Source: an uncultured bacterium (lineage in GTDB: Bacteria; Patescibacteriota; Minisyncoccia; UBA6257; 2-01-FULL-56-20). From it: a stretch of DNA of 64,000 bases. The notes under the pieces were generated by a model. It was not told where the DNA came from and did no database searches. It saw only the letters and a program-made list of their open reading frames with translations. Below, in pieces: positions 1 through 64,000 of this stretch. A program made the translations under genes and the position numbers. Each line of letters starts with the position of its first letter. Positions within the stretch are counted from its first letter, which is position 1. The stretch is from assembly GCA_963844965.1 (NCBI GenBank), contig CAWJQC010000007.1, positions 192,001 to 256,000 on the forward strand. Direction: 5' to 3'.

Positions 1-2436
1 ATCAAGGACGTTCCGCTCGTAGGCGGCAAGAACGCGTCCCTAGGCGAGATGATACGCACGCTCAAGAGCAAGGGCGTGCCCGTGCCGTCCGGCTTTGTCG
101 TCACCGCCACCGCTTATTTTTATTTTCTGAAGAAAACGAAACTTGATAAATTCATTAAGGAAACGCTTGAAGGGCTGGATACGAAGAAGCTGAAAGACCT
201 GCACGACCGCGGCTCGGCCATCAGATACGCCATAACACGCGCGGAATTTCCCAAAGACCTTGAGCGTGAAATCGTGAAAGCGTATCGCGAACTTGAAGCG
301 CGCTATGGCAAGGACGTTGACGTCGCCGTGCGTTCTTCCGCCACGGCTGAAGATCTTCCCGGAGCGTCCTTCGCCGGCGAGCAGGAGAGCTACCTCGGCA
401 TCCGCGGGGCCGCGGAAGTGTCCAAGGCCGTGCGTGCCACAATGGCTTCGCTTTTCACCGACCGCGCCATTTCTTACCGCCACGACCGCGGTTTTGACCA
501 CTTCAAAGTCGGCCTTTCCGCCGGCGTCCAGAAAATGGTGCGTTCCGACCGCGCCTGCTCCGGCGTGATGTTCACGTTGGACACCGAGTCCGGTTTCAAG
601 GACGTCGTTCTCATCAACGGCTCGTGGGGTTTGGGCGAGATGATAGTGAAAGGCGAGGTGACTCCCGACGAATTTTTTATCTGGAAAGAAGGGCTGAACA
701 AGGGAGTGAAGCACCCCATCATTGAAAAGAAACTCGGAGTGAAACTGCGCAAAATGATTTACCACCGCGGCGCGGCAATTCAGCAGACGAAGATAATTCC
801 CACGGACGAGAAGGAGCGCGATTCGTTCGTGCTCAAAGACAAGGAAATAGAAGAGCTCGCGCGCTGGGGAGTCATCATTGAAAAGCATTACACGGAGCAC
901 TACAAAAAGTGGACGCCTATGGATATGGAGTGGGCGAAGGACGGCGTCACGGGCGAACTTTTCATAGTTCAGGCAAGGCCGGAGACCATCCACGCCAATC
1001 AGGATTTTTCAAAAGTCAAAGAATATATTCCGCTTGAACGCCGCGAGCCGATCGTGATGGGCGCGTCCGTCGGTTCCAAGATTGCCACGGGAAAAGCACG
1101 CGTGATACTGGACGCCAAGCGCATCGGTCAGTTCAAAAAAGGAGAGGTGCTTGTGACCACGATGACCGACCCCGACTGGGAGCCGATAATGAAAATGGCT
1201 TCCGCGATAGTGACGGACAAGGGCGGTCGCACTTCGCACGCCGCGATAGTGAGCCGCGAACTCGGAATTCCGGCGGTGGTCGGAACCGAGAAGGCGACGA
1301 GAATTATAAAGACCGGCGATCCCATCACGGTGGACACGACCGGGAGCGCCGGCAACGTTTACCGCGGTTTTTTGAAATTCAAAGTGGTTGAGCACGACCT
1401 GAAAAAAATTCCCCGGCCGAAGACGCACATCATGGTGAACGTGGCGATTCCCGACAGCGCCTTTGAAACCTCGTTCCTGCCGACGAGCGGCGTCGGGCTC
1501 GCGCGGGAAGAATTCATCATCGCGTCCAGGATGGGAGTGCATCCGATGGCTTTGCTCAACTTATCCAAGCAGCCGTCCGTTATCCGGCGCGCGATTGAAG
1601 CCAAAATGCGCGGCTGGAAAGATCCGAAGCAATATTATATAGATAATCTTGCTTTTGGCATCGCGAAGATCGGCGTGGCTTTCTCACCGAACCCCGTCAT
1701 CGTCCGCTTCTCGGATTTCAAGACAAACGAATATCGCACCTTGCTCGGTGGCGGACCGTATGAACCGAAGGAGGAAAATCCGATGATCGGCTGGCGCGGC
1801 GCTTCGCGCTACTATGACCCGAAATTCAGGCCGGCGTTCATGCTTGAGGCGGCGGCCGTGAAAAAAGTCCGCGAAGAGATGGGGCTCACGAACGTTATTC
1901 CCATGGTGCCGTTCTGCCGCACGGTGGAAGAGGGAATTAAAACGCAGGAAGCGATGGCCGAAGCCGGACTCATCACGGAATATATTGCCAATCGCCATCG
2001 GGACGGCACAAAAAAACTTCCGCGTCATTCCGCGTCAGTTCCGCGTAGTTCTGCGACCGTGCCGGTGTACGTGATGTGTGAAATTCCTTCCAATGTCCTA
2101 CTCGCCGACAAGTTCCTGGATATTTTTGACGGCATGTCCATCGGTTCCAACGATTTGACACAGCTCACGCTGGGATTAGACCGTGACTCCGGCATTGTGA
2201 CGAAGATTGCCAACGAAAAGAACGACGCGGTGAAAAAACTCATCGCGGAAGTGATAGCCCGCTGCCACGCGCGCAAAAAATACATCGGCATCTGCGGCCA
2301 GGGGCCATCCGATTATCCGGATTTCGCGGAGTTTTTGGTGGAAGCGGGAATAGACAGCATGTCCCTGAACCCCGACACCGTGGTGCGCACGACGGTCGCG
2401 GTAGCGGAGAAGGAGAGGGAATTGAAGAGAGGGTAG
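1..2436 (+). CDS. ppsA: phosphoenolpyruvate synthase, 5' end cut by window edge
   Basis: ORF 49..2436 continues in-frame to nt 1 (IKDVPLVGGKNASLGEM N-terminal motif). PEP-utilising mobile domain GGRTSHAAIVSRELGIPAVVG and C-terminal PEP-binding barrel present; about 795 aa. Confidence 0.9.
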   Translation: MKDVPLVGGKNASLGEMIRTLKSKGVPVPSGFVVTATAYFYFLKKTKLDKFIKETLEGLDTKKLKDLHDRGSAIRYAITRAEFPKDLEREIVKAYRELEARYGKDVDVAVRSSATAEDLPGASFAGEQESYLGIRGAAEVSKAVRATMASLFTDRAISYRHDRGFDHFKVGLSAGVQKMVRSDRACSGVMFTLDTESGFKDVVLINGSWGLGEMIVKGEVTPDEFFIWKEGLNKGVKHPIIEKKLGVKLRKMIYHRGAAIQQTKIIPTDEKERDSFVLKDKEIEELARWGVIIEKHYTEHYKKWTPMDMEWAKDGVTGELFIVQARPETIHANQDFSKVKEYIPLERREPIVMGASVGSKIATGKARVILDAKRIGQFKKGEVLVTTMTDPDWEPIMKMASAIVTDKGGRTSHAAIVSRELGIPAVVGTEKATRIIKTGDPITVDTTGSAGNVYRGFLKFKVVEHDLKKIPRPKTHIMVNVAIPDSAFETSFLPTSGVGLAREEFIIASRMGVHPMALLNLSKQPSVIRRAIEAKMRGWKDPKQYYIDNLAFGIAKIGVAFSPNPVIVRFSDFKTNEYRTLLGGGPYEPKEENPMIGWRGASRYYDPKFRPAFMLEAAAVKKVREEMGLTNVIPMVPFCRTVEEGIKTQEAMAEAGLITEYIANRHRDGTKKLPRHSASVPRSSATVPVYVMCEIPSNVLLADKFLDIFDGMSIGSNDLTQLTLGLDRDSGIVTKIANEKNDAVKKLIAEVIARCHARKKYIGICGQGPSDYPDFAEFLVEAGIDSMSLNPDTVVRTTVAVAEKERELKRG
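2395..2436 (+). repeat. copy 1 of ppsA 3'-terminal 42-nt segment (VAVAEKERELKRG-stop); authentic gene end
   Basis: Core gtcgcggtagcggagaaggaga plus flanking identity recurs at 3590-3631 and 4358-4399. Confidence 0.85.
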
Positions 2437-2504
2437 TCAGAGTTGAGCAGGTTTTTGGCCAAAATGTGCGGATTTGAGCAATAATGTATAGATTTAGAGT
2501 CTGC

Positions 2505-2533
2505 TTGTATAGATTTAAAAAATATGCTAAACT
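2505..2533 (+). promoter_or_regulatory. putative sigma70-like promoter TTGTAT-17-TAAACT, preceded by direct repeat tgtatagattta x2
   Basis: Hexamers with 17-nt spacer about 30 nt upstream of the 2564 start codon. Confidence 0.3.
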
Positions 2534-2563
2534 ACGCCTAAGGCACAAAGAGCCCGTTTTCTT

Positions 2564-3289
2564 ATGGAAAATGAGGATGATTTGATAACTATAGGCCAGG
2601 CCGCCGAACTGCTTGGGGTTTCTATCATGACACTTCGCCGTTGGGACGAAAGCGGGCGTTTTCTATCCATAAGGAAACGGCCCGGCGGCGACCGCTACTA
2701 CAGAAAAAAAGACGTGGAACTATTTTTAAGCGATCTGTTTCGCTTGGCGTACGACTGGGTTCTCTCGAATGCCGAATTTCCGGAAACCCTTTATTGCCAG
2801 ACGAGCGCGACCTTTCAAGCGCGCCTCACGAGAATGCAGGATGACATGATCCGCAGCGGGACCGTGAAAGAGCTATTTTCGCTTCTCGTTTCGATTGCGG
2901 GAGAGATAGGAAATAATTCATACGACCACAATCTCGGATCGTGGCCCGACACGCCCGGAATATTTTTCGGATATGACCTCAATAAAAAGCATATCGTGCT
3001 TGCCGACCGCGGACTCGGCGTTCTTGAAACATTAAAGAGAGTAAGGCCGCAACTGGACAACTTTGAAGATGCGTTGCGAGTTGCTTTTACGGAAGTGATT
3101 TCGGGGCGTGCTCCCGAAGGAAGAGGAAATGGATTAAAATACGTAAAGGAAGTAATCTCGGAAAACCCGATTAGCCTGCTCTTCCAAAGCGGAGATGCGG
3201 AACTTACGATGAATGGCAAAAGTCAAAACTTCACGGTAGCTAAAAGCAAAAATAGTTTGCGCGGCTGCTTCGCATTCATATCGTATTAA
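2564..3289 (+). CDS. excisionase/MerR-type HTH (HTH_17-like) fused to GHKL/histidine-kinase-like ATPase domain protein
   Basis: N-terminus ITIGQAAELLGVSIMTLRRWDESGRF is a typical HTH_17/MerR helix-turn-helix. C-terminus EGRGNGLKYVKEVISE resembles the G2 box of HATPase_c domains. Confidence 0.5.
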   Translation: MENEDDLITIGQAAELLGVSIMTLRRWDESGRFLSIRKRPGGDRYYRKKDVELFLSDLFRLAYDWVLSNAEFPETLYCQTSATFQARLTRMQDDMIRSGTVKELFSLLVSIAGEIGNNSYDHNLGSWPDTPGIFFGYDLNKKHIVLADRGLGVLETLKRVRPQLDNFEDALRVAFTEVISGRAPEGRGNGLKYVKEVISENPISLLFQSGDAELTMNGKSQNFTVAKSKNSLRGCFAFISY

Positions 3290-3294
3290 AATCA

Positions 3295-3588
3295 ATGATC
3301 ATTGAGCTCAAAAAATTCGGCACAACGCTCATTTCACGGCAAATGGGGCGCGAATCGTTCGCTGCCCTGCAGCCGCTTTTGCGCGACGTGAGAGAAGGAG
3401 AAAACATCGACATCGATTTTGATGGCGTTTTGACATTCTCTCCGTCGTGGGGCGATGAATTCCTGACGCCGCTCGGAAAGACTTATGGCAAAAGAATTTT
3501 ATTAAGGAATACGGGCAATCCATCGGTACGGGCCACGTTGGAATTACTGGAGAAAACCACGAACGTTAAGTTTTCCGTACAGGATTGA
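3295..3588 (+). CDS. STAS-like (anti-sigma-factor-antagonist fold, DUF4325-like) small protein
   Basis: 97 aa; IDIDFDGVLTFSPSWGDEFL pattern typical of STAS-like partner-switch proteins; 5-nt gap after the preceding gene suggests an operon. Confidence 0.45.
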   Translation: MIIELKKFGTTLISRQMGRESFAALQPLLRDVREGENIDIDFDGVLTFSPSWGDEFLTPLGKTYGKRILLRNTGNPSVRATLELLEKTTNVKFSVQD

Positions 3589-3589
3589 T

Positions 3590-3631
3590 GTCGCGGTAGC
3601 GGAGAAGGAGAAAGAATTGAAGAGGGGATAA
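3590..3631 (+). repeat. copy 2 of ppsA 3'-terminal segment; encodes VAVAEKEKELKRG-stop in frame
   Basis: gtcgcggtagcggagaaggagaaagaattgaagaggggataa; near-identical to the ppsA end including a stop codon. Confidence 0.85.
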
Positions 3632-3706
3632 GCGGCTGACCGGCACTTTTGGCGTCCCGTTAACCACCCGAACTGCCGTAGTTTACACGCCGGGTGGAGA
3701 TGCCGC

Positions 3707-3735
3707 TTTACAAAAATAATCGATGGCTGTATAAT
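3707..3735 (+). promoter_or_regulatory. consensus sigma70 promoter TTTACA-17-TATAAT
   Basis: TTTACA 3707-3712, 17-nt spacer, TATAAT 3730-3735; directly upstream of the 3734/3789 ORF. Confidence 0.55.
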
Positions 3736-4210
3736 GCGACCAGCCATTAATTTGATTCGGAAAGGGGTGTTTTATGGCGGTAGGGCGAAAGTGCAAGAAT
3801 ATTTTGAGGCGGCGGAGCTTGTTGAACAATATGTGGCTATGACTGAGCAGATGTATGACCAGCTACGCAGTTCCTTGGAATTGGCGGGGGACACCGCCGG
3901 CGCTAAAGCCACGAACATTCAAAAGAAAATTTACGCCGTGGTTCGTGACAGGGTTTTCGATTTTGTCTATGGAACTTACGAGGACCTTCTTACGAACGAA
4001 GAGGTGGACCAGCTTATTGAAATGGAGCGGCTTCCGATTGTTAAAAAGATGAGGGAGCTCACTCCGGAAATTCAGAACAGGATTATCGGATTCGTTATGT
4101 CTGCATATAAAGAGCTGGAAAAAGAAATAGAGAGAATTATCCACTCCGAACTCATAGGTGCCGACATCCTGCAAAAAACGTTTCCGCAGAAAACCAACCT
4201 GCCGAACTGA
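3734..4210 (+). CDS. hypothetical protein; likely start at GTG about 3789 after AGGG Shine-Dalgarno
   Basis: Long ORF with coding-like composition. The ATG at 3734 lies inside the -10 box, so the true start is probably downstream. No recognisable domain. Confidence 0.45.
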   Translation: MRPAINLIRKGVFYGGRAKVQEYFEAAELVEQYVAMTEQMYDQLRSSLELAGDTAGAKATNIQKKIYAVVRDRVFDFVYGTYEDLLTNEEVDQLIEMERLPIVKKMRELTPEIQNRIIGFVMSAYKELEKEIERIIHSELIGADILQKTFPQKTNLPN

Positions 4211-4250
4211 TTTCCTGTCGCGCCTCTCGTAGTGAACAATACATAATGCT

Positions 4251-4276
4251 GCCCGGTTTACCGGGCGGTTTTTTTG
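4251..4276 (+). terminator. rho-independent terminator (gcccggtttaccgggc + T7)
   Basis: Perfect GC stem followed by TTTTTTT just after the 4210 stop. Confidence 0.6.
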
Positions 4277-4357
4277 CTTGTATCTTATCGGGCGGCGTGG
4301 CTCAAATGGTGGACCTGCCGGCAGGCGGGGATGATACAGTCGGCCGCGCGCACGACC

Positions 4358-4399
4358 GTCGCGGTAGCGGAGAAGGAGAAGGGGATGGGGAGGAAGTAG
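4358..4399 (+). repeat. copy 3 of ppsA 3'-terminal segment (VAVAEKEKGMGRK-stop in frame); 33-nt match gcgcacgac(c)gtcgcggtagcggagaaggaga extends upstream to 4349
   Basis: Matches the ppsA end over about 33 nt with 2 mismatches, then diverges; retains an in-frame stop. Confidence 0.8.
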
Positions 4400-4488
4400 G
4401 ATATTTGGAAAACAAAAAGCGGACAGGGTTTGACGCCTGCCCGCCGAGTTTCTGGTCCTCGTCAGATTTGCCGTTTTGCCGTTGGAGT

Positions 4489-4749
4489 TTAACCGGAGTG
4501 GGGGTCGACTCTCGATACGAACCACCCGAAGTTAACCCCGAAGGGTTCATATTCGATCACATCCCTTTCGTGGAGTTTCTTTGCAATCGCCGGAGAAGCG
4601 ATGATGTGAAATCCGCCAAGGAATCGTGCCGGCGTCCGCGCCGTTCCAAGGCCGAGGTCGCGAATAACCTGGTCATCATCCGCCGGATATAACAGGATGC
4701 GGTCCCCGTCGTCTTCTATCTTTCCAATCGTCAAGGTTGGGTTAGCCAT
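4489..4749 (-). CDS. hypothetical protein (86 aa), translationally coupled to the upstream gene
   Basis: Start ATG overlaps the stop of the 4742-5218 gene in ATGGCTAA; no recognisable domain. Confidence 0.45.
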   Translation of the reverse strand: MANPTLTIGKIEDDGDRILLYPADDDQVIRDLGLGTARTPARFLGGFHIIASPAIAKKLHERDVIEYEPFGVNFGWFVSRVDPHSG

Positions 4750-5218
4750 TGTCCACCTCCGACCTTTGGAGATAGTGCGCTTCGCGGCAGTGATAACAGC
4801 GAACCTTCTTGTCTGCCGCTGCAACTGCATCAGCGAATTGCGCAGCCGCTTCCTCGTTGTCCCATTGGCCAAGTTCGCGCTCCGCCACGGGCTCCAGGAA
4901 GAAGATTTCCTTTTCCTTGCCGGAGACCTTGCCGACATGCCCGTCAACGCCGGGGTTTTTCGCTACGACTCTCGCGATTGCGATGCGGGTATCGTTGCGG
5001 TCAGCATTGGCGAACACGAAGCAATCGCCGGGTAGTATGGCGAAAAGAGCGTGTTCGCGGTTCGCGTATCCCTTGCGTGGGACGAAGATGGGCTTTTTGG
5101 ATTTTCCTTCGCGGTCACAGATGATGACCGCATCGCCGGTGTTGGTGTACCCACCGCCGCATTCCCAAGCGGCGGTAAGACGTGACTTCGTTCGGTGGAC
5201 GGTGACGGTAGTATCCAT
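4742..5218 (-). CDS. hypothetical protein (about 158 aa) with C-terminal CxxC
   Basis: Start MDTTVTV preceded by AAAGGA Shine-Dalgarno; C-terminal CYHCREAHY; no clear family. Confidence 0.45.
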   Translation of the reverse strand: MDTTVTVHRTKSRLTAAWECGGGYTNTGDAVIICDREGKSKKPIFVPRKGYANREHALFAILPGDCFVFANADRNDTRIAIARVVAKNPGVDGHVGKVSGKEKEIFFLEPVAERELGQWDNEEAAAQFADAVAAADKKVRCYHCREAHYLQRSEVDNG

Positions 5219-5548
5219 TGTCGTGTCCTTTCTTCTCTCGCGACCGATTTGAATTAGCACGCGAAGTGCTGTCGGTTGCGGCCTTGCAGGCTCCCTTTTC
5301 GTCGGGGAATGTCTCTGAACTTATTTTCTCAAAGAGCCCTTAAAGCGGCTGCTCAAATGGCTTGTGCGTCTGTTCTCCTAGCACCGGTTCTCAAAATCCC
5401 CTCATTGGAGGGGGTTTATTTTAACAGCTAGGATTTATCGTTTTCCTTCTCCAAAAAATTGGGTTGTGGGACGTTAGGGGTCAATGCACACAAAAAAAAC
5501 GACCCACGCAGTGCGTGAGTCATAAATTTTCAGCGAGTTCTGGTTTTC

Positions 5549-6274
5549 TCAGTATAAGCCCTTCGTTCTGAGGTGAGTGATTATCTTTTTGGCGATGACC
5601 ATCGGCAGTTCCCTCCGCCACATTATGCGCGTGTCCGTTCGCGGAAAAAGTTTCCAGATAGCCGTACCTTCTTTGGGATTGCCCTTGTCGTCTATTTCAA
5701 TCCTGAAATCCTGGAGTTTGAGTTCGTTTATCAGCCAATCGGCTGTGGGACGATATTCCAGGTGGGGGCCGAATTGCAGGTCTCCGTCCTTCATTCCAAT
5801 GATAGGTGACCTCGCGAAACCGCTGCACCACTGATTGACAATGGCCCTCTGCAGTTTTTCCTGGTTGTGGATTTTCGTGGAAGACCACAAAATTATGATG
5901 TCGTTCTTGTACCTTTCGCCCACGTAATAGCCGGCCGGCCATTTGCATCCCAAACCGATAGCGAAGCAGGTGCCATTGAACCTGACGACGCTGAAATATT
6001 CGTAACGCATGTAGGCCGTGCGCGAGTTGCAGTCGCCGGGCCGGGTATCGTCGGCGATTCTTGAAAACGCGCCGTCGTAGCTCCAATGATCTCCCGGGTC
6101 TTCCTTGGGAAAGAAAACCCTCGCCAATTCATTTTCGGTGAGAAGTTTGTAAACTTCCTCCACCACTTCTTCTCCGTAGAGGCCGCGTTGATTTGTAGCC
6201 CTGAGCGCGGCATCAATGTGCCTCACAAGAACTCCCCGAAGTTTCCACTTGAATTCCCGTATGTTCTGAAACAC
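5549..6274 (-). CDS. hypothetical protein (241 aa)
   Basis: Long ORF with good coding composition; no motif I can assign. Confidence 0.45.
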   Translation of the reverse strand: MFQNIREFKWKLRGVLVRHIDAALRATNQRGLYGEEVVEEVYKLLTENELARVFFPKEDPGDHWSYDGAFSRIADDTRPGDCNSRTAYMRYEYFSVVRFNGTCFAIGLGCKWPAGYYVGERYKNDIIILWSSTKIHNQEKLQRAIVNQWCSGFARSPIIGMKDGDLQFGPHLEYRPTADWLINELKLQDFRIEIDDKGNPKEGTAIWKLFPRTDTRIMWRRELPMVIAKKIITHLRTKGLY

Positions 6275-6359
6275 TGTCCACCTCCTGCGTTTCTATATAA
6301 CTGGTTAGTGCCACCTTGGATTGTAGTCGCCGAAACCACCGTCGTCAAGTTTTTAGGCG

Positions 6360-6389
6360 CCGTTTTCCTTTCCCGAAAAATGGGGTTAA
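6360..6389 (+). promoter_or_regulatory. conserved 30-nt upstream element ccgttttcctttcccgaaaaatggggttaa (copy 1) followed by TATACT
   Basis: Identical 30-mer recurs at 8009-8038; both lie 20-30 nt upstream of a start codon. Confidence 0.4.
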
Positions 6390-6409
6390 AATTTTTTTGC
6401 TATACTTGA

Positions 6410-7168
6410 ATGATGGCTACAAATATCAACCCCGTTCTTGAGGTGCGTGAACTGCGGAGATTGTACGGCGAAACGGTTGCCGTGAACGATATTTCGTTTG
6501 CGGTGTACCCGAACGAGATTGTCGGTCTTCTCGGACCGAATGGCGCGGGAAAAACGACGACTATCAATATGATTCTCGGAGTTTTGGAACCCACCGGGGG
6601 TTCCATCCGGATAAAAGGAAAAGATATCGCAAAGAAGCACAGCGAGGTGCTCTCGCGTACCAATTTCGCGGCGGTCTACGCGCAAGTTCCCGGCAATCTG
6701 ACGGTCTTTCAGAATCTCCATATATTCGGGCTGATGTACGGCGTGCCGGATTTGCGCAACCGCATCGAGGAATGCCTCGGAAATTTTGACCTTAAGGATT
6801 TCAGGAATACCAAATGCGGCGTGCTTTCCTCGGGCGAGCAAACGAGGGTGGGTTTGGCGAAGGCGATGCTCAATAATCCCGACCTTCTTCTCCTTGACGA
6901 ACCGACGGCTTCGCTTGATCCCTCGAGCGCCCAGATCGTCCGCGCGAAAATTAAAGATTATGCCGCGAGCGGCGCCGGGGGAATTTTGTGGACATCCCAC
7001 AATATGCATGAAGTAGCGGACGTCTGCGACCGCGTTCTTTTTCTCTCGCACGGCAAGATTATTCTTGAAGGCGATCCCAAGATGCTTCCCGGCGAATATG
7101 GCAAAAAAGACCTTGAAGAACTTTTTATCGCGATTGCCCGCGAACCGCTCGCTTTGGAATCCGTATAA
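6410..7168 (+). CDS. ABC transporter ATP-binding protein (ABC-2 exporter type)
   Basis: Walker A GPNGAGKTT, signature LSSGEQTRV, Walker B LLLLDEPTASLD. Confidence 0.9.
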   Translation: MMATNINPVLEVRELRRLYGETVAVNDISFAVYPNEIVGLLGPNGAGKTTTINMILGVLEPTGGSIRIKGKDIAKKHSEVLSRTNFAAVYAQVPGNLTVFQNLHIFGLMYGVPDLRNRIEECLGNFDLKDFRNTKCGVLSSGEQTRVGLAKAMLNNPDLLLLDEPTASLDPSSAQIVRAKIKDYAASGAGGILWTSHNMHEVADVCDRVLFLSHGKIILEGDPKMLPGEYGKKDLEELFIAIAREPLALESV

Positions 7169-7177
7169 TAATTTTAC

Positions 7178-7981
7178 ATGAGCATAAAACGCATTTACGC
7201 AATATTCCTCCGCCAAATTTATCTCATTCGCGGCAACGGCACGCGCTTCATTCAGATATTTATTTGGATTACCGTAGACATCACGCTGTGGGGCTTCATC
7301 AGTAAATACCTTACCGGAATAGCCGGCTCCGGGTTCAGTTTTGTGCCCATCTTGTTGGGTGCGGTCCTCCTGTGGGATTTTCTGATTCAAGTTATGCAAG
7401 GCATCACCATGTCATTCTTTGAAGATGTGTGGTCCCGCAATTTTTTGAACATTTTTGCGTCACCGCTGAGGATATCCGAGTATATTGCCGGCCTCGTGCT
7501 TACGGGAATTATGAGAAGCATACTGGCCCTCGTTGTCATGCTTATGTTTGCGACTCTCGTCTTCGGGCTTTCAATTTTCATCTACGGCGTTTCTCTTGCG
7601 TTATTCCTCCTCATCCTCTTTCTTTTCGGCATCTCTTTGGGAATTTTCGGCATCAGCATTGTGCTCCGGCTTGGACCATCGGCCGAGTGGTTCGTCTGGC
7701 CTATTCCTGCCCTGCTTTCCCCGTTTGTGGGAGTGTTTTACCCCTTGACGACGCTGCCTCAGTGGATGCAATACGTCGGGCAGCTTCTCCCGCCTTCATA
7801 TGTTTTTGCGGGCATCCGCAGCATCATTAACGGCGGAGGGTTTTCTCTTCCCACGCTCATCTGGGGAATTATTCTTTCCATATTTTATATTATTCTTGCG
7901 TATAGTGTTTTTACGGCGATTTACCGAAAAGCGATGCGTACCGGTCTTATCGCTCGCTACAGCGCGGAGAATGTAAGTTGA
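7178..7981 (+). CDS. ABC-2 family transporter permease
   Basis: Six or more hydrophobic segments; immediately downstream of the ATPase. Confidence 0.75.
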   Translation: MSIKRIYAIFLRQIYLIRGNGTRFIQIFIWITVDITLWGFISKYLTGIAGSGFSFVPILLGAVLLWDFLIQVMQGITMSFFEDVWSRNFLNIFASPLRISEYIAGLVLTGIMRSILALVVMLMFATLVFGLSIFIYGVSLALFLLILFLFGISLGIFGISIVLRLGPSAEWFVWPIPALLSPFVGVFYPLTTLPQWMQYVGQLLPPSYVFAGIRSIINGGGFSLPTLIWGIILSIFYIILAYSVFTAIYRKAMRTGLIARYSAENVS

Positions 7982-8008
7982 CGCTATCAAAATGCAATTT
8001 CTCTAGCT

Positions 8009-8038
8009 CCGTTTTCCTTTCCCGAAAAATGGGGTTAA
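8009..8038 (+). promoter_or_regulatory. conserved 30-nt upstream element (copy 2), upstream of enolase
   Basis: Exact repeat of 6360-6389. Confidence 0.4.
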
Positions 8039-8047
8039 TATTATTGT

Positions 8048-9226
8048 ATGACATACAAAATGATGTTAACCGCTCGTCAGATTCTTGATTCGCGCGGGGA
8101 ACGGACGATAGAAGTTCAACTGGTAACTGGTAACCGGAAATTGGTAACTGGTTCTGTGCCGCAGGGGAAGAGCAAGGGTTCTTTTGAGGCGCATTACGTT
8201 CCGCCGGAGGTTGCCGTGCGGAATGTGGAGAAAATTATCGCGCCGAAGCTTAAAAATTTTGACGTTACGCGCCAGCGCGACATTGATTCATTTTTGATAA
8301 GGTTGGACGGCACGCCGATGAAATCCCGCCTCGGGGCGAACGCCATTTTGGGCGTTTCCATTGCTTGCGTGAAAGCCGGAGCGGCGGTTAAAAACGTGCC
8401 GCTTTGGAAATATATTGGGAAATTGCTTGGTGGCGTTCCGGCAAAAAAATCTGCAGGCCCGCGGCCATACGTCAACATGATCAACGGCGGCATGCACGCC
8501 GGAAATAATCTGCGTTTCCAGGAATATCTTGTGATTCCCAAGGCGAAAACTTTTTCGGAAGCCGTGTGGATCGCGACCGAATTGTACCAATCGCTAAAAA
8601 TTTATTTGGAAAAAACAAAAGGCAGAAGCGCGGCTAATTTGGGCGATGAAGGTGGCTTCGCGCCGGATTTCAAGGATGCGCTTGAACCCTTCGCCATATT
8701 GGAGAAAGTCGCGAAAAGCGCCGGCCTGCGCGGCAAAATTGATTTCGGACTGGATGCCGCGGCGACAGATGCCGGTTTGAACGTGAAAAAATTTTCGGAA
8801 ACCTACGCGGTGATGGCGAAGAAATTTAATTTGTTTTATTTGGAAGACCCGCTTCCCGAAAATGATTTTAAAGGATTCGCCGCTTTGCGGCAAGAGTTGC
8901 CGCGGCATCTTCTCGTCGCCGGCGATGACCTTACGGTGACAAATCTGGAACGGATGGAACTTGCGCACGATTCGGAGAGCGTGAACGCGATGATAGTGAA
9001 ACCGAATCAGATAGGCACGGTAACGGAGGCGATTGACGCCGTGCGCAAAGCGAAAGAATGGGGCTGGGCGGTTGTCGTTTCTCATAGGAGTGGTGAAACG
9101 AACGACGATTTCATCGCCGACTTCGCAGTAGGCGTTCGCGCCGACGGTTTCAAGCTCGGCGCTCCCGCCCGCGGCGAACGGATCGCGAAATATAACAGGT
9201 TGCTGGAGATCGAACGGGAATTCTGA
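8048..9226 (+). CDS. eno: enolase (phosphopyruvate hydratase)
   Basis: N-terminal ILDSRGERTIEV motif; full-length similarity pattern to enolases. Confidence 0.85.
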   Translation: MTYKMMLTARQILDSRGERTIEVQLVTGNRKLVTGSVPQGKSKGSFEAHYVPPEVAVRNVEKIIAPKLKNFDVTRQRDIDSFLIRLDGTPMKSRLGANAILGVSIACVKAGAAVKNVPLWKYIGKLLGGVPAKKSAGPRPYVNMINGGMHAGNNLRFQEYLVIPKAKTFSEAVWIATELYQSLKIYLEKTKGRSAANLGDEGGFAPDFKDALEPFAILEKVAKSAGLRGKIDFGLDAAATDAGLNVKKFSETYAVMAKKFNLFYLEDPLPENDFKGFAALRQELPRHLLVAGDDLTVTNLERMELAHDSESVNAMIVKPNQIGTVTEAIDAVRKAKEWGWAVVVSHRSGETNDDFIADFAVGVRADGFKLGAPARGERIAKYNRLLEIEREF

Positions 9227-9261
9227 TTATCTATTAAGTTAATTTATGTTCCAATAAAAAC

Positions 9262-9288
9262 GCCGCGCCTGTTGCGCGGCTGTTTTGT
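9262..9288 (+). terminator. rho-independent terminator (gccgcgc-ctgtt-gcgcggc + TGTTTTG)
   Basis: GC hairpin plus U-run after the enolase stop. Confidence 0.6.
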
Positions 9289-9289
9289 C

Positions 9290-9928
9290 TCAGAGGATAA
9301 TTTCCCATGGGTGATAATGTATTCTGCCATGGCTTTCAAGTTCAAAAATGCCGATTTGGTTTTCCAGCGGGCTCATGATGATGTGATAGCGGGAAATACG
9401 CCTGTTCTTGCGCATCCAGTCGCGCATTTCGCGGTAGTCCTCGCCGTGGCGGTGGGTTCTCTTGTAGTAGATGTTGGAACAGAGTGCTCCGTAGCCAACG
9501 GGATGTGTGTGGCCGAGCATGACCTTAAGCCCGCGTTTTTTCGCCCGTTCCAGTGATTTCGGGAGCAGAGGTCCCTCTTCCCAATGACAATCGCCGTATG
9601 AGCCGGTGATTCCGATAAGAGTTTCAAAGATGACGCCACTTGTTTCATCTATGAGGCACGTGAACGGTATTTCGCGACAGAGTTCCGCGGCCTTTATGAA
9701 AATGTGCTCCAGGGAGTTTCTGCCGCTCAAGGATTCCAGGAACGCTTCGCGGGCGATGCCTATCGGCCGCGGCCTGGTTCCGGTCCGCAATCTATCGTCG
9801 CCTCTGTAGCATGTAATGATCGCGTCTGCCATTCCGAGTTTTTTTGCGACAAGCAAAAGGTCGTGAAAATCGATCAGTTGTTTCACCGCTATCTTCCTCC
9901 CAAAAATGCTTCCGGTATTATAAGACAT
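9290..9928 (-). CDS. metallophosphoesterase family protein (YfcE/MJ0936-like)
   Basis: DFHDL, GDD and C-terminal GHTHP motifs in calcineurin-like phosphoesterase order. Confidence 0.5.
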   Translation of the reverse strand: MSYNTGSIFGRKIAVKQLIDFHDLLLVAKKLGMADAIITCYRGDDRLRTGTRPRPIGIAREAFLESLSGRNSLEHIFIKAAELCREIPFTCLIDETSGVIFETLIGITGSYGDCHWEEGPLLPKSLERAKKRGLKVMLGHTHPVGYGALCSNIYYKRTHRHGEDYREMRDWMRKNRRISRYHIIMSPLENQIGIFELESHGRIHYHPWEIIL

Positions 9929-10015
9929 TTTCGTTTAAAAAGCAAGGGCCGCACTTTTGCAGATCAAAAACCGGAAGCTCGTGCCTCCGGTTCGTTCATC
10001 TTTAATTCAGGATGT

Positions 10016-10966
10016 TTATGCGAGGATTTCTCCGGCGATTTGCCTGACCCGCTCTCTGACCTCGGCTTTCTGGCTCTTTGTCCGGATTTTCGGGCCGGTG
10101 TATTTGCCGTGGAAGTCGTGGATTCGTGCGAAATAGACACTCACTATTTTTTCGGGATAGCGGGCCTTCGTCTGCCGGAAAATTTCGGAGCATTCCGTCG
10201 TGGAGGCCGGATTCCATTTTCCCTGTCGCCAGAGTGCGTGTCCGACCGAGCCCATGCGTGGAATGCAGCAGCAGAAAGCGACCTCTTTCGCCTCCATGAC
10301 TTCAAAAGCGAATTTTGCGGTTCTGAGCGCTTTGCGGATGGGGTCCAGGATGAGTGGCGGGGCGATAAGAACGTTCGCTCCGACCTGCGCGCCGTAAGAA
10401 TGCAGAAATTCCGCGAACGCGACGTAGTCCTTAAGTTCGCATCCTTTGTTGACGAGCGCGAGGTCGGCGTCGTCGGCGACTTCAAGGCCGGTGAAGATCT
10501 GCATATATGGTTTGAGTTCGGTGTGAAGGGCCTCAAGTATTTCTTCCACGCGCGTCTCAAGGAGGTTTGCGTCGTAGTCGTCAAACGCTCCATGGTGCCT
10601 CGCTCGTATCATTATCTCCAGTTCGCTTCCCAGCTTTTTCGCGTTGACGACCGTTGCGCGGCATTGCGTATGAAGTTCAAGGCCGTTGGATTCCACGAAA
10701 CGGTAGATGTGCTGCCGCAGGCGCCTCGGGATTTCCACGAACCAGCTGCCGTTGGTTTCAACCAGAATTTTGCCGGCTTTTAGAATATCCCCATAGTTCT
10801 TCCTGTCGTTTACGAACTTGTTGAAATGCCGGATCATCTGTTCGGCGGAGAGCGGCACGGGCGATACGCAACTTTTCATCAGGTGGAAGCCGCAGAAACT
10901 GCAGCCGCCGTTGTTGTAGACGTGATGGCAGATGTTGTAAGAATACGGATAGTATCTGTGACTCAT
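10016..10966 (-). CDS. putative Fe-S / radical-SAM-like enzyme (Cx8Cx2C cluster motif)
   Basis: N-terminal CHHVYNNGGCSFC cysteine motif; 316 aa; family not resolved. Confidence 0.35.
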   Translation of the reverse strand: MSHRYYPYSYNICHHVYNNGGCSFCGFHLMKSCVSPVPLSAEQMIRHFNKFVNDRKNYGDILKAGKILVETNGSWFVEIPRRLRQHIYRFVESNGLELHTQCRATVVNAKKLGSELEIMIRARHHGAFDDYDANLLETRVEEILEALHTELKPYMQIFTGLEVADDADLALVNKGCELKDYVAFAEFLHSYGAQVGANVLIAPPLILDPIRKALRTAKFAFEVMEAKEVAFCCCIPRMGSVGHALWRQGKWNPASTTECSEIFRQTKARYPEKIVSVYFARIHDFHGKYTGPKIRTKSQKAEVRERVRQIAGEILA

Positions 10967-11096
10967 TTCGTGACATCTCCGAATCGGATTGTTTTGAGCT
11001 AATCATAGGGTAGTGCATCGGCGCCCGGCCGTCAATATAGGAGATGTGACAGGCGCGGTATTTTCCTTGTTCCGAGTTAATGATAAACTGGAACAA

Positions 11097-12416
11097 ATGG
11101 CAAAAAGAAAAATCTATCTTGACCACGCCGCGACAACGCTGATGGACCCGCGCGTTTTGCGCGCGATGATGCTGTATTTTTCGGAGGAGTTCGGCAATCC
11201 GTCAAATTTGTACGGGCTCGGGCTCAGGGCGAAAAAAGCTGTCGCTGAGGCAACGCGGAGAATAACGGACGTCCTGAACTGCGCGCCGGATGAGTTCGTT
11301 TTTACCGGTTCGGCGACGGAGGCGGATAATCTGGCGATTGCCGGCACGGCGCGGGCGAACCGTAAGGCCGGGAATAAAATTATTATTTCTAACATAGAAC
11401 ACAAGGCGGTTCTTTCAACCTGTGAGGCGCTCAAAAAAGAGGGCTTTGAAATCGTGGAATTGCCTGCCCACAAAGACGGGCTCGTCCGCCCCGCCGAGTT
11501 GCGTAAACTTCTGGACAACAAAACGACTCTGGTCTCGGTGATGTATGCTAATAATGAAATCGGTACGATACAGCCCATTTCTAAAATTTCGGAAATTATC
11601 AGAAATTTTAGAAATGGAATTTCTAATTCCCAATTTCTAATTTCTAAAAAAGATTCCAATTACCCAATTACCAATTACCAATTACCGCTATTCCACACGG
11701 ATGCGGTGCAAGCACTGCAGTTTTTGGATTGTGACGTAAACAAGCTTGGCGTGGACTTGCTCACGATTTCCTCGCACAAGATTTATGGGCCGAAGGGCGT
11801 CGGCGGCTTGTACGTGCGGCGCGGCGTTGCGATCCAACCCATAATTTACGGCGGCGGACAGCAGCGCGGTCTGCGTCCGGGAACGGAAAACGTGCCGGCC
11901 ATCGTCGGCTTCGGCGAAGCGGTGAGGTTAGCGACAAGTAAAAAGCGACACGAAACAAGTAGAGTTAAAAAACTGCGGGACAAGCTGGAGAAGGGGATCC
12001 TCAGGTCAATTCCGAAGGTTGTCCTGAACGGCCACCCGACAAAGCGCCTGCCGAATTTTTTGAACGTTTCCATTTTGGACATTGAGGGCGAGGCGCTGCT
12101 TCTTTGTCTAGATGAGAAAGGAATCTTTGTTAACACCGGCTCGGCGTGCAATTCGGAAAGCTTGGAGCCGTCTCATGTTTTGACCGCGCTTGGAAATCCA
12201 TACGAATATATTCACGGGAGCATCCGCTTCACGCTCGGCAGGGGGACGACCTCCCGCGATATTGACTACGTTCTCCGCGAACTGCCGCCCATTGTGGCAA
12301 AATTGCGAAAAATATCGCCCCTTGATCTCAAACTTGGCGCGAAGAAAAAAATATCCGAGCCCAAGGCCTTCGTCGGCGGCCAAACGCCGCATTTTCTGCG
12401 GAAAAAACATGGATGA
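11097..12416 (+). CDS. cysteine desulfurase (NifS/IscS family), with in-frame low-complexity insertion
   Basis: IYLDHAATT start, PLP-lysine region [15 protein letters not shown], catalytic-loop GSACNS; likely start MAKRK at 11097. Confidence 0.85.
11585..11690 (+). repeat. AT-rich tandem repeats (aatttctaat units; ccaattac x4) inside the nifS coding frame
   Basis: Encodes [30 protein letters not shown] between conserved IscS blocks; related CCAATTAC/GGTAATTGG hairpin after proS (62101-62180). Confidence 0.6.
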
Positions 12417-12909
12417 ATTTCAGATAAGCAATAGCAAAATAATTCTTGTTCTCGGCAATATCACTAAAATTAAGGCCGATGCTATAGTTAACGCAGCGAA
12501 CAATTCCCTGATGGGTGGTGGCGGAGTGGACGGGGCGATACACAGAGCGGCAGGACCGGAGTTGGACGAAGAATGCAGGAAGCTCGGAGGATGTGCGGCC
12601 GGTGAAGCGAAAATAACGAAAGGATACGCTTTGCCGGCAAGGCATATAATCCACACGGTGGGACCGGTTTGGCGGGGCGGCAAAGAGAAAGAGGAGGAAA
12701 TTCTTGCGAGCTGTTACCGCAATTGCCTCGCGCTCGCGGCGGAGAACGGCATAAAATCTATCGCGTTTTCCTCAATTTCCACCGGAGCTTACGGTTTTCC
12801 AATCGAAAAGGCCGCGCCGATCGCTGTTCGTGAGGCGTCTAATTTTCTAAAAAATAGCGAAGTGCCTTCATCAGTAATTTTTGTTTTATTTTCGGATAAA
12901 GATTCTTGA
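12409..12909 (+). CDS. macro domain protein (ADP-ribose / O-acetyl-ADP-ribose deacetylase-like)
   Basis: [22 protein letters not shown] and GAYGFP macro-domain motifs; ATG overlaps the nifS stop (ATGGATGA). Confidence 0.8.
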
Positions 12910-12954
12910 AAATTTACGAGCGTTGCCTCGGTGCTTTGTAGTAAAATAATAGTT

Positions 12955-13635
12955 ATGCAAACCAAGACAAAAAAGCGTAAATCCAAGCCGGACGTCGTGA
13001 ACAAATTCACCGGCGGGAGCTGGGCGTATTCAAAAACGGTGCGCGACCATTTTTTCAGTCCCCGCAATCTGCTATTGGAGAAGCCGGGGCGGGGGAAATT
13101 TGACGCGGAAGGGATTGTCGGCTCGCCGGCCTGCGGCGACGTGATGCGCGTCTGGCTCAAAATTGACCGGAAGACCGACCGCATCAAGGAATTTAAGTGG
13201 CGGACATTTGGCTGCGCTTCGGCCATCGCCGCGACTTCCATGCTCTCGGTAATGGTGACTGAAAAAGGCAGAATGAAAGTTAACAAAGCGCTGAAAATCA
13301 AGCCGCATGACATAATGAAACGCCTCGGAGGACTGCCGGACAGAAAAATTCATTGCTCCGTCTTGGGCGATAAGGCGCTCCGTTCGGCGATAAATAATTG
13401 GTTCAAGAAAACCGGACAGGTTTCGCGAATCATAATTGAGGGCTCGCGCGTTTTGGACCCGAATACCAAGACGACGGAAGCGGACATTGAAGAAGCCGTT
13501 TTGGACGGTGCAACGACGCTTGAAGCGGTGCAGAAAATGACCAAGGTCGGCATCGGCTACCCGAAATGCGTTCCGGAAGTTGAAGAATTGATTAGATTTT
13601 ACAGGGAAAAATATTTCGGGCCGGATAAGAAATGA
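12955..13635 (+). CDS. NifU/IscU-type Fe-S cluster scaffold protein with C-terminal extension
   Basis: GSPACGDVMRVWLKI, GCASAIA and HCS IscU motifs. Confidence 0.75.
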   Translation: MQTKTKKRKSKPDVVNKFTGGSWAYSKTVRDHFFSPRNLLLEKPGRGKFDAEGIVGSPACGDVMRVWLKIDRKTDRIKEFKWRTFGCASAIAATSMLSVMVTEKGRMKVNKALKIKPHDIMKRLGGLPDRKIHCSVLGDKALRSAINNWFKKTGQVSRIIIEGSRVLDPNTKTTEADIEEAVLDGATTLEAVQKMTKVGIGYPKCVPEVEELIRFYREKYFGPDKK

Positions 13636-13676
13636 AAAAAGAGCGTAAAAATAAAATATAATTAGATAGCAAGTCA

Positions 13677-14342
13677 ATGCTCGGCGGAAACGATAAAGAT
13701 AATAAAATCAAGGCGGCGGTTTTTGATATTGACGGGACGCTGTCGCCGGACATTTCCTGGACAAAAGTCACTTTGCAACTGGGATTGCGAGTATCACACC
13801 ATTTGGAGATTTATGAAAAATTTAGAAGTGGAGCCATGAGTTACGATGAGGGGAGAAAAGCAATCTTATCACTTTGGACTTCGCTCGGGCCATTGAGCAA
13901 ATCCAGGCTCACGGAAATATTTGAGAATTGGGAACTCAGAAAGGGTGCGGTTCCTATTTTTCAGTATCTAAAATCAAAGGGCTATATCACTTGTCTCATA
14001 AGCGGTTCAGTTGATTTGTTCGCGGAGGTTGTGGCCAAGAAGGTCGGCGCCGACTTTTGGTACGCGAACACCAGCTTGATCTGGGATGATAAGGGCAACT
14101 TGGTTGATATGATTTACGAGAGGAACGCTTCCTGGAAAAAACTGGAACAGCTCAAAGAATTTTGCGCGTCAAATTCCCTGAAGCTTGACGAGTGTGCGAT
14201 AGTCGGCGATGACAGCAACGATATTGAAGTGTTCAAGGCGACGGGAAAGGGGATCGCGGTGGAGTCGCCGACCTCGGAGGCGGTGGAGCCTTATGCCTGG
14301 CGGATGGCTGATGACTTGGAAGAAATAAAAAATATTTTATAG
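13677..14342 (+). CDS. HAD-superfamily hydrolase (phosphoserine-phosphatase-like)
   Basis: Motif I AAVFDIDGTL and motif IV VGDDSNDIEV. Confidence 0.7.
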   Translation: MLGGNDKDNKIKAAVFDIDGTLSPDISWTKVTLQLGLRVSHHLEIYEKFRSGAMSYDEGRKAILSLWTSLGPLSKSRLTEIFENWELRKGAVPIFQYLKSKGYITCLISGSVDLFAEVVAKKVGADFWYANTSLIWDDKGNLVDMIYERNASWKKLEQLKEFCASNSLKLDECAIVGDDSNDIEVFKATGKGIAVESPTSEAVEPYAWRMADDLEEIKNIL

Positions 14343-14349
14343 AACACAG

Positions 14350-14577
14350 ATGGCTATTCGCAGAAAGAGAATAGAAACAGTGCTTCAAAGAGTCCGTCCG
14401 TATATCCAAATGCACGGTGGAGACGTGCTTTTGGTTGAAGCGAAAAGAGGTACTGTGAAACTGAAAGTATACGGCGCCTGCGTCGGTTGCCCGCTTGCGG
14501 ATTTGACCTATAATAAAATGTTAGGGGAACTTTTGAAGGAAGAGATACCTGAAATAAAAAAAGTCGAAATAATTTAG
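14350..14577 (+). CDS. NifU C-terminal (Nfu-type) Fe-S cluster assembly domain protein
   Basis: HGGDVLLVEAKRGTVKLKVYGACVGCP pattern of Nfu domains. Confidence 0.6.
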   Translation: MAIRRKRIETVLQRVRPYIQMHGGDVLLVEAKRGTVKLKVYGACVGCPLADLTYNKMLGELLKEEIPEIKKVEII

Positions 14578-14616
14578 AAAGAAAATAGAAATTAGAAAAT
14601 AGAAAATAGAATAAAA

Positions 14617-14877
14617 ATGGCCAATACCAAAGAATACCCTCGGAGCAGGCCCGGTTCCAAAATAGGGAAGATAGTCATTGACCGCGACCTTTGTATCGGC
14701 GCGGCTTCCTGTATCGCCGTTTCCGCCGAGACCTATGAATTGGACGGCGAGAATAAAGCCGTGGTGAAGGGCGCTGACGCCGTTGATGACGATGTGGTCA
14801 TCATGTCAGCCGAATCCTGTCCTGTGAAAGCGATTTTGCTTTACGACAAGGACGGAAAGCAGATCTTTCCCAAATAA
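14617..14877 (+). CDS. ferredoxin (single-cluster)
   Basis: CIGAASC...CP cysteine pattern; 86 aa. Confidence 0.65.
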   Translation: MANTKEYPRSRPGSKIGKIVIDRDLCIGAASCIAVSAETYELDGENKAVVKGADAVDDDVVIMSAESCPVKAILLYDKDGKQIFPK

Positions 14878-14885
14878 ACGAATTA

Positions 14886-14950
14886 TCCAATTAACGGATT
14901 AACGCATTAACGAATTTAATCCGTTAATTCGCAATTCGTTAATAAATAAT
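14886..14950. repeat. array of six TTAACG/CGTTAA half-sites forming overlapping inverted repeats
   Basis: ccaattaacggattaacgcattaacgaatttaatccgttaattcgcaattcgttaat; multiple alternative stems. Confidence 0.6.
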
Positions 14951-14962
14951 CGAGCAATCTTT

Positions 14963-16192
14963 GTGAATAGTTATAAGTATTTAATAATCGGCGGGGGAAT
15001 TGCGGGCACGACGGCGGCTGAAACAATACGTGCGAAGGACGCGGACGGTTCCATCGCCATCATAACGGACGAGCCGTATCCTTTGTACTCGCGCGTGATG
15101 CTTTCCAAGCCATCTTTTCTTTTGGACAGGACGGGCAAGACGAATATTTGGCTGAAAACTACGGATTGGTACGAAAAGAACCGCATTGAATTAATGAGCG
15201 GGAAGTCGGCGACCGCCCTGGATGCCAAGGCAAAAATTCTTACCGTCGGCGGCGAAGCCATCGGCTACGAAAAATTGCTTCTGGCCATCGGCTCTCGCGC
15301 AAGGAAGTGGGCCGTTCCGGGCGCGGACAAGAAGGGAGTTTGTTACCTACGCACGCTTGACGAAGCGAAAGAGATCGCGGCGCAAATGAGAACGGCAAAG
15401 CACGCCGTCGTCATCGGTTCAAGTTGTGTCGCTTTTGAGGCGATAGACAATCTGCGAGCGGCTGGCAGTGAGGTTACTGAAGTTATGCTTGAAAAATATT
15501 TCTGGGAGCCGATGCTTGACGAGGAAGGCGGGCGCATCGTGGAAAAAGCGTTTACCAATGCCGGCGTGAAAATTGTCCGCCAATCGGAAGTGGGAGAGGT
15601 TCTCGGCGGCGCAGAAGTTGAAGGCATTCTCACGAAAAGCGGCGAGAGAATTGACTGCGACATGATTTTGTGCGGCATCGGCGTCATCTATCCGCTGGAT
15701 TTTGTGAAAACGGCGGGCGTGAGGACGAATCGCGGCATTGTTGTAAACGAATTCATGGAAACAAGCGCGTCGGATGTCTGGGCAGCCGGAGACGTGGCAG
15801 AATGCAATGATATCGTGCTCAAAGAGCAATGTATTGCCGGCAATTGGATGAGCGCGCGCGAGCAAGGAAGAGTTGCCGCTTTAAATATGACTGGCGCCAA
15901 GCAACCGTTTAAATTGGTTTCGTTCTACACGAGCCACGGTTTCGGGCTCAATGTCGCTTTCGGCGGCGACATCCGTTTGTTGCCCGAGCGGACGGCTGTA
16001 AGCCGCGGCTCCGCCGAGAGCGGTTCGCATACCCGTCTTATTCTCCGAGGCGGAAAAATCGTCGGTGTCTCAATGGTAAACAGAATTTTTGAATTGGGAA
16101 CCATCGTGAAACTTATTGAGAGCCAAGCCGATGTCTCGGCGAAACAAAAAGAACTTGCCGACCCGGAGTTTGATTTGAAACAGCTCGTTTAG
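14963..16192 (+). CDS. FAD-dependent pyridine nucleotide-disulfide oxidoreductase (ferredoxin/rubredoxin-reductase or NADH-oxidase-like)
   Basis: N-terminal YLIIGGGIAGTTAAE FAD fold; second NAD(P) Rossmann fold HAVVIGSSCVAFE; WAAGD motif. Confidence 0.8.
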   Translation: MNSYKYLIIGGGIAGTTAAETIRAKDADGSIAIITDEPYPLYSRVMLSKPSFLLDRTGKTNIWLKTTDWYEKNRIELMSGKSATALDAKAKILTVGGEAIGYEKLLLAIGSRARKWAVPGADKKGVCYLRTLDEAKEIAAQMRTAKHAVVIGSSCVAFEAIDNLRAAGSEVTEVMLEKYFWEPMLDEEGGRIVEKAFTNAGVKIVRQSEVGEVLGGAEVEGILTKSGERIDCDMILCGIGVIYPLDFVKTAGVRTNRGIVVNEFMETSASDVWAAGDVAECNDIVLKEQCIAGNWMSAREQGRVAALNMTGAKQPFKLVSFYTSHGFGLNVAFGGDIRLLPERTAVSRGSAESGSHTRLILRGGKIVGVSMVNRIFELGTIVKLIESQADVSAKQKELADPEFDLKQLV

Positions 16193-16247
16193 AGTCCTTA
16201 AACCTGCAGCCACCTTGAGATGGGTTCGGAGTTCGAGGAGTATTGTT

Positions 16248-16799
16248 ATGACCAAAAAACTCAAAAAATTGAAACGTTTCGCCACGGCTTCGTTCGCCGT
16301 GTGGCCGTTTGATCCCGAGAGAGATTCGGAAAAAATCCATAATCGAATCGTAATAATCGGGCTTAATCCTTCTGCAAAGATTAAGTTCGGACAAAATTTT
16401 CACGGGGGGCGGCGTGATGGCTGGTATAAAGAAGGTTTTTCTCGGCCGCTATTCAGAGGATCTTATATGACCGATCTCATATCTCATTTTGAACCTAAAG
16501 CCAAAGTTGTAGAAAAGAAATGGAAGAAGGATGGGGAATTTAAGAGAAAAAATATAAAAAACTTAGAAAAACAGTTTAAGATTCTCGGGATTAAAAAATC
16601 TACACCTATCTTGTGTATTGGGCAAAATACAGGAAGACTTTTTTCTTCTACATTTCCAGAATATAAAGTATTCCCCATTAATCATCCTAACAGCTCCAGC
16701 TATCGCATGCCGAAAAACAATCGGGAGGTATTTCTAGAGAATCTTAGGAAAACTGGAAAGAAAATGCGGCCATATGTCCGAAGAGGATCAGCTTGGTAA
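16248..16799 (+). CDS. putative uracil-DNA glycosylase superfamily protein (MUG/TDG-like)
   Basis: IVIIGLNPS...GGRRDGWYK resembles MUG GINPG motif; C-terminal INHPNSSS resembles the NPSGLS motif. Confidence 0.4.
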   Translation: MTKKLKKLKRFATASFAVWPFDPERDSEKIHNRIVIIGLNPSAKIKFGQNFHGGRRDGWYKEGFSRPLFRGSYMTDLISHFEPKAKVVEKKWKKDGEFKRKNIKNLEKQFKILGIKKSTPILCIGQNTGRLFSSTFPEYKVFPINHPNSSSYRMPKNNREVFLENLRKTGKKMRPYVRRGSAW

Positions 16800-16893
16800 A
16801 ATCAGGACATACCCCGAGAGTCTTGCGGCGTAATGATTTTCAAAAAACCGCTACCAGCAGGCCAGCTAGCCTATATAATTATCCTTGCGCCCA

Positions 16894-17655
16894 CTACGGA
16901 CGCTTTTTTATTGTCTGGTTGTCCGTATTTTCCGTCGCGTTTCTGCATAGTTCTTCGGCAATGTCGCTCGCCAAAAAATAATATCCTTTTTTCTTTTTCG
17001 TGAGCAGGTCGGCGATTTTGTTGCCGAGAGCCGCCGCTTTTTTCGCCGCGTCCAAGAGGGAAAATCCTCGTGCGAGGAAGCCGGCGCAGAGTCCGGCGAG
17101 AATGTCGCCCGTGCCTGCCTTTTCCAAGCCACGGTTCACGCGGCTCATGTGGAAGGTTTTTGCCGCGGAAATGATGGCTGTAGGAAAGCCCTTTCTGACA
17201 ATAACGATGTTTTTCTTGAGAAGTTTGCGGATATTATTTTCCTCGTTGAGAATTTTCCATTCTCTTTCATTCGGCGTGAGAATGGCATTTGCCGTGGCGT
17301 TGCGGCGGAGAACTTTGAGCGCGTCGGCGTCTACCACTTTCTTGCCGGGCCGGAGCATGAGCGAACGCAGTAGCGCCGCCGTTTCCACCCGCGTGGTCGC
17401 ACCGTTGCCCAAAACAAGAATGTCGGCGGTTTTAAGCTGGCGGCATATCGCCGCAGTGTGACGCAGAGCAAGGTATTTTCCCTTCAGTTTTTTGGTGATG
17501 AGGTCAGGCGAGAGGGCGTTGATTGCCCAGGCAACTTTTTCCGGCGCCATAATGATGACCGATTCCGCTCCCGAGCGGAGAGCGGCAATTCCCACGAGAA
17601 ACGGCGCGCCTATGAATTCATCCGAACCGCCGACCACGAGAACGCGTTTTCCCAT
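16894..17655 (-). CDS. ADP-dependent NAD(P)H-hydrate dehydratase (YjeF C-terminal/Nnr2 family)
   Basis: KRVLVVGGSDEFIGAP and GTGDILAGL motifs; likely start MGKRV. Confidence 0.8.
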   Translation of the reverse strand: MGKRVLVVGGSDEFIGAPFLVGIAALRSGAESVIIMAPEKVAWAINALSPDLITKKLKGKYLALRHTAAICRQLKTADILVLGNGATTRVETAALLRSLMLRPGKKVVDADALKVLRRNATANAILTPNEREWKILNEENNIRKLLKKNIVIVRKGFPTAIISAAKTFHMSRVNRGLEKAGTGDILAGLCAGFLARGFSLLDAAKKAAALGNKIADLLTKKKKGYYFLASDIAEELCRNATENTDNQTIKKRP

Positions 17656-17723
17656 AAACAAATTATACATCTTCGCCGTTGTTTTTGTTTTTCTCTTCTT
17701 ACATAATTCGTTAGTATTAAGAA

Positions 17724-18215
17724 ATGGATTATCATCCGGTTACAAAGCAAATCACGGAACTTTTGCGGAGCAATAATTGCTGGTTTGAAACTTTTGAACA
17801 CGCGCCCGTCCGGACAAGCGAAGAAGCCGCGAGATTGAGGCCGGAGTTTTCTCTTCACCAGGGCGCGAAAGCGCTTATAGTGAAAACGGGAAGTTCGGGG
17901 AAAGAAACGAGGTTCGTGATGCTCGTTTTCCCAGCCGATCTCAGGTTCAACGCGAAAAAAGTGAAAGCAATGCTCGGCGTGAAAGAAATAAATTTCGCGA
18001 CCGAGGAGGAGGTCGGCGCCGCGACCGGCGGGATATTTGTCGGCGGCGTCCCGCCGTTCGGTAATCTGTTCAATCTGCCGGTTTTCGCCGACGAATCGCT
18101 TTTCGGGAATGAAAGAATGATTTTCAACGCCGGCGACAGGAGTTTCTCCGTGGCGATGCTACCCGCCGATTACAGAAAACTTGTCAATCCAACGGTTGGC
18201 AAGTTCGCGGAATAG
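17724..18215 (+). CDS. YbaK/ProX-type aminoacyl-tRNA deacylase
   Basis: GAKALIVK ... GGVPPFG motifs typical of YbaK/ProX editing domains. Confidence 0.7.
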   Translation: MDYHPVTKQITELLRSNNCWFETFEHAPVRTSEEAARLRPEFSLHQGAKALIVKTGSSGKETRFVMLVFPADLRFNAKKVKAMLGVKEINFATEEEVGAATGGIFVGGVPPFGNLFNLPVFADESLFGNERMIFNAGDRSFSVAMLPADYRKLVNPTVGKFAE

Positions 18216-18247
18216 ACGCTACGATTCGGCTTCAAACCGCCGCGTTC

Positions 18248-20188
18248 CTACGCGGTTTTCGGAGCAGCTGACTTTTCCGTAAGGACTTTTCTTATCTGCT
18301 CAACGCTTTCGGGGTTGGAGAGGGTGCTAAGGTCTCCGAGGTCCTCGCCACTTATGAGTTTCCTGAATATGCGCCGCATTATCTTTCCCGACCGCGTCTT
18401 CGGCAGGTCCTTCACGAGATAAACTTCTTTCGGCAGGAAAACGGGACCGACGCCTTTCTTCACGAGGTCGATCACTTCTTTCTTGGCTTCGTCCGGCGCG
18501 ATTTCCTTATTGTAGACGACGAACGCCACGGGCACTTCGCCTTTTATTTCGTCGGGCACGCCGATGACGGCGCATTCAATTATTTCTTCGGGAGCGTTGA
18601 TGATATTTTCCAGTTCGCCGGTTGAAACTCTGTGGCCGGCGACTTTGATGGCGTCGTCCACCCGCCCGACAACGCGTATCAGTCCGTTCTCGTCCTTGTA
18701 AGCGCCGTCGCTTGTGAGATAGATCTTGTCCCCGTACTGGCTCCAGTAGGTTTCCAAATATTTTTTCGGGTTCTTGTAAACGTCGCGCAGAAGTCCGGGA
18801 GCGAAGGGCGGAAGGATGACGAGGTTGCCGGTTTGTCCCGGCGGCAGCGATTCTCCTTTTTCGCCGAGGATGTCAAATTTCACGCCGGGGAAAGGCAAGC
18901 CGGTGAAGGTCGGTTTCATGGGACCGATCCCTGGCAGGGAAGTTATGAGGATGCCGCCGGTTTCCGTCTGCCACCAGGTGTCCAAAAGAGGACAGCGTTC
19001 GCCGCCGACTTCTTTGAAATACCAGAGCCAGGATGCCTCGTCTATAGGTTCGCCGACGGAACCCAGCACTTGAAGCGTCACAAGTTTGTGCTTGCGCACG
19101 ACTTCGGCGCCGTATTTTTCGAACATTCTAATGGCGGTCGGCGCCGTGTAGAAAGTGGTTACGCCGTATTTTTCTATGGTGTCGCACCATCTGTCGGGCG
19201 CCGGCCAGTCGGGACTTCCTTCGTAAATTATGAAAGTGACGCCGGCGAGGAGTGGGCCATAGCAGCTGTAGGTGTGGCCGGTGATCCAGCCGACGTCCGC
19301 CGTTGACCAGAAAATATCGTCTTCCTTGAGGTCAAAGATCCATTTGGCCGTGAAGTTCGCCTGGACGGCGTAGCCGCCGCAAACGTGGCAGCATCCCTTG
19401 GGCTTCCCCGTGCTCCCGGAGGTATAGAGGATGAACATCAGGTCTTCGCTATCCATCGCTTCGGCTTCGCAGGAATCACTTTCTCCTTTTACCGCGTCGC
19501 TCCACCAAAGGTCGCGGCCTTCGGCCCACTTCACTTCGTTCCCGGCACGCTTCACGACGACGACTTTTTTCACCTTGGTATCTTTCGCGCCTTCGTCGGC
19601 GGCGTCTTTGAGATTGACAACTTGTCCGCGCCGGTAGTAGCCGTCCGCAGTCACGAGAACTTCCGCTTCGCTGTCTTCAAGCCGCGCCTTGAGGGCATTC
19701 GGGCTGAAGGCGGAGAATACTACCGAGTGCACGGCGCCTATCCTTGCGCAGGCAAGCATGGAAATGAGCACCTCCGGGATCATCGGCAGATAAATGCCGA
19801 CGCAGTCGCCCTTTTTCACGCCGAGTTTTTTCAAGGCATTCGCGAATCTGCCGACTTCCCGTGAAAGTTCGTAATAAGTGAACACCCTTTCTCTTTCGCC
19901 CGTCGGTTCCGGTTCCCAGATGAAAGCGATCCTGTTCCCGTTTTTCTCCAGATGCCGGTCAATGGCGTTCAAGGTTATGTTTATTTTTCCGCCCTCAAAC
20001 CATTTGAAATAAGGTGGATTGTGAACGAAGGCCTTGTCCCACGTCTTGAGCCAGGAAAGCTCCTTCGCCAGCCCTTCCCAGAATTTAACCGGGTCCTTGA
20101 GCGCCTTTTTGTAAATGTTTTTGTCGTTTAACAAAGCTTTTTTTTGAAACTCCTCGTCCGGAAAATACAGACCTTCTTTTTTTATCAT
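18248..20188 (-). CDS. acs: acetyl-CoA synthetase (acetate--CoA ligase)
   Basis: 646 aa; AMP-binding motif YTSGSTGKPKG; end-to-end Acs-like pattern including PKTRSGKIMRR. Confidence 0.9.
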   Translation of the reverse strand: MIKKEGLYFPDEEFQKKALLNDKNIYKKALKDPVKFWEGLAKELSWLKTWDKAFVHNPPYFKWFEGGKINITLNAIDRHLEKNGNRIAFIWEPEPTGERERVFTYYELSREVGRFANALKKLGVKKGDCVGIYLPMIPEVLISMLACARIGAVHSVVFSAFSPNALKARLEDSEAEVLVTADGYYRRGQVVNLKDAADEGAKDTKVKKVVVVKRAGNEVKWAEGRDLWWSDAVKGESDSCEAEAMDSEDLMFILYTSGSTGKPKGCCHVCGGYAVQANFTAKWIFDLKEDDIFWSTADVGWITGHTYSCYGPLLAGVTFIIYEGSPDWPAPDRWCDTIEKYGVTTFYTAPTAIRMFEKYGAEVVRKHKLVTLQVLGSVGEPIDEASWLWYFKEVGGERCPLLDTWWQTETGGILITSLPGIGPMKPTFTGLPFPGVKFDILGEKGESLPPGQTGNLVILPPFAPGLLRDVYKNPKKYLETYWSQYGDKIYLTSDGAYKDENGLIRVVGRVDDAIKVAGHRVSTGELENIINAPEEIIECAVIGVPDEIKGEVPVAFVVYNKEIAPDEAKKEVIDLVKKGVGPVFLPKEVYLVKDLPKTRSGKIMRRIFRKLISGEDLGDLSTLSNPESVEQIRKVLTEKSAAPKTA

Positions 20189-20197
20189 TTTTATAAT

Positions 20198-20971
20198 TTA
20201 TAATTGTTCTTCAAATACCGGCCTTTCCGCACTGTAAAAAATTCCGAAAGGAATTTTGTCGCCGTACTCGCGCGCTTTTTCCGTGGCCATTGTGATGTCA
20301 TTTGTCGGGAATTTTTCGTCCAGCCAATAAATGCGCTTGCCGAAGTAATCACGCGTGTCGTTGAATGTGAGACAGGGCTGGACGATGTCTACGAAGGAAA
20401 ATCCTTTGTGAGCGATCGCCGCCTTCATTATTTCCTTTGTTCTTGCGATATCCGGAGCATAGGAGCGGGCAACGAACGTGGCGCCTACTGAGAGCATGAG
20501 GAGCAGGGGATTGAACGGTTCTTCAATCGTGCCCAAGGGAGTTGACCTGCCCCTGAATCCTTTTGGACTTGTCGGCGTCGCCTGGCCGGTCGTGAGAGCG
20601 AAGACCTGATTATCGTGGATGAAAAGATTCACATCGGAGTTCCGCCGCGCGGCGTGGACAAGATGATCCAGGCCTTCATCGTAGGAGTCGCCGTCGCCGC
20701 TGAAGCCGACTACCGTGAGCGCGGGATTCGCGGCCTTGATGCCGGTCATGGTCGGGACAAGGCGCCCATGGAGGGAAGTGAACGTGTTCATATTCAGATA
20801 ATCGGTAATTTTTCCGTGGCAGCCGATGCCGGAACAGGCGACGAAGTTCTCCGGCTTAGAATTTGCATTCACAAGTTCGGTCACCGCTTCGCGGAAGGCG
20901 ACGAGTATAGCGTTGTCCGGGCATCCCGGGCACCAGGTTATTTTCTCTTTTGTTGAAAGATTGAGGTCCAT
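20198..20971 (-). CDS. 2-oxoacid:ferredoxin oxidoreductase beta subunit (TPP-binding)
   Basis: WCPGCPD motif, TPP-binding GDGD region; paired with the alpha subunit at 22058-23779. Confidence 0.8.
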   Translation of the reverse strand: MDLNLSTKEKITWCPGCPDNAILVAFREAVTELVNANSKPENFVACSGIGCHGKITDYLNMNTFTSLHGRLVPTMTGIKAANPALTVVGFSGDGDSYDEGLDHLVHAARRNSDVNLFIHDNQVFALTTGQATPTSPKGFRGRSTPLGTIEEPFNPLLLMLSVGATFVARSYAPDIARTKEIMKAAIAHKGFSFVDIVQPCLTFNDTRDYFGKRIYWLDEKFPTNDITMATEKAREYGDKIPFGIFYSAERPVFEEQL

Positions 20972-20972
20972 G

Positions 20973-21407
20973 TTATTTTTGCGACATATATTTATCTAAA
21001 ATTTGTTTGCTCGGGAAGAAAATAGGCGAAGGAAGATTCTTTAGGTCAAACCACCTCCATTCCGTGATTTCGTCGGGTTCCGTCACTTTCGGTTCGCCCT
21101 CGGCGTTTTTATACAGGAACCCTATCGTCACGAAATGCGCGTCTTCAACGATATTGTTGGTCACGCTTATCGTTTCCAGTTTTTCTTTGGCGATTTTCAT
21201 TCCGGTTTCTTCCAGGGCTTCCCTGCAAACGCCGTCTTCCAGCGTTTCCTTGAAATTAAGTTTTCCGCCGGGCATCGTCCATGTTCCCTCGCCGTGCAAT
21301 TTACTGTCGGCTTTCGCCGGGTCAGCGTGTCTTTTGCCTAGAAGCACTTTGTTATTTTTTAGGATCATCACGCCGAAGCCGACGCCGGGCCTTTTTGCCT
21401 CTTCCAT
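20973..21407 (-). CDS. NUDIX hydrolase
   Basis: Nudix box GGKLNFKETLEDGVCREALEETG. Confidence 0.8.
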   Translation of the reverse strand: MEEAKRPGVGFGVMILKNNKVLLGKRHADPAKADSKLHGEGTWTMPGGKLNFKETLEDGVCREALEETGMKIAKEKLETISVTNNIVEDAHFVTIGFLYKNAEGEPKVTEPDEITEWRWFDLKNLPSPIFFPSKQILDKYMSQK

Positions 21408-21471
21408 GTTATTTAAAAATTTTATTTATATTTTCCTATTCGCGCGAATTAGAAAATAGGACCAATTTTGT

Positions 21472-21987
21472 TTATTTTAGAACTTTGTAATGGAGTTGTA
21501 TCTCGTCGGCGGACAATTTTTTGGTTTCAAGCAATTTCAATTTCATCTCAAAATTTTTTCCGCCGAAAAGATCAATTCCCTTGCCGAAAACGGCGGGTTC
21601 AATGTCCAGATAAATTTCGTCAATCAGGTTTTCCGCCGCGAACGAGGTATTCAGTGCTCCGCCGCCACCCAAAAGCGCTTCGCTCGTGCCGTCTTCCGCC
21701 AAAAGCGACAGTGCTTCGTGCGGCGACGTAGCCGCAAAGTGATTCGGCTGGCGAACTTCGTACGAGTTATCGTTAGTGACCACGATTATTTTAATGTTGC
21801 TGAAATTTTGAAATTCCCCGCTTTCTTCCATTAACTCATAAGTTCTTCGTCCAACGATGAGGTTACCAACTCTATTGACCATCGCTCGATAGTCATCCCA
21901 CCCTAAGGGCGAAATGAAGTTAACGTCGTCGTTCTCTCTGGCAATGAGGCCGTTCGGCGTTGTTGACATGTATAAAGTAACTTTCAT
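21472..21987 (-). CDS. dihydrofolate-reductase-like / RibD C-terminal domain reductase
   Basis: MKVTLYMSTTPNGLIA start and glycine-rich NADPH region typical of the RibD_C family. Confidence 0.6.
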   Translation of the reverse strand: MKVTLYMSTTPNGLIARENDDVNFISPLGWDDYRAMVNRVGNLIVGRRTYELMEESGEFQNFSNIKIIVVTNDNSYEVRQPNHFAATSPHEALSLLAEDGTSEALLGGGGALNTSFAAENLIDEIYLDIEPAVFGKGIDLFGGKNFEMKLKLLETKKLSADEIQLHYKVLK

Positions 21988-22057
21988 GATTTCATTTTAA
22001 TTTGCATGGTGATTCTTCGTCCGCCTGAGGTGGACTCAGAATGACTTTATTTATTGG

Positions 22058-23779
22058 CTAAAGTATCGCATTAAGTTCTTTCGCGAGTTCAAGGGTGTCA
22101 AACGGCATTGAATCATAGCGCAGGATTTTGTCGCTTACGGCGATGCCGGTTTTTTCGCGGATTAACATGGCAAGCTGCCCCAAGCGGTTCGCTTCCACGT
22201 CTATGGTTTTTTCGGCGCCTTTGAACTCTTCCGCTACTTTTTCCGTATCAAACGGCACAAGCCAGAGAATTTGCACGAGCTTCGCCGGTTTGTTCAGATG
22301 TTTCGCGGCTTCAAGCACCGCGCCCTTAGTTGAGCCCCAGAAAACAATCACGTTTTTGCTTTTTGCGTCGCCGTAAACTTTTACCGCGGCGGCATGTTTC
22401 ATTTCGTGCTTGATCCCGGCGGCCTTGGCGAATCGCTTATCGGCCATCGCTTTTACAAGTTCGGGCTCGTCGGTTGTTATTCCGTTCTCGCCGTGCTCGT
22501 AGCTGTCGGCTTTGACGATGGCGCCGGGCGTGCCCGGGAAAGCCATCGGCGAAACGCCGCTTTCTGTTATGGCATAGCGGTGGTAGCCGTCTTCCGTGGT
22601 GCGTAGGATTTCGCCGTTTTCAACTTTGATTTTGCCTGCGTCCAGTTTCGCCGTTGATAAGCTTTCGGAAATCTGCTTGTCCAAAAGCACGATTGCCGGA
22701 AGCTGATATTTCCAGGCAAGATTCAGTGCCGCTGCACCGCATTCAAACGCTTCTTCCGCATCACCGGGTGCAATAACTATGCGCGGGAATTCTCCGTGGC
22801 CTGCGTGCATAGCGAATTGCAGATCTCCTTGTGCGGTGTGCGTGGGAACACCCGTAGCCGGCGCCTGCCGCTGCGAGAGCGCGACGACAATAGGCGTCTC
22901 CGACATTCCCGCCAGACTGAATGCTTCCTGCATCAGGGCGAAACCGCCGCCAGCGGTGCCGATAGCAGCGCGTTTGCCGGCATAAGCCATGCCTAAGGCC
23001 ATATTGATAACTGCGAGTTCATTTTCCGGCTGGATGACTTTTATATTGAAATTTTTCTGGTTCCTCGCGAGGTGGGTAAGGATGGAAGACGACGGCGTCA
23101 TCGGGTAGGCGAGATAGAAATTAAGTCCGGCGGCCACGAGCCCGTTAGCAAAAGCAGCGTTGCCCTCAATAAGTTCCTTTTTGTCGTAAACTTTTTCCCT
23201 ATACAGCTGCTTCGGATGCCTGAAGCCGAGTTTTTGCATGAACTCGTATCCCATCTTGGCGAGCGTGATGTTGGCCTCATACCCTTTTTCCTTGAATACG
23301 AGTCGCAGTCGCTCAATCATAATTTCAAGCGGCAGGTCTAGGAGATAGCAAGTCGCGCCCAAGGCAACGGAGTTGCGCATGATCGGCAGTGCGTTTATCT
23401 CTTTGGCGAAGGCTGACATCGGCAGTTCCACGGCGTGCGCGCCGAGTTTGGCTTTGTCCTCGTCCTCAAAACTATCGGCAAAAATCACGCCGCCTTCGGC
23501 GAGCTCCTTCATGTGAAATTTCACAGTTTCCTCGTTCAAGGCGACCACGGTGTCCAAATTGGAATAATCGCTCCAGATCTTTTCTTTGGAAAAACTTATG
23601 CGGCTTGAGTTGTGCCCTCCGCGGATGAGCGATGGGTAGTCAACCGACAAAAAAACATCGTAGCCAACCTTGCCGAGGAGTTGTCCCAGACTTATGCCGG
23701 CTTCGCGAACGCCGTCGCCGGCCGCTCCGCCGATAAGCACGGTGTGGATCTGTTTGTGCAGACGATGCGGTTTGAGCAT
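22058..23779 (-). CDS. 2-oxoacid:ferredoxin oxidoreductase alpha subunit
   Basis: 573 aa; KorA/PorA-like domain order (gamma-like N-terminus, pyrimidine-binding alpha domain); adjacent to the beta subunit and acs. Confidence 0.8.
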   Translation of the reverse strand: MLKPHRLHKQIHTVLIGGAAGDGVREAGISLGQLLGKVGYDVFLSVDYPSLIRGGHNSSRISFSKEKIWSDYSNLDTVVALNEETVKFHMKELAEGGVIFADSFEDEDKAKLGAHAVELPMSAFAKEINALPIMRNSVALGATCYLLDLPLEIMIERLRLVFKEKGYEANITLAKMGYEFMQKLGFRHPKQLYREKVYDKKELIEGNAAFANGLVAAGLNFYLAYPMTPSSSILTHLARNQKNFNIKVIQPENELAVINMALGMAYAGKRAAIGTAGGGFALMQEAFSLAGMSETPIVVALSQRQAPATGVPTHTAQGDLQFAMHAGHGEFPRIVIAPGDAEEAFECGAAALNLAWKYQLPAIVLLDKQISESLSTAKLDAGKIKVENGEILRTTEDGYHRYAITESGVSPMAFPGTPGAIVKADSYEHGENGITTDEPELVKAMADKRFAKAAGIKHEMKHAAAVKVYGDAKSKNVIVFWGSTKGAVLEAAKHLNKPAKLVQILWLVPFDTEKVAEEFKGAEKTIDVEANRLGQLAMLIREKTGIAVSDKILRYDSMPFDTLELAKELNAIL

Positions 23780-23847
23780 TTTATAATTGTAGCACGAATT
23801 GGATTTAATTTTTGAAAAAGAAAATCCCTGCGAAAGCCGTGGGGTAT

Positions 23848-24609
23848 TTAGTTCGTGGCGTACTTCAAAATTAGCGATAATGCCTCATACCAGCTCGCCG
23901 CTGCTTTGACTGGATATTTGCGGCCCAATTCGGCCAGCATGATACCAGCGATGCAACCGTCGGTGACGACTATTCCTCCGGAATCTCCTGGGACAGCCTC
24001 CACGTCACAGAGCGTAGTTCGCAATTCTCTGCCGTGGTCGTTCGTTTCGTGCGTTTCTATCGTGAACCCGCCCCTCACAACGATTGAGCCGTTCCTTCTC
24101 GTCAATAAGACCACCGGTTTCTTGTGGGACTTGGAAAAAGTGTCCGTTTGCATGAAGCGGTAAAGTTTCGCGTCCGCCAGACCTTCAAGTTCGGCTTTGG
24201 CAAGAGCAATATCCGCCTTTTCATCCTTGATGCAGACGCGCGATATGCGGGCGACCCTTCCCGAGTGCATCCTTATCTTCTCGTTCGTGATGTCTTTTGC
24301 GACGCAATGTGCGGCAGTTATGAAATAACCGTTCTCGGTTATGAGAAATCCATTACCGCGGTGAGTTCCGTTTTCACAGAGCAGTTCCACTACGCCGTTT
24401 TCCACCAGTTGCTGGGCTTCGCCGACCGAGAGAGCTTCGCCGTAATAAAAGTTTTGCGTGAATTTCAACAGCGCGGCTCTGTCTTCGTCGCTCTTTTTCT
24501 CGGAACGAAGCTTTCTTGCGAGCAAGGCAAGCCAATTTTTCAAGATTGCCACCTCCTGTATCCGCCGTGTTCTGTTGCGAAGTATAATGTCGTTACAATC
24601 AACTTGCAA
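23848..24609 (-). CDS. trypsin-like (S1 family) serine protease
   Basis: Catalytic His in TAAHC, Asp, and Ser in GDSGG. Confidence 0.8.
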   Translation of the reverse strand: MQVDCNDIILRNRTRRIQEVAILKNWLALLARKLRSEKKSDEDRAALLKFTQNFYYGEALSVGEAQQLVENGVVELLCENGTHRGNGFLITENGYFITAAHCVAKDITNEKIRMHSGRVARISRVCIKDEKADIALAKAELEGLADAKLYRFMQTDTFSKSHKKPVVLLTRRNGSIVVRGGFTIETHETNDHGRELRTTLCDVEAVPGDSGGIVVTDGCIAGIMLAELGRKYPVKAAASWYEALSLILKYATN

Positions 24610-24654
24610 GCGTATATGCGCCAGCGATTATTTGACCCGCTCCGCCGCAAGCCC

Positions 24655-25200
24655 CGGCCTTTAGGCCGAGGATAAGGCGACCCCGTAGCCCCGAGCGAAG
24701 CGAGGGGCGGAGGGCTTATTTGCCTGTTCCCACTGGTTTCTGCCGGTGCGATAATGAAGATAATGCCCTCTGGATTCTGGCCAAGCAACCACAGCTATAC
24801 GCGATGTTTGTACCACGTTGTTTTCTGCCCAAAGTACCGCCGCTCGATACTGCGAGGGGACATGGTCGGGCGACTCAAGACATTGTTCTTTCAAGCCGCC
24901 AAGATGAATAAATGGTTCATCCATGAAGCGCAGATAATGCCCGACCATGTCCATCTATTGCTTCAAATTCCTGCTACCCTGACGGTTGCCAAAGCGGTGT
25001 TTTATCTCAAAGGCGGTACGTCCAGGGCTGTCAGAAAAGAATTTCCCGAGCTGGAAGAATTCCTCTGGGGAGACAGCTTGTGGCAGGATGGTTACTTTGC
25101 CGAAACCGTTGGCCGTCAAAACGAAAAAGCGATGAGAGAATATATCAGAAACCAGTGGGAACAGGAGCCGAACACAAGCCGCGGGCTTTAGCCCGCGGTG
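24655..25200 (+). mobile_element. IS200/IS605-family element (tnpA only) bounded by perfect 20-bp inverted repeats and GC-rich hairpins
   Basis: cctgttcccactggtttctg at 24723-24742 and its exact reverse complement at 25146-25165; hairpins at 24688-24708 and 25176-25199. Confidence 0.7.
24754..25191 (+). CDS. tnpA: IS200/IS605 Y1 (HUH) transposase TnpA / RAYT-like
   Basis: YHVVFCPKYRR N-terminus, HUH motif HVHLLL, catalytic Tyr region; 145 aa. Confidence 0.85.
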   Translation: MKIMPSGFWPSNHSYTRCLYHVVFCPKYRRSILRGDMVGRLKTLFFQAAKMNKWFIHEAQIMPDHVHLLLQIPATLTVAKAVFYLKGGTSRAVRKEFPELEEFLWGDSLWQDGYFAETVGRQNEKAMREYIRNQWEQEPNTSRGL

Positions 25201-25270
25201 ATTGACAATTGTAAAAGAGGCATGTTACAAGGTAGGAAGTTCGCCCACACCGTTCAGTGGGAGGTACGAA

Positions 25271-25573
25271 ATGACCATAACCGAAGAAGATTTCATGGTT
25301 GGAGACACCGTGGAGTGGAAAGGAGATGAATCCCTGCCAGAGGAAGATGACAGGGAAAATATCAAGCTCCTCAAGAAGCTTTTCGGCCCCGGACCATTTT
25401 CTGTAAGAAGAACTGCGCCGATAGAGAACGATGAAGCAATTCATACCAGGCATCACCAGTTTTTGGAATTAAGTGATGCTACCGGAGAAACGGTGAACCG
25501 CCTGGATTTGGGCATAGGCGGTAAGCTTTCAGGTTTTTGGTTCGTGAAGGTTTCTTCGGCCAAGCCAAACTAA
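25271..25573 (+). CDS. hypothetical small acidic protein
   Basis: ORF with Shine-Dalgarno-like context; no domain recognised. Confidence 0.3.
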   Translation: MTITEEDFMVGDTVEWKGDESLPEEDDRENIKLLKKLFGPGPFSVRRTAPIENDEAIHTRHHQFLELSDATGETVNRLDLGIGGKLSGFWFVKVSSAKPN

Positions 25574-25582
25574 GAATAAACA

Positions 25583-25615
25583 AGCCGCTACGCAATCGCG
25601 TGGACGGCTTTTTAT
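25583..25615 (+). terminator. rho-independent terminator
   Basis: agccg...cggct hairpin followed by TTTTTATTTTT. Confidence 0.5.
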
Positions 25616-25725
25616 TTTTAACTACTTTTTGCCAATTGCGCAGCAAGAGGCGCCGGAGTTTTTGGCGGGAGTGGAAATAAAAACAAGCTGCCGGTCTGTC
25701 CGGCAGCAATTGAATTTTTCTTAAA

Positions 25726-26271
25726 TCACTTTACGTTTCTGATGAGCGCGTAAGCGGCGAGGCCGCCCACGAGAGCTGTGAAAAGCTGGGGCCAGCCCAT
25801 CATCGCGAGCAGGGCAGGGGGAATCTTTACGGGGAGAATTTTGGAGATTAGGAAGTAGGCAGCTCCGTAGAGCAGGGTGAATTTGAGGAGTGCGGCGAGG
25901 CCGATACCGAGAATGGCGTTTTTCCGGCGGGCATAATGAAAAATGACAATGAGAATGGTATTTCCCAGCATTATGAAAGGAATCATAGGCGCGAGCGGTG
26001 CGGGCAAAGTTCCGCTCGCGAAAGCAATGACGCTCGGTACGAGTCCCAAGAGTATTGCGCCCGCGGGGCCGAGGATAACGGTCGCGGCAAAAAGAGCGGC
26101 ATTAACAAAAGTTCCCGTTACGGCCTGACTGTGAATTGCGAGTGGCGCCAAAACCGTCGCTGCGAGAAGTGCGAGAAATATTGAAATCTTAGTGGGAACG
26201 TTTAACGAGAGCGCATATGATTCCATTGATTTAATTTTAGATGATGGAAGCCGGAAAATCAACGGCAACAT
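25726..26271 (-). CDS. integral membrane protein (ECF-transporter S-component-like)
   Basis: Five to six hydrophobic helices, small size; family uncertain. Confidence 0.45.
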   Translation of the reverse strand: MLPLIFRLPSSKIKSMESYALSLNVPTKISIFLALLAATVLAPLAIHSQAVTGTFVNAALFAATVILGPAGAILLGLVPSVIAFASGTLPAPLAPMIPFIMLGNTILIVIFHYARRKNAILGIGLAALLKFTLLYGAAYFLISKILPVKIPPALLAMMGWPQLFTALVGGLAAYALIRNVK

Positions 26272-26323
26272 TTCGGAATTTAGAATTGGCGGCTGTTTGT
26301 GTTAAAATCATATAAAACAAACC

Positions 26324-27112
26324 ATGAATGAAGTCGCCAAACTTATTGAACTTTTAAACAATAAAGCGAAGCTCACCGCTATGCTCGCTCCGTCGTTTCC
26401 GGTTATGTATGAGTATCCGCAAATCATCGGCAGGCTGAGGCAGTTGGGTTTTTCGCATGTTGTTGAAGTCGCGGCGGGCGCTAAAAGAACAAACGAGGCG
26501 GTCGTGAAGTTGCTGCGGGATGACCCTAAGTCGCGATTCATCACGAGTCCATGTCCGAGTTTTGTGCGTCTCGTGAGGACCAAACATCCGCAGCTTCTGC
26601 CGTACCTTGCGTTCAAGGCCGATTCGCCGATGGTCGCGACCGCGCGTATCGTGAAAGAAAAATTTCCCGACTGCCAGCCGGTTTTTATCGGTCCCTGCAT
26701 CGCCAAGAAACTTGAGGCCTCGGAGGATTATCCGGAACTCAATATTTTAGTCATAACCTACAGAGAGCTTGAGGTGGTTTTCAATACGTTCCATGTGGGG
26801 AATGCGGTTGCTCGGGTAGATGGTGGGTTTGACATCGCGGAACAGGGGACGCGCATTTATCCGACTGACGGCGGGCTCACGGAATCGAGCGGTGCGAGGA
26901 GTATTCTCGAGGACGAGGAAATAAGAATCGTTTCCGGATGGAAGAATTGCGAAGCGGCTCTCGCAGAATTTGAAAAAAATCCAAAAATTCGGCTGCTTGA
27001 TATTTTATTCTGCGAAGGCGGGTGCATCATGGGGCCGGGAATAGTAAGCGCCTTGCCGCTTGAGGAGCGCAAAAAGAAAATTATGGAGTTTTCGGCGAGA
27101 AGAGATTCATGA
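26324..27112 (+). CDS. [FeFe]-hydrogenase-like protein (H-cluster domain only; TSPCP variant of motif L1)
   Basis: Motifs TSPCPSF (L1-like), GPCIAKKLE (L2), CEGGCIMGPG (L3); no N-terminal ferredoxin domains. Confidence 0.6.
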   Translation: MNEVAKLIELLNNKAKLTAMLAPSFPVMYEYPQIIGRLRQLGFSHVVEVAAGAKRTNEAVVKLLRDDPKSRFITSPCPSFVRLVRTKHPQLLPYLAFKADSPMVATARIVKEKFPDCQPVFIGPCIAKKLEASEDYPELNILVITYRELEVVFNTFHVGNAVARVDGGFDIAEQGTRIYPTDGGLTESSGARSILEDEEIRIVSGWKNCEAALAEFEKNPKIRLLDILFCEGGCIMGPGIVSALPLEERKKKIMEFSARRDS

Positions 27113-27152
27113 TTGGAAAAATTTGCGGAAAAGCGGGAGAATGGGGATATTA

Positions 27153-27869
27153 ATGAAAATAAAAAAACCAATCAAGATTACACCCCAACGTTCCTCGACA
27201 GAACTGGACTACCACGCCTTACTCGCAAAATACCCCTGGATGGCTAAGCGAGGACAAAATTGTATCGTAAGCCCAGATAGTGATGGTCTGCTTTGCGGTC
27301 TCCTTATGTCGTACTATCTAGGATGGCGGATTTGCGGATTTTATGACGGGAAAGTTCTCGTTCTCGAAGATGGTTGCAATCCTCAAGAAAGTGTTTTTCT
27401 CGACATGGAAATATTCCGGCCGAATATCCGCAGCGTTGGACAACATATGGTCATGTATGACAAGGCGGACCTACCACCAAACTGGCAAAATTTCGACAAT
27501 TGTATTGCTGCAAATAATCTAAGGAATTACGACTTTAAAAATGATTTCAAGCTCAAATATCCGCTTGGAACAGTTCATCTCCTGCTTGCTATTTTAGGAC
27601 AGAGCAACACCATCCCTATCACCAAAAATGGAGTGAGCCCGTTATTATATACCGACGGAACTTTTAAGAATCAATTTAACTATCCAGAAAATTGCTTGAG
27701 TTGGTTGGATTTTTTGGGAGCAAATCAGGCAAATAGTCCACTTCAAAAAATCTTTCTAGACAGACATTATTCAACTTATGAATTAATGGTTGAGCTGAAA
27801 GATTTATTTTTGAAATTCAATGTCATTGGAGGAGGAAAACGTGGCGGTGATAAAATCAAGAATCTCTGA
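27153..27869 (+). CDS. hypothetical protein (low-GC island); speculative nuclease
   Basis: AT-rich ORF convergent with the methyltransferase gene; SPDSDG...LEDG...DME acidic motifs but no firm PD-(D/E)xK assignment. Confidence 0.4.
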   Translation: MKIKKPIKITPQRSSTELDYHALLAKYPWMAKRGQNCIVSPDSDGLLCGLLMSYYLGWRICGFYDGKVLVLEDGCNPQESVFLDMEIFRPNIRSVGQHMVMYDKADLPPNWQNFDNCIAANNLRNYDFKNDFKLKYPLGTVHLLLAILGQSNTIPITKNGVSPLLYTDGTFKNQFNYPENCLSWLDFLGANQANSPLQKIFLDRHYSTYELMVELKDLFLKFNVIGGGKRGGDKIKNL

Positions 27870-28155
27870 TTCGCGAGGAAATATTGTTAACATCGACTCT
27901 CGTACCAACCTCCTCAAGACAGAAACTAGGACTCAAGCAGAAAATCTTTTGGAAATGTTGGCAGACAAAACTAAGTGGACATTTACGTCCGCTCATTGGC
28001 CGTGGGGTCCATATCAAACCACTCGATTTAGAAAAGGCAGCGTAAAACCTGGGAAGGCTCGTTACAACGCGCTTCTTGCTCAAAATCCCATATCTCTCGC
28101 GATTATCAGCCGAGAGAGTATTGAATATACGATAGACGAAAACGGAATGTTCTAG
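27820..28155 (+). CDS. hypothetical protein
   Basis: ORF overlapping the previous gene's end; no recognisable domain. Confidence 0.3.
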   Translation: MSLEEENVAVIKSRISDSRGNIVNIDSRTNLLKTETRTQAENLLEMLADKTKWTFTSAHWPWGPYQTTRFRKGSVKPGKARYNALLAQNPISLAIISRESIEYTIDENGMF

Positions 28156-29609
28156 AGCAATCTGTTTTGTGACGCCAAAACGCATTCTTCCTTCATGCGT
28201 TTTTCTGCAATCGCACAGTACTCGGGCGCAATATCAATTCCGATATACTTGTGCCCCAAATTCTTTGCCGCAACGGTAGTAGTGCCACTTCCAACAAAAG
28301 GATCTAAGACGACCCCATTTTTGGGACAGAAGCATTGTATGAAATCGTACGGCAATTGATTTGGAAATGTTGCCGGATGTTGATGTTTTAGTCGGCTGCC
28401 GTCACCGGCCGTGAGATATTCCCAAATCGTCCCCCGGCACTTCATGGGATTTATCTTGATGGGTCGGGTGTTTATCCGTGTGCCATTTGTCAGGCGAGTG
28501 CCTCCGCCTGTCAATGTTTTCCCGCCCCACTTAGACGGTATTTTGAGTGGTTCTTTATTGAAATGCTGTGGCCTTTCTCCTTTTAGGAAAATTGGCATAT
28601 ATTCGTGGTCGACACGGAAGCGTTTATTCCACCAAGCGCCCTCCGCGCCGTACTTTCTATAGATGGTGGTCTCAAAAAGTTTAAATCCTACATTATCACA
28701 CCAATCTATTATTGTTTTGAAAGAGGTCAGCGATTTCGCGAAATTTTTTGTTTGATCTTGGATGACCATTACGGCTACTCCGCCGTCTTTCAGCGCTCTG
28801 TATATTTCTCTTCCTGTCTCGTGGAGATTAAATTTCGGCCTTCCTTTGTAGTCGCGTACGGCATCGTACGGAGGCGAAGTGACTACAATATCCACCGAAT
28901 TGGGGGGAAACTCTTTCATTATATCTACCGCATCGCCGCAAATGATTTTATTTAGCGGCAATTCTTCATATTTTTTAACTTCTTTGTGCTCGGGAAGTTG
29001 TATTGTTGACGCTCCTTCTTCCCGGATAACATCAAGCACTATTCCTTGGATTGAAACATCTCGTCCGTTTCGGAAGATAAGCGGCTCCATATTTTTATTG
29101 GCCGGTTGCAAACGAATATGTCCTCGTTCTTTATAAAATTTCTTAAGTGTTGCTTCGTGATTATCAATAAGCGCCACCACTTTTTGTCCGTTCTCGGCGA
29201 TTTTCTGCTGTTTTACCAAAACGATATCTCCATCGTTGATATTCTCATCAACCATGCTATTACCGACAACCTTTAGTGCGTAAATCTGGCCAGAACCGGG
29301 TAATCTACTTTGAGGAACAGCGATGGTCTCTCTGTCTTCTATGGCCTCAATCGGTTGGCCTGCGGCTATGGTTCCCAGCAGAGAAATACTTATCATCTTT
29401 TCTGATTTTGAAATTTCTATCCCTCGCGGCTGACTCGTCGCCTTTGTCAATAATCCTTTCTCTTTCAACGATTCAATATGCTGGTGAATAGTTGAGACCG
29501 AACTTAACCGGAAATGCTTTTTAATTTCCTCAAGCGATGGAGCGAACCCCCTTTTCTTGGTAAAACTTTTTATAAAATCCAAAATTTGTTTTTGGCGTTT
29601 GGTTAGCAT
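28152..29609 (-). CDS. LexA repressor (HTH + S24 autopeptidase) fused to beta-class N4-cytosine/N6-adenine DNA methyltransferase
   Basis: N-terminal 200 aa match LexA end to end: KRQKQILDFIK HTH, AAG cleavage site, Ser nucleophile GNSM (Asn in place of canonical Asp), catalytic Lys in IVLVKQQ. C-terminal half has MTase motif IV SPPY, motif I DPFVGSGTT and target-recognition region. Confidence 0.8.
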   Translation of the reverse strand: MLTKRQKQILDFIKSFTKKRGFAPSLEEIKKHFRLSSVSTIHQHIESLKEKGLLTKATSQPRGIEISKSEKMISISLLGTIAAGQPIEAIEDRETIAVPQSRLPGSGQIYALKVVGNSMVDENINDGDIVLVKQQKIAENGQKVVALIDNHEATLKKFYKERGHIRLQPANKNMEPLIFRNGRDVSIQGIVLDVIREEGASTIQLPEHKEVKKYEELPLNKIICGDAVDIMKEFPPNSVDIVVTSPPYDAVRDYKGRPKFNLHETGREIYRALKDGGVAVMVIQDQTKNFAKSLTSFKTIIDWCDNVGFKLFETTIYRKYGAEGAWWNKRFRVDHEYMPIFLKGERPQHFNKEPLKIPSKWGGKTLTGGGTRLTNGTRINTRPIKINPMKCRGTIWEYLTAGDGSRLKHQHPATFPNQLPYDFIQCFCPKNGVVLDPFVGSGTTTVAAKNLGHKYIGIDIAPEYCAIAEKRMKEECVLASQNRLL

Positions 29610-29749
29610 AGTTTGATTATACCAGCATCCCCAATCTTTTGCCTGTGGATAACTTTCGGTTTATTTTCGGTATGGTTTATGTTATAATGTAATCAACAAC
29701 AAAAGGCGTAAGGTACCAAGAAAATAGAGCAAAAATTTAGTTTTTAAAC

Positions 29750-30226
29750 ATGTGGCAATTTACCGAACAATATAAAAGGGTTGAAAGGTGGCACGCTAGA
29801 CTAAAAGCAATCTGTCGGAAAGTTCCAAAAGATATTGGAGACGATGAAGACATTCAAGGCAGAGATGACATTTTGGCGTTTTTTCAAAATTGTTACCATC
29901 TGAAAGATTGGGTTGAGAATGATGGTTCATGCCAAATTGCCGACAAGAAAAATGTAGTCGAAAATTTCATTAAAAATTCAGAATTTTTAAAGGTGTGCAA
30001 AGATGTTTGCAATGCGTCTAAGCACTTAGAGGTGGGACATCAAAGAATAGATCCGAGCGAGATTGTTAATTATGAGTTTTTTATATCAGGACCAAGTTTT
30101 TCTAACGGTGTTGTTACGAAACGCAATTTTAAAATTAGAGAACAGTATGAGGCGTTAGATCTCGCAGATAAATGTATGGGTGAGTGGCACGACTTTTTTA
30201 ATAAACAAGGAATGTCTTGGTCATGA
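29750..30226 (+). CDS. hypothetical protein (island cargo)
   Basis: 158-aa ORF preceded by an extended -10 TGTTATAAT; no domain recognised. Confidence 0.4.
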   Translation: MWQFTEQYKRVERWHARLKAICRKVPKDIGDDEDIQGRDDILAFFQNCYHLKDWVENDGSCQIADKKNVVENFIKNSEFLKVCKDVCNASKHLEVGHQRIDPSEIVNYEFFISGPSFSNGVVTKRNFKIREQYEALDLADKCMGEWHDFFNKQGMSWS

Positions 30227-30331
30227 TTGCCTACCCCATAATCCGAAAATCCCACGAATCCTGCGAAAAAGCGAAAGAATTATTAGAAGAAGCCAAACGA
30301 AAGGTCGAGGAAATGATAGAAAAGAAATAAA

Positions 30332-30628
30332 ATGCCCAAATTTAGTAGGCTCAAAAAATTTACGAAAACGAACATTGAGAAAATACCTAAAAATAAATCA
30401 ATAGTATATAAGCTTACAAATACTGCTGGCAAAAACTTATATACGGGTATTGCTGGACGTGGCAGAACCGTTAAGCGCCTGCTCGAACACAAAAAACTTA
30501 AGAAGGACGAGATAAAGGGGGCGTCTCGTTTTAAGATCGCTCAAGTATCTACCAAAAAGCGAGCGGCTCAGATTGAAAAGCAAATTATAAAAAGGGAAAA
30601 ACCAGAGTTTAACATCCAGCATAAGTAA
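30332..30628 (+). CDS. GIY-YIG nuclease domain small protein
   Basis: IVYKLTN...LYTGIAG...RLLEH pattern (GIY-YIG core with Arg and Glu). Confidence 0.55.
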   Translation: MPKFSRLKKFTKTNIEKIPKNKSIVYKLTNTAGKNLYTGIAGRGRTVKRLLEHKKLKKDEIKGASRFKIAQVSTKKRAAQIEKQIIKREKPEFNIQHK

Positions 30629-30648
30629 ATTATGCTATAATTTATATT

Positions 30649-31452
30649 ATGAAAACCATTAAAGAATTACTGGAACTTTCGGGGAAAACGGCGATCGTAA
30701 CCGGCGGGGCGGCCGGCATCGGTTTTGGCGTGAGTTCGCGCCTCGCGGAAGCGGGTGCGAACGTCCTTATCGCGGATATGAACGCGGAGAACGCGGAAAA
30801 GGCGAAAAAAGAATTGTTGAGCGGCGGCTGGAAGGCGGAGGCCGTGCATGCAGACGTTTCAAACGAGGATGACGTTCGGAAAATGGTGGAGAAAGCGGTT
30901 GACGCTTTCGGCGGCGTGGACATTCTCGTGAACAACGCCGGAATTTATCCGAGCATCCCCGTGATGAATATGTCGGCGGCGGATTTTGAAAAAGTTATCG
31001 CCGTTAATCTTAAGGGCGTTTTCCTTTGCACGAAAAAAGCGGCGGAGCGGATGATATCGCAGGGGCGCGGCGGGAAAATTATTAACATCACTTCCATTGA
31101 CGCTCTGCATCCTTCGTCCGTCGGCCTTGCCCACTACGATGCTTCCAAACATGGCGTCTGGGGTTTCACGAAGAACGTGGCTTTAGAGCTCGCACCGCAC
31201 AATATCTGGGTGAATGCCGTGGCTCCGGGCGGCATAGCGACTCCGGGAGTTGCCGATTCGCAGAAAACGGCTCCGACCGCGGTCGGAGTGGATATGAAGA
31301 AAGTGCTTGAAGGATTTCTCGCCAAAATCCCGATGAAGCGGATGGGGGAGCCGGACGATATCGGCAAGGTTGTGCTTTTTCTCGCCTCGGAAATGTCTTC
31401 TTATATGACGGGCAGCCAGATAGTGGTGGACGGCGGATATTTGCTGATGTAA
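30649..31452 (+). CDS. SDR-family oxidoreductase (FabG-like)
   Basis: TGGAAGIGFG cofactor motif and catalytic YDASK. Confidence 0.85.
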   Translation: MKTIKELLELSGKTAIVTGGAAGIGFGVSSRLAEAGANVLIADMNAENAEKAKKELLSGGWKAEAVHADVSNEDDVRKMVEKAVDAFGGVDILVNNAGIYPSIPVMNMSAADFEKVIAVNLKGVFLCTKKAAERMISQGRGGKIINITSIDALHPSSVGLAHYDASKHGVWGFTKNVALELAPHNIWVNAVAPGGIATPGVADSQKTAPTAVGVDMKKVLEGFLAKIPMKRMGEPDDIGKVVLFLASEMSSYMTGSQIVVDGGYLLM

Positions 31453-31549
31453 TAAACGACGAATTTTCTTCGTAAAGTATTCCGCTATTGATATTTTGAA
31501 TGAAGTTAGTTATGATATGACACAGTCCTGAATTGATAAGGAGGGAGCG

Positions 31550-32844
31550 TTGAAGACAAAATATAGAATATTAGATACAAGCAGAGTTCTGGGGATAATC
31601 TGCGCCGGCGGCGACGGAACCAGAATTGAGCCGCTTTCAAGATACAGAGCCAAACCGGCCATTCCGATCGGCGGCAGCCACCGGCTGATAGACATCGCGC
31701 TTTCAAATAGCCTGAATTCCGGATCACGCACAACTGCGTGATCGTCCAGAAACGTCCCCAATCTCTTGTCGCGCACCTTGACGGCTACTCCAACGGCGTG
31801 GCGCAGATGCGCGGGCAGTTCATCCACACGCTTTCTCCTCCGAGAGAGGAGGAGAGATTTTTCGCGTCGGATGTTGATTCGTTCATCCAGCTCCGCGGCC
31901 ACCTTGTGGCTGAGGGTTTTGATATCGTCCTCATAACTATGGCCGACCAGGTGGTAAAAATAGATTACCGGCAGGTTATTGAGAGTTTACTTGAGGGGAA
32001 CGCGGACGCCGTCATGGTGTACAACGCCATGCCGGTTAAGGTCGCGAGTGGCGCCCTTGGCGTGATGGAAGTGGACAGCGACGATGCCGTGATGGGCATG
32101 GAAGAAAAACCGCGGGAGCCGAAAGAAATTCCGGGGCGGCCAGGTTTTTGCGTGGCAAATTTAGCCATGTATGCCGTTAAAATGGACGTTTTCGGCGATA
32201 TGCTGGACTACGTTCAAGGGCATCACGAACCGGAAAGCACGCTTTCCAATTCCGGCATTCCCTGGCTCATTAAGAATCGGAAGGTGCTTGGCTACGATCT
32301 CGGCGACAATGTGGTTGTCGGCGCTTCCGAGCGGGAAAAGAATTATTTTGCCGATACGGGAACCGTTGACGCCTGGTTTGATGTGCAGATGAAAATGTGC
32401 GGCCGCAATCCCGCTTTCAATTTTTACTCGCGGGACTGGCCGATATACACCGCGCCTCGCTGGCCGATGAGTTCGGCGAAAGTGGACGACGCCAGACATA
32501 TTTCCGAAGTTCTTTTCGGATGGGGCGTGATCTGCGAAGACAGAGTTGTTGTGGAAAAAAGCGTGGTGAGCACAGGAGTCAACGTGAGACACGACAGCTC
32601 GATAACGAATTGCGTGATTCTTGATGGCGCGGATATAGGGCCGGGTTGCGCGTTGGACAGGGTGGTGATCGAAAAGAACATTAAGATACCTGCCGGGACC
32701 AAACTCTCGCCGCTTGATCCGCCGGATTCCACGATCAAGTTCGCCGACCTCTACGCGAAGATTAAGGCCGGCGAGACCTGCGAGAACACTCCAGTTTTGA
32801 CTGACGGGGGAGCGCTGGTTTTCCCCAAATTCTACAAGTTTTAG
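31550..32844 (+). pseudogene. glgC: glucose-1-phosphate adenylyltransferase with a 1-nt deletion frameshift near codon 60 (sequencing error possible)
   Basis: N-terminal [31 protein letters not shown]...LNSG ends at TGA 31739-31741. Conserved GlgC continuation ([15 protein letters not shown]...) resumes in the -1 frame; missing A in ggAatc at about 31728. Confidence 0.75.
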
Positions 32845-33010
32845 TTGGCGGGCGCGCTTGAGCACAAGCTTGGCGCGCCTTTTTTATTTGCTGACGTTGA
32901 AAATTTGGTGCAAAGAGAAGCGAGAGAATATAAGAAGCCGACTTTTCTTATGGGTTGGAATATTCATAACCCAATGTTTAGGGGAACAGAAAGCGGAAGT
33001 TGTGCCGAAT

Positions 33011-34216
33011 TCAGTCAAGAATCTGGATTTTCGCGAGATGAAAAGCGATTTTCGGATGTTTCAGAAGCGCATTCTTATCATAAAAGAAGAAGGCGTGATA
33101 TAAATCTTCCGGCGGCAGGTCGCGCACCGTTTCCGTGAACTCGTCCCATTGCTTGTCTGAGAATTTAAGCCAGTATCGTTTCGCCGCGGCTGCTATAAAA
33201 CTCCACGTTGGCTCAAAAATTTCCCTCCACCGCTGCTCATAGGTTTCTTTCAAAGCCGGCAAATCCTTGTCCGCTGATAGCCACTCGTGGACGACTTGCG
33301 CGGCTAGCCGGCCAGCTTTCATGGCGTGCCGTACGCCCTCGCCGGCAGCCGGATTGATTTGATGGGCTGCGTCTCCTATGATGATGATATTCTTGTGGAC
33401 GTGATGTTTCACGCCTCCATCGGCGTTTGCTCCGCCAGCGTGGATTTCAATGGGCTCCATGCGGGCGAAATACTTCATATTGCCGATAAATTTGTCCTGG
33501 AATTGTTTCAAATCATCGCTGTTGGCGCTGATTCCCACGGTGCATGTGCCGACCTTCGCGTGTTTGCCCCCGTCCATCGGGAATATCCATGAGTAACCGC
33601 GCGTCGCGTACTCGGAACCGACATAAAAAGCGAGCGTTCGGTTGAGTTCCAGAGGGCAACTGGTCATCATGTATTCCATGGCGGTCGCGTACATTTCTTT
33701 CGCTTCCGGGTTTATATGAAGTTTGCCGTTTGAGAATTCGTGATGGCCGCTCGCGTCAATGATGACGCGAGCTAACACCTCGCCGCTTCCCAAGGCACCA
33801 TTATATCTTACGCCGCCGAAGCGGCCGTTTCGTTCAATTAATTCTTCCACATTCGTGCCGATGAGTGCCTCCGCGCCGTTGTCGCAGGCATCGCCGGTAA
33901 GAAATTTGCGCAGTTTGGCGAAATCAAACACATATCCGGCGGTTTGCGGAAATTTCCAGGACGCTTTTGTTCGCGGCGTGGCGAAAAGTATTTCGTCCCA
34001 TTCGGCGGCAACCAATTCCATCGGCAACGAAAATTCTTCAATGGTTTCTTTGGGCGTGCCGGCGGTTGAATAGTTCGGTTCGCCGATTTCCTGCGAGCGT
34101 TCAATGACGAGAACTTTCCGCCCAAGCTTCGCGAGCTCACGCGCCGCCTCGCCGCCGGCCGGTCCGGCGCCGATGACGATAACGTCAAATTGTTCTGAAT
34201 CAACTTTTTGGCTCAT
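33011..34216 (-). CDS. FAD-dependent oxidoreductase, geranylgeranyl reductase family
   Basis: DVIVIGAGPAGGEAA dinucleotide fold; about 400 aa. Confidence 0.7.
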   Translation of the reverse strand: MSQKVDSEQFDVIVIGAGPAGGEAARELAKLGRKVLVIERSQEIGEPNYSTAGTPKETIEEFSLPMELVAAEWDEILFATPRTKASWKFPQTAGYVFDFAKLRKFLTGDACDNGAEALIGTNVEELIERNGRFGGVRYNGALGSGEVLARVIIDASGHHEFSNGKLHINPEAKEMYATAMEYMMTSCPLELNRTLAFYVGSEYATRGYSWIFPMDGGKHAKVGTCTVGISANSDDLKQFQDKFIGNMKYFARMEPIEIHAGGANADGGVKHHVHKNIIIIGDAAHQINPAAGEGVRHAMKAGRLAAQVVHEWLSADKDLPALKETYEQRWREIFEPTWSFIAAAAKRYWLKFSDKQWDEFTETVRDLPPEDLYHAFFFYDKNALLKHPKIAFHLAKIQILD

Positions 34217-34395
34217 ATTTTGTCGTGGTGTTGTTTAATTATATCAAATGACGGGTGTGGGAGTTTGCCATTACAAGCAGGACCCGAGGAAAGTTTCCGC
34301 ATAGGCATTTCCATCGCGCGGCACGATGATTTCGTGCCGCTTTTATTTTCTTGTCTTTTATTGAAAAATTTGCTAAATTTTATACGTAAAGTTGT

Positions 34396-34466
34396 GCCAC
34401 CTTAGCTCAGCGGTAGAGCAGCACTTTCGTAAAGTGACGGTCCCGGTTCAAATCCGGGAGGTGGCT
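34396..34466 (+). tRNA. tRNA, anticodon most likely CGT (Thr); CCA not encoded
   Basis: Acceptor gccacct/aggtggc, D arm gctc-agcggta-gagc, anticodon loop ttCGTaa, T arm cccgg-ttcaaat-ccggg. Confidence 0.75.
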
Positions 34467-34598
34467 CAAAACCGACCGGATTTGAACGAAGGGTGGGTCG
34501 GAGGGAAAGCGGCCGGGTTCCCTCCGTGCGGGAAATTATTCAGAACCGTGGGTTCTGAAAGCGCAGCCCCGAGCTTGTCGAGGGGCGAGCAGTGAAAT

Positions 34599-34615
34599 AT
34601 CCGGGAGGTGGCTCA
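34599..34615 (+). repeat. 17-nt direct repeat of the tRNA 3' end (atccgggaggtggctca; first copy 34452-34468)
   Basis: Exact duplicate of the T-loop-to-3'-end segment 147 bp downstream; att-like. Confidence 0.7.
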
Positions 34616-34808
34616 GAGAAGTGGCGGGGTGAAGCGGAGCAATGCTTTTCCGCCAGAGGCGGATAAACTCCAAGCAGAGGTTGGAGGCCTGCCCCGTACA
34701 ATTGCGAAGCAATTTGTTCGGGGTTCGACTCCTCCCTGCCGGCAGGCGGGCCTGCCGGCGCAGGCGGGTCTCCGGCTCCAGAAAATAAATTTAAAATATA
34801 CGTAATTA

Positions 34809-35213
34809 ATGGGGAGAAAACGTAAAGACACTTTCAGCGGAGAACTATTTCCTGCTCCCGAGGAATCGCCTTTTGCTCCTGAAGAGATGGATAAGGCGGC
34901 GGAAGCTCTCGCGGCATCCGCCGAGGATACACCTCTCGGAGAGCCGCCGCCGGAGAACGAAGGTGATGAGTGGAGAGAAGCGCCTAAAAAAGAACCGTAT
35001 GCCTTCGGCGAGAGAATCCATAAACTGGACATGGGTCGTTTGGTGCTTTGTCCGGAATGCGGCGCTAAATTCAAAGGCAAGAGGCCGAGTATCGGGTTTG
35101 GCGAGATGAAATTCACGTGCTCGGCAGATAGCAACCACCGTTGGATTTTTGTTGCGGACAAAGATCCTGCCTCCGAGGGTGGCGTTGTCAAGAACCTGAA
35201 CGAGCAGAATTAA
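34809..35213 (+). CDS. hypothetical acidic protein with C-terminal zinc-ribbon-like CPEC...C motif
   Basis: ORF with CPECGAKFKGK...FTCSAD; no family assigned. Confidence 0.4.
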   Translation: MGRKRKDTFSGELFPAPEESPFAPEEMDKAAEALAASAEDTPLGEPPPENEGDEWREAPKKEPYAFGERIHKLDMGRLVLCPECGAKFKGKRPSIGFGEMKFTCSADSNHRWIFVADKDPASEGGVVKNLNEQN

Positions 35214-35253
35214 TCTTCTAATCGGCTTAAGTTTTTTAAGGCAACCAGCTTCA

Positions 35254-36429
35254 TGGACTACAAACAAGAACTTCAGGAGCTTGAGGCTGAAGCCCGGCGG
35301 TTAGCCGGGCGGCTTTGACGTAGCGGGCAAGGAGCGAGAGATAGAAAAGTTGGAAGCCGAAATGTCCAGCGCAGGTTTTTGGTCGGACCGTGCGGCGGCA
35401 GACGAGAAAATAAAAACTCTTGGCGAGTTGCGTGATTTGGTTGATAAGTTTCATGTGATCGAGACCGGAATCAAAGAATTAAACGAGAAGGATATTACTC
35501 CTGCGCCTCCGAATGCCTTATCTCACGGAGTTATACCTACTCCTATTTCAAAATCTAAAGAATTAAAGGATGAGGATTTTACTTTGGTGTCTCCGGATTC
35601 CCTATCACACGGAGTTATACCCACTCCAATTTCTAAAACTTCCAAATTTTTCGAAATAAAAAAGAAACTCAGAGACCTTGAACTGACCACACTTTTTACT
35701 GGCAGGTATGACAAGCAGGCGGCCGTGCTTTCGGTGTATCCGGGCGCGGGCGGCGATGATGCCGAAGATTGGGCGCGGATGCTCGCTGAAATGTATGAAA
35801 ATTACGCCAAACGCCGCGGCTGGCAGCATAAAATGATTGACGACAATCCGCGCTCGCGAACATTTGAAGTTCGCGGCGCCTACGCTTATGGTTATCTGAA
35901 GAAAGAAGCCGGCGTTCACCGGCTCGTCAGAATTTCGCCGTTCTCGGCGAAGAAACTGCGGCACACGTCGTTCGCTTTGGTTGAGGTCGTGCCGGATCTG
36001 CCACCGGTTGAAGAGGCCAAGCTGCAAATTCCGGAAAAAGATCTGAAGCTGGAGTTTTCGCGAGCGGGCGGGCCGGGCGGCCAGAATGTGAACAAAGTGG
36101 AAACGGCGGTGCGGATAGTACACTTACCGACGGGGCTCGCCGTGAGTTCCCGCGCCGAGCGGGCGCAGGCGCAGAACCGCGAGCGGGCAATGAAACTCCT
36201 GAAGGCCAAGATATTCCAGCTGATGGAAAAGAATCAGGTGAAGGAATTGAGTGAGCTTCGGGTAAAGGTGAAACCGGAGTGGGGTAATCAGATCCGTTCT
36301 TACGTTTTGAATCCTTACCAGTTGGTGAAAGATCACAGAACCGAGGCGGAAACCGTGAGAGTTCACGAGGTTCTTGCCGGTGATTTGGACTCATTCATTG
36401 AAGCAGAGGCGGAATCCGGGCTAACTTAA
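35254..36429 (+). CDS. prfB: peptide chain release factor 2 with programmed +1 frameshift (CTT TGA C at 35313-35319)
   Basis: ORF0 [21 protein letters not shown] stops at TGA followed by C; the +1 frame continues [16 protein letters not shown]...; SPF and GGQ motifs present. Confidence 0.9.
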
Positions 36430-36496
36430 CGGCCGTCTTGTCCACATAAATAATCCGTTATATAATTAAACCGTCCGGCGAGAAACTTTCGCTCAG

Positions 36497-37210
36497 ATGG
36501 AATTTCAAACAGGAAAAAATCAACCAATGGTAGTATTTCAATCCGTATCAAAGATTTACAACAGCCACGCAACCGCGCTGGAAGACGTGGATTTTCAGAT
36601 CAGTCCGGGCGAATTCGTGTCTCTGACCGGCCGTTCCGGAGCGGGGAAATCAACGGTCATTAAGCTTCTTGTCGGCGAGGAGAAGCCGTCAAAGGGCAGA
36701 ATTTTTTTCAGCCAATACGAGGTGAATAAGATAAAGGACAGCGACCTTCCGGCCTTCCGGCGGCATATCGGCGTTATTTTCCAGGATTTCCGCCTCCTGC
36801 CGACCAAGAACGCTTACGAGAACGTGGCGTTCGCGCTGGAAGTCGCCGGCCGGCCGCAGAGGGAAATTAAGGAACTTGTGCCGCAAGTGCTGGACATGGT
36901 CGGTTTGAGCGACAAGGCCGGAAATTTCCCGCACGAACTTTCGGGAGGAGAAAAACAAAGAGTGGCCATCGCGCGCGCGATGATCCACCGGCCGGAAATC
37001 ATCATCGCCGACGAGCCGACGGGAAATCTGGATCCCTTGAACACGTACGATATCATCAAGCTTCTTGAAAAGATTAACCAGCTTGGCACGACACTGCTCT
37101 TGGCCACTCACGACAGGGAAATAATCAACACGCTCGAGAGAAGAGTGATTACCTTGGATCGCGGGCGCGTGATAAGGGACGAGGCGAAAGGGAAGTACAT
37201 TCTCGTTTAA
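36497..37210 (+). CDS. ftsE: cell-division ABC ATPase FtsE-like
   Basis: Walker A GRSGAGKST, signature LSGGEKQRVAIARA, Walker B IIIADEPTGNLD; 237 aa; ftsX lies nearby. Confidence 0.8.
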   Translation: MEFQTGKNQPMVVFQSVSKIYNSHATALEDVDFQISPGEFVSLTGRSGAGKSTVIKLLVGEEKPSKGRIFFSQYEVNKIKDSDLPAFRRHIGVIFQDFRLLPTKNAYENVAFALEVAGRPQREIKELVPQVLDMVGLSDKAGNFPHELSGGEKQRVAIARAMIHRPEIIIADEPTGNLDPLNTYDIIKLLEKINQLGTTLLLATHDREIINTLERRVITLDRGRVIRDEAKGKYILV

Positions 37211-37301
37211 TTGTTAACCGCGGTCAACAATTAAACGAGAAATTTTTAATTTCCAATTTCTAATTTTCAAACCGGGGATAGATGAAGTTCTTAGCTTCCA
37301 A

Positions 37302-37703
37302 ATGTTTAAAAATTGCAAAATTGTAAAATTGAAAATTGCGTCGGAAAGGGGTTTCGCGCCGATTCTCATAATTCTCATCGCCGCTGCCGTCATTTTTGGC
37401 GGAGTTTTGTATTACGCGAAGGTTTTGAAAAAGCCGGCGCAGGTGGCTTGCACGCAGGAAGCAAAGCAGTGTCCTGACGGAAGTTACGTAGGCCGCGTTG
37501 GCCCTAACTGCGATTTTGCGCCTTGTCCGGTGTCGTCCTCTACGCAATCGGCGGCAACGAGTTCGGTTGATACTTCAACCTGGCAAACCTATCGCAACGA
37601 GAAGTATGGGTTTGAGATGAAATATCCTGTAGATTGGGAATTTCAAGAGTTACCATCCAACCCCGACGATTTTATGTTTAAGTCTAAGATTCGAGAAGAG
37701 TGA
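37302..37703 (+). CDS. hypothetical membrane-anchored protein; C-terminal segment paralogous to the next ORF
   Basis: N-terminal TM; STWQTYRNEKYGFEMKYP parallels STWKIYKNVKYGFRFMYP at 37970-38040. Confidence 0.4.
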   Translation: MFKNCKIVKLKIASERGFAPILIILIAAAVIFGGVLYYAKVLKKPAQVACTQEAKQCPDGSYVGRVGPNCDFAPCPVSSSTQSAATSSVDTSTWQTYRNEKYGFEMKYPVDWEFQELPSNPDDFMFKSKIREE

Positions 37704-37876
37704 GGTTAGTATAACTCCGACTCGTGCTTGTGAATATGGGTCGCCGTTTGGACAACCAATAATAACAACCACCACCATTGGCGGCGCAAATACAAAAAGA
37801 GCGGACTGGCCCGACCTTTCTGAGTTGCACGTACTAGATCCGAAGCCGAATTGGTCCTTGGACAATTGTGTTGTGA

Positions 37877-38437
37877 TTTTGCCTGGAGAATCTTGGAAAC
37901 GAAATAACTCAAATCCTCTCCACGTTCAAATTTATATCTCCGACAGCCCAGCCGCAGTCAAATCTAACAATTAACACTTCAACCTGGAAGATTTATAAAA
38001 ACGTCAAATACGGTTTCAGGTTTATGTATCCGCCGGACCACACGCCGTATGTTTCGGTGGACACGGCAAACAGCAAACTTGTTCCTGCGACGACTTCAAG
38101 CGAGTCGGTGAGTATCGCCGAAGACGAAACCAATGCGATTGCGGGCGGGGGAGTCGTTCTCAAAATGCAACCTGTTCTGGTTGACGAGCGTATAAGCACC
38201 TGGCTTGACGACAATCTAAAAACTTATGTTACGGACCCGGCGGCGGTTTCACAGAAGAACATGACTGTTGCCGGGAAAACCGCGGTTGAAATTACAGTCC
38301 CCCAATCCACTGCCGGCGCGAAAGTTTACAGGCTCTGCGTGATCCAGCCCGGCAATTATTTCATCGTTATCACAGAAACCGCGCCGAGCGCGCTCTTTGA
38401 TGCTATATTTTCCACCATTTCGTTCAGCCCGTATTGA
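37877..38437 (+). CDS. hypothetical protein (stop-to-stop ORF; first ATG at 38024; start uncertain)
   Basis: Shares a duplicated motif with the upstream ORF; could be one gene disrupted by a frameshift. Confidence 0.35.
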   Translation, partial: FCLENLGNEITQILSTFKFISPTAQPQSNLTINTSTWKIYKNVKYGFRFMYPPDHTPYVSVDTANSKLVPATTSSESVSIAEDETNAIAGGGVVLKMQPVLVDERISTWLDDNLKTYVTDPAAVSQKNMTVAGKTAVEITVPQSTAGAKVYRLCVIQPGNYFIVITETAPSALFDAIFSTISFSPY

Positions 38438-38480
38438 TTGAGGTGTTGCGCGTTGCCATTATTATTGTTATAGTCATATT

Positions 38481-39389
38481 ATGTTTACCGTTATCTCCCG
38501 CATAATTCATTTCGGCTTAAAGAATTTCTGGCGGAACGGCTGGCTTTCAACGGCCACCGTGGCCATTATGGTACTGGCTTCGCTTATGCTCGTGGGGCTC
38601 GTGCTCTTCGGCGTGATTTCCAGCAGTGCGGCGGCTTCCATCCAGGACAAGATTGACATAAGCGTTTATTTCAAAACCACCACCTCCGAGGACCAGATTT
38701 TAAATATCAAACAATCGCTTGAGCAACTCTCTCAGGTGAAAAACGTTGATTATGTTTCCCAGGACCAAGCCCTCGCGATTTTCAAGGAAGCTCACAAGGA
38801 CGATCCCACCATAAGCCAGGGGATAAACGAGTTGGATACGAATCCGCTTGAAGCGTCGCTCAATATCAAAGCTAACAAGCCGGACCAGTACGGGACCATA
38901 GCCGACTACCTGAACTCGGCGAATCTGAGTTCATATATAGACAAGGTGAGTTATTCGGACACCAAGACCATGATTGACAGGTTGACCGCTATTATTAACA
39001 ACGTCACGCGCGGCGGCTTCATACTGACCGTTGTCCTCGCGCTCGTCGCCGGATTGGTGGTTTTCAACACCATACGGCTTGCCATATATTCCAATCGCGA
39101 AGAGATCGGTATTATGCGCGTCGTCGGCGCCTCCAACAGTTTGGTCCGCGGACCGCTTGTCGTTGAAGGAATAATTTCCGGCGTGCTCGCGGCAATCTTG
39201 AGCGTAGCGATCGCGGCGCCCATCGTCTATTTTCTGTCGCCGTATATCAAGATTTTCATAGCCGGTTTGGATATTTTCCAGTATTTCTACGCGAACATCG
39301 GCCGACTGTTTCTGTACCAGCTTTTGTTCGGAGTGGGTATCGCCAGTTTGTCCAGTTTGGTTGCCGTGAGAAGGTATCTGAAGAACTAG
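38481..39389 (+). CDS. ftsX: cell-division permease FtsX-like
   Basis: N-terminal TM, large periplasmic loop, three C-terminal TMs; typical FtsX layout. Confidence 0.8.
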   Translation: MFTVISRIIHFGLKNFWRNGWLSTATVAIMVLASLMLVGLVLFGVISSSAAASIQDKIDISVYFKTTTSEDQILNIKQSLEQLSQVKNVDYVSQDQALAIFKEAHKDDPTISQGINELDTNPLEASLNIKANKPDQYGTIADYLNSANLSSYIDKVSYSDTKTMIDRLTAIINNVTRGGFILTVVLALVAGLVVFNTIRLAIYSNREEIGIMRVVGASNSLVRGPLVVEGIISGVLAAILSVAIAAPIVYFLSPYIKIFIAGLDIFQYFYANIGRLFLYQLLFGVGIASLSSLVAVRRYLKN

Positions 39390-39441
39390 CGCGCTTCGCG
39401 TTTGCAGTCCGATTGATAAACTGATAAACCGAGCCAATCAG

Positions 39442-39717
39442 CTAAAACAACCTTGGTGCGGCATTTTCGCCGTTCGCCTTGGTTCTGCGGCGCTTGTCCC
39501 TGGTGACGTTCGCGGACGCCTCTTCGCGCGGCCGAGCGATCTTAATCTTCCGCTCTATCATTTTCTGCAGGTCTGCCACCCGGACTTTCCACTCCTTGCC
39601 GATTTTGAATCCGGGAAGCTTGCCCTTCTTGCACCACTCCCTCGCCGTTTCTTTGGTCACGCCGAAAAACTTGGCAAGCTTCTCCGCTCCGTAGATTTTT
39701 TCTCCACCTTGCGCCAT
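39442..39717 (-). CDS. small HTH_17/excisionase-family DNA-binding protein
   Basis: KLAKFFGVTKETAREWCKKGKLPGFKIGKEWKV HTH pattern. Confidence 0.55.
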   Translation of the reverse strand: MAQGGEKIYGAEKLAKFFGVTKETAREWCKKGKLPGFKIGKEWKVRVADLQKMIERKIKIARPREEASANVTRDKRRRTKANGENAAPRLF

Positions 39718-39859
39718 TTATGCTTGATATAAAGATTATACCACGTTTTGCCGCGAGTGGGTTCTCATTCGCTGTTTTGGTTTGCCATACCGGGACTTGA
39801 CATAAATGCCGACTTCAAAGTTGCGGCAAATTAAATAGGATAGATAATTATAGATAATC

Positions 39860-40480
39860 ATGAATTTCGGAGTAGCCATCGTGGCGATTACTGCGCTGGG
39901 GTGCGTCAGCAACTGGCTCAACTGGCGTTATTTGAATTATAAAATTACGCGGTTGCTGTATTACCTCGGCGCTTTTATTCACGAAACATCTCACGCCGTA
40001 TTTTGCGTTCTGACCGGAGCGAAGATTGTTGAATACAAAGTTCTTTCGTTGCAGCCCCGTGTCGTTCATACCAGATCCAAGCTGCCGTTCTTAGGCGAAC
40101 CACTGATTTCTTTGGCGCCAATCATGGGCGGATTGTTCTTTCTATACGCGGTCAATCGGTATTTTTTGGCCGGTTATTTCAGTGTCCCGCAATTTTCCGG
40201 CTGGCAGGATATTGTTGCTGGAATAATCCGGCTTTTCGCGCAGATTAACCTTTTGCAGTGGCAGAGCTGGGTCATGATTTTGCTTTTCTTCAACCTCGGG
40301 GCAATGATCGGATCTTCTCCGCGTGATCTGAGGAATATATGGCCGTTCATAATTCTTTCCTTTTTCGCGAGATTGGCAACGGCGAATTTCGCCCTGCTTG
40401 TCATCGCTCTCATCCTGACAAATATCGCGATTCAGACGGTTCTAATAATTTTCTTGGAAATTCTCGGATCTTTGCGGTAA
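39860..40480 (+). CDS. polytopic membrane protein with HExxH motif (putative zincin/M50-like peptidase)
   Basis: FIHETSHAV in a TM segment; multiple hydrophobic helices. Confidence 0.45.
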   Translation: MNFGVAIVAITALGCVSNWLNWRYLNYKITRLLYYLGAFIHETSHAVFCVLTGAKIVEYKVLSLQPRVVHTRSKLPFLGEPLISLAPIMGGLFFLYAVNRYFLAGYFSVPQFSGWQDIVAGIIRLFAQINLLQWQSWVMILLFFNLGAMIGSSPRDLRNIWPFIILSFFARLATANFALLVIALILTNIAIQTVLIIFLEILGSLR

Positions 40481-40674
40481 ATTATGCGGCCATTTTTTGG
40501 TTCCGGTTCAGGTCCAGACGCTCGGCGTCGTGGCAAGCTGCCGCATGACGCGTGGCTTGACGCATTATTTTGTACACTATACACTTTTATTTCTGAATTT
40601 TGGTTATTTTGGTTCGAATCCAGGACGGGTCGGCAAATCTGCAAAACTTGGGATAAAGTTTTATAATTATTCTC

Positions 40675-41490
40675 ATGAACGCATCGAATACCGTTCCCAT
40701 CATCGAAGTCACTCGTCTCGTGAAGCGGTTCAAGAATTTCGCCGCGGTTGACGACATATCGTTCACCGTAGAAACCAGAGAAATCTTCGCGTTCCTGGGA
40801 CCGAACGGCGCAGGGAAGTCTACGACCATCAAGATGCTCATTACACTGCTTGCGCCCACAAGCGGTACGGCCACGATTGATGGGCACGATATTGTGCACC
40901 ACGCTTCCGAGGTACGCAATACAATTGGCTACGTACCGCAGATGATTTCTGTGGACGGTACACTTACGGCCTACGAGAATCTGATGCTTATGGCGCGTCT
41001 CTATGACATCCCGAAAGCGGAGCGGAAAGACCGCATCCGGGAAATGCTTTCGTTTCTCAAACTGGAAGAGCATACGGACGCACTCGTGCGCACGTTCTCT
41101 GGCGGGATGATCCGCAAGATGGAGGTTGGGCAAGCCATGCTCCATCGCCCCAAGGTGTTATTGCTTGATGAGCCGACGACCGGTCTTGATCCTGTTGGGC
41201 GGCAGAGCGTGTGGGAGCATCTCTTTGAACTACGCAACCGGTTTGGTACTACCATTTTCTTCTCTACGCACAACATGGAAGAGGCAGATGAGGTGAGTGA
41301 CCACGTCGCGGTGATGAACAGAGGGAAAATCGCGGCGATGGGTACAGCAGAAGAACTGAAAGCGAAAACAGGGAAGTTCGATGCTACGCTTGAGGACGCT
41401 TTCATTTTCCTTACTGGCAACAAGTTGGATGAAACCGGCAATTTTCGAGAAATTCGCAGGGCCAGACGGATTGAACGACGATTAGGATAA
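40675..41490 (+). CDS. ABC transporter ATP-binding protein (ABC-2 exporter)
   Basis: GPNGAGKSTT, FSGGMIRKMEV, LLLDEPTTGLD motifs. Confidence 0.9.
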   Translation: MNASNTVPIIEVTRLVKRFKNFAAVDDISFTVETREIFAFLGPNGAGKSTTIKMLITLLAPTSGTATIDGHDIVHHASEVRNTIGYVPQMISVDGTLTAYENLMLMARLYDIPKAERKDRIREMLSFLKLEEHTDALVRTFSGGMIRKMEVGQAMLHRPKVLLLDEPTTGLDPVGRQSVWEHLFELRNRFGTTIFFSTHNMEEADEVSDHVAVMNRGKIAAMGTAEELKAKTGKFDATLEDAFIFLTGNKLDETGNFREIRRARRIERRLG

Positions 41491-41504
41491 TAGTCGTCAC
41501 GCAT

Positions 41505-42281
41505 ATGCTCCACTACCTTTCACAAACGATCAAAAAATCATATGTGCTCGCAGAGATGGAAACGCGCAAGCTTCTCCACGATCCCACAGAGCTCATCTCC
41601 CGCGCCGTGCAGCCGATTTTGTGGCTGGGTATTTTCGGAGAAGCATTGAGTAAGGTGCGGGCGATACCGACGCCCGGTGTAACCTATCTCCAGTTCATCG
41701 CGCCTGGTATTCTTACGCAATCCGTCGTCTTCGTTGCCATCTTTTACGGCCTGTATATCATCATGGACCGAGACACTGGCATATTACAGAAACTACTGGT
41801 CACTCCCACGCCGCGTCTGGCCTTGGTCTGGGGGAAAATGATCTCCGCGGGCGTGAGGGGTCTTTCCCAGGCGCTAATCGTTTTCTTATTCGCCATCATT
41901 CTCGGCATTCAATTGCATATCACCTCGTGGTCAATCCTCGGAGTGGTTGTTATTGTCATGCTTGGCGCGGGCTTCTTCACGGGCCTTTCCATGATCATCG
42001 CCGCGATCGTGAAAACCCGGGAGCGGTTCATGGGTATTGGCCAAGTGATCACCCTCCCATTATTCTTCGCCTCGAATGCCATTTATCCGATCGCGATCAT
42101 GCCCGCATGGCTCCAGGTAGTAGCAAACGTAAACCCCTTGAGTTATATGGTGGACGGATTGCGGGCGCTCATGCTCTCGGGCAGTACTGCGGGGGTGGGC
42201 CTTGATATTGGCATACTTGTTGTTGTTACACTGCTTATATCAATGCTCAGCGCGTGGTTCTATCCAAAGGTGGTAATATAA
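41505..42281 (+). CDS. ABC-2 transporter permease
   Basis: Six TM segments; follows the ATPase gene. Confidence 0.75.
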   Translation: MLHYLSQTIKKSYVLAEMETRKLLHDPTELISRAVQPILWLGIFGEALSKVRAIPTPGVTYLQFIAPGILTQSVVFVAIFYGLYIIMDRDTGILQKLLVTPTPRLALVWGKMISAGVRGLSQALIVFLFAIILGIQLHITSWSILGVVVIVMLGAGFFTGLSMIIAAIVKTRERFMGIGQVITLPLFFASNAIYPIAIMPAWLQVVANVNPLSYMVDGLRALMLSGSTAGVGLDIGILVVVTLLISMLSAWFYPKVVI

Positions 42282-42286
42282 CAGGT

Positions 42287-42859
42287 ATGAACAACCCATC
42301 TATCGATAAATCAAAGACGGCACTGGTCGTGATTGATCTCCAAAAAGGCATCGCGGGACGGAAAACCGCTCCATATGCGTCTGCGGTCGTAATAAGGAAC
42401 GCGGCGGCGTTGGCCAATGCTTTCAGGGAGAATGGCATGCCGGTGTTCTTGGTGCGCGTCACACCGTCCCCGGATGGGAAAGATGCGTTGCGTCCAATTG
42501 TCGATGCAGCCATGCCGGTGTACACCCCGCCGCCGGACTGGGCAGAAATTGTTCCGGAAATGGGACCGAAGCAGGGTGATTTTATCATCACCAAACATCA
42601 GTGGGGCGCGTTCTACGGTACGGAACTCGACTTGGAGCTCCGAAGGCGGGGAATCACCACCATTGTGTTGTGCGGCATCTCGACGAATATCGGCGTGGAG
42701 AGCACCGCGCGGTTCGCGTATGAATATGGCTACCATCAAATTTTTGCGGAAGACGCCATGGCTGCCATGTCAGTCGAAGAGCATGCGTTCACGATCGCCA
42801 GGACGTTTCCACGTATTGGTCTTGTAAGGAAGACCGAAGACATATTGGCTTGCCTATAA
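42287..42859 (+). CDS. isochorismatase-family (cysteine hydrolase) protein
   Basis: KTALVVIDLQKG start, catalytic Cys in LCGISTNIGVEST. Confidence 0.8.
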   Translation: MNNPSIDKSKTALVVIDLQKGIAGRKTAPYASAVVIRNAAALANAFRENGMPVFLVRVTPSPDGKDALRPIVDAAMPVYTPPPDWAEIVPEMGPKQGDFIITKHQWGAFYGTELDLELRRRGITTIVLCGISTNIGVESTARFAYEYGYHQIFAEDAMAAMSVEEHAFTIARTFPRIGLVRKTEDILACL

Positions 42860-42992
42860 AAGAATCATAGTCATAGTTCGGACTCTAAGAATATCACTAG
42901 GTCTGGTACCAGACTCAGACCCGACCTGTCTTGGACTATGCCATCGGTTCAAAAAATCCTGATAGCACTTGGTCCATCGTACAAAAACTCGG

Positions 42993-43066
42993 TGGCTGCG
43001 GGGCAGGGACTCGAACCCCGATACCGGCGTCCAGAGCGCCGTGTCCTACCGTTAGACGACCCCGCA
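42993..43066 (-). tRNA. tRNA-Gln (anticodon CTG), CCA encoded
   Basis: Reverse complement folds as acceptor tgcgggg/ccccgca, anticodon stem cggcg-ctCTGga-cgccg, T arm cgggg-ttcgagt-ccctg, 3' GCCA. Confidence 0.8.
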
Positions 43067-43161
43067 ATAGCTTTTGTATTATAAGTCCGGCGGCGAAAAT
43101 TTCAACTTCCGGTTTTTTGTATGTCTGTTGTTTTGGGTTATAATATGATTATAATAATCAA

Positions 43162-43565
43162 ATGCCTCAGCGTGAAAAACCATTGATACTCGTCACCGAC
43201 GACGATAAGGACTACCGCGAAGCCGTTGTTCTGCAATTGCAGGCGGCCGGCTTTGACACCATCCAGGCAAAAGACAGCAAGGACTCAATTCAAAAAGCCA
43301 AGGAATCCAGCCTGATCTTATTCTTATGGACGTTAACATGCCGCCGGGTCTTAACGGCATTGATACCGCACTGGAGCTCAAAGAAACGCCCGAAACGAAG
43401 GATATTAAGATCGTTTTTCTGAGCGGTTTGGAGAATCCGTGGCCGCTTTTCGGCGGAGAAAGGGGAGACGTGAGCAGGGAAATGGGAATGGAGGATTACT
43501 TCATAAAGACGAAGGATTTCAGCGAACTGGTGGCGAAAATCAAGAAGATTTTGAACGTAACGTAG
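43162..43565 (+). pseudogene. CheY-like single-domain response regulator with 1-nt deletion frameshift (CCC to CC near 43310); sequencing error possible
   Basis: ILVTDDD... then expected PDLILMDVNMP receiver motif continues in another frame (ORF 43326-43565 MDVNMPPGLNGI...). Confidence 0.7.
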
Positions 43566-43919
43566 GGTACCCGAGACCCATGGATGTCCGCCCCGACCGC
43601 AGTCGGGGCGTTTTTTGGCCGCGCGCACCGGCGTGTGCCCAGTAGTAGACCGAGCACCTCGCTTTCCTCAATGCCTTGAGGTTGGGCTGGGTTTTTGCAT
43701 AAAGCTGTAAATTTGTTGTTGTCAGCGCTGTGATAATGAAAGCGTGCGGGCGTTGCAGTGCTCGGCTCACTACTGGGTGTGTTATAATGTAATCAATGGT
43801 CCCGTTAGAAGCCGCGATCGCTTTGGCGGGACAGTTGATGTTTTTTTGGACATAAGATAGTCGTTTTCCCAAATTAAATAAATTTAGCAGGTTACTTATC
43901 GCGATCTGCTTCTAACGGG

Positions 43920-45169
43920 ATGGCTGAATTAAAACGCGACGCCTCTTTTCTTAAAATAGAGATAGAAAAAGATCTCGCGCGGCAGGTGGACAAGGTCTCC
44001 GTCGTTTCCTTGGTTGACTTGCTGGTGGAGTACGCTTATATCTTGCGCGCTTCCGACATCCACATTCAACCCGAGGAAAATTCGTTGCGCATCCGTTACC
44101 GCATAGATGGTCTCCTCCAGGATATTTTCCAGAAGATGACCATTCGCAAGGACATCCAGCCCGAAATCATCAGCCGCATAAAAGTTCTCGCCGGCTTGCG
44201 CACTGACGAGCACCTTGCTTCGCAGGACGGGAGGATCAAGGTTAAGGTCAAGGATTTCGGCGAAATCAGCGTCCGTGTTTCCATCGTGCCGACGTACAAC
44301 GGGGAGAACGCCATTTTGAGGGTGCTTGCCGAAACGCAGGGATTTACCGTGAACGATTTGGGATTTTTGCCGAACGACCTGAAGAAAGTTACGCACGCCA
44401 TGACGAAGCCCTACGGTATGATCCTCGCGAACGGTCCGACCGGTTCCGGTAAGACAACGACCCTCTACACGATTTTAAAAACCTTGAACAAGCCGGATAT
44501 TTCCATAGTGACCATAGAAGACCCTATTGAGTACGCATTGCCGGGAACCTCGCAAATTCAGACCAACGCCGACATAGGATTCACGTTCGCGAGCGGTCTC
44601 AGATCAATTCTGCGCCAAGATCCTGAACATCATCATGGTGGGCGATAATCCGCGACGAAGAGACGGCGGGAATAGCGGTGAACGCGGCCCTGACCGGCCA
44701 CCTCGTGCTTTCAACTCTGCACACCAACGATTCAGCAACAACCTTTCCCCGGCTCATAGATATGGGTGTGCCGCCATTCCTCGTAGCTTCAACGGTTAAC
44801 GTGGCGATGGGCCAGCGTCTTGTCCGGATGATATGCCAGAAGTGTAAGCAGCCGCGTAATTTTAGCGAGATGGAAATAAAAAGTTTGGCGGAAATCATTC
44901 CGGAGTCGGCAAAATATCACGGCAAGTTTTTCATAGGGAAAGGATGCCCCGCCTGCAATGGAACCGGCTATATCAGCCGCACTGGCATACGCGAAGTGTT
45001 GGAAGTGAACGAGACAATCAGCCAGCTTATCATGAACCGCGCGAACGCCAAGCAGATAAAGGATGCTGCTGTCAAAGCCGGAATGACCACGATGACAGAA
45101 GATGCCTTGGAGCGCGCTTCCAAGGGAGTCACCTCCATTGAGGAAATTTTGCGCATTATACACGAGTAG
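43920..45169 (+). pseudogene. pilB: type IV pilus assembly ATPase PilB/GspE family, disrupted by two single-nt insertions 18 nt apart (about 44626 and 44644)
   Basis: Walker A GPTGSGKTT; the DPDIIMVGEIRD motif is recoverable only by shifting frames twice; downstream ORF 44678-45169 carries the [14 protein letters not shown] and CxxC Zn motifs. Confidence 0.8.
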
Positions 45170-45308
45170 CGCGATGAATCCCGTTAGAAATCCTGCCGGC
45201 AGGCAGGCGCGGACGCTTTTCCAATGACACACCTATTGAACGGTCGAAGTATGTTAAGCAACAACGGTAGGCGCGGAGTTTTTCCGTCCGCGTCCTATTT
45301 CTAACGGG

Positions 45309-46388
45309 ATGAACAAATTTCAGAGAATTCTTTCCCGATTATTTGACAGCGTCCCGCTTCAGGACAAAATTAATTTCGCGCGGCATATGGCGCTTATCAT
45401 AAAAGCCGGATTGCCGATATACCAGGGACTGGGGATTATCCGCGCCCAAACGACTTCCAAGGTGCTCCTTAAGGTGATAGACAGCGTTATGGAAGACGTG
45501 AACAACGGGAAGTTTCTTGCCGACGGGTTGGAAAAATTTGAATATCTTTTCGGGACTTTTTTTGTGAACATCATCCGCGTGGGGGAATCGAGCGGGACCC
45601 TCGCCAAGAATTTCTTGTATCTTGCCGAAGAACTCAAAAAATCCAAAGCGCTCAAAAGCAAGGTCACTTCGGCAATGATATATCCGCTTGTGATTTTTGC
45701 TATGACTTTGGGAGTGACGGGTTTTCTGGCGTTTTTCGTTTTCCCGAAACTTCTGCCGGTATTCGCGAGCTTGAACGTCAAGCTGCCCATAACCACCGTC
45801 ATAATGATGGGCGTCCTCCAGTTTTTGCGCGAGTATTTCATAGAGCTCATAATCGGGGTCGTCATTCTTGTTGTCGCAGTTAGGATGATTATTAAGTACG
45901 TAACGCCGATAAAGTTCCTTCTGGATAAGTTGATTCTTGTAACGCCGGTAATCGGGCCGCTTTCCGTTGATGTTAATATGGTCAATTTTACGCGCGTCTT
46001 TGGATTGCTTTTGAAGAGCGGCGTAAAAATCTTGGAGGCGGCCATGATAACATCAAATACTTTTGAGAATATCGTCTACAGACGGGCGCTCGTAGCCGCG
46101 AAAGATGAAGTTCAGAAAGGCGGCCAGCTCGCGACCTATATGGGCGAAAAAAAGAGATATTTTCCTCCGCTAGTGACCGGCATGATACGCATCGGTGAGG
46201 ATACCGGCAATCTGGAAGAAAACCTGGACTACCTTTCGGAATATTACGAGGACGAAGTTGATACCAAGCTGCACGTTTTGACGAGCGTTCTTGAACCCTT
46301 GATGCTGCTTTTCATGGGGCTTCTCGTCGGATTCGTTGCTTTGTCCATTATCACGCCAATTTACTCCATTTCGCAGGGCATCCAGTAG
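45309..46388 (+). CDS. pilC: type IV pilus inner-membrane platform protein PilC (GspF family)
   Basis: Two GspF repeats and three TM segments; follows pilB. Confidence 0.85.
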   Translation: MNKFQRILSRLFDSVPLQDKINFARHMALIIKAGLPIYQGLGIIRAQTTSKVLLKVIDSVMEDVNNGKFLADGLEKFEYLFGTFFVNIIRVGESSGTLAKNFLYLAEELKKSKALKSKVTSAMIYPLVIFAMTLGVTGFLAFFVFPKLLPVFASLNVKLPITTVIMMGVLQFLREYFIELIIGVVILVVAVRMIIKYVTPIKFLLDKLILVTPVIGPLSVDVNMVNFTRVFGLLLKSGVKILEAAMITSNTFENIVYRRALVAAKDEVQKGGQLATYMGEKKRYFPPLVTGMIRIGEDTGNLEENLDYLSEYYEDEVDTKLHVLTSVLEPLMLLFMGLLVGFVALSIITPIYSISQGIQ

Positions 46389-46392
46389 CTCC

Positions 46393-46531
46393 AACTTTCT
46401 ATTTTTGAGAACCGGCGTCACGAATGCTCCAGCGGCATTCGTGCGCCTGCATCTCGCTCCGACGGCGTCCGATTAAAATCGGACGACCAAGCCCGTCGGA
46501 GCTCCGATAGCTTCTCAAAAATAGAAAGTTT
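46393..46531. repeat. 139-bp nested palindrome: 17-bp AT-rich terminal inverted repeats enclosing three GC hairpins
   Basis: ctttctatttttgagaa (46396-46412) versus ttctcaaaaatagaaag (46512-46528). Inner stems cacgaatgc/gcattcgtg, gctccgacgg/ccgtcggagc, cgtccgat/atcggacg. Confidence 0.7.
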
Positions 46532-46639
46532 CCGCGATGGGATTAAGGTGTTTTGCTGACGCAAAACAGCCTTTGTGAAGCAACACCCGGCGCTTTTGGA
46601 AATAAAAATCGCCCCGATCTGTCTGATCGGGGCGCGCTG

Positions 46640-47173
46640 TCAGGGTTTCCACTCTGGCGGAAATTTGTAAATGTCGTATGTCTCAAGGAGTACGCCGAAA
46701 GTCTCACTTTCTATACGGCGTTTTTCAAGTACGGCTTCAAAGACCAGTTCCAGCCCGGCTTTTTTATAGTAGGGCTGGTGACCGCGAGCGAGAACCCGGG
46801 CCACATCCAGGACTGTTTCCGGCGCAGATTGTCCCGCTAATTGTACGATGTCCGAAAATTGGTATGTTCGCCGACCGCCTACATCGCAGTGATTCACAAT
46901 AACGTACTCAATGCTGTAACTTATGCCGTCTCCATCCTGTCCCCATATGGGGTTGATCTTGAATTCTCGGAAAACAGGTCTGAGTGAAAGATTAAGATTG
47001 TCAAATGGCCGGACTGCTATGTATTTTACTTTGTCGGTAATCCAGCGGCGCAGAAGTTCGCTTTCGCTTACATTTCTTCGCGACGCTTCCGCGATTCTCT
47101 CCGAAGGATTGCCGATTTTCCTTGAGAGCCATGGTATCTCGGATAAGTATTCTCGTGCCTTTGACCACTTCAT
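46640..47173 (-). CDS. hypothetical protein
   Basis: 177-aa ORF; no domain recognised. Confidence 0.4.
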   Translation of the reverse strand: MKWSKAREYLSEIPWLSRKIGNPSERIAEASRRNVSESELLRRWITDKVKYIAVRPFDNLNLSLRPVFREFKINPIWGQDGDGISYSIEYVIVNHCDVGGRRTYQFSDIVQLAGQSAPETVLDVARVLARGHQPYYKKAGLELVFEAVLEKRRIESETFGVLLETYDIYKFPPEWKP

Positions 47174-47362
47174 ATTGCCTCCTCACCCTGTAGGATATTG
47201 GTTTGTGTGCAACTCCCCGTCAATCGCTCTATAAGGTCATGTCGGAGAGCTGGATAAAGTTTAGCGTCGGTATTCACTATGTGTCAAGCGAAAAATTATT
47301 GTTATGAGTCGCGCGGCAGGTACGGCATGCAAAATCAATATTGAAAACGTGTTAGAATATAA

Positions 47363-49159
47363 GTGGAGTATCTTCTGATGCGCAACAGGAATTTGCTTAA
47401 ATTTTATTCGCGGCGAGGCACGACTTTTATAGACTTGGCGATCGCCATGGGCATTATCGCCGTTCTTTTCAGCGCGATTTTCAGCGTGTATTTTTCCATT
47501 CTGACTTCCATAAACAACATCGGATTACGCACGTCGGCGACGCAGCTCTTGAGCCAGCAGATAGAAATTATTCGGAACCTGCCGTATGCCTCCGTGGGAA
47601 CGGTCGGCGGCGTACCAGCCGGCATTATTCCGCAGCAGCAGACCTTGTCCATAGGGAACAACAGCTTCGTTATCCAGGCCGATATCCGCAACATTGACGA
47701 TTCTTTTGACGGTACTCTCGGCGGAAATCCCAACGACACGGCGCCGAACGATTACAAACTCGTGACGCTTGTGGCCAGCTGTTCGTGGTGCGCGAATTTT
47801 TTCCCCCTCGCAATTACCACCACCGTTGCTCCAAAAAATCTTGAGTCAGCCGGATTGAGCGGTGATCTTTTCATCAATGTTCTGAATGCCTTCGGCATCG
47901 GCGTGCCGCTCGCGAATGTTCAGGTGACGAACGCATCCGTGACGCCGTCAATCAGTCTTACGGATACGACCAACGTAAGCGGAGTACTGCAGCTTGTGGG
48001 GGTCCCTACCAGTACGCAATCCTATCACATTGTTGTGACCAAGAGCGGTTATTCTTCCGATCAGACATATCCCTTGGGAGCGCCGTCAAACCCGCATCCT
48101 CTGAAGCCCGACGCCACAGTCGCGCAGCAACAGGTGACAAGCGTGACGTTTCTCATAGACAAGACGAGCGTTCTTAACGTTTCCACCGAAAACAATGTCT
48201 GCGTTCCCGTCCCCGCAGTTCATTTCTCCACTACAGGGTCAAGCACCATCGTTTCCAATCCGACCGTGTATAAATTTTCCACGAGCTCGGTGACGGGTGC
48301 CGGCGGAACGTTTTCTTTCCCGAGCTTGGGGTGGGATACGTACGCGTTATCGCTTTCCGAATCCTCGTACAATCTTCTGGGAACTATTCCGCTCGGCCCG
48401 CTTATAATCAATCCGAGCTCAACCGCGAGTTTCACTTTTGTGCTGCAATCGGCGGCTAACCCGTCGCTTCTCATCGGCGCGGTTGACGCCGTGACGGGAG
48501 CGGGATTGCAGAACGCCACGGTCACGATAACCACTACCGGTTTTTTGGCCGCGAGAACAACAGGACACGCGTTCGTTACACAGTCCAACTGGGCAGGAGG
48601 CCAATACACAAGTCAAAACGGCATCAATCCCAACACGTCGGGGACTCTGACTATGATGCAAAACGCTTCCGGAACTTACAGCACGACTACGACGGCTTGG
48701 CTTATTTCAAATACGATGGATTTGGGAAGTTCAAGTTCAACATTATATTCGTTTTCCTGGAATCCTCAGTCGCAACCGCCGAGTACTGGTCCGAATAGCG
48801 TGAAATTCCAGCTTGCTGCGAACAATGATCAGGCAACGTGGAATTTTATCGGTCCCGATGGAACTGCAGGTTCGTTCTACACCGCGTCGTCAACGCTGGG
48901 TGGCCGTTTTGACGGTAATCGTTACGTGCGCTACGAGGTGTACATGAGTACGCAGGACGCGAATACGTCTCCCAGCGTTACGAGCGCTTCACTTGAATTC
49001 AATGCCATCTGCGTCCCCCCCGCGCAGACGCTGTTCACTAATTTAAGTCAGGGAACGTACGTAGTTGACGTGACCGCGCCGAGCCATATTGAAACGACAA
49101 GCACCGTATCTGTCGGGTCAGGATTCAACCAGACGACCATTTCTCTTACTCACACATAA
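47363..49159 (+). CDS. large pilin-like protein (598 aa) with prepilin-type N-terminus and Ser/Thr-rich beta-rich body
   Basis: RGTTFIDLAIAMGIIAVLFSAIF hydrophobic N-terminus (Asp at +5); Thr/Ser/Val-rich repeats. Confidence 0.55.
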   Translation: MEYLLMRNRNLLKFYSRRGTTFIDLAIAMGIIAVLFSAIFSVYFSILTSINNIGLRTSATQLLSQQIEIIRNLPYASVGTVGGVPAGIIPQQQTLSIGNNSFVIQADIRNIDDSFDGTLGGNPNDTAPNDYKLVTLVASCSWCANFFPLAITTTVAPKNLESAGLSGDLFINVLNAFGIGVPLANVQVTNASVTPSISLTDTTNVSGVLQLVGVPTSTQSYHIVVTKSGYSSDQTYPLGAPSNPHPLKPDATVAQQQVTSVTFLIDKTSVLNVSTENNVCVPVPAVHFSTTGSSTIVSNPTVYKFSTSSVTGAGGTFSFPSLGWDTYALSLSESSYNLLGTIPLGPLIINPSSTASFTFVLQSAANPSLLIGAVDAVTGAGLQNATVTITTTGFLAARTTGHAFVTQSNWAGGQYTSQNGINPNTSGTLTMMQNASGTYSTTTTAWLISNTMDLGSSSSTLYSFSWNPQSQPPSTGPNSVKFQLAANNDQATWNFIGPDGTAGSFYTASSTLGGRFDGNRYVRYEVYMSTQDANTSPSVTSASLEFNAICVPPAQTLFTNLSQGTYVVDVTAPSHIETTSTVSVGSGFNQTTISLTHT

Positions 49160-49163
49160 TTTT

Positions 49164-49790
49164 ATGAAAGAAAATCTTTACATTCAGGCAACTTATGAAC
49201 AAAACGGCTTCGGGCTTATGGAGGTCATCATTGTCATCGCGCTGACCGGTCTCGTCGTGCTCGTTGTCACGAGCTTCAGCGGGAATTTGGGTGTGCTGCA
49301 GAATCTTGTTAGCCAGCAATTACAATCCCGCTCCGACATTGATGAGGCGATTCAGATAATGACGACGGAAATTCGTTCGGCGGGACCGTCGGGTCTCGGA
49401 GCGTATCCCGTAGATTCGGCGAGCACGAGCAGTTTCGCTTTCTACAGCGACATAAACAAGAATGGCACGTTTGAGCACGTGCGCTATTTTCTCGGAACGA
49501 GCACGATACAGAAAGGAGTTATAACGCCGCTGGGAAATCCGCTCGTGTACGCAACCTCAACGGAAGTCATAACCACAGCCGTGAACAACCTTACATATAC
49601 GAGCACGACTCCGCTGTTCGCGTATTATGGGCCCGCATACACCGGCTCGGGGCCGTCTCTCACTTCTACGGACGTGACTCAGGTGCGGATTGTCCAAATT
49701 ACTTTTTACGCGGACGTGAATCCGGGGAAAGCGCCCCAGCCGCTATTTTTCTCGGACACGGTGGATTTGAGGAATCTGAGAAGCAACTGA
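49164..49790 (+). CDS. type IV minor pilin / pseudopilin
   Basis: NG-FGLMEVIIVIALTGLVVLV prepilin signature with Glu at +5. Confidence 0.7.
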   Translation: MKENLYIQATYEQNGFGLMEVIIVIALTGLVVLVVTSFSGNLGVLQNLVSQQLQSRSDIDEAIQIMTTEIRSAGPSGLGAYPVDSASTSSFAFYSDINKNGTFEHVRYFLGTSTIQKGVITPLGNPLVYATSTEVITTAVNNLTYTSTTPLFAYYGPAYTGSGPSLTSTDVTQVRIVQITFYADVNPGKAPQPLFFSDTVDLRNLRSN

Positions 49791-49851
49791 AAAATTAGCG
49801 GGTGGTGGGTAGTAAGTAGTAGCAGGGGATAATCAAAAACTGGGAACTGAA

Positions 49852-51282
49852 ATGAGAATAAAGAAAAATAATAAGGGCCAATTATCCGTGGAGCTTATAC
49901 TTTTCTCCGCCGTAGCGGTGATTTTGATAAGCGGATTCGTTTCGCTCGCGGCGTCTTTTGTCCAGCTTTCCGTGCGCAATCTCAATAAACTGCAGGCGTT
50001 TTCCATCGCTGAATCCGGTATTGAATACTACAGGTGGCACCTGGCGCACGCGCCGACCGATTATCAGGACGGGACGGGGCACGCTGGACCGTATGTTCAC
50101 AATTATTACGATAAGAACGGCGTGCTTATCGGAGCGTTTACCCTGACCATTACTCCGCCTCCAGCCGGTTCAACGGTCGTGACGATCCAGAGCGCCGGAT
50201 CCATACTCGCAGATCCATCCATCAATAAGATTATCAGCGTGAAGATGGGTGTTCCCTCGTTCGCGCAGTACGCGTGGGTTCTGAACGACAACGTTTTTTT
50301 CGGCAGCACGGCGCAGGTGTACGGAACCATCCAGTCGAACGCCGGCATTCACTTTGACGGAGTCGCCCACAATCTCGTTTCAAGCGCGCTTACGACATAC
50401 ACCGATCCGGACAGCGGACTCAACGAATGGGCGGTTTACACGGATGGGCCTCCCGCCGATTCGCAGCCGCCGACGGCGATGGCCAACGCCTCAAACACTT
50501 TTTTGGCGGGGCGCGCGGTGGGGGTGCCGATGGTTGATTTCACGGCTATCACGCAAAACCTTTCCAACATAAAGGCAGCCGCGCAGGCGAGCGGCACTTA
50601 TTTCGGAAGCTCAACCGTTCAGGGATGGAACCTCCAATTGGCAACGAGCGGTGTTTACAGCGTGTATAAGGTTACTTCTTTGGTTTCCACCCCGAGCAGG
50701 TGCACGAATGATTTGAGTCAGACGAATTGGGGATTGTGGAGCGTTGGGTCGTCAACCTTGTACGCGACAGGCACTATACCCGCTAACGGTCAGATGTTTT
50801 TTGAAGATAACCTCTGGGTACAGGGGCAAATCAACAACAAACGGCTGACGATCGGCTCCGCGCGGTTTCCGGACAACGCAAGCACGCGCTCAAGCATCAC
50901 CGTCAATCACAATCTTCTTTACACGAATTTCAACGGCAGCGATACCATATCGCTTATCGCCCAAAACAACATCAATGTCGGTCTTATGAGCGACGATAAC
51001 CTTTACATTGACGGGGCGCTAATTGCGCAAAACGGCTGGGTGGGGCGTTATTACTATAATTCCAACTGCGGCACCACGCAGCTGCGCACGTCGCTCAACA
51101 CGCTGGGCATGTTGGGGACCAGCATCAGATCGGCGTTTTATTATTCCGGCTACGGCGGAGGCGATAGCGGATATCAGACAAGAATTTACACTTACGATTC
51201 AAACTTGCTGTACGCGCCGCCGCCAGGGTTTCCGCTTACAACGGCGCAGTATACGCCGATTTCCTGGACGGAGGTACAATAA
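49852..51282 (+). CDS. large minor pilin (PilX/PilW-like, 476 aa)
   Basis: KG-QLSVELILFSAVAVILISGF prepilin N-terminus with Glu at +5. Confidence 0.65.
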   Translation: MRIKKNNKGQLSVELILFSAVAVILISGFVSLAASFVQLSVRNLNKLQAFSIAESGIEYYRWHLAHAPTDYQDGTGHAGPYVHNYYDKNGVLIGAFTLTITPPPAGSTVVTIQSAGSILADPSINKIISVKMGVPSFAQYAWVLNDNVFFGSTAQVYGTIQSNAGIHFDGVAHNLVSSALTTYTDPDSGLNEWAVYTDGPPADSQPPTAMANASNTFLAGRAVGVPMVDFTAITQNLSNIKAAAQASGTYFGSSTVQGWNLQLATSGVYSVYKVTSLVSTPSRCTNDLSQTNWGLWSVGSSTLYATGTIPANGQMFFEDNLWVQGQINNKRLTIGSARFPDNASTRSSITVNHNLLYTNFNGSDTISLIAQNNINVGLMSDDNLYIDGALIAQNGWVGRYYYNSNCGTTQLRTSLNTLGMLGTSIRSAFYYSGYGGGDSGYQTRIYTYDSNLLYAPPPGFPLTTAQYTPISWTEVQ

Positions 51283-51321
51283 TTTATCAATTATAATAAA
51301 ATAATATTAATCGGTTTGCCG

Positions 51322-51352
51322 GTTAACGAGTTAACTCGTTAACGCGTTAATC
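51322..51352. repeat. TTAACG/CGTTAA palindrome (9-bp stem gttaacgag/ctcgttaac plus extra half-sites)
   Basis: ggttaacgagttaactcgttaacgcgttaat between minor and major pilin genes; same hexamer as the 14886-14950 array. Confidence 0.6.
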
Positions 51353-51383
51353 CCCCAGCCATTAATTTTAATAATTAAATAAT

Positions 51384-51845
51384 ATGATTGGAAATAACCG
51401 AAACGGAATGACGCTTGTGGAAATTGTTATTACCATGGCACTTTTGGCGATCGTCCTTGGCGTCAGCGTTGTGGTCATGAATCCAGCGGGCCAGCTCGCG
51501 AGTTCGCGCAACAGCAAGAGAACGTTGGATTTGCAGACGATCATGAACGGTATCCGCGCTAACATTGCCGACCAGTCGGGACAGACGTTTTCCTGCGCCG
51601 CCGGTCCGGTGCCGACGTCCACGAAACGAATGGCGCCCGGCACCGGAAACTACGACATAGCATCATGCCTTGTGCCCACATATCTTTTGGCTCTGCCGTT
51701 TGACCCCTCCACCTCGAGCGCGCACTATACCTCAAACAGCAATTACGATACTGGATATTACATAATGCAGAATTCCTCCACGGGTCAGATCACCTTGACC
51801 GCGCCGGCGGCGGAACTCCAGAAAACGATTTCAATAACGCGATAG
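51384..51845 (+). CDS. type IV (major) pilin
   Basis: NG-MTLVEIVITMALLAIVLGV canonical class III signal; 153 aa. Confidence 0.8.
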   Translation: MIGNNRNGMTLVEIVITMALLAIVLGVSVVVMNPAGQLASSRNSKRTLDLQTIMNGIRANIADQSGQTFSCAAGPVPTSTKRMAPGTGNYDIASCLVPTYLLALPFDPSTSSAHYTSNSNYDTGYYIMQNSSTGQITLTAPAAELQKTISITR

Positions 51846-51955
51846 AAAAGCGCACATCATGTATCACATAGCATATAGCACGAGGTACGCATCACGAAGC
51901 GTGATAACAAAACAGGAAACGCGTGCTTCATGCTACGTGTTATGTGTTTCGTGGT

Positions 51956-52630
51956 TCATTGTCCGAGCGCGGGCAGGTATTCCGGTCCATAGGTGGCGGT
52001 AATGTCGCCGTCCGCGTCGTAGACATCCATCTTATAGTAGTATGGATCGTATAGCGTTTGGTCCAGGATTTTTATGGAGTAGGGACCGCCTGACGGCGGA
52101 TTTTCTTGCGTAAGCACCGCTAGCCACGGTCCGTTTTGGTCAGCCGAGCGCGAAACCACGAATTTCTCCGTTCCCAAGGGAAGGTTCTGCCAACCGATGT
52201 CAATATTGTTATCCATATGGTCTACCCAAAAATTCTCAGTTTGCGGCTGGCCGTAGCCCGAAATGCCGCCTTGCGGATTGTAATAGGGAATTCCGGACGG
52301 CTTTGGCGTAGGCGTCGGCGTCTGAGTTGGCGTCGTTGATGTCGGCGTTGGGGATGGCGATTGGCTTGGGGTGCCCGTGCTTTGCGTCGTTGATGATGGC
52401 TGCGTACTTGGAGGCGTCGTTGGCGGAGGAGTGTTGGTTCCCGTGGTCGGCGTCGGTGCCGTGGTAGATGGCGTGGATGTTGAAATTACCGTCGGCGTTA
52501 TGGGCGATGTCCAGAGAACGGTTTCTTCGGACGGTCCGCCGGTTTCGGTGCTTGAACCGGTGCCGGCGCCGTTATTTGTTCCGCTTGTGCCACTAGCAAC
52601 TGCCTCCACGTAATAAACGTACGTCTCCAT
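51956..52630 (-). CDS. Thr/Pro-rich secreted protein C-terminal part; probably the 3' portion of one gene with 52801-53094, disrupted by frameshifts
   Basis: TPTPTT low-complexity linker plus globular C-terminus. A Gly-rich coding segment (52635-52800) is readable only in a third frame. Confidence 0.5.
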   Translation of the reverse strand: METYVYYVEAVASGTSGTNNGAGTGSSTETGGPSEETVLWTSPITPTVISTSTPSTTAPTPTTGTNTPPPTTPPSTQPSSTTQSTGTPSQSPSPTPTSTTPTQTPTPTPKPSGIPYYNPQGGISGYGQPQTENFWVDHMDNNIDIGWQNLPLGTEKFVVSRSADQNGPWLAVLTQENPPSGGPYSIKILDQTLYDPYYYKMDVYDADGDITATYGPEYLPALGQ

Positions 52631-52800
52631 TCCCCTCGCTTGTTTTGCCGAGTGAGATGGAAAAATTCCCGCTTTCTATGTCGCCTGAGAATATTCCGCC
52701 ATCTATGTTAATTCCGCCAGCCGTTCCTGCGCCGGTCGCGCCACCACCTCCCGTGCCCCCGCTGATTCCGCCGCCTTTACCAGAAACAATATCTTGCAGG

Positions 52801-53094
52801 TTAACGGTTTTCCAGAGCTCCCACTGCGTTGTCCCGGCCTTCGCGCGGTAGAATATTTATGCGTGCGGTGTTCGCCGGTATATTATCCCAGCGCATGATC
52901 AGGACATCCTCACCGCCGCTCCGCTGAATTTCTACGGTCAGTTTCGGTTCGTTGGGCTTGGCAACGGGCGTGACAGTTTCTTGGCGAAAAATCGTGAAAA
53001 TATCCTGTCCGGTGATTCTGTAGTATATGAAAGTAACGCTCGCAAGCCCGACGACAAAAAGGATGGCGAAGTAAATTTTGCTTTTTACTGTCAC
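52801..53094 (-). CDS. membrane-anchored N-terminal part of the Thr/Pro-rich protein
   Basis: N-terminal TM helix; ORF terminates where a different frame continues coding-like sequence. Confidence 0.45.
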   Translation of the reverse strand: MTVKSKIYFAILFVVGLASVTFIYYRITGQDIFTIFRQETVTPVAKPNEPKLTVEIQRSGGEDVLIMRWDNIPANTARINILPREGRDNAVGALENR

Positions 53095-53172
53095 GCATTT
53101 ATTTTAACACAAAAAGCGTGCCATAGTGATTTTATGACCGCAACCCAGGACAATATCTCTTCGTTTCTGTTT

Positions 53173-54334
53173 CTATTTTCTGGATTCCAGGTTCTCTATC
53201 AGCGCGATTTCCAAGGGTACAACCGCGAATGGGCTGTAGCGCATTTCGGAGTAGGCGCGGATGAGGGACTGGAGAAGTTTTACGGCGGATGCCGGTTCAA
53301 TAAGCGTGCCGAGTTGTTTGACTCTTTCTATCTCTTCGCCGGTCAACTCGCCGCGGAGCGCGGTTTCCGTGGCCGGACTTATCTTCAGCGCCAGAATTTT
53401 CCTTACATAATGGATTAGGTCTTTCGTGAATTGGGTCAAATTTTGCCCTTCTTCGTTAAGTTCCGCGAGATAGTTGATGCTTCCTTTGAGGTCTTTTTTT
53501 AAAATTAATTCCGCCAGCCCATCCACTTTTTTGAGGCCGACGCGGCCGGTGATTTCTTTCGGCCGCTGCCAGATCAATCCCGACGTGTTTTGCGGTCGGG
53601 ACTCCGACCCCGCCAGTGGCGGGCGTCGGAGTTTCCAATGAACTTATCTGGTCTAAGAGCGATTCGGCGTCGCGGAAACTTCCTTCCGCGGCGGCTGCGA
53701 TGAGCTCAAGCGCCGGTTTGTCAATCTGAATTTTTTCCGCTTTCGCCATCATCGCCAGTTTTTCCATGATCTTCGTTTTCGGAAGTTTTTTAAAGAGGAA
53801 ACGCTGAGTGCGCGAAACAATGGTCGCGGGCAATTTTTCGTATTCGGTCGTCGCGAGTACGAGAACGGCGTGCGCAGGCGGCTCTTCCAGGGTTTTGAGG
53901 AGCGCGTTAAAAGCGGGCGTCGTGAGCATGTGTACCTCGTCTATGATGTAAACTTTGTATTCGCCGGACGCCGGAGAGGTTCTGATGCTGTCTTTGAGGT
54001 TGCGGATCTCGTCAATGCCGCGGTTGGAGGCGGCGTCTATTTCAATGACGTCAAAAGAATTCTGCGCGTCAATTTCTTTGCAATGGCGGCATTCATTACA
54101 TGGTTCGCCAAGCTTTCGGAATTCGGCGTCGTCGCGGCGCTTCTCGCAGTTTAATAGCTTGGCGATGAGCCGCGCAGTCGTGGTTTTTCCGGTCCCACGC
54201 GAGCCGTAAAACAAATAGGCGTGGCCAAGCCGCCCCGCCTTTGCGGCGTTCTTCAGAATTTGCGCGTTCGTTTCCTGCCCAAAAGCTCGTCAAGTCTCTT
54301 TGGGTCGGTATTTGCGATAGAGGGCGAGTGCCAT
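53173..54334 (-). CDS. dnaX: DNA polymerase III subunit gamma/tau, carrying several frameshifts (likely assembly indels)
   Basis: MALALYRKYRPK start at 54334. Walker A GSRGTGKTTTARL, zinc module CNECRHCKEID, SRT box IVSRTQRF. An extra G and a missing C 20 nt apart near 54275-54304, plus another shift between ORFs 53456-54214 and 53173-53577. Confidence 0.8.
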
Positions 54335-54418
54335 CTCCTAAATTATAAATGAAATATCCGTAGAAAACAAAGGTCGTAGAAGTTGCCAAACGCAGTCAAA
54401 TTTTTTAAAATTATATCG

Positions 54419-55798
54419 ATGAAATTGATTTTATTGTGCGGTGCAATAATAACGGTTTTAGTCGCCGCCGTTTTTTTATTTTTGCCCTCGGATGAAGTGA
54501 TTGTTGTTGGCAACGGCGCAACCACCGGCTCGGCGATTGCGACAAGCACCGCCGTATCCTCAACCCTGCTTTCCGTGCCGGAGGCGCCGACTTCATCGCA
54601 AGCGGCCTTGAGTTATGCGACAAATTCCGCCTCGGCATCGTTTTCCGACATAGGGCCGCAGCAGCCGCTCGTGAATCCACCGACAGTCATGAAGGGTGTG
54701 TATATGACCGAATCGTCCGCGGGCTACGCTCCGAAAGTCAACTATATAATTGACTTGGCCAATAAGACCGAAATCAACGCTGTGGTCATAGATATAAAGG
54801 ATTACTCCGGTTATGTTTCCTATCGCACAACCGTTCCGGCGACAAAGGAAACTGGAGCCGAGGGAGAGATAAGAATCGCCCAACCGAACGCTCTGCTTAA
54901 AAAATTTCACGACGCGGGAATTTACGTTGTCGGAAGGATTACCGTGATGCAGGACCCTGTGCTGGCTAAAGCCCATCCGGAGTGGGCGCTTATAAACAAA
55001 ACAACAGGCAAGACATGGACTGATAATAATGGACTTGCCTGGATGGACCCTGCGGCGGAACCGGTTTGGGAATACAACGCGGCAATTGCCAATGACGCCA
55101 TCGCGCGCGGATTTGACGAGGTGCAGTTTGACTATGTTCGTTTCGCCTCCGATGGCGACCTCACGAATATCGGATATCCATACTGGGACGGGAAAACGGC
55201 CAAGCACACGGTTATAAAAAATTTCTTCGCATATCTGCGGGGGAATTTACCGGAAGCTAAACTTTCCGCCGACGTCTTCGGACTTACGACGGTTGACACT
55301 GACGACTTGGGCATCGGCCAGGTTATTGAAGATGCCTACAAATATTTTGATTACGTGTCGCCGATGGTGTATCCTTCCCACTATGCCCCCGGGTTTTTGG
55401 GCTATGCGAATCCGGCGAAATATCCATACGAGGTTATAAAATATTCAATGGACCATGCGCTCGCGCGGCTCAAGGCCGGTGAAGAGGTTACAGAAAACGT
55501 TTCTTCGACTTCGGCAACGTCCACGGCCACGGTTACGGTCAATGTGCCGTACCGGGCCAAGCTTCGTCCTTGGCTTCAGGATTTTGATTTGGGCGCGACC
55601 TACGACGCCACGATGGTGAAAAAAGAAATGCAAGCGACCTACGATGCTTTGCTGAATTTCATATCTACGCCACCCTCGATGATAACCGCAACTTCAACGC
55701 TTATAGAAGCTCCCGGCTCTTCGAATGCAGATTACGGCGGCTGGCTCCTCTGGGACCCGGCGAATATTTATACGGAAGGAGCGCTAAATAGTAAATAG
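54419..55798 (+). CDS. membrane-anchored putative glycoside hydrolase-like protein (DUF4015/GHL-type)
   Basis: N-terminal TM; (beta/alpha)8-like segment with conserved acidic residues; assignment tentative. Confidence 0.4.
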   Translation: MKLILLCGAIITVLVAAVFLFLPSDEVIVVGNGATTGSAIATSTAVSSTLLSVPEAPTSSQAALSYATNSASASFSDIGPQQPLVNPPTVMKGVYMTESSAGYAPKVNYIIDLANKTEINAVVIDIKDYSGYVSYRTTVPATKETGAEGEIRIAQPNALLKKFHDAGIYVVGRITVMQDPVLAKAHPEWALINKTTGKTWTDNNGLAWMDPAAEPVWEYNAAIANDAIARGFDEVQFDYVRFASDGDLTNIGYPYWDGKTAKHTVIKNFFAYLRGNLPEAKLSADVFGLTTVDTDDLGIGQVIEDAYKYFDYVSPMVYPSHYAPGFLGYANPAKYPYEVIKYSMDHALARLKAGEEVTENVSSTSATSTATVTVNVPYRAKLRPWLQDFDLGATYDATMVKKEMQATYDALLNFISTPPSMITATSTLIEAPGSSNADYGGWLLWDPANIYTEGALNSK

Positions 55799-55815
55799 GT
55801 ATAGCCAATATCAAA

Positions 55816-56550
55816 ATGGTTTACGAACTAAAAACCGAAAAGTTTTCCGGCCCGCTGGAAAAACTTCTTGAGCTTATTGAGGCCAAACAGCTTACCATCA
55901 ACGAAATCAGCTTGGCCGAAGTTACGGAAGATTTTTTGAAGTATCTTGAAGCGCTTACGGACGCCGATATGCGCCTTGTGGCCGACTTTATTGCGGTCGC
56001 GAGCCGGCTTGTTCTCATCAAGTCAAAGTCGCTCTTGCCGGACCTCAGTTTAACGAGCGATGAGGAGTCGGACATCAAGGACCTGGAGAAACGCCTTAAA
56101 ATTTATCAGGAGCTGAAGCCGGTGATGAAAATGCTCGATACTCTTTGGAAAAAGGCGGGGCGCGAATTCAGCCGGCCGTATTTTTTGGAACAGGGCGCGC
56201 CGCTCGCGGGCGGCGCCAAGGTGTTTTATCCGGGCGAAGGCCTGGAAATTCAGGCGCTTTTCGGGGCACTTCACAAGATTTTTGAAAGTTTCGTGAATCT
56301 GGAGCTGGAAACCAAATCCATCAAGGAAAAAATCGTCACCATAGAGGAAAAAATAGCCGAAGTCGTTGAACGGCTGGCAAAGGAAGGCGAGTCAACATTC
56401 AAAAATCTTTCTTCGGCGAAATCGCGCTCGGAAGTCATCATAATTTTTCTCGCGATACTACATCTTGCCCGCGAGCGGCTCATCGCACTCGAGCAATCCG
56501 AAAGATTTTCTGATATAATAATCAAGCGACAAGCGGCAGGTAACAAGTGA
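55816..56550 (+). CDS. scpA: segregation and condensation protein A
   Basis: LEKLLELIEAKQLTINEISLAEVTEDFLKYL N-terminal ScpA signature. Confidence 0.8.
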   Translation: MVYELKTEKFSGPLEKLLELIEAKQLTINEISLAEVTEDFLKYLEALTDADMRLVADFIAVASRLVLIKSKSLLPDLSLTSDEESDIKDLEKRLKIYQELKPVMKMLDTLWKKAGREFSRPYFLEQGAPLAGGAKVFYPGEGLEIQALFGALHKIFESFVNLELETKSIKEKIVTIEEKIAEVVERLAKEGESTFKNLSSAKSRSEVIIIFLAILHLARERLIALEQSERFSDIIIKRQAAGNK

Positions 56551-56551
56551 C

Positions 56552-57163
56552 ATGGAAAATTTGGATAAAAAAATAGCGGAACTGGAGGCTTTGCTCTTCA
56601 TCCATGGAGAGCCGCTCTCGGTGAAGAAAATCGCGCCGATTTTGGAACTTAAGATTGAAGAAGCGAAAGAGGTTGTTGAGGAACTCAAGAAGCGTCTGGA
56701 ATCGGACGAGAGGGGATTGGCGTTGGTTTCCGACGAAGAGCGCGTTCAACTCACGACAAAACCGCAGTTCGGAAAAATCCTGGAGAAGTTCATCAAGGAA
56801 GAGCTTTCGGAGGATTTGACGCCGGCGAGTTTGGAGGCTCTGGCGATCGTGGTGTACTTTGCGCCGATTTCGCGCAGCCGACTTGAGTATTTGCGCGGAG
56901 TAAACTCCATTTTCATTTTGCGGAGCCTGCTTTTGCGTGGCCTGGTTGAGAGATATCCGGATCCCGCCCGACCGAACGCTTTCCTCTACAAGCCGACGTT
57001 CGATTTGCTGAAGCATCTTGGTCTCAAAAACCGCGAAGAACTGCCAGAATTCGGAAAATTCCAGGATTTGCTCAAAAGGTTTGAATCGTCGGGCGGTGTT
57101 GCCGTACCGCAGCAACCGCCCGAAGCGAGCTACGGCGACGTACAAAGCGAGTTGACGCAGTAG
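56552..57163 (+). CDS. scpB: segregation and condensation protein B
   Basis: LEALLFIHGEPLSVKKIA winged-helix ScpB signature; immediately follows scpA. Confidence 0.8.
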   Translation: MENLDKKIAELEALLFIHGEPLSVKKIAPILELKIEEAKEVVEELKKRLESDERGLALVSDEERVQLTTKPQFGKILEKFIKEELSEDLTPASLEALAIVVYFAPISRSRLEYLRGVNSIFILRSLLLRGLVERYPDPARPNAFLYKPTFDLLKHLGLKNREELPEFGKFQDLLKRFESSGGVAVPQQPPEASYGDVQSELTQ

Positions 57164-57193
57164 AATTCAAAGATTTTTTAACTTTACATTTGC

Positions 57194-58288
57194 ATGTCCG
57201 ACAATTTTCACAAGTTTCTGTTTCTCGGCGCGATGCTTGTGCTTACGGTTTTCGCGAGCAGAAGTTCGGGATTGGATGGCACCGCGGTCACGAACGGTTC
57301 GTCGCCGGTTGTTGCGGGAGGCGACACCTCTACTGTCGCCGTCGGCTTGCCGCCGCTCAATCCGACTGGCGATTCGTATGGCGCCGCGAGTGCCATCGGG
57401 AAAAATACCATAGATGACGCGTCGGGTGCTGATTTATCTGTGGGATCTTCAACTGATGCGGCCACTGTTCGGGATAATAAGGCCGGCGTGGGTGACGCTG
57501 GTTTTTATTCGCGGTCTGGTGCTGAAATTGTTGATTCGGTGTTCAGTCGCCTCAGTGATGAGCAGGCGCCCGAAACCGGCGCAAAGATCGCGCTCGTTGC
57601 CGACCTAGAGAGTGGCAATAATTTTTACGCGATGAACGCGGCCATGCGCTGGCCTGTGGCGTCAATCACTAAACTTATGACCGCCGAGATTATTTTCAAG
57701 AACGAGCTATTTAACGAATCAACCACGATTACCGACGCCGAATTTACCGTGGACGGTTCAACCCACGACCTGAAGGCGGGCGAAAGATACAGTTTGGCCG
57801 ATCTCCTTAATGCGATGCTTGTTGAGTCAAACAACGAAACGGCAATGGCGCTTGCCGACTCTTTCGGCTACGACGCGTTTATGAAAGCGATGAATGAAGA
57901 AGCGAAAAATTTGGGACTTGACGGTACTTATTTCAGCGATCCGGTGGGACTTGCGGCAGCGAATCAGTCCACCGCCGACGACCTTTTAGCCTTTACTCAG
58001 CACATCTATGCCGAGTACCCAGATATTCTCAGGTTAACGCGAAAAACTTCTGCTTCGCTCCGAGACCTTAACTCTGGCGCGAGGATTACGGTCAAAAGCA
58101 TAAACAATTTCGCCGGACGCGCCGATTTTTTGGGCGGTAAGACTGGTTATACCGACGACGCAAGCGGCAACCTACTCTCAATTTTTTCCTATGAAAAGCG
58201 GCCGATTTTGATTATAGTTATGGGAACAGAGGACCGCTTCGGCGACACGCAGAAGCTATTGGATTGGTTTGAGAATAACTACAAATAA
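57194..58288 (+). CDS. D-alanyl-D-alanine carboxypeptidase (S11 serine peptidase) with Ser/Gly-rich N-terminal region
   Basis: SxxK (ASITK), SxN (ESNNE) and KTG (GKTGYT) motifs. Confidence 0.75.
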   Translation: MSDNFHKFLFLGAMLVLTVFASRSSGLDGTAVTNGSSPVVAGGDTSTVAVGLPPLNPTGDSYGAASAIGKNTIDDASGADLSVGSSTDAATVRDNKAGVGDAGFYSRSGAEIVDSVFSRLSDEQAPETGAKIALVADLESGNNFYAMNAAMRWPVASITKLMTAEIIFKNELFNESTTITDAEFTVDGSTHDLKAGERYSLADLLNAMLVESNNETAMALADSFGYDAFMKAMNEEAKNLGLDGTYFSDPVGLAAANQSTADDLLAFTQHIYAEYPDILRLTRKTSASLRDLNSGARITVKSINNFAGRADFLGGKTGYTDDASGNLLSIFSYEKRPILIIVMGTEDRFGDTQKLLDWFENNYK

Positions 58289-58293
58289 CATAT

Positions 58294-58382
58294 AACATAC
58301 GAAATTACGAAAACATACGAAAGTACGAAAAAATGCAGGAATCCTATTTCGTATGTTCGTACGGTTTCGTACTTTCGTAAGA
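58294..58382. repeat. array of about seven TACGAAA/TTTCGTA heptamers forming nested inverted repeats
   Basis: acatacgaaattacgaaaacatacgaaagtacgaaa ... tttcgtatgttcgtacggtttcgtactttcgta; upstream of mraY. Confidence 0.55.
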
Positions 58383-58398
58383 AACGAGCAAAGCGAGT

Positions 58399-59442
58399 AT
58401 GATTTTTCAAACCGTTCGCATAATAGTTCTAACGACTATCGCATTTGTCGTCGCCCTGATCACGACGCCCTTTTGGAGCAGATTTCTCATCAAAAGTAAA
58501 CTCAGCAAGCAGATCAGGAGTGGGACGGACACGCCGATCTTCCAGAAATTCCATGAAAAGAAAGCCGGCACGCCGACTGGCGGCGGCATAATCATCTGGT
58601 CTACCGTTCTGGGTCTCGCCGTTATCTTCGGGATACTTAACAGATTTTTTGACGGTTTCTGGACGTATCTGAATTTCATCAATCGCGCGGAAACGTATCT
58701 GCCGCTCGCGACCCTTTTCATCGCTGCCATACTTGGATTGCTTGATGACTGGTTCGGGACCCTGCGCATCGGCGGCGCGGCTGGCGGCGGGCTTAAAATC
58801 AGGCACAAATCCATTTTATACATAATTATTGCGGCAATCGGCGCCTGGTGGTTTTACTTCAAGCTCGGCTGGGATGTGATAAACGTCCCACTGGTAGGCA
58901 GTTTTCAGATCGGTTGGTGGTATATACCGATCTTCATATTCATCATTTTTGCAAGCGCTTTTTCGGCGAACGAAACCGACGGCTTGGACGGGCTTTTGGG
59001 CGGCGTTTCGCTCTTCGCTTTCGTCGCCCTGACTACCGTCGCTTTCGTGCTTCACCGTTACGATCTCGCGGCTTTCGGCGGCGCGATGATCGGGGCACTC
59101 CTGGCATTTCTCTGGTACAATATTTATCCCGCGAAGTTTTTCATGGGCGACACCGGCTCAATGTCCCTGGGTATCACGATAGGCGTGACTTCCATGCTCA
59201 CGAACACCACCCTGCTCCTGCCGTTTTTCGCGATAATTCTGGTTATTGAATCCATTTCTGTGCTTGTGCAGGTCTTGAGCAAAAAACTGCGGCACAAGAA
59301 AATTTTTCTCTCAACGCCGATCCATCATCATTTTGAAGCGCTCGGCTGGCCCGAGTCGCAGGTGACGATGAGGTTTTGGATCATTTCGGCGGTGTTCGCC
59401 TCGTTGGGACTCGTGATTTTCTTTTTGTCCAGATTCCTGTAG
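58399..59442 (+). CDS. mraY: phospho-N-acetylmuramoyl-pentapeptide transferase
   Basis: Ten-TM layout, LGLLDDWFG aspartate motif, TPTGGG, HHHFE motif. Confidence 0.9.
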   Translation: MIFQTVRIIVLTTIAFVVALITTPFWSRFLIKSKLSKQIRSGTDTPIFQKFHEKKAGTPTGGGIIIWSTVLGLAVIFGILNRFFDGFWTYLNFINRAETYLPLATLFIAAILGLLDDWFGTLRIGGAAGGGLKIRHKSILYIIIAAIGAWWFYFKLGWDVINVPLVGSFQIGWWYIPIFIFIIFASAFSANETDGLDGLLGGVSLFAFVALTTVAFVLHRYDLAAFGGAMIGALLAFLWYNIYPAKFFMGDTGSMSLGITIGVTSMLTNTTLLLPFFAIILVIESISVLVQVLSKKLRHKKIFLSTPIHHHFEALGWPESQVTMRFWIISAVFASLGLVIFFLSRFL

Positions 59443-59555
59443 GAAGGTGCTAAGTGTTTTGCTTTTTGAGTGAGATTTGACGAGGAATGTCTGGGTTGAT
59501 ATAAGTATAGTAGCGATAAATCAAATACTATTACTATCCTTGCGAGGAGGTAGCT

Positions 59556-59777
59556 ATGGCGCAACGCCCGCCAGTGGCCTTTGTGATACTTCTGCGAGTG
59601 CAGGAGATTGACATGACCGGAAAGATAGAACAACTTTTAAAAGAACTCCGTCTCGGGATAGAAGGAGAAGGCAGATTTAATTCCTTGCCGCGTCGATGCG
59701 GCAAGTGCGGGACGATAGTATATGCCAACAGGACAAAATTCCGTTGCCCATATTGCGGAAAAGTTATCAAGTTGTAG
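59556..59777 (+). CDS. small zinc-ribbon protein
   Basis: CGKCGT...CPYCG four-Cys ribbon; start codon uncertain. Confidence 0.35.
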   Translation: MAQRPPVAFVILLRVQEIDMTGKIEQLLKELRLGIEGEGRFNSLPRRCGKCGTIVYANRTKFRCPYCGKVIKL

Positions 59778-60021
59778 TTTTTCAAAAGCTTCTCTGTTGG
59801 CTGCAGTTTAAGGCCGCGCATTAGACGGAGCAACAGAAGTAAGACAGAATGCCCGCGGGCGTGATACCCGCGGGATTTATTTTTGCCAATGCAAAATTAT
59901 CATCGGGCCTCACCATTTTCTCTCCAGATCTTTATAGAAGCGTTCCTACTGGTATTGACAAAGAGCGGCATTGCGCCGCATACTTTCTACGGTTGGTATT
60001 TTACAACCAAGGAGGATAGTT

Positions 60022-60390
60022 ATGCGCAGGAATGACGCTGGTTCCGGCTTGTCCAAAGTATTAATTGTGGTAGCTGTAGTAGCTGCGATTTCATTCATCA
60101 TTGCGATGGTTGTCCTTGAATATCAATCACATGCCAGGCCCGATGTGGAGTTGAGCGGCTGGGTCAGGAACGTAAACATTGTTTATGACTCTACTATTGT
60201 CGCTGTTGAGAAAGACGGCGACATCACGCCGCAGTCATATGAGCTGATCGGCAAACACTCTGAACTTTGGAAGGGCGAGCATGTTTGGCTAAGGCTTCAC
60301 TTCCGTCCTTACAGAGAGGAATACGAAATCGTCGGCTTCAAGCGACTCGGCCCCGACGACAAATCCAGGCCGTTGATAGTAAGTCATTGA
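60022..60390 (+). CDS. hypothetical membrane-anchored protein
   Basis: Single N-terminal TM (LIVVAVVAAISFIIAMVVL). Confidence 0.4.
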   Translation: MRRNDAGSGLSKVLIVVAVVAAISFIIAMVVLEYQSHARPDVELSGWVRNVNIVYDSTIVAVEKDGDITPQSYELIGKHSELWKGEHVWLRLHFRPYREEYEIVGFKRLGPDDKSRPLIVSH

Positions 60391-60424
60391 GTTTTCGCGG
60401 AAAAGCCCCACCATTTGGTGGGGC

Positions 60425-60495
60425 GGTTCTTTTGCGGCGCATATTTTTATAAAAAAAGAGCCCTCGCCGGTTCCGACCGGCGAGGGGTTTGGAGA
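60425..60495. terminator. pair of GC hairpins with U-runs (terminators)
   Basis: gccccaccatttggtggggc + ttctttt; ccctcgccgg-ttccga-ccggcgaggg + gttt. Confidence 0.5.
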
Positions 60496-60857
60496 ATTGA
60501 AAGTGAGCGGGGTGCTCAAGAAGCGTGGACGATGTAGTCCTTATGACTGGAATACGGCGCCAGCCCGAAGGGCGCAGCGGCTCCGTGAGTGAACCAGAAC
60601 GCCCTTTTGGAACTTTGAACATTGTTCTCGGCCATCCTCAACATTTTAAGCTGGCCTTTCCCGTGGTCATAGTCCTTTTTGGGGTTAAAGCCGTCCCTGA
60701 GTATTTCTTCCTCTGAGCTGTCTTAATTATAGCAGATAACAAATTTAATGTCAAGCCCATTCCCAAGCGCCAAAAGCGGTGTTAATCTTTATAAAACAAG
60801 TCGTTTATTGGATGGTTTTTTCTATTTTCTACTTTCTAATTTCTATTTTCTAAACCA

Positions 60858-62105
60858 ATGCTTCAATCCGAACTTTTCACCAAGGTTTCGCGGGACGCGC
60901 CCAGCGATGAAGCCGCTTTGAGCGCCAAACTGCTCACGCGGGCGGGATTTGTGAGTAAGGTGATGGCCGGCGTTTACGAGTTTATGCCGCTCGGTTTGCG
61001 CGTCTTGAACAAGATCAACGCCGTCATCCGCGACGAGATGGACAAAACGGGCGCGCAGGAAATTTTCATGTCCGTTTTGCAGAACAAGGAGACATGGGCG
61101 AAGAGCGGGCGGTGGGAAACGGCGAAAGACGTCATGTATCAATTCAAGGACGCTTCCGGCAAAGAAGTCGGTCTCGGCTGGACGCACGAGGAGCCGCTCA
61201 CGGTCGCTGCCAAGAAATATATAAGTTCCTATCGGGACTTGCCGCGCGCCGTCTACCAGATCCAGACGAAGTTCAGGAACGAACCGCGGGCGAAGTCCGG
61301 CCTTTTGCGCAGCAAGGAATTTTTAATGAAGGATTTGTATAGTTTCCACGCCAGCGAAGAATGCCTGAATAAATATTACGAGCGCGTTGCCGTCGCTTAC
61401 GGCAATATATTCAAGAGAATTGGTCTGAACGCGCTGCGCACGGTGGCTTCCGGCGGTCTGTTCTCAAAATATTCCGACGAATTCCAGGTGCTTTGCGACG
61501 CCGGCGAGGATACGATTTTCCATTGCGAGAATTGTCCTTATGCCGCCAATCTTGACGTAGCCGAAGAACTTAAACTTAAGAATAAATGTCCAGCCCGCCT
61601 GCCGGACGGGCAGGAATGCGGGGGAAAGATAAAAAAGGCGAAAAGCATAGAAGTCGGCAATATTTTCAAGCTGGGAACGAAGTTCTCGGAAGCGTTCGGC
61701 CTGACTTTTAAGGATGAAAAAGGCGCCGAAAAACCGGTGATTATGGCTTCATACGGCATAGGGCCGGGGAGAGTGCTAGCGACTATCGTGGAAATTCATC
61801 ATGACGAAGCGGGAATTATCTGGCCGGAGGCGGTCGCGCCCTTCCGGGTGCATTTATTGGAGCTTGGCGGTGCGAAGGGCGAAGAGTTGTACAAATCTTT
61901 ACAAAAAGGTGGAATTGACGTACTCTATGACACGAGAGACATGTCGGCGGGCGAGAAATTCGCCGAGGCCGATCTTATCGGAATTCCTTGGCGCGCAGTC
62001 GTAAGCCAGAAAACCGGCGACAAAGTGGAGATAAAAAAACGTGGCGAAAAGGAGACGAAGCTAATGGACGTCAAGGAAGTCATCAAACAAATAAGTAATT
62101 CGTAA
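60858..62105 (+). CDS. proS: prolyl-tRNA synthetase (class II)
   Basis: Motif 2 FRNEPRAKSGLLRSKEFLMKDLYSF and motif 3 region; 415 aa. Confidence 0.85.
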   Translation: MLQSELFTKVSRDAPSDEAALSAKLLTRAGFVSKVMAGVYEFMPLGLRVLNKINAVIRDEMDKTGAQEIFMSVLQNKETWAKSGRWETAKDVMYQFKDASGKEVGLGWTHEEPLTVAAKKYISSYRDLPRAVYQIQTKFRNEPRAKSGLLRSKEFLMKDLYSFHASEECLNKYYERVAVAYGNIFKRIGLNALRTVASGGLFSKYSDEFQVLCDAGEDTIFHCENCPYAANLDVAEELKLKNKCPARLPDGQECGGKIKKAKSIEVGNIFKLGTKFSEAFGLTFKDEKGAEKPVIMASYGIGPGRVLATIVEIHHDEAGIIWPEAVAPFRVHLLELGGAKGEELYKSLQKGGIDVLYDTRDMSAGEKFAEADLIGIPWRAVVSQKTGDKVEIKKRGEKETKLMDVKEVIKQISNS

Positions 62106-62180
62106 TTGGTAACTGGTAATTGGCTGGTTCGGAAAAGATCCAAACAACCTAATCAGCCGATTACCAATTACTATTTACCG
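62101..62180. repeat. long hairpin built from GGTAATTGG/CCAATTACC units after proS
   Basis: taattggtaactggtaattgg ... ccgattaccaattactatttacc. Confidence 0.5.
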
Positions 62181-62185
62181 CTTTC

Positions 62186-63229
62186 ATGAAATTTTTTGAT
62201 AAAATTTTCAACGACATTGGTATTGACCTCGGTACGGCGAATTCGCTCGTGTATTTCAGGAATCGCGGCATTGTCGTGAACGAGCCGACGGTTGCCGCGG
62301 TGAATAACAAGACGAACAAGATCTTGTCCATCGGGGAAGACGCGAAAAAAATGCTCGGGCGGACTCCGGGGCACATAAACGTTATCCGGCCGCTCGTGAA
62401 CGGCGTTATTTCGGATTTTGACATGACGCAGGAATATTTGCGCGAGCTTTTGCGGCGTCCGAGAACCAACCCGATTTTAAGTTATAGAAGGGCCATTCTT
62501 TCCATTCCCAATAATCTTACGGAGGTGGAACAGAAGTCGGTTGAGGACGCCGGACTGAACGCCGGTTGCTCACGCGTTTATCTCGTGGAGTCAACGACTG
62601 CCGCGGCTCTCGGCGCCGACATGCCCATAAGCGAGCCGTCGGCGAGTTTGATAATAGATATCGGCGGCGGCACGACGGACATCGCCGTGATTTCCCTGGG
62701 AGGTACCGTTGTTTCGCGGACATTGAAAGTCGCCGGCGACAAGCTTAACGATGACATCGTCAGGTTTGTCCGCGACGAATTCCGTTTGGCAATCGGCGAA
62801 CCGACGGCCGAGTACGCGAAGATCGCCGTTGGTTCCGCCGTTCCCATGGACGACAGATTGGAAGTGCCGATACGCGGGCGCGATTACACCTCCGGTCTTC
62901 CGAAAGAGGTCATCATAAAGAACAATCACATACGCGCCGCGATCCAGAAATCGCTGCGCACCATAACGGATTCCGTGCGGGAGGTGATAGAGGAAACGCC
63001 GCCGGAGCTCGTGGGCGATATTTTGAGTCATGGGATCTACGTTTGCGGCGGCGGCGCGATGCTCCGCGGCTTGGACGAACTTTTGGGCAAGGAAGCGGCC
63101 GTACCCGTGCGCATCGTGGATGAGCCCCTGACCTGCGTGGCGCGCGGACTGGGCAGAATGGTTGAAGATTTTGACGCCTACAGAGCATTGCTCAATAACC
63201 CGCCAAAGCCGCTGTCAATCAACTTGTAG
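62186..63229 (+). CDS. mreB: rod-shape determining actin homologue MreB
   Basis: IGIDLGTANSLVY, actin-fold motifs throughout. Confidence 0.9.
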   Translation: MKFFDKIFNDIGIDLGTANSLVYFRNRGIVVNEPTVAAVNNKTNKILSIGEDAKKMLGRTPGHINVIRPLVNGVISDFDMTQEYLRELLRRPRTNPILSYRRAILSIPNNLTEVEQKSVEDAGLNAGCSRVYLVESTTAAALGADMPISEPSASLIIDIGGGTTDIAVISLGGTVVSRTLKVAGDKLNDDIVRFVRDEFRLAIGEPTAEYAKIAVGSAVPMDDRLEVPIRGRDYTSGLPKEVIIKNNHIRAAIQKSLRTITDSVREVIEETPPELVGDILSHGIYVCGGGAMLRGLDELLGKEAAVPVRIVDEPLTCVARGLGRMVEDFDAYRALLNNPPKPLSINL

Positions 63230-63274
63230 TTGCGCGGATGAACGCGGATTTCCACGCTGATTAGCGTTGATAAA

Positions 63275-63973
63275 ATGCACAGAACTAACTGGATATTGAT
63301 TATACTCATAGTCGTTTTGGCGGCCTTAATTTTATTCCAGCCGCATTACGGCTGGGAGGTGAGGAAATTTCTGGCGCCGAGCTCAACGCAGCTGAACGGC
63401 GCTTCCGGCAATCTGGCGGCCGAGAACGAGAAGCTGAAAGCCGAGCTCGCGAAGCTCCGAAGTATTCAGGCCCAATTCCCGGATAGATCGCCGGATTATA
63501 TCGGCGCCATGGTTTACTCGCGCTACCCGCTGAACTTCAAGAACGAGCTTCTGCTCAACGCAGGAACGCACGACGGCGTGGTGGTGGATAAGGCTGTTAT
63601 CGCGGACGGAATTCTGATCGGCAAGATTAGCCAAGTTTTTGACACCACCGCGCTCGTTCAGACCATGTTTGACAGCGATTTTCAAACCGCCGTGCGGATT
63701 GGTTCTGCCGGCTTGCCCGCCGGAGCCTTGGCGAAGGCGGGAACGCAGTCGCTTTTGCGCGGCGGAACACTGCCGAAGCTTACTCTTATCCCATTGAACG
63801 CGGGCGTTTCAAGCGGCGACATCGTCTATTCCGCCTCGCCGGATTTTCCCTACGGCCTGCCTATCGGCGAAGTCGCAACGGTCGCGACTTCTTCCGATAA
63901 TCTCTTCCGCGAGGCGACGCTTAACTTCGCTTACGATATAAATTCCGTGAGCGCGGTTCTTGTTGCGAAATAA
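63275..63973 (+). CDS. mreC: rod-shape determining protein MreC-like
   Basis: N-terminal TM, coiled coil (ENEKLKAELAKL), beta-rich C-terminal domain; follows mreB. Confidence 0.75.
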   Translation: MHRTNWILIILIVVLAALILFQPHYGWEVRKFLAPSSTQLNGASGNLAAENEKLKAELAKLRSIQAQFPDRSPDYIGAMVYSRYPLNFKNELLLNAGTHDGVVVDKAVIADGILIGKISQVFDTTALVQTMFDSDFQTAVRIGSAGLPAGALAKAGTQSLLRGGTLPKLTLIPLNAGVSSGDIVYSASPDFPYGLPIGEVATVATSSDNLFREATLNFAYDINSVSAVLVAK

Positions 63974-64000
63974 TATTTTAATTTGCTAGCCAGTTAGACG

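Follow-up and report, generated by a model that had tools for sequence, protein, structure and literature searches.

A probable Type II restriction–modification-like module with a LexA–methyltransferase fusion and a frameshifted partner gene in a low-GC island of a Patescibacteria genome

In Type II restriction–modification (R-M) systems with a C protein (PvuII, BamHI, AhdI, Esp1396I), methyltransferase (M) and endonuclease (R) are encoded by separate and often convergent genes, and a helix-turn-helix (HTH) gene that ends at or overlaps the start of the R gene is in the classic C-protein position. We know of no described R-M regulator with RecA or DNA-damage input, and to our knowledge regulation in Patescibacteria is almost unstudied. 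Methyltransferases (MTases) that carry an HTH at their N-terminus repress their own synthesis through operators overlapping their promoter (PMC3874152). Direct-repeat LexA motifs have evolved in several clades, including a Patescibacteria reference and Balneolaeota (PMC7739468). Here, we describe a 3.5 kb island within a 64 kb stretch of Patescibacteria DNA (the window). We consider it probable that this island is an acquired Type II R-M-like module with two cargo genes, in which a LexA-MTase fusion would sense DNA damage and the partner gene of the fusion has decayed. The relevant features are as follows (positions are those of the window):

27113-30648, no strand: low-GC inserted island, between the Fe-hydrogenase-C-like gene (26324-27112) and the SDR gene (30649-31452)
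27155-28155, plus strand: MTase partner gene, a pseudogene here, candidate restriction endonuclease with a putative DHH-like fold; N-terminal part 27155-27869, C-terminal part 27853-28155 in another frame
27858-27863, plus strand: one-base insertion site AAGAAT, with the extra A at about 27861-27862, leading to a TGA stop at 27867-27869
28152-29609, minus strand: intact LexA-MTase fusion of 485 aa (LexA winged HTH, S24 autopeptidase, beta-class N6_N4 MTase)
29421-29609, minus strand: LexA winged HTH of the fusion, residues 1-63 (Pfam LexA_DNA_bind, 2e-17)
29037-29381, minus strand: S24 autopeptidase of the fusion, residues 77-191 (Pfam Peptidase_S24, 2e-28)
29358-29363, minus strand: putative cleavage site Ala83-Gly84 in the S24 domain, with Ser118 and Lys156 as the other putative cleavage residues
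28200-28895, minus strand: beta-class N6_N4 MTase of the fusion, residues 239-470 (Pfam N6_N4_Mtase, 4e-37; motif IV SPPY, motif I FVGSG)
29616-29624, minus strand: extended -10 TGGTATAAT of the LexA-MTase gene, 6 nt upstream of the ATG, read from the sequence
29644-29670, plus strand: putative operator, a DnaA-box-like TGTGGATAA (29644-29652) followed by a direct repeat TTTCGG-N5-TTTCGG (29654-29670, 11-bp period)
29680-29688, plus strand: extended -10 TGTTATAAT, downstream of the operator and facing the 158-aa ORF, read from the sequence
29750-30226, plus strand: 158-aa cargo ORF, a helical bundle, probably under the LexA-type operator
30332-30628, plus strand: 98-aa minimal GIY-YIG ORF, cargo (Pfam GIY-YIG, 26.1 bits against a cutoff of 22.6)

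A first-pass annotation of this DNA, whose ORF positions agree with the ORF list, had described the sequence between the hydrogenase-like and SDR genes as more AT-rich than its flanks, and had proposed analyses of composition and of presence or absence in related genomes. The island has a GC content of 0.405; stretches of 3.5 kb taken across the 64 kb average 0.501 (sd 0.021), and none of them is lower than the island, which lies about 4.4 sd under that mean. Third-position GC deviates in the same way, with values of 0.33-0.44 in the island ORFs, 0.57 in the hydrogenase-like gene and 0.65 in the SDR gene. In five related metagenome contigs (L092, L093, L094, L095, L100), the stop of the hydrogenase-like gene and the start of the SDR gene are only 30-36 bp apart and the island is missing, while the flanking proteins are 76-80% (hydrogenase-like) and 83-88% (SDR) identical to ours; the 3.5 kb are therefore an insertion in this genome. 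Neither an integrase or transposase in the island (27113-30648) nor a visible target duplication was found. Horizontal acquisition of an island built around an R-M-like module and two small cargo genes is supported.

The largest gene of the island joins a LexA to a DNA methyltransferase. Residues 1-197 of the fusion score 194.5 bits against the lexA equivalog model TIGR00498 (cutoff 110.95), and A83, G84, S118 and K156, that is the Ala-Gly site and the Ser/Lys dyad, are invariant in an alignment of 25 fusions. The fusion shares these features with LexA, as well as a box in its own promoter, and differs from it by an attached DNA methyltransferase of 280 residues and by its place on a mobile two-gene module that is absent from close relatives at this locus. 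On the MTase side, the DNA methyltransferase motifs VVTSPPYD and LDPFVGSGTT are invariant in 25 homologues. The closest solved chain is 2zie (a putative modification methylase), and several N4-cytosine MTases are among the closest chains, namely 8s9n, 8s9m and 1boo, the last being M.PvuII, which is likewise a beta-class SPPY methyltransferase. Motif IV SPPY predicts N4-cytosine methylation by the fusion, the SPPY-m4C rule being a correlation. Searches with the fusion returned more than 5000 matches, of which the top 120 are fusions at 70-82% identity. Matches carry the source name 'transcriptional repressor LexA'; thousands of CPR entries so named are LexA-MTase fusions on a mobile module, which matters for the reconstruction of SOS regulons.

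Convergent with the fusion lies its partner gene. What had been annotated as separate, overlapping ORFs of 239 and 111 aa convergent with the MTase turned out to be the halves of a single gene (about 324 aa) that one extra A has split; the convergence itself holds for the single gene, and the stop codons of the two genes overlap by 4 bp, as they do in L002-L006. Intact partner homologues adjoin the MTase, usually tail-to-tail, in 77 of 80 species-representative loci collected by MTase similarity, which span many bacterial phyla and archaea. The description of the island as holding only lineage-orphan genes consequently applies to the 158-aa ORF (three homologues) and the GIY-YIG ORF (none found), and fails for the LexA-MTase and the partner (620 matches), a highly conserved pair across phyla. 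MTase-only versions are found in Cloacimonadota, Elusimicrobiota, Bacteroidota, Proteobacteria, Pacearchaeota, Woesearchaeota and Altarchaeum, and an intermediate MTase with an HTH and no S24 domain in Nomura-, Colwell-, Gribaldo- and Uhrbacteria loci. MTase and partner are also found as a single 623-aa protein (P0308). In 22/80 loci (for example L002 10428-10667, HTH_3 at 1e-5), a small XRE/HTH_3 gene (about 79 aa) runs up to the partner ATG or overlaps it; the window lacks this gene, and its partner start lies directly next to the hydrogenase-like gene. Across loci the GC content of the module (0.367) is lower than that of its flanks (0.417). An IMG/VR contig encodes a 34%-identical partner with a convergent N6_N4_Mtase beside it, and on this viral contig the module adjoins a transposase.

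The module resembles C-protein Type II systems in its separate, often convergent M and R genes and in the small XRE-type HTH gene directly upstream of or overlapping R in related loci. Like them, it spreads horizontally, is low in GC, goes with the avoidance of a short symmetric word and loses R while M is kept. It differs in that the window copy has no C gene and in that the putative R appears DHH-like rather than PD-(D/E)xK, HNH, GIY-YIG, PLD or half-pipe. The suggestion that the cognate endonuclease may be one of the orphans has a candidate in the 239-aa/111-aa pair, now a single gene. Its assignment to PD-(D/E)xK, HNH or GIY-YIG nucleases, the profiles that the annotation had proposed to search, was rejected in favor of a probable DHH-like fold. 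Searches of Pfam, NCBIfam and PADLOC matched the partner to no known family of restriction enzymes, and the best structural matches are RecJ, Cdc45 and NrnA. As in DHH/DHHA1 phosphoesterases (RecJ, archaeal RecJ2/GAN/Cdc45, NrnA, PggH, GdpP), an Asp-x-Asp-Gly follows the first strand (SPDSDG), further invariant Asp/His residues stand at strand ends, and a Gly-rich GGxRGGD segment recalls the DHHA1 GGGH. Invariant in the family are DSDG (D33, D35), D75, H89 and D159. Unlike in these phosphoesterases, the eponymous DHH triad is replaced by GQH, which contains H89, and the partner has no match to Pfam DHH/DHHA1 at E<=10, no PDB sequence match and no Foldseek match; hhalign against RecJ gave a probability of 0.3%, which is not significant. 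Because of the DHH-like fold and the conserved acidic and His residues, we infer that the partner is a restriction endonuclease on a DHH/RecJ-like metal-dependent phosphoesterase fold. If it is a nuclease, it would add a new catalytic fold to the short list for restriction enzymes, perhaps with a new 5-bp specificity of use as a reagent, and a family that now bears only the annotation 'hypothetical protein' (some 540 clusters at 50% identity) could be given a name.

A candidate recognition sequence comes from word avoidance. When the 80 loci are pooled, no 5-mer is more depleted than AGSCT (observed/expected, O/E, 0.28); 67 of 77 loci have an O/E under 0.5, and in all of them it stays short of 1. 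In the two comparison sets, E. coli and the viral contigs, it is 0.95 and 0.96. The window itself contains 22 sites where shuffled sequences contain 87 +/- 10. Since it is the most avoided 5-mer in the module loci and depleted in the window, AGSCT (perhaps AGNCT) is likely to be the sequence that the module recognizes. Relatives without the island at this locus avoid AGSCT as well (O/E 0.43), and the avoidance in the host therefore predates the insertion or is independent of it.

In the window, the module does not comprise two intact genes as a functional Type II R-M system would, the partner being split at about 27861. The extra base is present in the window only in a DNA alignment with L002, L004 and L005, and the public contig of 331,718 bp to which the window belongs has a database entry for the truncated product (P0173, 242 aa). 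Given the one-base insertion in the endonuclease gene, restriction is probably inactive in this genome, leaving the LexA-MTase alone functional beside a dead partner. The idea of an R-M or abortive-infection island accordingly stands as far as an R-M-like module is concerned and fails for a working system. It is conceivable, though unlikely, that the frameshift is an assembly or consensus error, or that ribosomes get past it by a +1 frameshift at CUC-UGA (27864-27869), and that the system is fully active: the change is a single base in a MAG contig, the stop comes only two codons past the insertion, and a +1 shift at CUC UGA would restore the normal length (..DKIKNL|DSRGN.. versus ..DKIKISDSRGN..). 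However, the insertion lies outside any long homopolymer, no Shine-Dalgarno-like stimulator is found at the prfB-type distance, and CUC is unable to re-pair in the +1 frame. Moreover, in a scoring that ran one way only (MTase kept, partner lost), the partner is independently truncated or frameshifted next to an intact MTase in five other genomes (L014, L030, L070, L080, L082), which makes decay a common fate.

How the fusion may be regulated can be read from the divergent intergenic region upstream of it. The operator there points to the 158-aa ORF, and its two elements are each the sole perfect copy in 64 kb. Of the LexA-MTase loci, 38/40 have this composite element upstream of the gene, as do 6/6 HTH-MTase loci, versus 5/29 MTase-only loci. 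In these loci it mostly overlaps the MTase promoter and in a few it is inverted upstream of the promoter; the window belongs to the latter, with an inverted operator about 20-55 bp upstream of the LexA-MTase -10. Across loci, changes in the half-site of the repeat go together with changes in the recognition helix of the HTH, and by this comparative covariation the LexA winged helix appears paired with an 11-bp-period direct-repeat operator overlapping the promoter. Most LexA-MTase loci share a TATAAT 6-7 nt ahead of the ATG, and the LexA-MTase mRNA is probably leaderless; a generic sigma-70 scan misses this -10 because it has no -35. The other extended -10, TGTTATAAT, had been proposed to drive the 158-aa ORF. 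It does face this ORF, as does the operator in the window, which probably places the cargo ORF under control of the fusion protein. Yet it lies downstream of an operator that in most related loci occupies the LexA-MTase's own promoter, and in L021, L036, L038, L039 and L053 an operator followed by TATAAT in this same arrangement is what drives the gene for the LexA-MTase or HTH-MTase itself.

With its N-terminal DNA-binding domain and, across loci, a candidate operator overlapping the MTase promoter, the fusion resembles MTases of the SsoII/Ecl18kI/EcoRII/ScrFI type, a likeness that extends to the HTH-only intermediate form. It differs by a full LexA (winged HTH and S24 dimerization domain with all catalytic residues), by an operator that is an 11-bp-period direct repeat, and by a potential RecA/DNA-damage input. 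On our preferred reading of an acquired R-M-like module, an MTase would have gained a complete LexA at its N-terminus in Patescibacteria, and the fusion would bind its own operator and autorepress the modification gene, as in SsoII/EcoRII-type methyltransferases. From the intact Ala-Gly site and Ser/Lys dyad, we infer RecA-triggered self-cleavage: damaged DNA, including that from self-restriction when methylation lags, would give rise to RecA filaments and these to self-cleavage of the fusion. Cleavage would detach the DNA-binding domain and derepress the promoter, and more methyltransferase would let methylation catch up, so that the fusion may act as a damage-sensing safety loop. If so, it would be the first R-M regulator with built-in RecA/DNA-damage input, and a testable answer to how R-M systems spare their host during establishment or lapses of methylation.

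In locus L046, a stand-alone lexA has the identical repeat box TTTCGGTTTATTTTCGG in its promoter. Since the fusion would recognize the direct-repeat box that this stand-alone LexA uses, the SOS regulon of the host may be open to a mobile R-M element that taps into it or takes it over, and the SOS network of Patescibacteria would then be tied to mobile defence elements; no SOS regulon member under the repeat box was seen in the 64 kb window. The most far-reaching version, a new Type II endonuclease class (DHH/RecJ fold, AGSCT specificity) with a damage-sensing LexA-MTase controller that possibly plugs into or hijacks the SOS regulon, is tentative, and we lean slightly against it as a whole.

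The shared box, with which the fusion could bind the host LexA regulon, also fits a quite different role, in which the fusion is a genuine SOS repressor carrying an orphan CcrM-like regulatory MTase, and the partner is a RecJ-type repair exonuclease of the SOS response, in other words housekeeping rather than defence. The equivalog score of the LexA part, the name given to the fusion by its sources and the RecJ, Cdc45 and NrnA matches of the partner agree with such a role. We nevertheless judge it quite improbable: the gene pair has a foreign composition and is missing at this locus in five close relatives, MTase-partner pairs exist without any LexA domain in many phyla and archaea, a C-protein-like gene is often present, a viral contig has the pair beside a transposase, strong avoidance of AGSCT goes with the module, and decay has repeatedly struck the partner but left the MTase intact. 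Equally doubtful is a defence or addiction system of BREX/DISARM-like rather than classical Type II character, in which the partner would be a nucleotide/oligonucleotide phosphodiesterase or an exonuclease acting on unmethylated DNA ends; the partner's lack of a match to any restriction-endonuclease model would suit it, but two genes only, convergent overlap, a common C-protein gene, an M-partner fusion and avoidance of a short quasi-palindromic word are all typical of Type II R-M, and the partner has a C-terminal domain of about 95 residues (230-324) with which it could recognize DNA.

The two remaining ORFs are rare cargo outside the module. For the 158-aa ORF, an assignment to HEPN was rejected, as the combination of a four-helix HEPN fold with an Rx4-6H motif was not found. 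The GIY-YIG ORF had been counted as the nuclease domain that, with an MTase and uncharacterized neighbours, gives the usual shape of an R-M island. It is missing from the protein collection, is absent from all 80+ related module loci and gave no homologue, and was on the last two grounds rejected as the cognate nuclease and as part of the conserved module. It is itself a recognizable GIY-YIG protein: it exceeds the Pfam gathering score, the residues IVY..YTG..R..E..N are readable, and PHROG endonuclease families match it at 2e-5.

Segment 27113-30648 of the window has a GC content of 0.405, the lowest of any 3.5-kb window of the 64 kb (mean 0.501, sd 0.021), and sliding-window GC falls to 0.35-0.46 over about 27250-30750 compared with about 0.50 elsewhere. 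GC3 deviates as well, being 0.33-0.44 in the island ORFs, 0.57 in the preceding hydrogenase-like gene and 0.65 in the following SDR gene. A scan of metagenome contigs with the hydrogenase-like protein gave relatives in which this protein is 76-80% identical. In five of them (L092, L093, L094, L095 and L100) the gap between the hydrogenase-like stop and the SDR start is only 30-36 bp, the SDR protein is 83-88% identical to that of the window, the same ECF-transporter-like gene lies upstream, and none of the four island genes was found in the flanks (up to 10 kb). Because the flanking genes adjoin directly and the island genes are missing in these relatives, the 3.5 kb is accessory in this lineage and inserted in this genome, which bears out the AT-rich accessory island of the first-pass annotation in both its composition and its absence from this locus in relatives. 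An integrase, a transposase and a target-site duplication were looked for at the island junctions and none was found.

Features of the island and its surroundings
23848-24609: 253-aa ORF, variable patch left of the island
24754-25191: IS200/IS605-type Y1 transposase ORF (Y1_Tnp, 9e-39)
25202-25573: 123-aa ORF, variable patch left of the island
26324-27112: hydrogenase-like gene
27155-28155, plus strand: partner gene, split into 239-aa and 111-aa ORFs
28152-29609, minus strand: LexA-MTase fusion, 485 aa
29750-30226, plus strand: 158-aa ORF
30332-30628, plus strand: 98-aa GIY-YIG ORF
30649-31452: SDR gene

Some 2 kb to the left of the island is a second variable patch (23848-25573); in L093 and L095, none of its three ORFs has a counterpart in the 10 kb around the hydrogenase-like gene. 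The hydrogenase-like protein itself has only 262 aa, and its match to the [FeFe]-hydrogenase large subunit is confined to the C-terminal part of that subunit (Fe_hyd_lg_C; TIGR04105 positions 210-460). Relatives keep the protein at 76-80% along with its SDR and ECF-like neighbours.

The 239-aa and overlapping 111-aa ORFs had been read as two genes convergent with the MTase; their positions hold, but they are halves of one frameshifted gene. More specifically, a single gene of 324-331 aa is convergent with the LexA-MTase in every context compared for close homologues (n=5). The stop codons of the two genes overlap by 4 bp in all four contexts where both are complete, the contig of the fifth (L001) ending within the partner gene. 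Residues 2-227 of the intact partners correspond to 27183-27860 of the window and residues 225-324 to 27853-28152, in two frames and with 78-81% identity, and the DNA alignment reveals one extra base in the window (AAGAAT, around 27861) relative to three homologues. That this single base is an assembly error is a minor alternative. The public record carries a truncated partner product (P0173), and the partner is likewise truncated or split beside an intact MTase in L014, L030, L070, L080 and L082. The frame could be recovered by a +1 ribosomal shift at CUC-UGA, for which there is no support. We treat the partner gene of the window as a pseudogene: the putative nuclease gene is broken here, and the locus probably now gives only methylation and LexA-type repression, that of the 158-aa gene included. 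Two of the other disruptions look like further independent inactivations, with about 1.2 kb of extra DNA interrupting the partner in an Altarchaeum locus (L082 6855-9035) and two HSPs in a Cloacimonadota locus (L070 6887-7869).

Neither the MTase nor its partner is an orphan of the lineage, as had been proposed for all genes of the island. The LexA-MTase has more than 5000 matches, the best 120 being Parcubacteria/Paceibacterota proteins of about 484 aa with 70-82% identity. The partner has 620 matches in 90% clusters and 541 representatives at 50% identity, all unannotated. The label of orphan thus stays with the 158-aa ORF, for which only three homologues were found, and with the GIY-YIG ORF, which has none. 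A scan in which each species was represented by a single genome yielded 80 loci with three MTase architectures.

MTase architecture in the 80 loci
Full LexA-MTase: 40
LexA HTH and MTase without S24 domain: 6 (architecture confirmed for L049)
MTase alone: 34, including Cloacimonadota, Elusimicrobiota, Bacteroidota, Proteobacteria, Kazan, Berkelbacteria and several archaea

The partner adjoins the MTase in 77/80 loci, mostly tail-to-tail and sometimes co-directional, and in one representative (P0308, 623 aa) the two are fused. In 22/80 loci, an XRE/HTH_3 gene (about 79 aa) runs up to the partner ATG or overlaps it; the start of the restriction gene is the classic place of an R-M controller protein. 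Mean GC across loci is 0.367 in the module and 0.417 in the flanks, and an IMG/VR contig carries a 34%-identical partner, a convergent N6_N4_Mtase and then a Mutator-family transposase. Taken together, linkage, fusion, controller-like gene, low GC, mobility and partner decay are, as far as sequence can tell, the signature of Type II R-M. The R-M shape suggested for the island is therefore retained for the MTase-partner pair and dropped for the GIY-YIG gene.

The first-pass annotation had also supposed that the cognate endonuclease may be one of the orphans, and the split 239/111-aa gene is now the candidate. Its halves match nothing in Pfam, PHROG, PADLOC or NCBIfam. Invariant in the partner alignment are SPDSDG (D33, D35), which follows the first strand, FLDME (D75, E77), SVGQH (H89), YTDG (D159) and a Gly-rich GGxRGGDK segment (D224, K225), positions typical for a metal-dependent phosphoesterase. 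We assign a DHH-like fold with moderate confidence only, since neither a single partner sequence nor a 36-sequence profile found more than noise among PDB sequences, Foldseek against PDB gave no match at E<=0.001, and the partner profile aligned to E. coli RecJ without significance in hhalign. A regex search for canonical DHH proteins across all loci compared, meant to supply a comparison profile, found none. From the DHH-like fold and the conserved acidic/His residues, we infer a nuclease role for the partner.

Sequence avoidance argues for restriction pressure exerted by the module. Observed/expected ratios (O/E) of 5-mers were calculated for the 80 module loci pooled (about 0.8 Mb) with a maximal-order Markov expectation. 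Among the 512 strand-collapsed 5-mers, AGCCT/AGGCT is the rarest relative to expectation, and AGWCT is second most under-represented (O/E 0.50).

O/E of AGSCT
Module loci, pooled (80): 0.28
Window: 0.34
Relatives whose locus lacks the island: 0.43
Distant hydrogenase-gene relatives (L098-L099): 0.83
E. coli control: 0.95
Two viral contigs: 0.96

The ratio is below 0.5 in 67 of the 77 loci with enough expected sites and reaches 1 in none, across phyla and in both domains; the window holds 22 AGSCT sites compared with 87 +/- 10 in dinucleotide-preserving shuffles. AGSCT (or AGNCT) is thus a candidate recognition sequence, and no mention of either was found in the searchable literature. Relatives without the island at this locus avoid AGSCT too, so exposure of the host lineage to this specificity does not depend on the insertion seen here, which looks recent. 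TCGA is also strongly avoided in the window (132 observed, 538 expected, O/E 0.25), with O/E of 0.50 in the island-free relatives and a mild 0.80 in module loci, which suggests that a TaqI-like site is under a separate restriction pressure specific to the host.

The fusion contains LexA_DNA_bind, Peptidase_S24 and N6_N4_Mtase domains. Its residues 1-197 (approximately) pass the NCBIfam lexA equivalog cutoff, and all 25 fusions aligned share Ala83-Gly84, Ser118 and Lys156. A composite element lies upstream in 38/40 LexA-MTase and 6/6 HTH-MTase loci, and the same box is found, with one mismatch allowed, in only 5/29 MTase-only loci. It consists of TGTGGATAA(C), of two half-sites in direct repeat with an 11-bp period, usually within the promoter spacer, and of a TATAAT box 6-7 nt 5' of the ATG, a distance that suggests a leaderless mRNA for the fusion gene. 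The half-site covaries with the recognition helix; on comparative grounds this is good support for binding of the direct repeats by the HTH of the fusion.

Recognition helix and half-site
STAHFH(V/I)SKL: TTTCGAT / TTTCTAT
ST(I/V)H(Q/E)H: TTTCGG
SPST(A/T)HEH: GCTCGGG

The literature states that direct-repeat boxes of LexA arose repeatedly, citing the Patescibacteria study (PMC7739468). At 29644-29670 the window carries its single perfect copy of the element in 64 kb. Here, as in L018, L020 and L032, the element is inverted with respect to the fusion gene; it therefore stands immediately upstream of the extended -10 of the fusion (29616-29624) and at the same time directly before TGTTATAAT (29680-29688). 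The latter does face the 158-aa ORF, as the extended -10 proposed for it should, and what precedes it is a LexA-type operator seen in most LexA-MTase loci. Within the element, 29654-29670 is identical to TTTCGGTTTATTTTCGG in the promoter of a stand-alone lexA of locus L046. This contig carries both that lexA and a LexA-MTase fusion (520-560 and 4992-6299), and the region upstream of the fusion is without that operator, so fusion and canonical LexA can coexist.

The TGTGGATAA part (29644-29652) is a perfect DnaA-box sequence, the reverse complement of TTATCCACA, conserved beside the LexA repeats irrespective of HTH sequence in most LexA-MTase loci and present twice in some (L022, L043). It was rejected as evidence for an origin or for control by DnaA, such boxes not being enriched in the window (12 with one mismatch, 9.6 expected); because it goes with the HTH-bearing versions only, we count it among the parts of the operator/promoter. 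Scans with generic sigma-70 and terminator models were uninformative. TGnTAnAAT-type extended -10 boxes stand 6-7 nt before the ATG of the SDR and LexA-MTase genes (30626-30651, 29610-29625), in L092-L095 intergenic regions and in most LexA-MTase loci, and leaderless transcripts appear common in these organisms. Short fusion forms of about 345 aa (L047-L049, L051, L053, L060, L078) keep the LexA winged HTH without S24; they may represent an intermediate or else a derived form, which would not respond to RecA.

In a complete module, the partner would cut unmethylated AGSCT and the MTase would protect it, putatively by m4C because of its SPPY motif and the N4-cytosine MTases (8s9n, 8s9m, M.PvuII) among its closest solved relatives; the best solved match is 2zie, a putative modification methylase. 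The fusion would repress its own promoter, and DNA breaks, self-restriction included, would lead through RecA filaments to its self-cleavage and derepression, a would-be safety loop for the host. The locus would work like C-protein- or HTH-MTase-regulated Type II R-M, in which autorepression by an N-terminal HTH on the methyltransferase is an established control mode (PMC3874152). It differs from known R-M in a putative nuclease of DHH-like fold, recognised by none of the restriction-enzyme models searched, and in a regulator that is a complete LexA with cleavage residues; the window copy is a decayed example of this variant module. In the searchable literature no description of LexA-methyltransferase fusions or DHH restriction enzymes was found; an earlier mention of the fusion in work on the Patescibacteria SOS response is possible.

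Profile searches of the remaining ORFs gave a match for one of them. The 98-aa ORF scores above the Pfam GIY-YIG threshold and shows the expected Tyr/Tyr/Arg/Glu/Asn pattern; it is not in the protein collection and has no detectable relatives. It was weighed as the cognate nuclease and rejected, being too small, without homologues and unlinked to the MTase in related loci. The 158-aa ORF has no match in Pfam, PHROG, PADLOC or NCBIfam. One homologue (156 aa) lies in an operon of an Azambacteria MAG (L087 433-5817, JAUSDV010000024.1) with the gene order stand-alone lexA (218 aa), directly followed by an N6_Mtase/Eco57I-type gene, then DUF3800, the 156-aa homologue and HsdS; the 158-aa family is therefore R-M-associated, with LexA there beside a different R-M type. 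The lexA promoter of this operon carries a TTATCCACA box and a palindromic CCCGACT-N4-AGTCGGG.

Follow-up and report, generated by a model that had tools for sequence, protein, structure and literature searches.

The window, by which we mean the whole 64-kb stretch of DNA analysed here, carries on its reverse strand a single unbroken reading frame that encodes a LexA joined to a DNA methyltransferase (Table 1). A convergent partner gene overlaps its 3' end, and a divergent gene, orf158, lies on the far side of its promoter region. Pfam recognises LexA_DNA_bind, Peptidase_S24 and N6_N4_Mtase domains in this order, and residues 2–197 score above the cut-off of the NCBIfam lexA equivalog TIGR00498 (194.5 bits against 110.95). 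Every one of the 120 best database clusters (70–100% identity, 476–501 aa, from a total of at least 120), apart from one partial sequence, shows the same three-domain order in one protein, and the colinear fusion is encoded in ~60 species-representative genomes, nearly all of them Patescibacteria. The complete LexA fused to a methyltransferase that a preliminary description had proposed is thus borne out by the reading frame, by the two domain assignments that it named for checking and by the database search for the same architecture. Assembly or sequencing error could have joined two genes through a missed stop or a frameshift; there is neither between the LexA and methyltransferase halves, where the preliminary description advised a check, and the chance of an artefact is practically nil because at least 120 independent clusters and ~60 species-level genomes carry the two halves in this order in one protein, joined by a conserved linker. 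This linker (mean identity of 60% among orthologues) had no match in the domain search. An AlphaFold2 model of the whole fusion from a 36-sequence alignment reached a pLDDT of 53, too low to read domain contacts. A full-text literature search returned no description of a LexA–methyltransferase fusion, although an earlier mention is possible in work on the SOS network of Patescibacteria, which is reportedly the topic of Sanchez-Osuna, Barbe and Erill 2017 (Environ Microbiol 19:3465).

Table 1 Features of the fusion locus, in positions of the window.
Feature	Position	Strand	Remarks
LexA–methyltransferase fusion gene	28152..29609	-	485 aa, single ORF, 0 internal stops
LexA winged-HTH DNA-binding domain, residues 1–70	29400..29609	-	PF01726 (LexA_DNA_bind) at residues 2–63, E 2e-17
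S24 peptidase and dimerisation domain, residues 77–197	29019..29381	-	PF00717 (Peptidase_S24) at residues 77–191, E 2e-28
Linker LexA/methyltransferase, residues 198–225	28935..29018	-	Between annotated domains
Beta-class N4/N6 DNA methyltransferase domain, residues 226–485	28155..28934	-	PF01555 (N6_N4_Mtase) at residues 239–470, E 4e-37
Codons of Ala83-Gly84, predicted self-cleavage bond	29358..29363	-	Aligned to E. coli A84-G85
Ser118 codon, putative nucleophile (GNSM)	29256-29258	-	Aligned to E. coli S119
Lys156 codon, putative general base (ATLKKF)	29142-29144	-	Aligned to E. coli K156
Motif IV SPPY, residues 245–248	28866-28877	-	Invariant in orthologues
Motif I DPFVGSGTT, residues 436–444	28278-28304	-	Invariant in orthologues
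Extended -10 TGgTATAAT of fusion gene, predicted	29616..29624	-	Sequence reading, 6 nt 5' of ATG
DnaA-box 9-mer TTATCCACA	29644..29652	-	Perfect; abuts operator, at -35 position of fusion promoter
Putative LexA operator TTTCGGT-TTAT-TTTCGGT	29654-29671	+	Direct repeat, 11-bp period
Degenerate third operator unit TTTATGT	29676-29682	+	Whole element 29654..29682
Extended -10 TGtTATAAT of divergent promoter toward orf158, predicted	29680..29688	+	Read from sequence
orf158, divergent gene	29750..30226	+	Downstream of operator-containing promoter; module membership uncertain
Convergent partner gene, DHH-like putative nuclease	27141..28155	+	~324 aa if intact; 4-nt 3' overlap with fusion

When aligned with E. 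coli LexA, the fusion has its predicted cleavage bond in IAAGQP. None of the 120 best orthologues departs from Ala83-Gly84, Ser118 or Lys156, and G84, S118 and K156 are also invariant across 53 divergent representatives. The alignment agrees with the Ala-Gly site in GTIAAGQP and the Ser of GNSM read earlier from the sequence, but moves the catalytic lysine, which had been sought in LVKQQ, to ATLKKF; the lysine of LVKQQ aligns with H-K-T of the E. coli protein. Nor is there any anomaly in the Asn of GNSM, previously taken for a replaced Asp: E. coli has GMSM, and the position is variable (N 83, D 15, S 13, others). The solved structure closest to the S24 part is T. maritima LexA (3K2Z, E 2e-36). 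As judged from these alignments, the LexA half is complete, with its cleavage machinery under strong purifying selection, and is apparently self-cleaving. The DNA-binding domain, whose recognition helix in the window reads S-V-S-T-I-H-Q-H-I, is the least conserved domain of the fusion (mean identity of 56%). An alternative is that the S24 domain only dimerises, or cleaves on a signal other than RecA, leaving a constitutive, autoregulated methyltransferase. HTH–methyltransferase variants that lack S24 exist (L051, L070), so DNA binding without cleavage is viable, and DNA-repair genes, recA among them, are absent from the window; the invariance of Ala-Gly, Ser and Lys in close orthologues, and of Gly, Ser and Lys in distant ones, is however more than dimerisation alone would demand, and we regard this alternative as quite unlikely.

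In the methyltransferase half, SPPY precedes DPFVGSGTT, which is the beta-class motif order, and the class assigned in the preliminary description holds with both motifs conserved and a strong PF01555 match (Table 1). The sequence TSPPY is common to the fusion, the solved N4-cytosine methyltransferases 8S9M/8S9N and TTHA0409 (2ZIE), and PADLOC classes the enzyme as oMTase/MTase_II. The methyltransferase is probably N4-cytosine specific, a lead taken from SPPY and from similarity to 8S9M/8S9N and PvuII.

The interval 29610–29750, in which a LexA box had been predicted, holds a candidate operator, TTTCGGT-N4-TTTCGGT, in the only exact copy in the window. The proposed autorepression through a LexA box, which would couple methyltransferase expression to DNA damage, is favoured in so far as this element lies in the predicted region and covaries with the recognition helix, but it is a direct repeat and not a palindromic box. 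Canonical boxes (GAAC-N4-GTTC, CTGT-N8-ACAG, TGTTC-N4-GAACA and GTTC-N7-GTTC) are absent from the window, and a GAAC-N7-GAAC at 25159, the only one in the window, was set aside as distant from the relevant promoters. There is precedent for direct repeats as LexA boxes, such as the GTTC-N7-GTTC of Alphaproteobacteria (PMC8565304). The direct-repeat architecture recurs in 50 of 59 fusion promoters, usually overlapping the -10, and at most orthologous loci the repeat fills the -35/-10 spacer of the fusion promoter; stand-alone methyltransferase loci lack it. The repeat unit partitions perfectly by recognition helix (HQH with CGGT, HEH with CGGG, AH[FYH]H with C[TG]AT), and the H-Q-H helix and the TTTCGGT operator occur together in 15/15 loci, a covariation confounded by the shared ancestry of the loci. 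When metagenomes were scanned for the repeat, 87 of 121 sites were at LexA-type N-termini, one drove a restriction-enzyme-like gene (L096) and three were directly 5' of imuA-like or dnaE2-like genes on GC-rich contigs from other bacteria.

A gap of 6 nt separates the predicted -10 of the fusion gene from its ATG, which suggests that the mRNA is leaderless, and a -10-like hexamer 5–8 nt 5' of the start codon is present in 32 of 59 orthologous loci. A consensus promoter scan did not list the fusion -10 because no -35 hexamer matches. In the window, the operator lies ~45–62 nt upstream of the fusion start codon, upstream of the fusion -10, and occupies the -35/spacer of the divergent promoter, whose -10 is directly downstream of it, without overlap of the fusion core promoter. 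Given this position, autorepression in the window may be weak or indirect. In two other loci (L041 and L031), the box–operator–TATAAT cassette drives the fusion gene itself. The divergent orf158 had no match in family and defence searches and no homologue in 80 related loci.

No further credible operator site was found in 760 kb of related loci (the flanks of ~80 genomes). An extra site in one of them (L050, position 319) was dismissed and put down to chance because it lies antisense within a glutamyl-tRNA-synthetase-like ORF. One operator in 64 kb, with no credible extra one in the 760 kb of related loci, suggests that control is local and not global. It also bears on the DNA-binding anchor that the preliminary description had envisaged, by which LexA would keep the methyltransferase at LexA boxes, where it would methylate the DNA close by, and cleavage would free the enzyme for genome-wide methylation. 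A site-specific binder covalently joined to an enzyme permits such tethering in principle, and the predicted cleavage product would be an S24–methyltransferase without the HTH, but there is exactly one operator in the window and one per locus, always in the promoter of the module itself, which gives an anchor little support. In unfused variants, an S24 repressor gene stands directly 5' of the methyltransferase gene (L053/55/57/59/71) and the layout is the same, so tethering is not required, and we consider it highly improbable.

The proteins most closely related to the LexA half (50–71% identity) are, with few exceptions, 348–890 aa long with LexA at the N-terminus, and their C-termini are of the N6_N4_Mtase (31), Eco57I-type (7), D12/Dam-type (5), N6_Mtase (5), MmeI-type (4) and C5 DNA_methylase (3) families. 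On these domain assignments, members of a single LexA clade form the N-terminus of DNA methyltransferases from at least five unrelated families. The DNA-binding domain of the window protein is 77% identical to those of three other fusions (L041/L074/L076), whose methyltransferase is only 29–37% identical to its own; domain mosaicism among the fusions is clear from such comparisons and suggests that LexA is a controller that can be moved from one methyltransferase to another. The joining of LexA to at least five methyltransferase families, with an operator that co-evolves with the helix, argues that the arrangement is selected. Between lineages in which prolyl-tRNA synthetase identity is just 57–66%, the fusion keeps 72–82%, a difference that indicates horizontal mobility. 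The prolyl-tRNA synthetase of the host places it in Parcubacteria/Patescibacteria. One 6.3-kb contig (L040) encodes two different LexA–methyltransferase fusions with different helices and operators; a supposed stand-alone LexA on this contig was rejected, as it is the second, longer fusion.

These relatives also bear on whether the fusion could be the only LexA of its organism, in command of a normal SOS regulon, with the methyltransferase as passenger or epigenetic effector. Consistent with this are the score above the lexA equivalog cut-off, the name 'transcriptional repressor LexA' that NCBI gives to orthologues, the near absence of close stand-alone relatives among known proteins (almost none above ~49% identity to the LexA half of the window) and the presence of this direct repeat in front of imuA-like and dnaE2-like SOS genes of other bacteria. 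The scarcity of operators in the window and in the flanks of ~80 genomes speaks against it, as do the two unlike fusions on one contig, the diversification of operator specificity among close relatives, the shuffling of domains between methyltransferase families and the horizontal mobility, and we hold a global role to be unlikely. The name 'LexA' in public records of Patescibacteria may accordingly not report any SOS regulon.

Methyltransferase and partner genes are linked in 55–60 of 80 loci, in Bacteria and Archaea, as a convergent, 3'-overlapping pair, and fusion and partner probably form a mobile two-gene restriction-modification-like module. The partner gene of the window is disrupted (1-nt insertion at 27861–27864, stop at 27867–27869), with an identical truncation in the deposited assembly, and this frameshift probably leaves the fusion as a solitary methyltransferase in the window. 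The partner sequence had no match in Pfam, PDB sequences, PADLOC, PHROGs, NCBIfam, plasmids or phages, and matched no restriction-enzyme family; it resembles known proteins only in a DHH-like fold. Its family comprises ~620 clusters that lack annotation and has a confident structural model, making it a candidate new nuclease family. The convergent partner and its frameshift, the horizontal mobility and the LexA fusions to other methyltransferase families had not been part of the preliminary description.

The reading that we favour, and consider fairly probable, is of a bifunctional enzyme, a methyltransferase with a built-in, damage-cleavable LexA autorepressor that controls its module locally. 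The LexA part would dimerise through the S24 domain and bind the direct repeat of 11-bp period in the module promoter. As this repeat is placed over the -35/-10 spacer and the -10 at most orthologous loci, the enzyme would repress its own leaderless transcript, in a negative autoregulation like that of SsoII/EcoRII-type methyltransferases. Since this LexA controller has its Ala-Gly/Ser/Lys apparatus intact, RecA filaments on damaged DNA would be expected to bring about removal of the DNA-binding domain; cleavage would vacate the operator, methyltransferase synthesis would rise, and convergent, 3'-overlapping transcription would hamper expression of the putative nuclease encoded by the partner gene, with a brake on self-restriction as the predicted net outcome. 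In the window, the operator cassette would point to orf158 and the fusion gene would use its own extended -10 promoter. The sequences themselves show the architecture, the conservation of residues, the linkage of the genes and the operator with its covariation; from these we infer that the protein binds DNA, represses and is cleaved with RecA, as well as its methylation specificity, the nuclease activity of the partner and the feedback logic.

The fusion shares with LexA (TIGR00498; E. coli, T. maritima; 1JHH, 3K2Z) the winged HTH and S24 domains, the Ala-Gly bond, the Ser/Lys dyad, a score above the equivalog cut-off and a putative operator in its own promoter region. LexA is, however, a two-domain protein of ~200 aa, whereas the 485-aa fusion adds a C-terminal DNA methyltransferase of 280 residues, sits in a mobile two-gene module, has no detected regulon beyond its own promoter (64 kb and 760 kb of flanks) and can share one contig with fusion copies of different specificity. 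CapH/CapP of CBASS, where the protease is a distinct metallopeptidase, and phage CI-type S24 repressors likewise make a defence or mobile module responsive to DNA damage through proteolytic inactivation of a repressor; these regulators are separate proteins, none of them known to be fused to the enzyme of the module.

Restriction-modification systems must keep methylation ahead of cleavage, which they are known to do by means of C proteins, HTH-bearing methyltransferases, promoter methylation or antisense RNA. A Type II system would link the methyltransferase gene tightly to that of a sequence-specific endonuclease, with both genes intact, unlike the window with its frameshifted partner. The autoregulating methyltransferases of the M.SsoII/M.EcoRII type are C5-cytosine enzymes, whereas the catalytic part here is PF01555, not PF00145, and the regulatory part is a LexA winged HTH with S24. 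Some methyltransferases autoregulate through N-terminal HTH domains, and unbalanced Type II restriction-modification systems induce SOS (PMC3874152). M.SsoII, M.Ecl18kI, M.EcoRII, M.MspI and M.ScrFIA resemble the fusion in carrying an N-terminal DNA-binding domain on a methyltransferase, which in M.SsoII-type enzymes binds an operator over the promoter of its own gene and represses it (PMC3874152). The autorepression logic proposed here would be the same, but theirs is an HTH of ~70 residues without protease or damage input, compared with a full LexA with S24. C proteins (C.PvuII, C.Esp1396I; PMC2175313, PMC3874152) are likewise module-specific transcription factors of diversifying operator specificity, and the unfused L053-type repressor has, like them, a small gene of its own next to that of the methyltransferase. 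They are, however, small XRE-type HTH activator-repressors with palindromic C-boxes and no peptidase domain, usually co-transcribed with the restriction gene, in contrast to a LexA winged HTH fused to the enzyme and a direct-repeat operator. If the LexA of the methyltransferase self-cleaves, the module would have a direct DNA-damage input, by which breaks from self-restriction or other sources would raise protection.

A broader reading, possible but doubtful, is that the fusions are widespread, undescribed damage-sensing restriction-modification controllers in Patescibacteria, with a DHH-like restriction nuclease as partner and replication-coupled control through the DnaA box. Were it true, RecA-triggered self-cleavage would de-repress the methyltransferase and damp the nuclease gene, a brake on autoimmunity would be built into the antitoxin, and with the partner a DHH-like fold would be described for a restriction nuclease for the first time. 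The conserved DnaA-box-like element beside the operator is outside what the autorepression model explains: the 9-mer is the sole copy in the window, and 43 of 59 fusion promoters have the box without a mismatch and 12/59 have it with one mismatch, against a chance expectation of 0.0013 per locus.

The fusion gene is a single open reading frame whose 485 codons are uninterrupted by a stop, as the preliminary description had read it, and the LexA repressor and DNA methyltransferase proposed there are borne out by Pfam, which assigns LexA_DNA_bind, Peptidase_S24 and N6_N4_Mtase domains to one chain. The protein scores 194.5 bits against the NCBI lexA equivalog model (cut-off 110.95), and the closest solved structures are Thermotoga maritima LexA (3K2Z, E 2e-36) for the N-terminal half and TTHA0409 (2ZIE), the N4-cytosine methyltransferases 8S9M/8S9N and M.PvuII for the C-terminal half. 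Alignment to E. coli LexA predicts Ala83-Gly84 as the scissile bond, Ser118 as nucleophile and Lys156 as general base, the last being the lysine of ATLKKF instead of that of LVKQQ, to which catalysis had been assigned. The reading GNSM for GDSM, previously singled out, carries no weight, since this residue differs from one orthologue to another and E. coli LexA reads GMSM. Ala83, Gly84, Ser118, Lys156, SPPY and DPFxGSGTT show little or no variation across 120 orthologues, whose mean identities to the window protein are 56% (DNA-binding domain), 77% (S24), 60% (linker) and 81% (methyltransferase).

Features of the window and domains of the fusion protein; the two tRNAs are the only Rfam families at gathering score in the window.
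Feature	Position	Strand	Remarks
Partner gene	27141-28155	+	split by 1-nt insertion at 27861-27864
LexA-methyltransferase fusion	28152-29609	-	485 aa
LexA_DNA_bind	fusion residues 2-63		Pfam
Peptidase_S24	fusion residues 77-191		Pfam
N6_N4_Mtase	fusion residues 239-470		Pfam
Extended -10 of fusion, TGgTATAAT	29616-29624		6 nt upstream of ATG
DnaA-box 9-mer TTATCCACA	29644-29652		perfect; adjoins operator; sole copy in 64 kb
Putative operator TTTCGGT-TTAT-TTTCGGT	29654-29671		degenerate third unit 29676-29682; sole exact copy in 64 kb
orf158	29750-30226	+	divergent, behind operator promoter; without family
GIY-YIG nuclease-like protein, 98 aa	30332-30628	+	Pfam E 1e-5; divergent, behind operator promoter
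tRNA-Thr(CGT)	34396-34467	+	Rfam
tRNA-Gln(CTG)	42993-43066	-	Rfam

The fusion is genuine and recurs widely. The three-domain architecture, for which a database search had been proposed, is present in one chain in all of the best 120 protein-database clusters (70–100% identity, 476–501 aa), which derive from Paceibacterota, Liptonbacteria, Wolfebacteria, Portnoybacteria and other Patescibacteria. When each species was represented by one genome, 247 genomes had a relative, and about 60 of the 80 loci kept for comparison encode the whole fusion colinearly. The host bacterium is of Parcubacteria type; its prolyl-tRNA synthetase is 57–66% identical to those of named Jorgensen-, Yanofsky- and Liptonbacteria, whereas the fusion is 72–82% identical across such lineages and 79% identical to a Levybacteria copy; this conservation beyond that of a housekeeping enzyme points to horizontal spread. 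G+C content falls to 0.42–0.47 over 26001-32000 (the module and its neighbours) against about 0.50 elsewhere, consistent with an acquired island. The LexA and methyltransferase halves were absent as a pair from the phage and plasmid records searched.

In these loci LexA may be described as a portable methyltransferase controller. In an exhaustive HMMER search with fusion residues 1–205, the nearest relatives of the LexA half (50–71% identity) were nearly all proteins of 348–890 aa that begin with the LexA part; LexAs of ordinary size (~200 aa) appear only at ≤49% identity. The 53 of these long representatives searched with Pfam all carry LexA_DNA_bind and S24, and their C-terminal domains are of the N6_N4_Mtase (31 representatives), Eco57I (7), D12/Dam (5), N6_Mtase (5), MmeI (4) and C5 DNA_methylase (3) types, so that one LexA clade has been combined with five or more DNA methyltransferase families unrelated to one another. 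The DNA-binding domain of the window protein is 77% identical to those of the related loci L041, L074 and L076, whose methyltransferase domains are just 29–37% identical, while loci with methyltransferases 84–87% identical to the window's have DNA-binding domains no more than 43–55% identical: the modules have undergone shuffling. L074 has LexA on a DPPF-type methyltransferase and a different convergent restriction-enzyme-like gene (224 aa, 4-nt overlap), and the 6.3-kb locus L040 holds two different LexA-methyltransferase fusions (564-2429 and 4992-6299). The first of these (621 aa) carries a methyltransferase of another type and is followed by a 249-aa restriction-enzyme-like gene, and the second is preceded by a different 7+4 direct repeat, TGACACC-CGTA-TGACACC. 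At L051 and L070 (6001-7032 in both) S24 is missing and the winged HTH (residues ~2–63) alone is joined to the methyltransferase, the DnaA box and direct-repeat operator being retained. The module is unfused in L053, L055, L057, L059 and L071, where a 205-aa S24 repressor ends in a TAG stop and a separate methyltransferase gene with its own TATAAT follows ~20 nt on, with the same convergent partner downstream. This repressor has a different HTH and a putative cleavage region, 'TANCG/AANCG'.

Regions upstream of 59 fusion genes share a direct repeat of 11-bp period (consensus AACTTTCGATTTATTTTCTATAA), which a simple pattern matches in 50 of the promoters, the remainder having variants such as GTTCGGG and GCTCGGG; it is absent from the stand-alone methyltransferase loci examined. 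The preliminary description had proposed scanning 29610-29750 for a LexA box; a direct repeat lies there, and canonical palindromic LexA boxes are absent from the window. At most loci the repeat occupies the interval separating a -35-like hexamer from TATAAT, the latter 5–8 nt before the start codon in 32/59, a spacing which suggests that the fusion mRNAs are leaderless. Operator unit sequence tracks the recognition helix, with both units varying jointly: S-T-x-H-Q-H accompanies TTTCGGT (15 loci, window included), H-E-H and similar helices TTTCGGG or GCTCGGG (7 loci), and A-H-[F/Y/H]-H and relatives TTTC[T/G]AT (36 loci). Such a correlation, inflated here by shared ancestry, is predicted for a homodimeric reader of the repeat. 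The main rival reading, in which the fusion is the cell's global LexA, is made less likely by there being one operator per window and per locus (in a window whose gene content is housekeeping genes only), by the coexistence of fusions of different specificity and by the modular shuffling of domains.

Of the 59 fusion promoters, 55 have a DnaA box, perfect in 43 and with a single mismatch in 12. The box is present too in the unfused repressor and methyltransferase loci and in a further related locus, L052, and was not found where the methyltransferase stands alone outside Patescibacteria; it may link expression to DnaA, or another factor may bind there. On the plus strand of the window, the intergenic order is TGTGGATAAC (29644-29653), the repeat, TATGGTTTATGT and TATAAT (29683-29688), so oriented that the cassette faces orf158 and not the fusion. 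In L041 and L031 the same cassette is placed to drive the fusion itself, and the inverted layout is common to the window, L074, L076 and L006. With the fusion's own -10 so near its ATG, the operator lies ~45–62 nt upstream of the start codon, and here the protein may act chiefly as a repressor of the divergent promoter, with only weak repression of its own. In L023, a homologue of the GIY-YIG gene is divergent to, and adjoins, the fusion.

Directly downstream of the fusion, two convergent ORFs (27060-27869 and 27820-28155) overlap its stop by 4 nt and correspond to one gene of about 324 codons in 55–60 of the 80 related loci. One extra base shifts the frame in the window (AAG-AATC-TCTGATTCG, against AAG-ATT-TCTGATTCC in L001), giving a stop at 27867-27869; orthologues read ...GGDKIKISDSRGN... 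uninterrupted across the site, and the deposited assembly has the identical truncation (P0173, 242 aa). Since the partner is frameshifted, the fusion here is probably a solitary methyltransferase. The partner is found beside the methyltransferase whether LexA-fused or stand-alone, the latter in Pacearchaeota, Woesearchaeota, Bacteroidales, Ignavibacteria and WOR-3 (methyltransferase identity 67–73%), and about 40 of 54 loci have a 3' overlap of 4 or 9 nt. All sources annotate the partner as 'hypothetical', and it has no family match in Pfam, PDB sequences, PADLOC, PHROG or NCBIfam; the AlphaFold2 model of the intact orthologue P0121 is confident (pLDDT 94). From this linkage we read fusion and partner as a mobile restriction-modification-like module, the partner being a candidate nuclease with an unrecognised DHH-like fold. 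A 262-aa protein (26324-27112, +) comprising only the C-terminal domain of the [FeFe]-hydrogenase large subunit (Pfam E 2e-34) is encoded by a gene stopping 28–40 nt upstream of the partner's likely start.

SsoII/EcoRII-type methyltransferases are negatively autoregulated, and unbalanced Type II systems induce SOS (PMC3874152). The best-supported reading is that the LexA domain at the repeat provides comparable negative autoregulation, with a damage input added through self-cleavage. Beyond operator presence and covariation, we infer that DNA breaks would yield RecA filaments and cleavage of the fusion at Ala83-Gly84, the winged HTH being lost, the operator vacated and the methyltransferase level raised; transcription running into the nuclease gene would interfere with it, because genes that overlap tail to tail cannot accommodate a terminator between them. 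Cleavage would leave an N-terminal fragment with the terminus ...TIAA, similar to the ...VAA that targets the E. coli LexA fragment to ClpXP. Both autoregulating methyltransferases and self-cleaving S24 repressors are already known; what appears to be new is that the two are combined, that this combination recurs in different methyltransferase families, and that the partner is DHH-like. The full texts searched, which did not include Sanchez-Osuna et al. 2017, gave no description of LexA-methyltransferase fusions, and public annotation names them 'transcriptional repressor LexA' or 'site-specific DNA-methyltransferase'.

A metagenome scan for ACTTTCGGT-N4-TTTCGGTA gave at least 121 sites. Among the matches listed, 83 lie ≤250 nt from a LexA-type N-terminus and four more at contig ends where a LexA-type gene starts, while one (L096 667-687), with TATAAT, directly precedes a homologue of the L074 restriction-enzyme-like gene, so that the nuclease gene may be under the same control in some systems. 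Three others directly precede an ImuA-like or DnaE2-like gene (NF033429 E 1e-12, below cut-off; PRK05672 E 2e-17) on contigs of 64–70% G+C, so the repeat is also an SOS box elsewhere; another lineage may thus have a direct-repeat SOS box that is undescribed or has gone unrecognised. Direct-repeat LexA boxes are established, e.g. GTTC-N7-GTTC in Alphaproteobacteria (PMC8565304). At these three loci, L145 and L183 (67–70% G+C) and L110 (64% G+C), TTTCGGT-N4-TTTCGGT stands 1–10 nt before the imuA-like or dnaE2-like gene.

Follow-up and report, generated by a model that had tools for sequence, protein, structure and literature searches.

Three-hairpin elements of Patescibacteria framed by an inverted and a direct copy of the adjoining tRNA tail

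The window analyzed here, a stretch of 64,000 nt from the chromosome of an uncultured, Paceibacteria-like patescibacterium, contains an intact tRNA-Thr(CGT) gene whose 3' third is repeated immediately downstream, once inverted and once direct, on the two sides of a structured core (Table 1). The neighboring genes are a geranylgeranyl-reductase-like gene, RF2 and FtsE/FtsX, and the nearest relatives of this RF2, with identities of up to 67%, are found in Paceibacterota MAGs. An independent contig of the Logan assembly (L202) is 100% identical to the window across 34442-35875 (1434 nt), which disfavors an assembly artefact. The 9-mer TATACGTAA flanks the region, at 34381 and 34797; as a meaningful flank it was rejected, being at chance level (about 0.7 such pairs are expected per 600 nt by our own estimate).

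That a 17-mer of the tRNA gene recurs 147 nt downstream, with about 130 nt in between, had been predicted from the sequence, and this is confirmed. The 17-mer, ATCCGGGAGGTGGCTCA, spans T-loop positions 59-60, the T-stem and acceptor 3' strands, the discriminator and CA; it occurs in exactly two places of the 64-kb window even with up to 2 mismatches allowed, hence not as a generic repeat, and 0 of 100 shuffles contained any match. The copies are spaced 147 nt apart and enclose 130 nt. What the original prediction had missed is the inverted T-loop/T-stem copy between them, ACCGACCGGATTTGAAC, which a repeat search of the window returns as 17-nt arms with 88% complementarity to 34446-34462. This arm can pair with either D1 or D2, and the MFE fold chooses D1. 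All three hairpins proposed for the interval are present, except that the pairing of gccccgag with cgaggggc is imperfect, hp3 being interrupted by two adjacent G.A mismatches. The element of the window is a minimal form, with a first turn of 8 nt and no spacer hairpin, and no terminator separates it from the tRNA.

Table 1. Features of the tRNA-Thr locus, in positions of the window
Feature	Position	Strand	Evidence or remark
Intact tRNA-Thr(CGT)	34396..34467	+	ARAGORN; Rfam RF00005, 64.3 bits
T-stem 5' strand of tRNA-Thr(CGT)	34442-46	+	
T-loop of tRNA-Thr(CGT)	34447-53	+	
T-stem 3' strand of tRNA-Thr(CGT)	34454-58	+	
Acceptor 3' strand of tRNA-Thr(CGT)	34459-65	+	
Discriminator of tRNA-Thr(CGT)	34466	+	
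D1, first direct tail copy, within the gene (G53 to discriminator + CA)	34446..34468	+	Sequence, exact 17-mer repeat
I, inverted arm ACCGACCGGATTTGAAC	34471..34487	+	Reverse complement of tRNA positions 53-69, 2 mismatches
Conserved core R1 (purine-rich junction strands + hp1, hp2, hp3)	34488..34591	+	Covariance model, covariation
hp1 of core R1	34499-34526	+	
hp2 of core R1	34539-34559	+	
hp3 of core R1	34566-34586	+	Contains tandem G.A mismatch
T-loop-like heptamer GTGAAAT	34592..34598	+	Per-position identity table, consensus
D2, second direct tail copy, positions 59-75	34599..34615	+	Identical to 34452-34468
Disrupted second tRNA-Thr copy, other allele (acceptor CTCCGGC, end T-CCA-G), anticodon lost	34634..34781	+	
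Insert 1, in anticodon loop	34650-34671		Matches L055 5703-5748 (87%)
Insert 2, between positions 53/54	34688-34723		Matches L078 1439-1483 (82%)
Insert 3, between positions 65/66	34736-34769		GC-rich palindromes including CCTGCCGGCAGG

Beyond D2 lies what is left of a second tRNA-Thr, interrupted by three inserts. Once these are removed from 34616-34781, 51 of the 53 aligned bases equal those of the tRNA-Thr of another locus (L058), from the D-arm to position 73. The T-loop-like motif GGTTCGACTCC, which had been noticed but could not be folded into a tRNA, belongs to this broken copy, the relic-like part of the region; it is present, at 34722-34732 and not at about 34700. The GC hairpin described for the same stretch also exists, placed at 34738-34759 and with arms of 10 nt. 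The palindrome CCTGCCGGCAGG is found in addition at 4314 and 45192 of the window and at 13 other loci. In L055, three different tRNA-Thr tail alleles stand in series and, likewise, the broken copy of the window indicates that the locus has a history of tRNA turnover.

A BLAST comparison with 80 related loci found the segment 34476-34607 again behind tRNA-Thr and also behind tRNA-Leu, Ala and Gln. A covariance model, R1, built on eight copies, detected 12 copies among 81 genome-derived sources and confirmed at least about 110 copies among the 120 metagenome stretches listed by a degenerate pattern scan, the pattern pre-selecting copies that have the conserved hp2/hp3 flanks; high-GC pattern matches were discarded by the model. 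In total, the family has at least about 120 copies in Patescibacteria genomes and metagenomes. In the window, the core is about 105 nt long and is scored at 132.3 bits by its own model. Rfam 15 holds no family for the window copy or for 12 other copies: searches with E limits of 10 for the window and 1 for the 12 other loci gave tRNAs and chance matches only, and none of the catalogued families explains the hairpins. ARAGORN found no tmRNA and no additional tRNA in the window, and full-text literature searches returned no description of a tRNA-tail hairpin element. The three-hairpin element family of Patescibacteria is thus previously uncatalogued in Rfam 15 and in the literature searched.

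The structure of the core is conserved throughout the family. In an alignment of 103 distinct sequences (A5), 94.9% of the cells form standard pairs, a count that favors the structure, as the alignment was fitted to model R1. Double changes occur in 18 of the 25 pairs (508 cells), none of 500 shuffles attains the observed paired fraction or covariation score, and sliding the partners against each other lowers the pairing to 35-65%. In the MAFFT/RNAalifold alignment of the first eight sequences, compensatory changes are seen in 15 of 25 pairs. The junction nucleotides are almost invariant (GAAC, CCGUG, GGA and ACCGNGGGU). Cores on the same contig are 54-78% identical, with a between-contig median of 0.61 and the exception of one tandem pair (98%), yet almost all of these diverged copies keep an intact structure, which points to selection on each copy rather than to neutral decay. 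G.U exceeds A.C in the core (61 versus 17) as well as in the arms (127 versus 64), and this pair-type bias identifies the tRNA-bearing strand as the one that folds. Collectively, the covariation, the strand-specific G.U excess and the lack of an Rfam match support, at the level of sequence, the small structured RNA that the original prediction had offered as one of its two readings.

The elements are closely tied to tRNA genes. Among the matches listed, 81 of 106 copies follow a same-strand tRNA at a distance of 2-185 nt, and the adjoining tRNAs cover 19 amino-acid specificities; for 13 of the 25 copies that lack a tRNA, the sequence at hand reached less than 400 nt upstream. The similarity of the cores is unrelated to tRNA type, the core of the window being 82-87% identical to its counterparts behind Leu, Arg, Gly and Val tRNAs of other organisms. 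At the tRNA-Thr/RF2 locus itself, tRNA-Thr is kept upstream of RF2 in most of the 80 related loci, whereas the element is present in only about 6 of some 65. A search of 200 loci for an empty-site/filled-site pair that would define the insertion boundaries gave no informative one, and an exact-protein look-up returned the identical contig only.

Each family unit consists of an inverted copy of tRNA positions 53 to about 65-72 before the core and a direct copy of about 60-74 after it. The direct (3') arm matches the neighboring tRNA with an identity of 0.84-0.98 at positions 60-74, falling to 0.52 at position 75; at positions 55 and 56 the identity is 0.11 and 0.06, with G,A nearly always replacing T,C. 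The heptamer preceding D2 has the family consensus GTGARAT or GTTCRAT. Across the family, the complementarity of the inverted (5') arm is 0.89-1.00 at positions 53-62, 0.57 at position 65 and 0.27-0.30 at positions 70-72. The two arms are able to pair over a median of 17 bp, and in this stem the G,A of positions 55/56 oppose A,G of the inverted arm as a tandem G.A. At G.U pairs of the tRNA, 18 of 20 cases show the inverted arm as the Watson-Crick complement of the 3' strand, which marks it as an inverted tail copy rather than one made from the 5' strands of the tRNA; on the same grounds, an origin by deletion within a duplicated tRNA was rejected. The acceptor 3' strand is present in every copy and its complementary 5' strand in about 30%; as only this share of inverted arms extends into the acceptor, full minihelix mimicry is not general.

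Seen as a whole, the locus is a direct-inverted-direct triplication of the tRNA 3' third, with the core placed at the second (T-loop-side) turn, in the order tail and flank, turn, inverted flank and inverted tail, core, tail. A long, often perfect, terminator-like hairpin stands between tRNA and element in 48 of 79 loci (about 60%), against 17 of 117 tRNAs that lack R1. When each of 80 loci was folded from tRNA G53 through the inverted arm, the 30 folds displayed nearly always formed a single long hairpin (dG -20 to -120 kcal/mol); of all 80 loci, 54 have at least half of their pairs on the end-to-end axis, among them 19 with nearly all pairs there. The spacer hairpins bear no sequence relation to each other even where the cores are 85-93% identical (r = 0.06), which excludes them as cargo of the element, and their four-fold enrichment at R1-bearing tRNAs excludes that they are mere native tRNA terminators. 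Different cores occupy the same position in the same layout behind Arg (L033) and Lys (L073) tRNAs, as does a nearly core-less form (L021), and the first turn of L108, L160, L006 and L033 is occupied by a second conserved module. Most loci repeat positions 60-74 only; L171 has a perfect 72-nt direct repeat that includes the spacer hairpin, and in L124 the element forms a tandem array, two cases showing that the direct repeats recombine or get re-copied. Given that the arms are Watson-Crick-exact and locally derived and that the palindromic spacers are not conserved, the locus fits replication template switching, for which models of inverted triplications (PMC4689423) and of perfect hairpins (PMC8794818) are published.

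The surroundings of the elements offer little in the way of partner proteins. Pfam searches with 50 of the 75 candidate ORFs of the window returned housekeeping genes only and no integrase, recombinase, RT or Rep, and representatives of the ORF families that recur within 4 kb of about 120 copies yielded no integrase, reverse transcriptase or recurrent partner protein. The tRNA-targeting integrase genes that an att reading calls for are accordingly missing from both sets. The largest non-syntenic ORF clusters within 4 kb encode ABC ATPases, a response regulator and PNPase. A small GIY-YIG ORF lies near 4-5 loci and is the sole suggestive partner candidate. Two scans of viral contigs gave no true copy, the one pattern match being a false positive by model R1, and no viral or circular form of the element appeared among the scans made.

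What the folded molecule might do can be modeled. It may be RNA or single-stranded DNA. DNA hairpins also tolerate G.T pairs, so the latter is compatible with the strand bias too; we favor RNA, probably made together with the tRNA or just afterwards. In silico, the inverted arm would either join the distal tail copy in a long stem that has the core as its cap, or pair with the tRNA's own tail and leave the distal copy free to take the acceptor 5' strand. For a co-transcript of the window (34396-34618), the swapped conformer, with the inverted arm on the tRNA's own tail and the distal copy on the acceptor 5' strand, is predicted at -98.9 kcal/mol, compared with -88.4 kcal/mol for the tRNA plus a self-folded element, and pairing of the acceptor with the distal copy receives a predicted probability of 0.99, in thermodynamic folds that ignore kinetics and co-transcriptional folding, tRNA tertiary structure and processing. 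Such modeling demonstrates no more than this: by its construction, the element can vie for the 3' strand of one particular tRNA, or take the place of that strand. It could act as a tRNA-specific strand-swap device and tail mimic. The terminator-like hairpin that intervenes between tRNA and element at about 60% of the loci counts against a co-transcript, and no promoter was recognized at the element loci.

As to the origin of the arms, we suggest that they and the spacer hairpin are not carried with the element and would instead be made on site, the tRNA gene being copied by templated fold-back or by template switching. The copying would be seeded at the universally conserved T-loop (GTTCRA), which could enable a single core family that lacks its own recombinase to colonize tRNA genes whatever their specificity, and selection at each locus would presumably maintain the intact copies. 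Three-point template switching that includes a jump to a donor core located elsewhere seems too rare for the colonization of 19 tRNA types, and a trans-acting enzyme may be behind the spread. In our judgment, an uncatalogued, protein-less family that acts from the plus strand as an RNA strand-swap device or tail mimic, with locally templated arms and selection at each locus, has about an even chance of being the right explanation as a whole. A more far-reaching version is offered tentatively, as possible but on balance improbable: a protein-free, programmable tRNA-gene element whose conserved RNA or single-stranded DNA core would reach any tRNA gene by copying the tail onto both of its sides, yielding a tRNA-specific strand-swap switch or tail mimic that controls the maturation of the 3' end of one tRNA species or competes with that end, and with it a new class of tRNA-linked riboregulator and mobile element in the reduced genomes of these bacteria.

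Several other explanations have to be weighed against this proposal. The original prediction had read the interval as an integration scar or relic, that is, as the attL/attR pair of an integrase element (prophage or island) that entered the T-loop of tRNA-Thr and was later deleted nearly entirely. Such a scar would indeed leave the 3' segment of the tRNA directly repeated from the T-loop onward, and the older tRNA-Thr remnants further downstream indicate that the locus turns over. Yet 34469-34615 is not decayed element DNA: the interval belongs to a conserved family of constant size, with compensatory changes, and where an att scar should keep one lineage to one tRNA sublocation and identity, this module stands behind 19 amino-acid types. 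The inverted copy that accompanies the tail copy is left unexplained by att sites. In every copy of the element, the upstream tail copy lies within 323 nt, and where a third tail copy lies 1.3-3.5 kb downstream (3 of the 4 loci checked), the bracketed ORFs are housekeeping genes or have no Pfam match. With no integrase in anything examined and no matches in viral contigs, we find a scar of this kind hardly credible. Only slightly easier to accept, and still very improbable, is a retro-copy, in which the tails derive from reverse transcription of the mature tRNA, with the tRNA as primer or template of the cDNA, akin to Neurospora retroplasmids or retroviral primer-binding sites. This would suit an identity that begins just 3' of position 58-59, as well as the distal tails that read N-CCA where the gene does not (L013, L058 and L060). 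However, CCA is not enriched distally (it stands behind 11 of 63 distal copies and 9 of 63 genes), and the inverted arm fits tightly at the T-loop but loosens toward the 3' end, the opposite of what a CCA-started cDNA predicts; moreover, no RT was found, and a survey reports no group II introns in Patescibacteria (PMC13011429).

A third possibility takes the element to be a folded, single-stranded integrative mini-element: a unit of tail copy, spacer hairpin, inverted arm, core and T-loop-like heptamer would be excised as a small circle whose plus-strand rod mimics the duplex 3' end of a tRNA gene, and a host tyrosine recombinase (Xer- or IntI-like) would exchange one strand within positions 60-74, as in the attP of CTX phage and integron attC. 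The order of tRNA, tail, hairpin, inverted arm, core and tail is exactly the product expected, the identity block of positions 60-74 ends at the tRNA end, the imperfect stems with a fixed mismatch pair and the strand bias suit a folded single strand, a tandem array is known (L124), and frequent excision, if real, would place selection on the distal copy. Against this, arms and spacer differ wholly between cores that are 85-93% identical, so that the circle would be rebuilt for each tRNA; entry into a non-cognate tRNA would destroy it; the AAC/GT pair is located at the stem tip, whereas attC has it at the base; and neither a recombinase, in the scanned ORFs of the window or near other copies, nor a viral or circular form was found. 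Weighing these points, we consider the mini-element quite unlikely. A purely cellular, trans-acting ncRNA family, which we hold to be unlikely, would reduce the tRNA-tail stem to a processing and stability cassette trimmed by RNase P, RNase Z and the CCA-adding enzyme, with the core serving as a protein sponge or ribozyme and mobility being only apparent. It accounts for the structural selection on every copy, the invariant junctions CCGUG, GGA and ACCGNGGGU, the conservation of the direct arm through the discriminator and C74, the full acceptor-plus-T-stem helix of about 30% of the copies and the age of the within-genome copies, which are old paralogues. But a generic cassette has no need to match the neighboring tRNA, the core phylogeny crosses tRNA types, presence and absence vary at the orthologous tRNA-Thr/RF2 locus (about 6 of some 65), most copies lack the acceptor 5' strand, and no promoter is evident.

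The Patescibacteria, which have tiny genomes and seldom grow in culture, account for a large part of bacterial diversity. If the proposed strand-swap element with locally templated arms is real, these bacteria possess a family of at least about 120 conserved structured elements that lack a protein of their own and are each fitted to a single tRNA. This would amount either to a new way of target choice and copying for a mobile element or to a new level at which RNA regulates individual tRNAs. It is common practice to take repeats of tRNA 3' ends as att sites of integrases and to use them for calling genomic islands; in the sample of this clade, 17 of 130 tRNAs are followed by a distal copy of their own tail without any island, a point of consequence for annotation. 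The family can be searched for with the covariance model combined with an arm rule (inverted copy of 53-63, direct copy of 60-74), and the hypothesis is directly testable in existing metatranscriptomes and long-read metagenomes.

Among known systems, tRNA-gene att sites of the T-loop sublocation class share with the element a direct repeat that runs from the T-loop to the tRNA end and leaves the gene intact. The element differs in having neither integrase nor cargo, in its constant, covarying core of about 105 nt and in the extra inverted copy; above all, the same core stands behind 19 kinds of tRNA with the arms rewritten every time. Integron attC and the attP(+) of CTX phage are likewise imperfect hairpins defined by structure, with a fixed stem mismatch, one active strand and a variable tip, but the stem sequence of the element is copied from the neighboring gene. 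The core sites of attC (RYYYAAC/GTTRRRY) and the crossover are located at the base of the stem, whereas in the element AAC and GT(T/G) flank the core at the stem tip and the stem base is acceptor sequence; the scanned ORFs of the window also show no association with IntI or Xer, and cassette ORFs are absent. With tRNA-like RNAs (the tRNA-like domain of tmRNA, viral 3' tRNA-like structures, and the minihelices recognized by RNase P and the CCA enzyme), the element shares the T-stem and acceptor 3' strand, the discriminator and the 3' C74, a continuous acceptor/T-stem helix in about 30% of the copies and a large insertion at the site of a loop. Unlike them, it copies the adjacent tRNA of any specificity, mostly lacks the acceptor 5' strand, has an altered T-loop (55/56) and is matched by neither the tRNA nor the tmRNA model.

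Small repeats such as MITEs, Correia, ERIC and REP are, like the element, about 150-170 nt long, imperfectly palindromic, protein-less, multi-copy and intergenic. However, MITE-type repeats have conserved terminal inverted repeats and a variable center, whereas here the center is conserved and the arms come from the target, and, in contrast to MITE/REP copies, those within one genome are old and divergent instead of near-identical. The group I introns of Patescibacteria tRNA genes are structured, tRNA-associated RNAs of the same phylum, interrupting the anticodon loop (positions 35/36), much larger and matching RF00028 (PMC13011429); the element, by contrast, leaves the tRNA intact and stands behind it, has a core of about 105 nt and has no intron match in Rfam. 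In architecture, the element resembles inverted triplications made by replication template switching (tandem inversion duplication; ODIRA, PMC4689423) and template-switch hairpins (PMC8794818), which share the direct-inverted-direct order and the hairpin junctions, arms that are Watson-Crick exact and not G.U tolerant at their origin, and long, perfect spacer palindromes whose sequence is not conserved. The known cases are sporadic and usually kilobase-scale rearrangements, whereas here the triplicated unit measures 15-90 nt, is found again and again at tRNA tails and has a conserved structured module in one of its junctions.

Inverted and direct copies of the local tRNA tail frame non-R1 cores at two of the loci fetched for comparison (L033 and L073), and the same position between the arms can be recognized at a third (L021); across the three it holds either another core or almost none (see the table). 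Thus, this tail-copy architecture is more general than the R1 core, the conserved three-hairpin sequence of ~105 nt. In several loci (L108, L160, L006, and L033), the first turn of the triplication, between the tRNA tail and the inverted arm, carries a second conserved module, made up of two hairpins, which in L108 and L160 lies within the spacer separating the tRNA from the element. The tRNAs preceding this module are those for Arg and Pro.

A tandem array behind a tRNA-Gln in L124 contains two units that are 98% identical, and in L171 a perfect direct duplication of 72 nt takes in the tail together with the spacer hairpin and a portion of the inverted arm. These cases point to ongoing recombination or re-copying between the tail repeats. 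In L055, one functional tRNA-Thr is followed by three different tRNA-Thr tail alleles in series (CACTGGC, CATCGGC, and AGGTGGC), the third of which shares its anticodon-loop insert with window positions 34650-34671, part of the second, interrupted tRNA-Thr copy. Small stand-alone GIY-YIG ORFs may be tied to the tRNA-allele turnover at the loci where they lie: 5 of the 9 found in 1.5 Mb, encoding 83-99 aa, are located directly 5' of tRNAs, and the element is present behind 4 of these 5 tRNAs.

Among the 63 element-bearing tRNA genes of the window and the fetched loci, only 9 encode CCA, most ending instead in N73-C-A-N, which suggests a particular route of 3' maturation. The 9-mer TATACGTAA occurs just 5' of the window's tRNA and again just 5' of the downstream ORF; given that we estimate ~0.7 such pairs to arise by chance in 600 nt, we attribute the pair to chance.

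Coordinates of features in the window and in fetched loci
Locus	Positions (strand)	Feature	Neighboring tRNA
L033	4695-4815	non-R1 core	
L073	4310-4420	non-R1 core	
L021	4150-4215 (-)	between-arms position	
L124	1-520 (-)	tandem array	5', Gln
L171	745-985	direct duplication	
L055	5552-5800	tail-allele series	
L060	566-826	GIY-YIG ORF	directly 3', Tyr
L064	9597-9848	GIY-YIG ORF	directly 3', Gln
L124	444-737	GIY-YIG ORF	directly 3', Gln
L142	1669-1932	GIY-YIG ORF	directly 3', Val
L054	9779-10078	GIY-YIG ORF	directly 3', Gln
window	4290-4335	tRNA-like sequence, palindrome	
window	28152-29609 (-)	485-aa ORF	
window	34381-34389, 34797-34805	9-mer pair	
window	43920-44648 (+), 44678-45169 (+)	T2SSE ORFs	
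window	45180-45310	inverted-repeat unit	

Two further coding regions of the window deserve mention. A single 485-aa ORF combines LexA DNA-binding, S24 peptidase, and N6/N4 DNA methylase domains, an unusual fusion, and T2SSE, a type II/IV secretion ATPase, is distributed over two neighboring ORFs (profile positions 3-213 and 231-370). This division could be genuine, or it could stem from a frameshift or mark a pseudogene.

Finally, a short GC-rich palindrome, CCTGCC(N0-3)GGCAGG, was found at window positions 4314, 34735, and 45192 and in 13 of the 201 fetched loci. Its settings in the clade are intergenic and tRNA-derived sequences, L055 and L064 also having it within incomplete copies of tRNA-Ala, and it may represent a tiny mobile palindrome. 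The first window copy, CCTGCCGGCAGG, directly follows GGGCGGCGTGGCTCAAATGGTGGA, which resembles a tRNA 5' portion comprising acceptor and D-arm, in a stretch where neither ARAGORN nor Rfam called a tRNA. Around the last, 14-nt inverted repeats (ATCCCGTTAGAAAT and ATTTCTAACGGGAT) enclose ~100 nt between T2SSE-like and T2SSF-like genes, a unit that looks MITE-like.

Follow-up and report, generated by a model that had tools for sequence, protein, structure and literature searches.

Three one-base indels that interrupt dnaX in a Patescibacterial contig are probably consensus errors of the assembly

The dnaX gene is single-copy and essential in bacteria. In the window, by which we mean the whole stretch of 64,000 nucleotides analysed here, dnaX is broken on the minus strand by three one-base indels, and this raises the question of whether the break belongs to the organism or to the assembly. 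We found that it is most likely an assembly artefact and not a real feature. The parts of the locus are as follows.

53173 to 54334, minus strand: dnaX, for the short, gamma-length form of DNA polymerase III gamma/tau; three one-base indels interrupt it
54290 to 54334, minus strand: N-terminal stub in frame 0, translated as MALALYRKYRPKET and then stopped by TGA
54296 to 54301, minus strand: dnaX indel 1, one extra base, where the reading switches from frame 0 to frame +1
54278 to 54297, minus strand: RLDELLG segment, the right peptide in the +1 frame, with the family-invariant residues L14, L18 and G19
54276 to 54280, minus strand: dnaX indel 2, one missing base, GGG_CAG (Gly19-Gln20), returning to frame 0
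53456 to 54214, minus strand: middle fragment ORF of 252 aa, from Walker A to the AAA+ lid, a separate public gene (P0139)
53553 to 53555, minus strand: dnaX indel 3, one extra A (GAAAGAATC to GAAAGAAATC), a single-column gap against the locus of the closest relative (L001)
53173 to 53577, minus strand: C-terminal fragment ORF of 134 aa, domain III or collar, model positions 236-353 of 355

The gene begins, read on the minus strand from 54334 towards 53173, as MALALYRKYRPK. Its ATG is at 54334-54332, and an in-frame TGA follows at 54292-54290. Frame 0 therefore reads MALALYRKYRPKET*RAFGQETNAQILKNAAKAGRLGHAYLFYGSRGTGKTT and is open again beyond the TGA as RAFGQETNAQILKNAAKAGRLGHAYLFYGSRGTGKTT, and the +1 frame gives PKRLDELLG between the first two shift points. 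The first-pass annotation had proposed a compensating pair of indels inside 54272-54306, with RLDELLG in another frame and frame 0 resuming before the Walker A motif. The translations of both frames bear out this arrangement, with a +1/-1 pair about 21 nt apart. By codon, the three shift sites of the gene fall at 13, 19 and about 257.

The base identities proposed for the pair, an extra G and a missing C, did not hold up as well as its position. The sites of gain and loss are real, but which base was gained or lost is not fixable from the sequence. Indel 1 may be an extra G (54298) or an extra A within 54299-54301 (CCC AAG AGA to CCCAAAGAGA), and for indel 2, a loss near 54277, any base of a GGN glycine codon fits. 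The further shift suspected between the ORFs at 53456-54214 and 53173-53577 is one extra A, as located by alignment to L001.

Removing the three indels gives a DnaX of 386 aa. In a search of 5.8 billion clusters, its closest homologue was P0001, which also has 386 aa and is collinear with it over 100% of the length at 89% identity. A rare TPTP...GVGVPTAK insertion is common to the two proteins. P0001 is encoded on an NCBI contig, and its 21-kb neighbourhood (L001) is syntenic with the window at 45.3-62.1 kb. At indel 1, the L001 orthologue reads CCC AAA AAA CTT in frame. In the DNA alignment, indels 1 and 2 appear as a compensating pair within otherwise codon-conserved sequence, and indel 3 appears as GAAAG-AATC in L001 against GAAAGAAATC in the window.

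Over its whole length, the repaired protein aligned with each of the eight close homologues that we examined, and its best 120 matches are 366-478 aa long with 98-100% query coverage. Those that carry names are DNA polymerase III gamma/tau from Candidatus Liptonbacteria and other Patescibacteria. The DnaX equivalog model TIGR02397 matched it with 393.5 bits (cutoff 250) over model positions 3-353 of 355, and NF004046 matched with 424.9 bits (cutoff 400). In the deposited dnaX, by contrast, the model match is divided between two ORFs, one with positions 40-226 and the other with 236-353, and positions 1-39 fall in no ORF that reaches 30 aa. The AAA+ motifs were present in the translation (Walker A GSRGTGKTT, four-Cys zinc module C63...CNECRHC, Walker B IIDEVH, and VSRTQRF with the Ser-Arg finger), and the DnaX motif columns are invariant in the alignment of close homologues. 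The Ser-Arg finger motif is SRC in E. coli. Domain III (PF12169), annotated for close DnaX homologues, is required for clamp-loader assembly, and here it lies in the C-terminal fragment.

We also examined how the repaired gene differs from its relatives. Among 60 relatives, 170 columns are at least 95% conserved, and the repaired DnaX has no private substitution at any of them; the median for the relatives themselves is 2, and the highest count is 6. The differences between repaired dnaX and L001 number 39/23/164 on codon positions 1/2/3, and downstream of the third shift they number 17/7/67. A contig scan with the repaired protein returned, among the matches listed, distant relatives only, at no more than 46% identity. 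A 32-mer common to the window and L001 had no match in a metagenome scan, and a degenerate 26-mer gave 64 loci in metagenomes, none of them closer than L001 (about 76% nucleotide identity). This Liptonbacteria-like Patescibacterium most likely carries an intact dnaX of 386 aa.

A programmed event has to be considered for this gene, since dnaX is a classic recoding gene. The E. coli gene undergoes a programmed -1 ribosomal frameshift (tau/gamma), Thermus dnaX uses transcriptional slippage, and some Patescibacteria-related lineages read UGA as Gly. Here, recoding would mean a +1 shift near CCC AAA G and a return by -1 near UUU UGG G, or else readthrough or bypass of the UGA. The gene family and a frame change within the gene are what the window shares with the E. 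coli and Thermus systems. However, the known sites in those two genes lie after domain III, where stimulatory elements accompany an A-rich slippery run, and are conserved, whereas the window breaks have no slippery sequence, are absent from relatives, and would abolish the protein instead of giving a shorter isoform. Specifically, there is no X XXY YYZ heptamer in register and no long A-run at CCCAAAGAGAC, TTTTGGGCAGG or GAAAGAAATC. The L001 DNA keeps its frame through all three sites, the eight aligned close homologues are uninterrupted there, and the best 120 matches are full-length.

The genetic code gives no more room for recoding. TGA ends 11 of the 48 confidently annotated genes in the window (TAG 19, TAA 18), and these genes have full length under table 11; thus the standard code applies, the frame-0 TGA is a stop, and a UGA-recoding code (tables 4 or 25) is not indicated in the window. 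A frame-0 reading would moreover replace the family-invariant residues L14 and L18. The protein is of gamma length without the tau extension and hence has no need of a gamma/tau shift, and three separate events would be needed per mRNA. Since TGA is an ordinary stop and the shifts occur in no relative, recoding is effectively refuted, and we regard it as extremely improbable.

We give next to no credence to a fixed compensated frameshift, that is, a real +1/-1 pair altering seven residues of a functional DnaX. The net length change of the pair is zero and frame 0 is back before the Walker A motif, as such an event would require. But the shifted stretch holds the in-frame TGA at 54292-54290, which refutes it under the standard code. 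The conserved RLDELLG exists only in the other frame, and the differences from L001 fall at positions typical of that frame. In addition, the third shift is uncompensated and truncates the protein, removing domain III. Taken together, the chance of anything programmed at this locus is slight.

Other breaks had been suspected in the same window, in glgC, a receiver gene, pilB and a Thr/Pro-rich gene. To take inventory, we used the L001 genes as probes of the window and compared about 80 ORFs with Pfam. All four suspected genes proved to be frameshifted by one-base changes (1, 1, 2 and 2, in the order named), which brings the window total to nine one-base frameshifting lesions in five genes. The four are listed here.

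51956 to 53094, minus strand: Thr/Pro-rich surface-protein gene adjoining dnaX, two one-base insertions (52851-52853 and 52622-52628), from tblastn of the L001 orthologue in frames -2/-3/-1
43920 to 45169, plus strand: pilB (T2SSE ATPase), two one-base insertions (44621-44625 and 44646), 25 nt apart, from the L001 DNA alignment
43162 to 43565, plus strand: response-regulator receiver gene, one-base deletion at about 43303-43311
31532 to 32844, plus strand: glgC-like sugar-phosphate nucleotidyltransferase gene, one-base deletion at 31722-31724; the public call P0121 starts just past the break

In pilB, Pfam T2SSE positions 3-213 and 220-370 fall in different frames. Undoing the single-base changes restored full-length collinear ORFs in dnaX, pilB, glgC, the Thr/Pro-rich gene and the receiver gene; dnaX, pilB and glgC then have no internal stops, and the repaired GlgC matches homologues of 429-431 aa collinearly. 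The spectrum of lesions thus consists of nine one-base indels, with no nonsense codons in the repaired genes. The remaining 13 genes in common with L001 are intact, as is every other gene with a Pfam match. Some overlapping same-strand ORF pairs were considered as frameshifts and rejected as ordinary neighbours (Aminotran_5/Macro; ABC/ABC-2/isochorismatase; the enolase end). Comparison of the Thr/Pro-rich gene with its orthologue (L001 11764-13356) also showed that the window gene is without the Big_7/fn3 middle region, in place of which a Thr/Pro linker stands in frame; this seems to be a genuine difference in domain content between close relatives.

The indels, at a density of at least 9 per 64 kb or about 1 per 7 kb, are grouped in three patches, at 31.7 kb, 43.3-44.6 kb and 52.6-54.3 kb. 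Two of the patches cover adjacent but functionally unrelated genes (dnaX with the Thr/Pro-rich gene, and the receiver gene with pilB), so regional consensus trouble fits better than gene-specific decay. For nine uniformly placed sites, two pairs no more than 30 nt apart have P of about 4e-4; the tight pairs still have P of about 0.02 when the indels are confined to their own genes. The presence of nine indels in five of about 62 genes has P of about 4e-4.

A check of the homopolymer and indel error profile had been proposed as a way to recognise assembly errors. The lesions are one-base indels only, and none of the 96 homopolymer runs of at least 6 nt inside genes coincides with a shift. The breaks are not classic homopolymer errors, and the sparing of these runs argues against replication slippage as well as against classic homopolymer sequencing error. 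Indel 3 of dnaX alone is pinned to a short run (AA to AAA). Placement in a homopolymer is ambiguous at the other eight of the nine sites, so it points to no particular sequencing platform. No k-mer was enriched around the nine indel sites after permutation (P 0.54). The motif RATC[AC] lies within 7 nt of five of the nine (53554, 44621, 44646, 43309 and 31723) with a nominal P of about 3e-4, which is not trustworthy because the motif was chosen post hoc; it would be relevant only for a nanopore deposit in which such sites are targets of the encoded adenine methyltransferase.

These distributions bear on the possibility that the indels are real, in which case the assembled haplotype, dominant or a captured minority, would carry very recent pseudogenes in a decaying or defective genome copy. 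Clustering by gene, nine in five, is as expected for dead genes, the indels keep away from long homopolymers, where classic nanopore, 454 or Ion Torrent errors would be expected to fall, and the breaks are present in the deposited assembly. Several frameshifts within single genes are also known from pseudogenes that arise in reductive genome evolution, as in Mycobacterium leprae and recent symbionts. However, decay of the M. leprae type brings missense as well as nonsense changes, deletions of larger size and indels biased to homopolymers, and it spares essential replication genes; none of this applies here. Relaxed selection should leave an excess of private or nonsynonymous changes, nonsense codons or larger deletions, a pattern not seen in the conserved columns and codon positions of repaired dnaX, nor as internal stops in repaired dnaX, pilB and glgC.

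For dnaX, three lesions would have to be accepted in one essential single-copy gene that shows no private substitution at 170 conserved columns and no nonsense codon. Under neutral decay producing 3 indels in 1.16 kb, at least 10 amino-acid changes would be expected, about 4-5 of them at conserved columns (a rough estimate that takes substitutions to outnumber indels as they usually do; P of about 0.01). Slippage indels favour homopolymers, which are untouched here, tight pairs are improbable even within genes, and the patches cross the borders of unrelated genes. The judgement of the first-pass annotation that a decaying genome copy is the less likely account therefore stands, on the conserved columns, the missing nonsense codons and the essential nature of the gene, and we consider real mutations of this kind unlikely.

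To place the breaks in the public record, we used exact look-ups. The broken fragments are public gene calls on a contig of 331,718 bp (NCBI, ENA), namely DnaX of 252 aa, PilB of 242 and 163 aa, a surface-protein fragment of 97 aa and GlgC of 368 aa. The shifts are thus in the deposit and were not introduced later. Numerous very short N-terminal DnaX calls (58-105 aa) were also seen on long contigs (64-395 kb) of other public assemblies (P0152, P0160, P0174, P0178, P0226 and P0236), and truncated dnaX calls seem to be recurrent across public MAGs and not peculiar to this genome.

Three Logan contigs (L146, L147 and L148) of run ERR10755942, on which we found no literature, represent the same strain in an independent assembly. 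These contigs cover one of the nine indel sites, indel 2 of pilB. Outside a 37-nt patch in pilB, they agree with the window over 6,083 nt with 1 mismatch and no indels: L147 corresponds to 28756-31615 with 1 mismatch and no gaps, L148 corresponds to 55296-56578 without any difference, and L146 corresponds to 44638-46615 and is identical to the window over 1,940 nt after its first 37 nt. With a short query from the DnaX N-terminus, we found no fragment of the same strain, and the best match was 83% identical. The patch is as follows.

44638 to 44674, plus strand: 37-nt patch at pilB indel 2 where L146 differs from the window, with 8 substitutions and the extra base absent

At this site, L146 does not have the extra base of the window and reads VGEIRDEETASIAV in frame. 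Six of its 8 substitutions are synonymous, and one codon changes from Gly to Ser. The patch, the sole disagreement between the two assemblies over about 6.1 kb, thus sits on an indel site. L146 represents a different local allele, rather than the window's allele with one base taken out; it follows that an in-frame version exists, and not that the base in the window is wrong. Judging from these two sequences, the population holds at least two alleles at the pilB patch, one of them in frame. The three Logan contigs have six ends, two of which fall no more than about 110 nt from an indel site: the start of L146, inside the pilB patch, and the end of L147, 108 nt short of the glgC indel. A k-mer assembler behaves in this way at variant bubbles.

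The coincidence of at least one patch with strain-level micro-diversity points to a collapsed-haplotype consensus as the likely source, and not to random per-base error. We think it probable that all nine shifts, three of them in dnaX, are consensus errors at places where co-existing strain variants were collapsed. Co-existing strains would differ at many positions within a few tens of bases, with local divergence of about 20%, and reads at such patches would align in shifted registers. A polisher may then insert or drop single bases in the collapsed consensus, often as nearby pairs. This mechanism, which we infer from the one patch in pilB, would produce tight pairs and kilobase-scale patches across gene borders and would spare long homopolymers. 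The deposit is probably from long reads, a guess based on the 331.7-kb contig, which spans places where k-mer assembly breaks into pieces of 1-3 kb.

The earlier view that errors are likelier than biology in dnaX, and by extension in the other four genes, is in line with the full length of the repaired genes, the restriction to indels, the standard code and the absence of the shifts from relatives; for pilB indel 2, the open frame of the same-strain assembly without the extra base points the same way. The two alleles at pilB could be read differently, as defective and functional alleles coexisting in the population. In one such scenario, which we hold to be very unlikely, the indels would be real and mark short recombining hypervariable patches, with defective dnaX, pilB and surface-protein alleles beside functional ones. 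Defective genomes could be kept, as one example, by complementation within dense episymbiont populations.

Consensus errors of the kind we favour have precedents. Where a diploid assembly had been collapsed, allelic variants close to one another caused reads to misalign, which added indel errors and truncated ORFs (PMC8445201), and in long-read MAGs, indel-driven pseudogenes are common, particularly where coverage is low (PMC8103633). Indel errors that fragment genes are also described elsewhere for long-read or collapsed-haplotype assemblies (PMC12007338). The window resembles these cases in having one-base indels only and repaired ORFs of full length, and likewise in its nearby allelic variants, its essential genes hit and the in-frame independent assembly at pilB. 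It differs from the textbook nanopore pattern in that its indels avoid long homopolymers.

The biological value of the break is low, and its practical value is as a warning about assembly quality. Public gene calls already spread fragments of DnaX, PilB and GlgC as separate proteins. Gene loss, pseudogenisation, metabolic gaps at glgC or pilus defects inferred from this assembly for a lineage with reduced genomes would mislead. Patchy, paired indels outside homopolymers would be a useful signature of collapsed strain variation for frameshift-aware or short-read polishing.

Several observations were made elsewhere in the window. A single ORF of 485 aa at 28152-29609 (minus strand) joins LexA (TIGR00498, residues 2-197) to a CcrM-like N6-adenine DNA methyltransferase (PF01555, residues 220-479). 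Its LexA part is complete, with the DNA-binding domain and the S24 autopeptidase, and a low-GC stretch adjoins the ORF. An SOS-cleavable methyltransferase, if true, would be unusual. Between this fusion and an Fe-hydrogenase-like gene, about 1 kb of low GC (27113-28150; 0.42-0.46) shows neither a coding signal nor a Pfam match, and could be foreign or degraded DNA. At 24754-25191 (plus strand), we found an IS200-type Y1 transposase (PF01797, full-length match), a mobile element in a small genome.

The gene at 35350-36429 (plus strand) encodes a release factor nearest to RF2 (TIGR00020, 342 bits, just below the cutoff of 370) in one continuous frame, and it shows no sign of the programmed +1 frameshift that bacterial prfB typically has. 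Finally, about 1.4 kb at 59443-60857 holds weak ORFs only, and L001 has instead, at 2128-4724, genes of 646 aa and 96 aa that are unmatched in the window. This differing content indicates a variable island between conserved neighbours.
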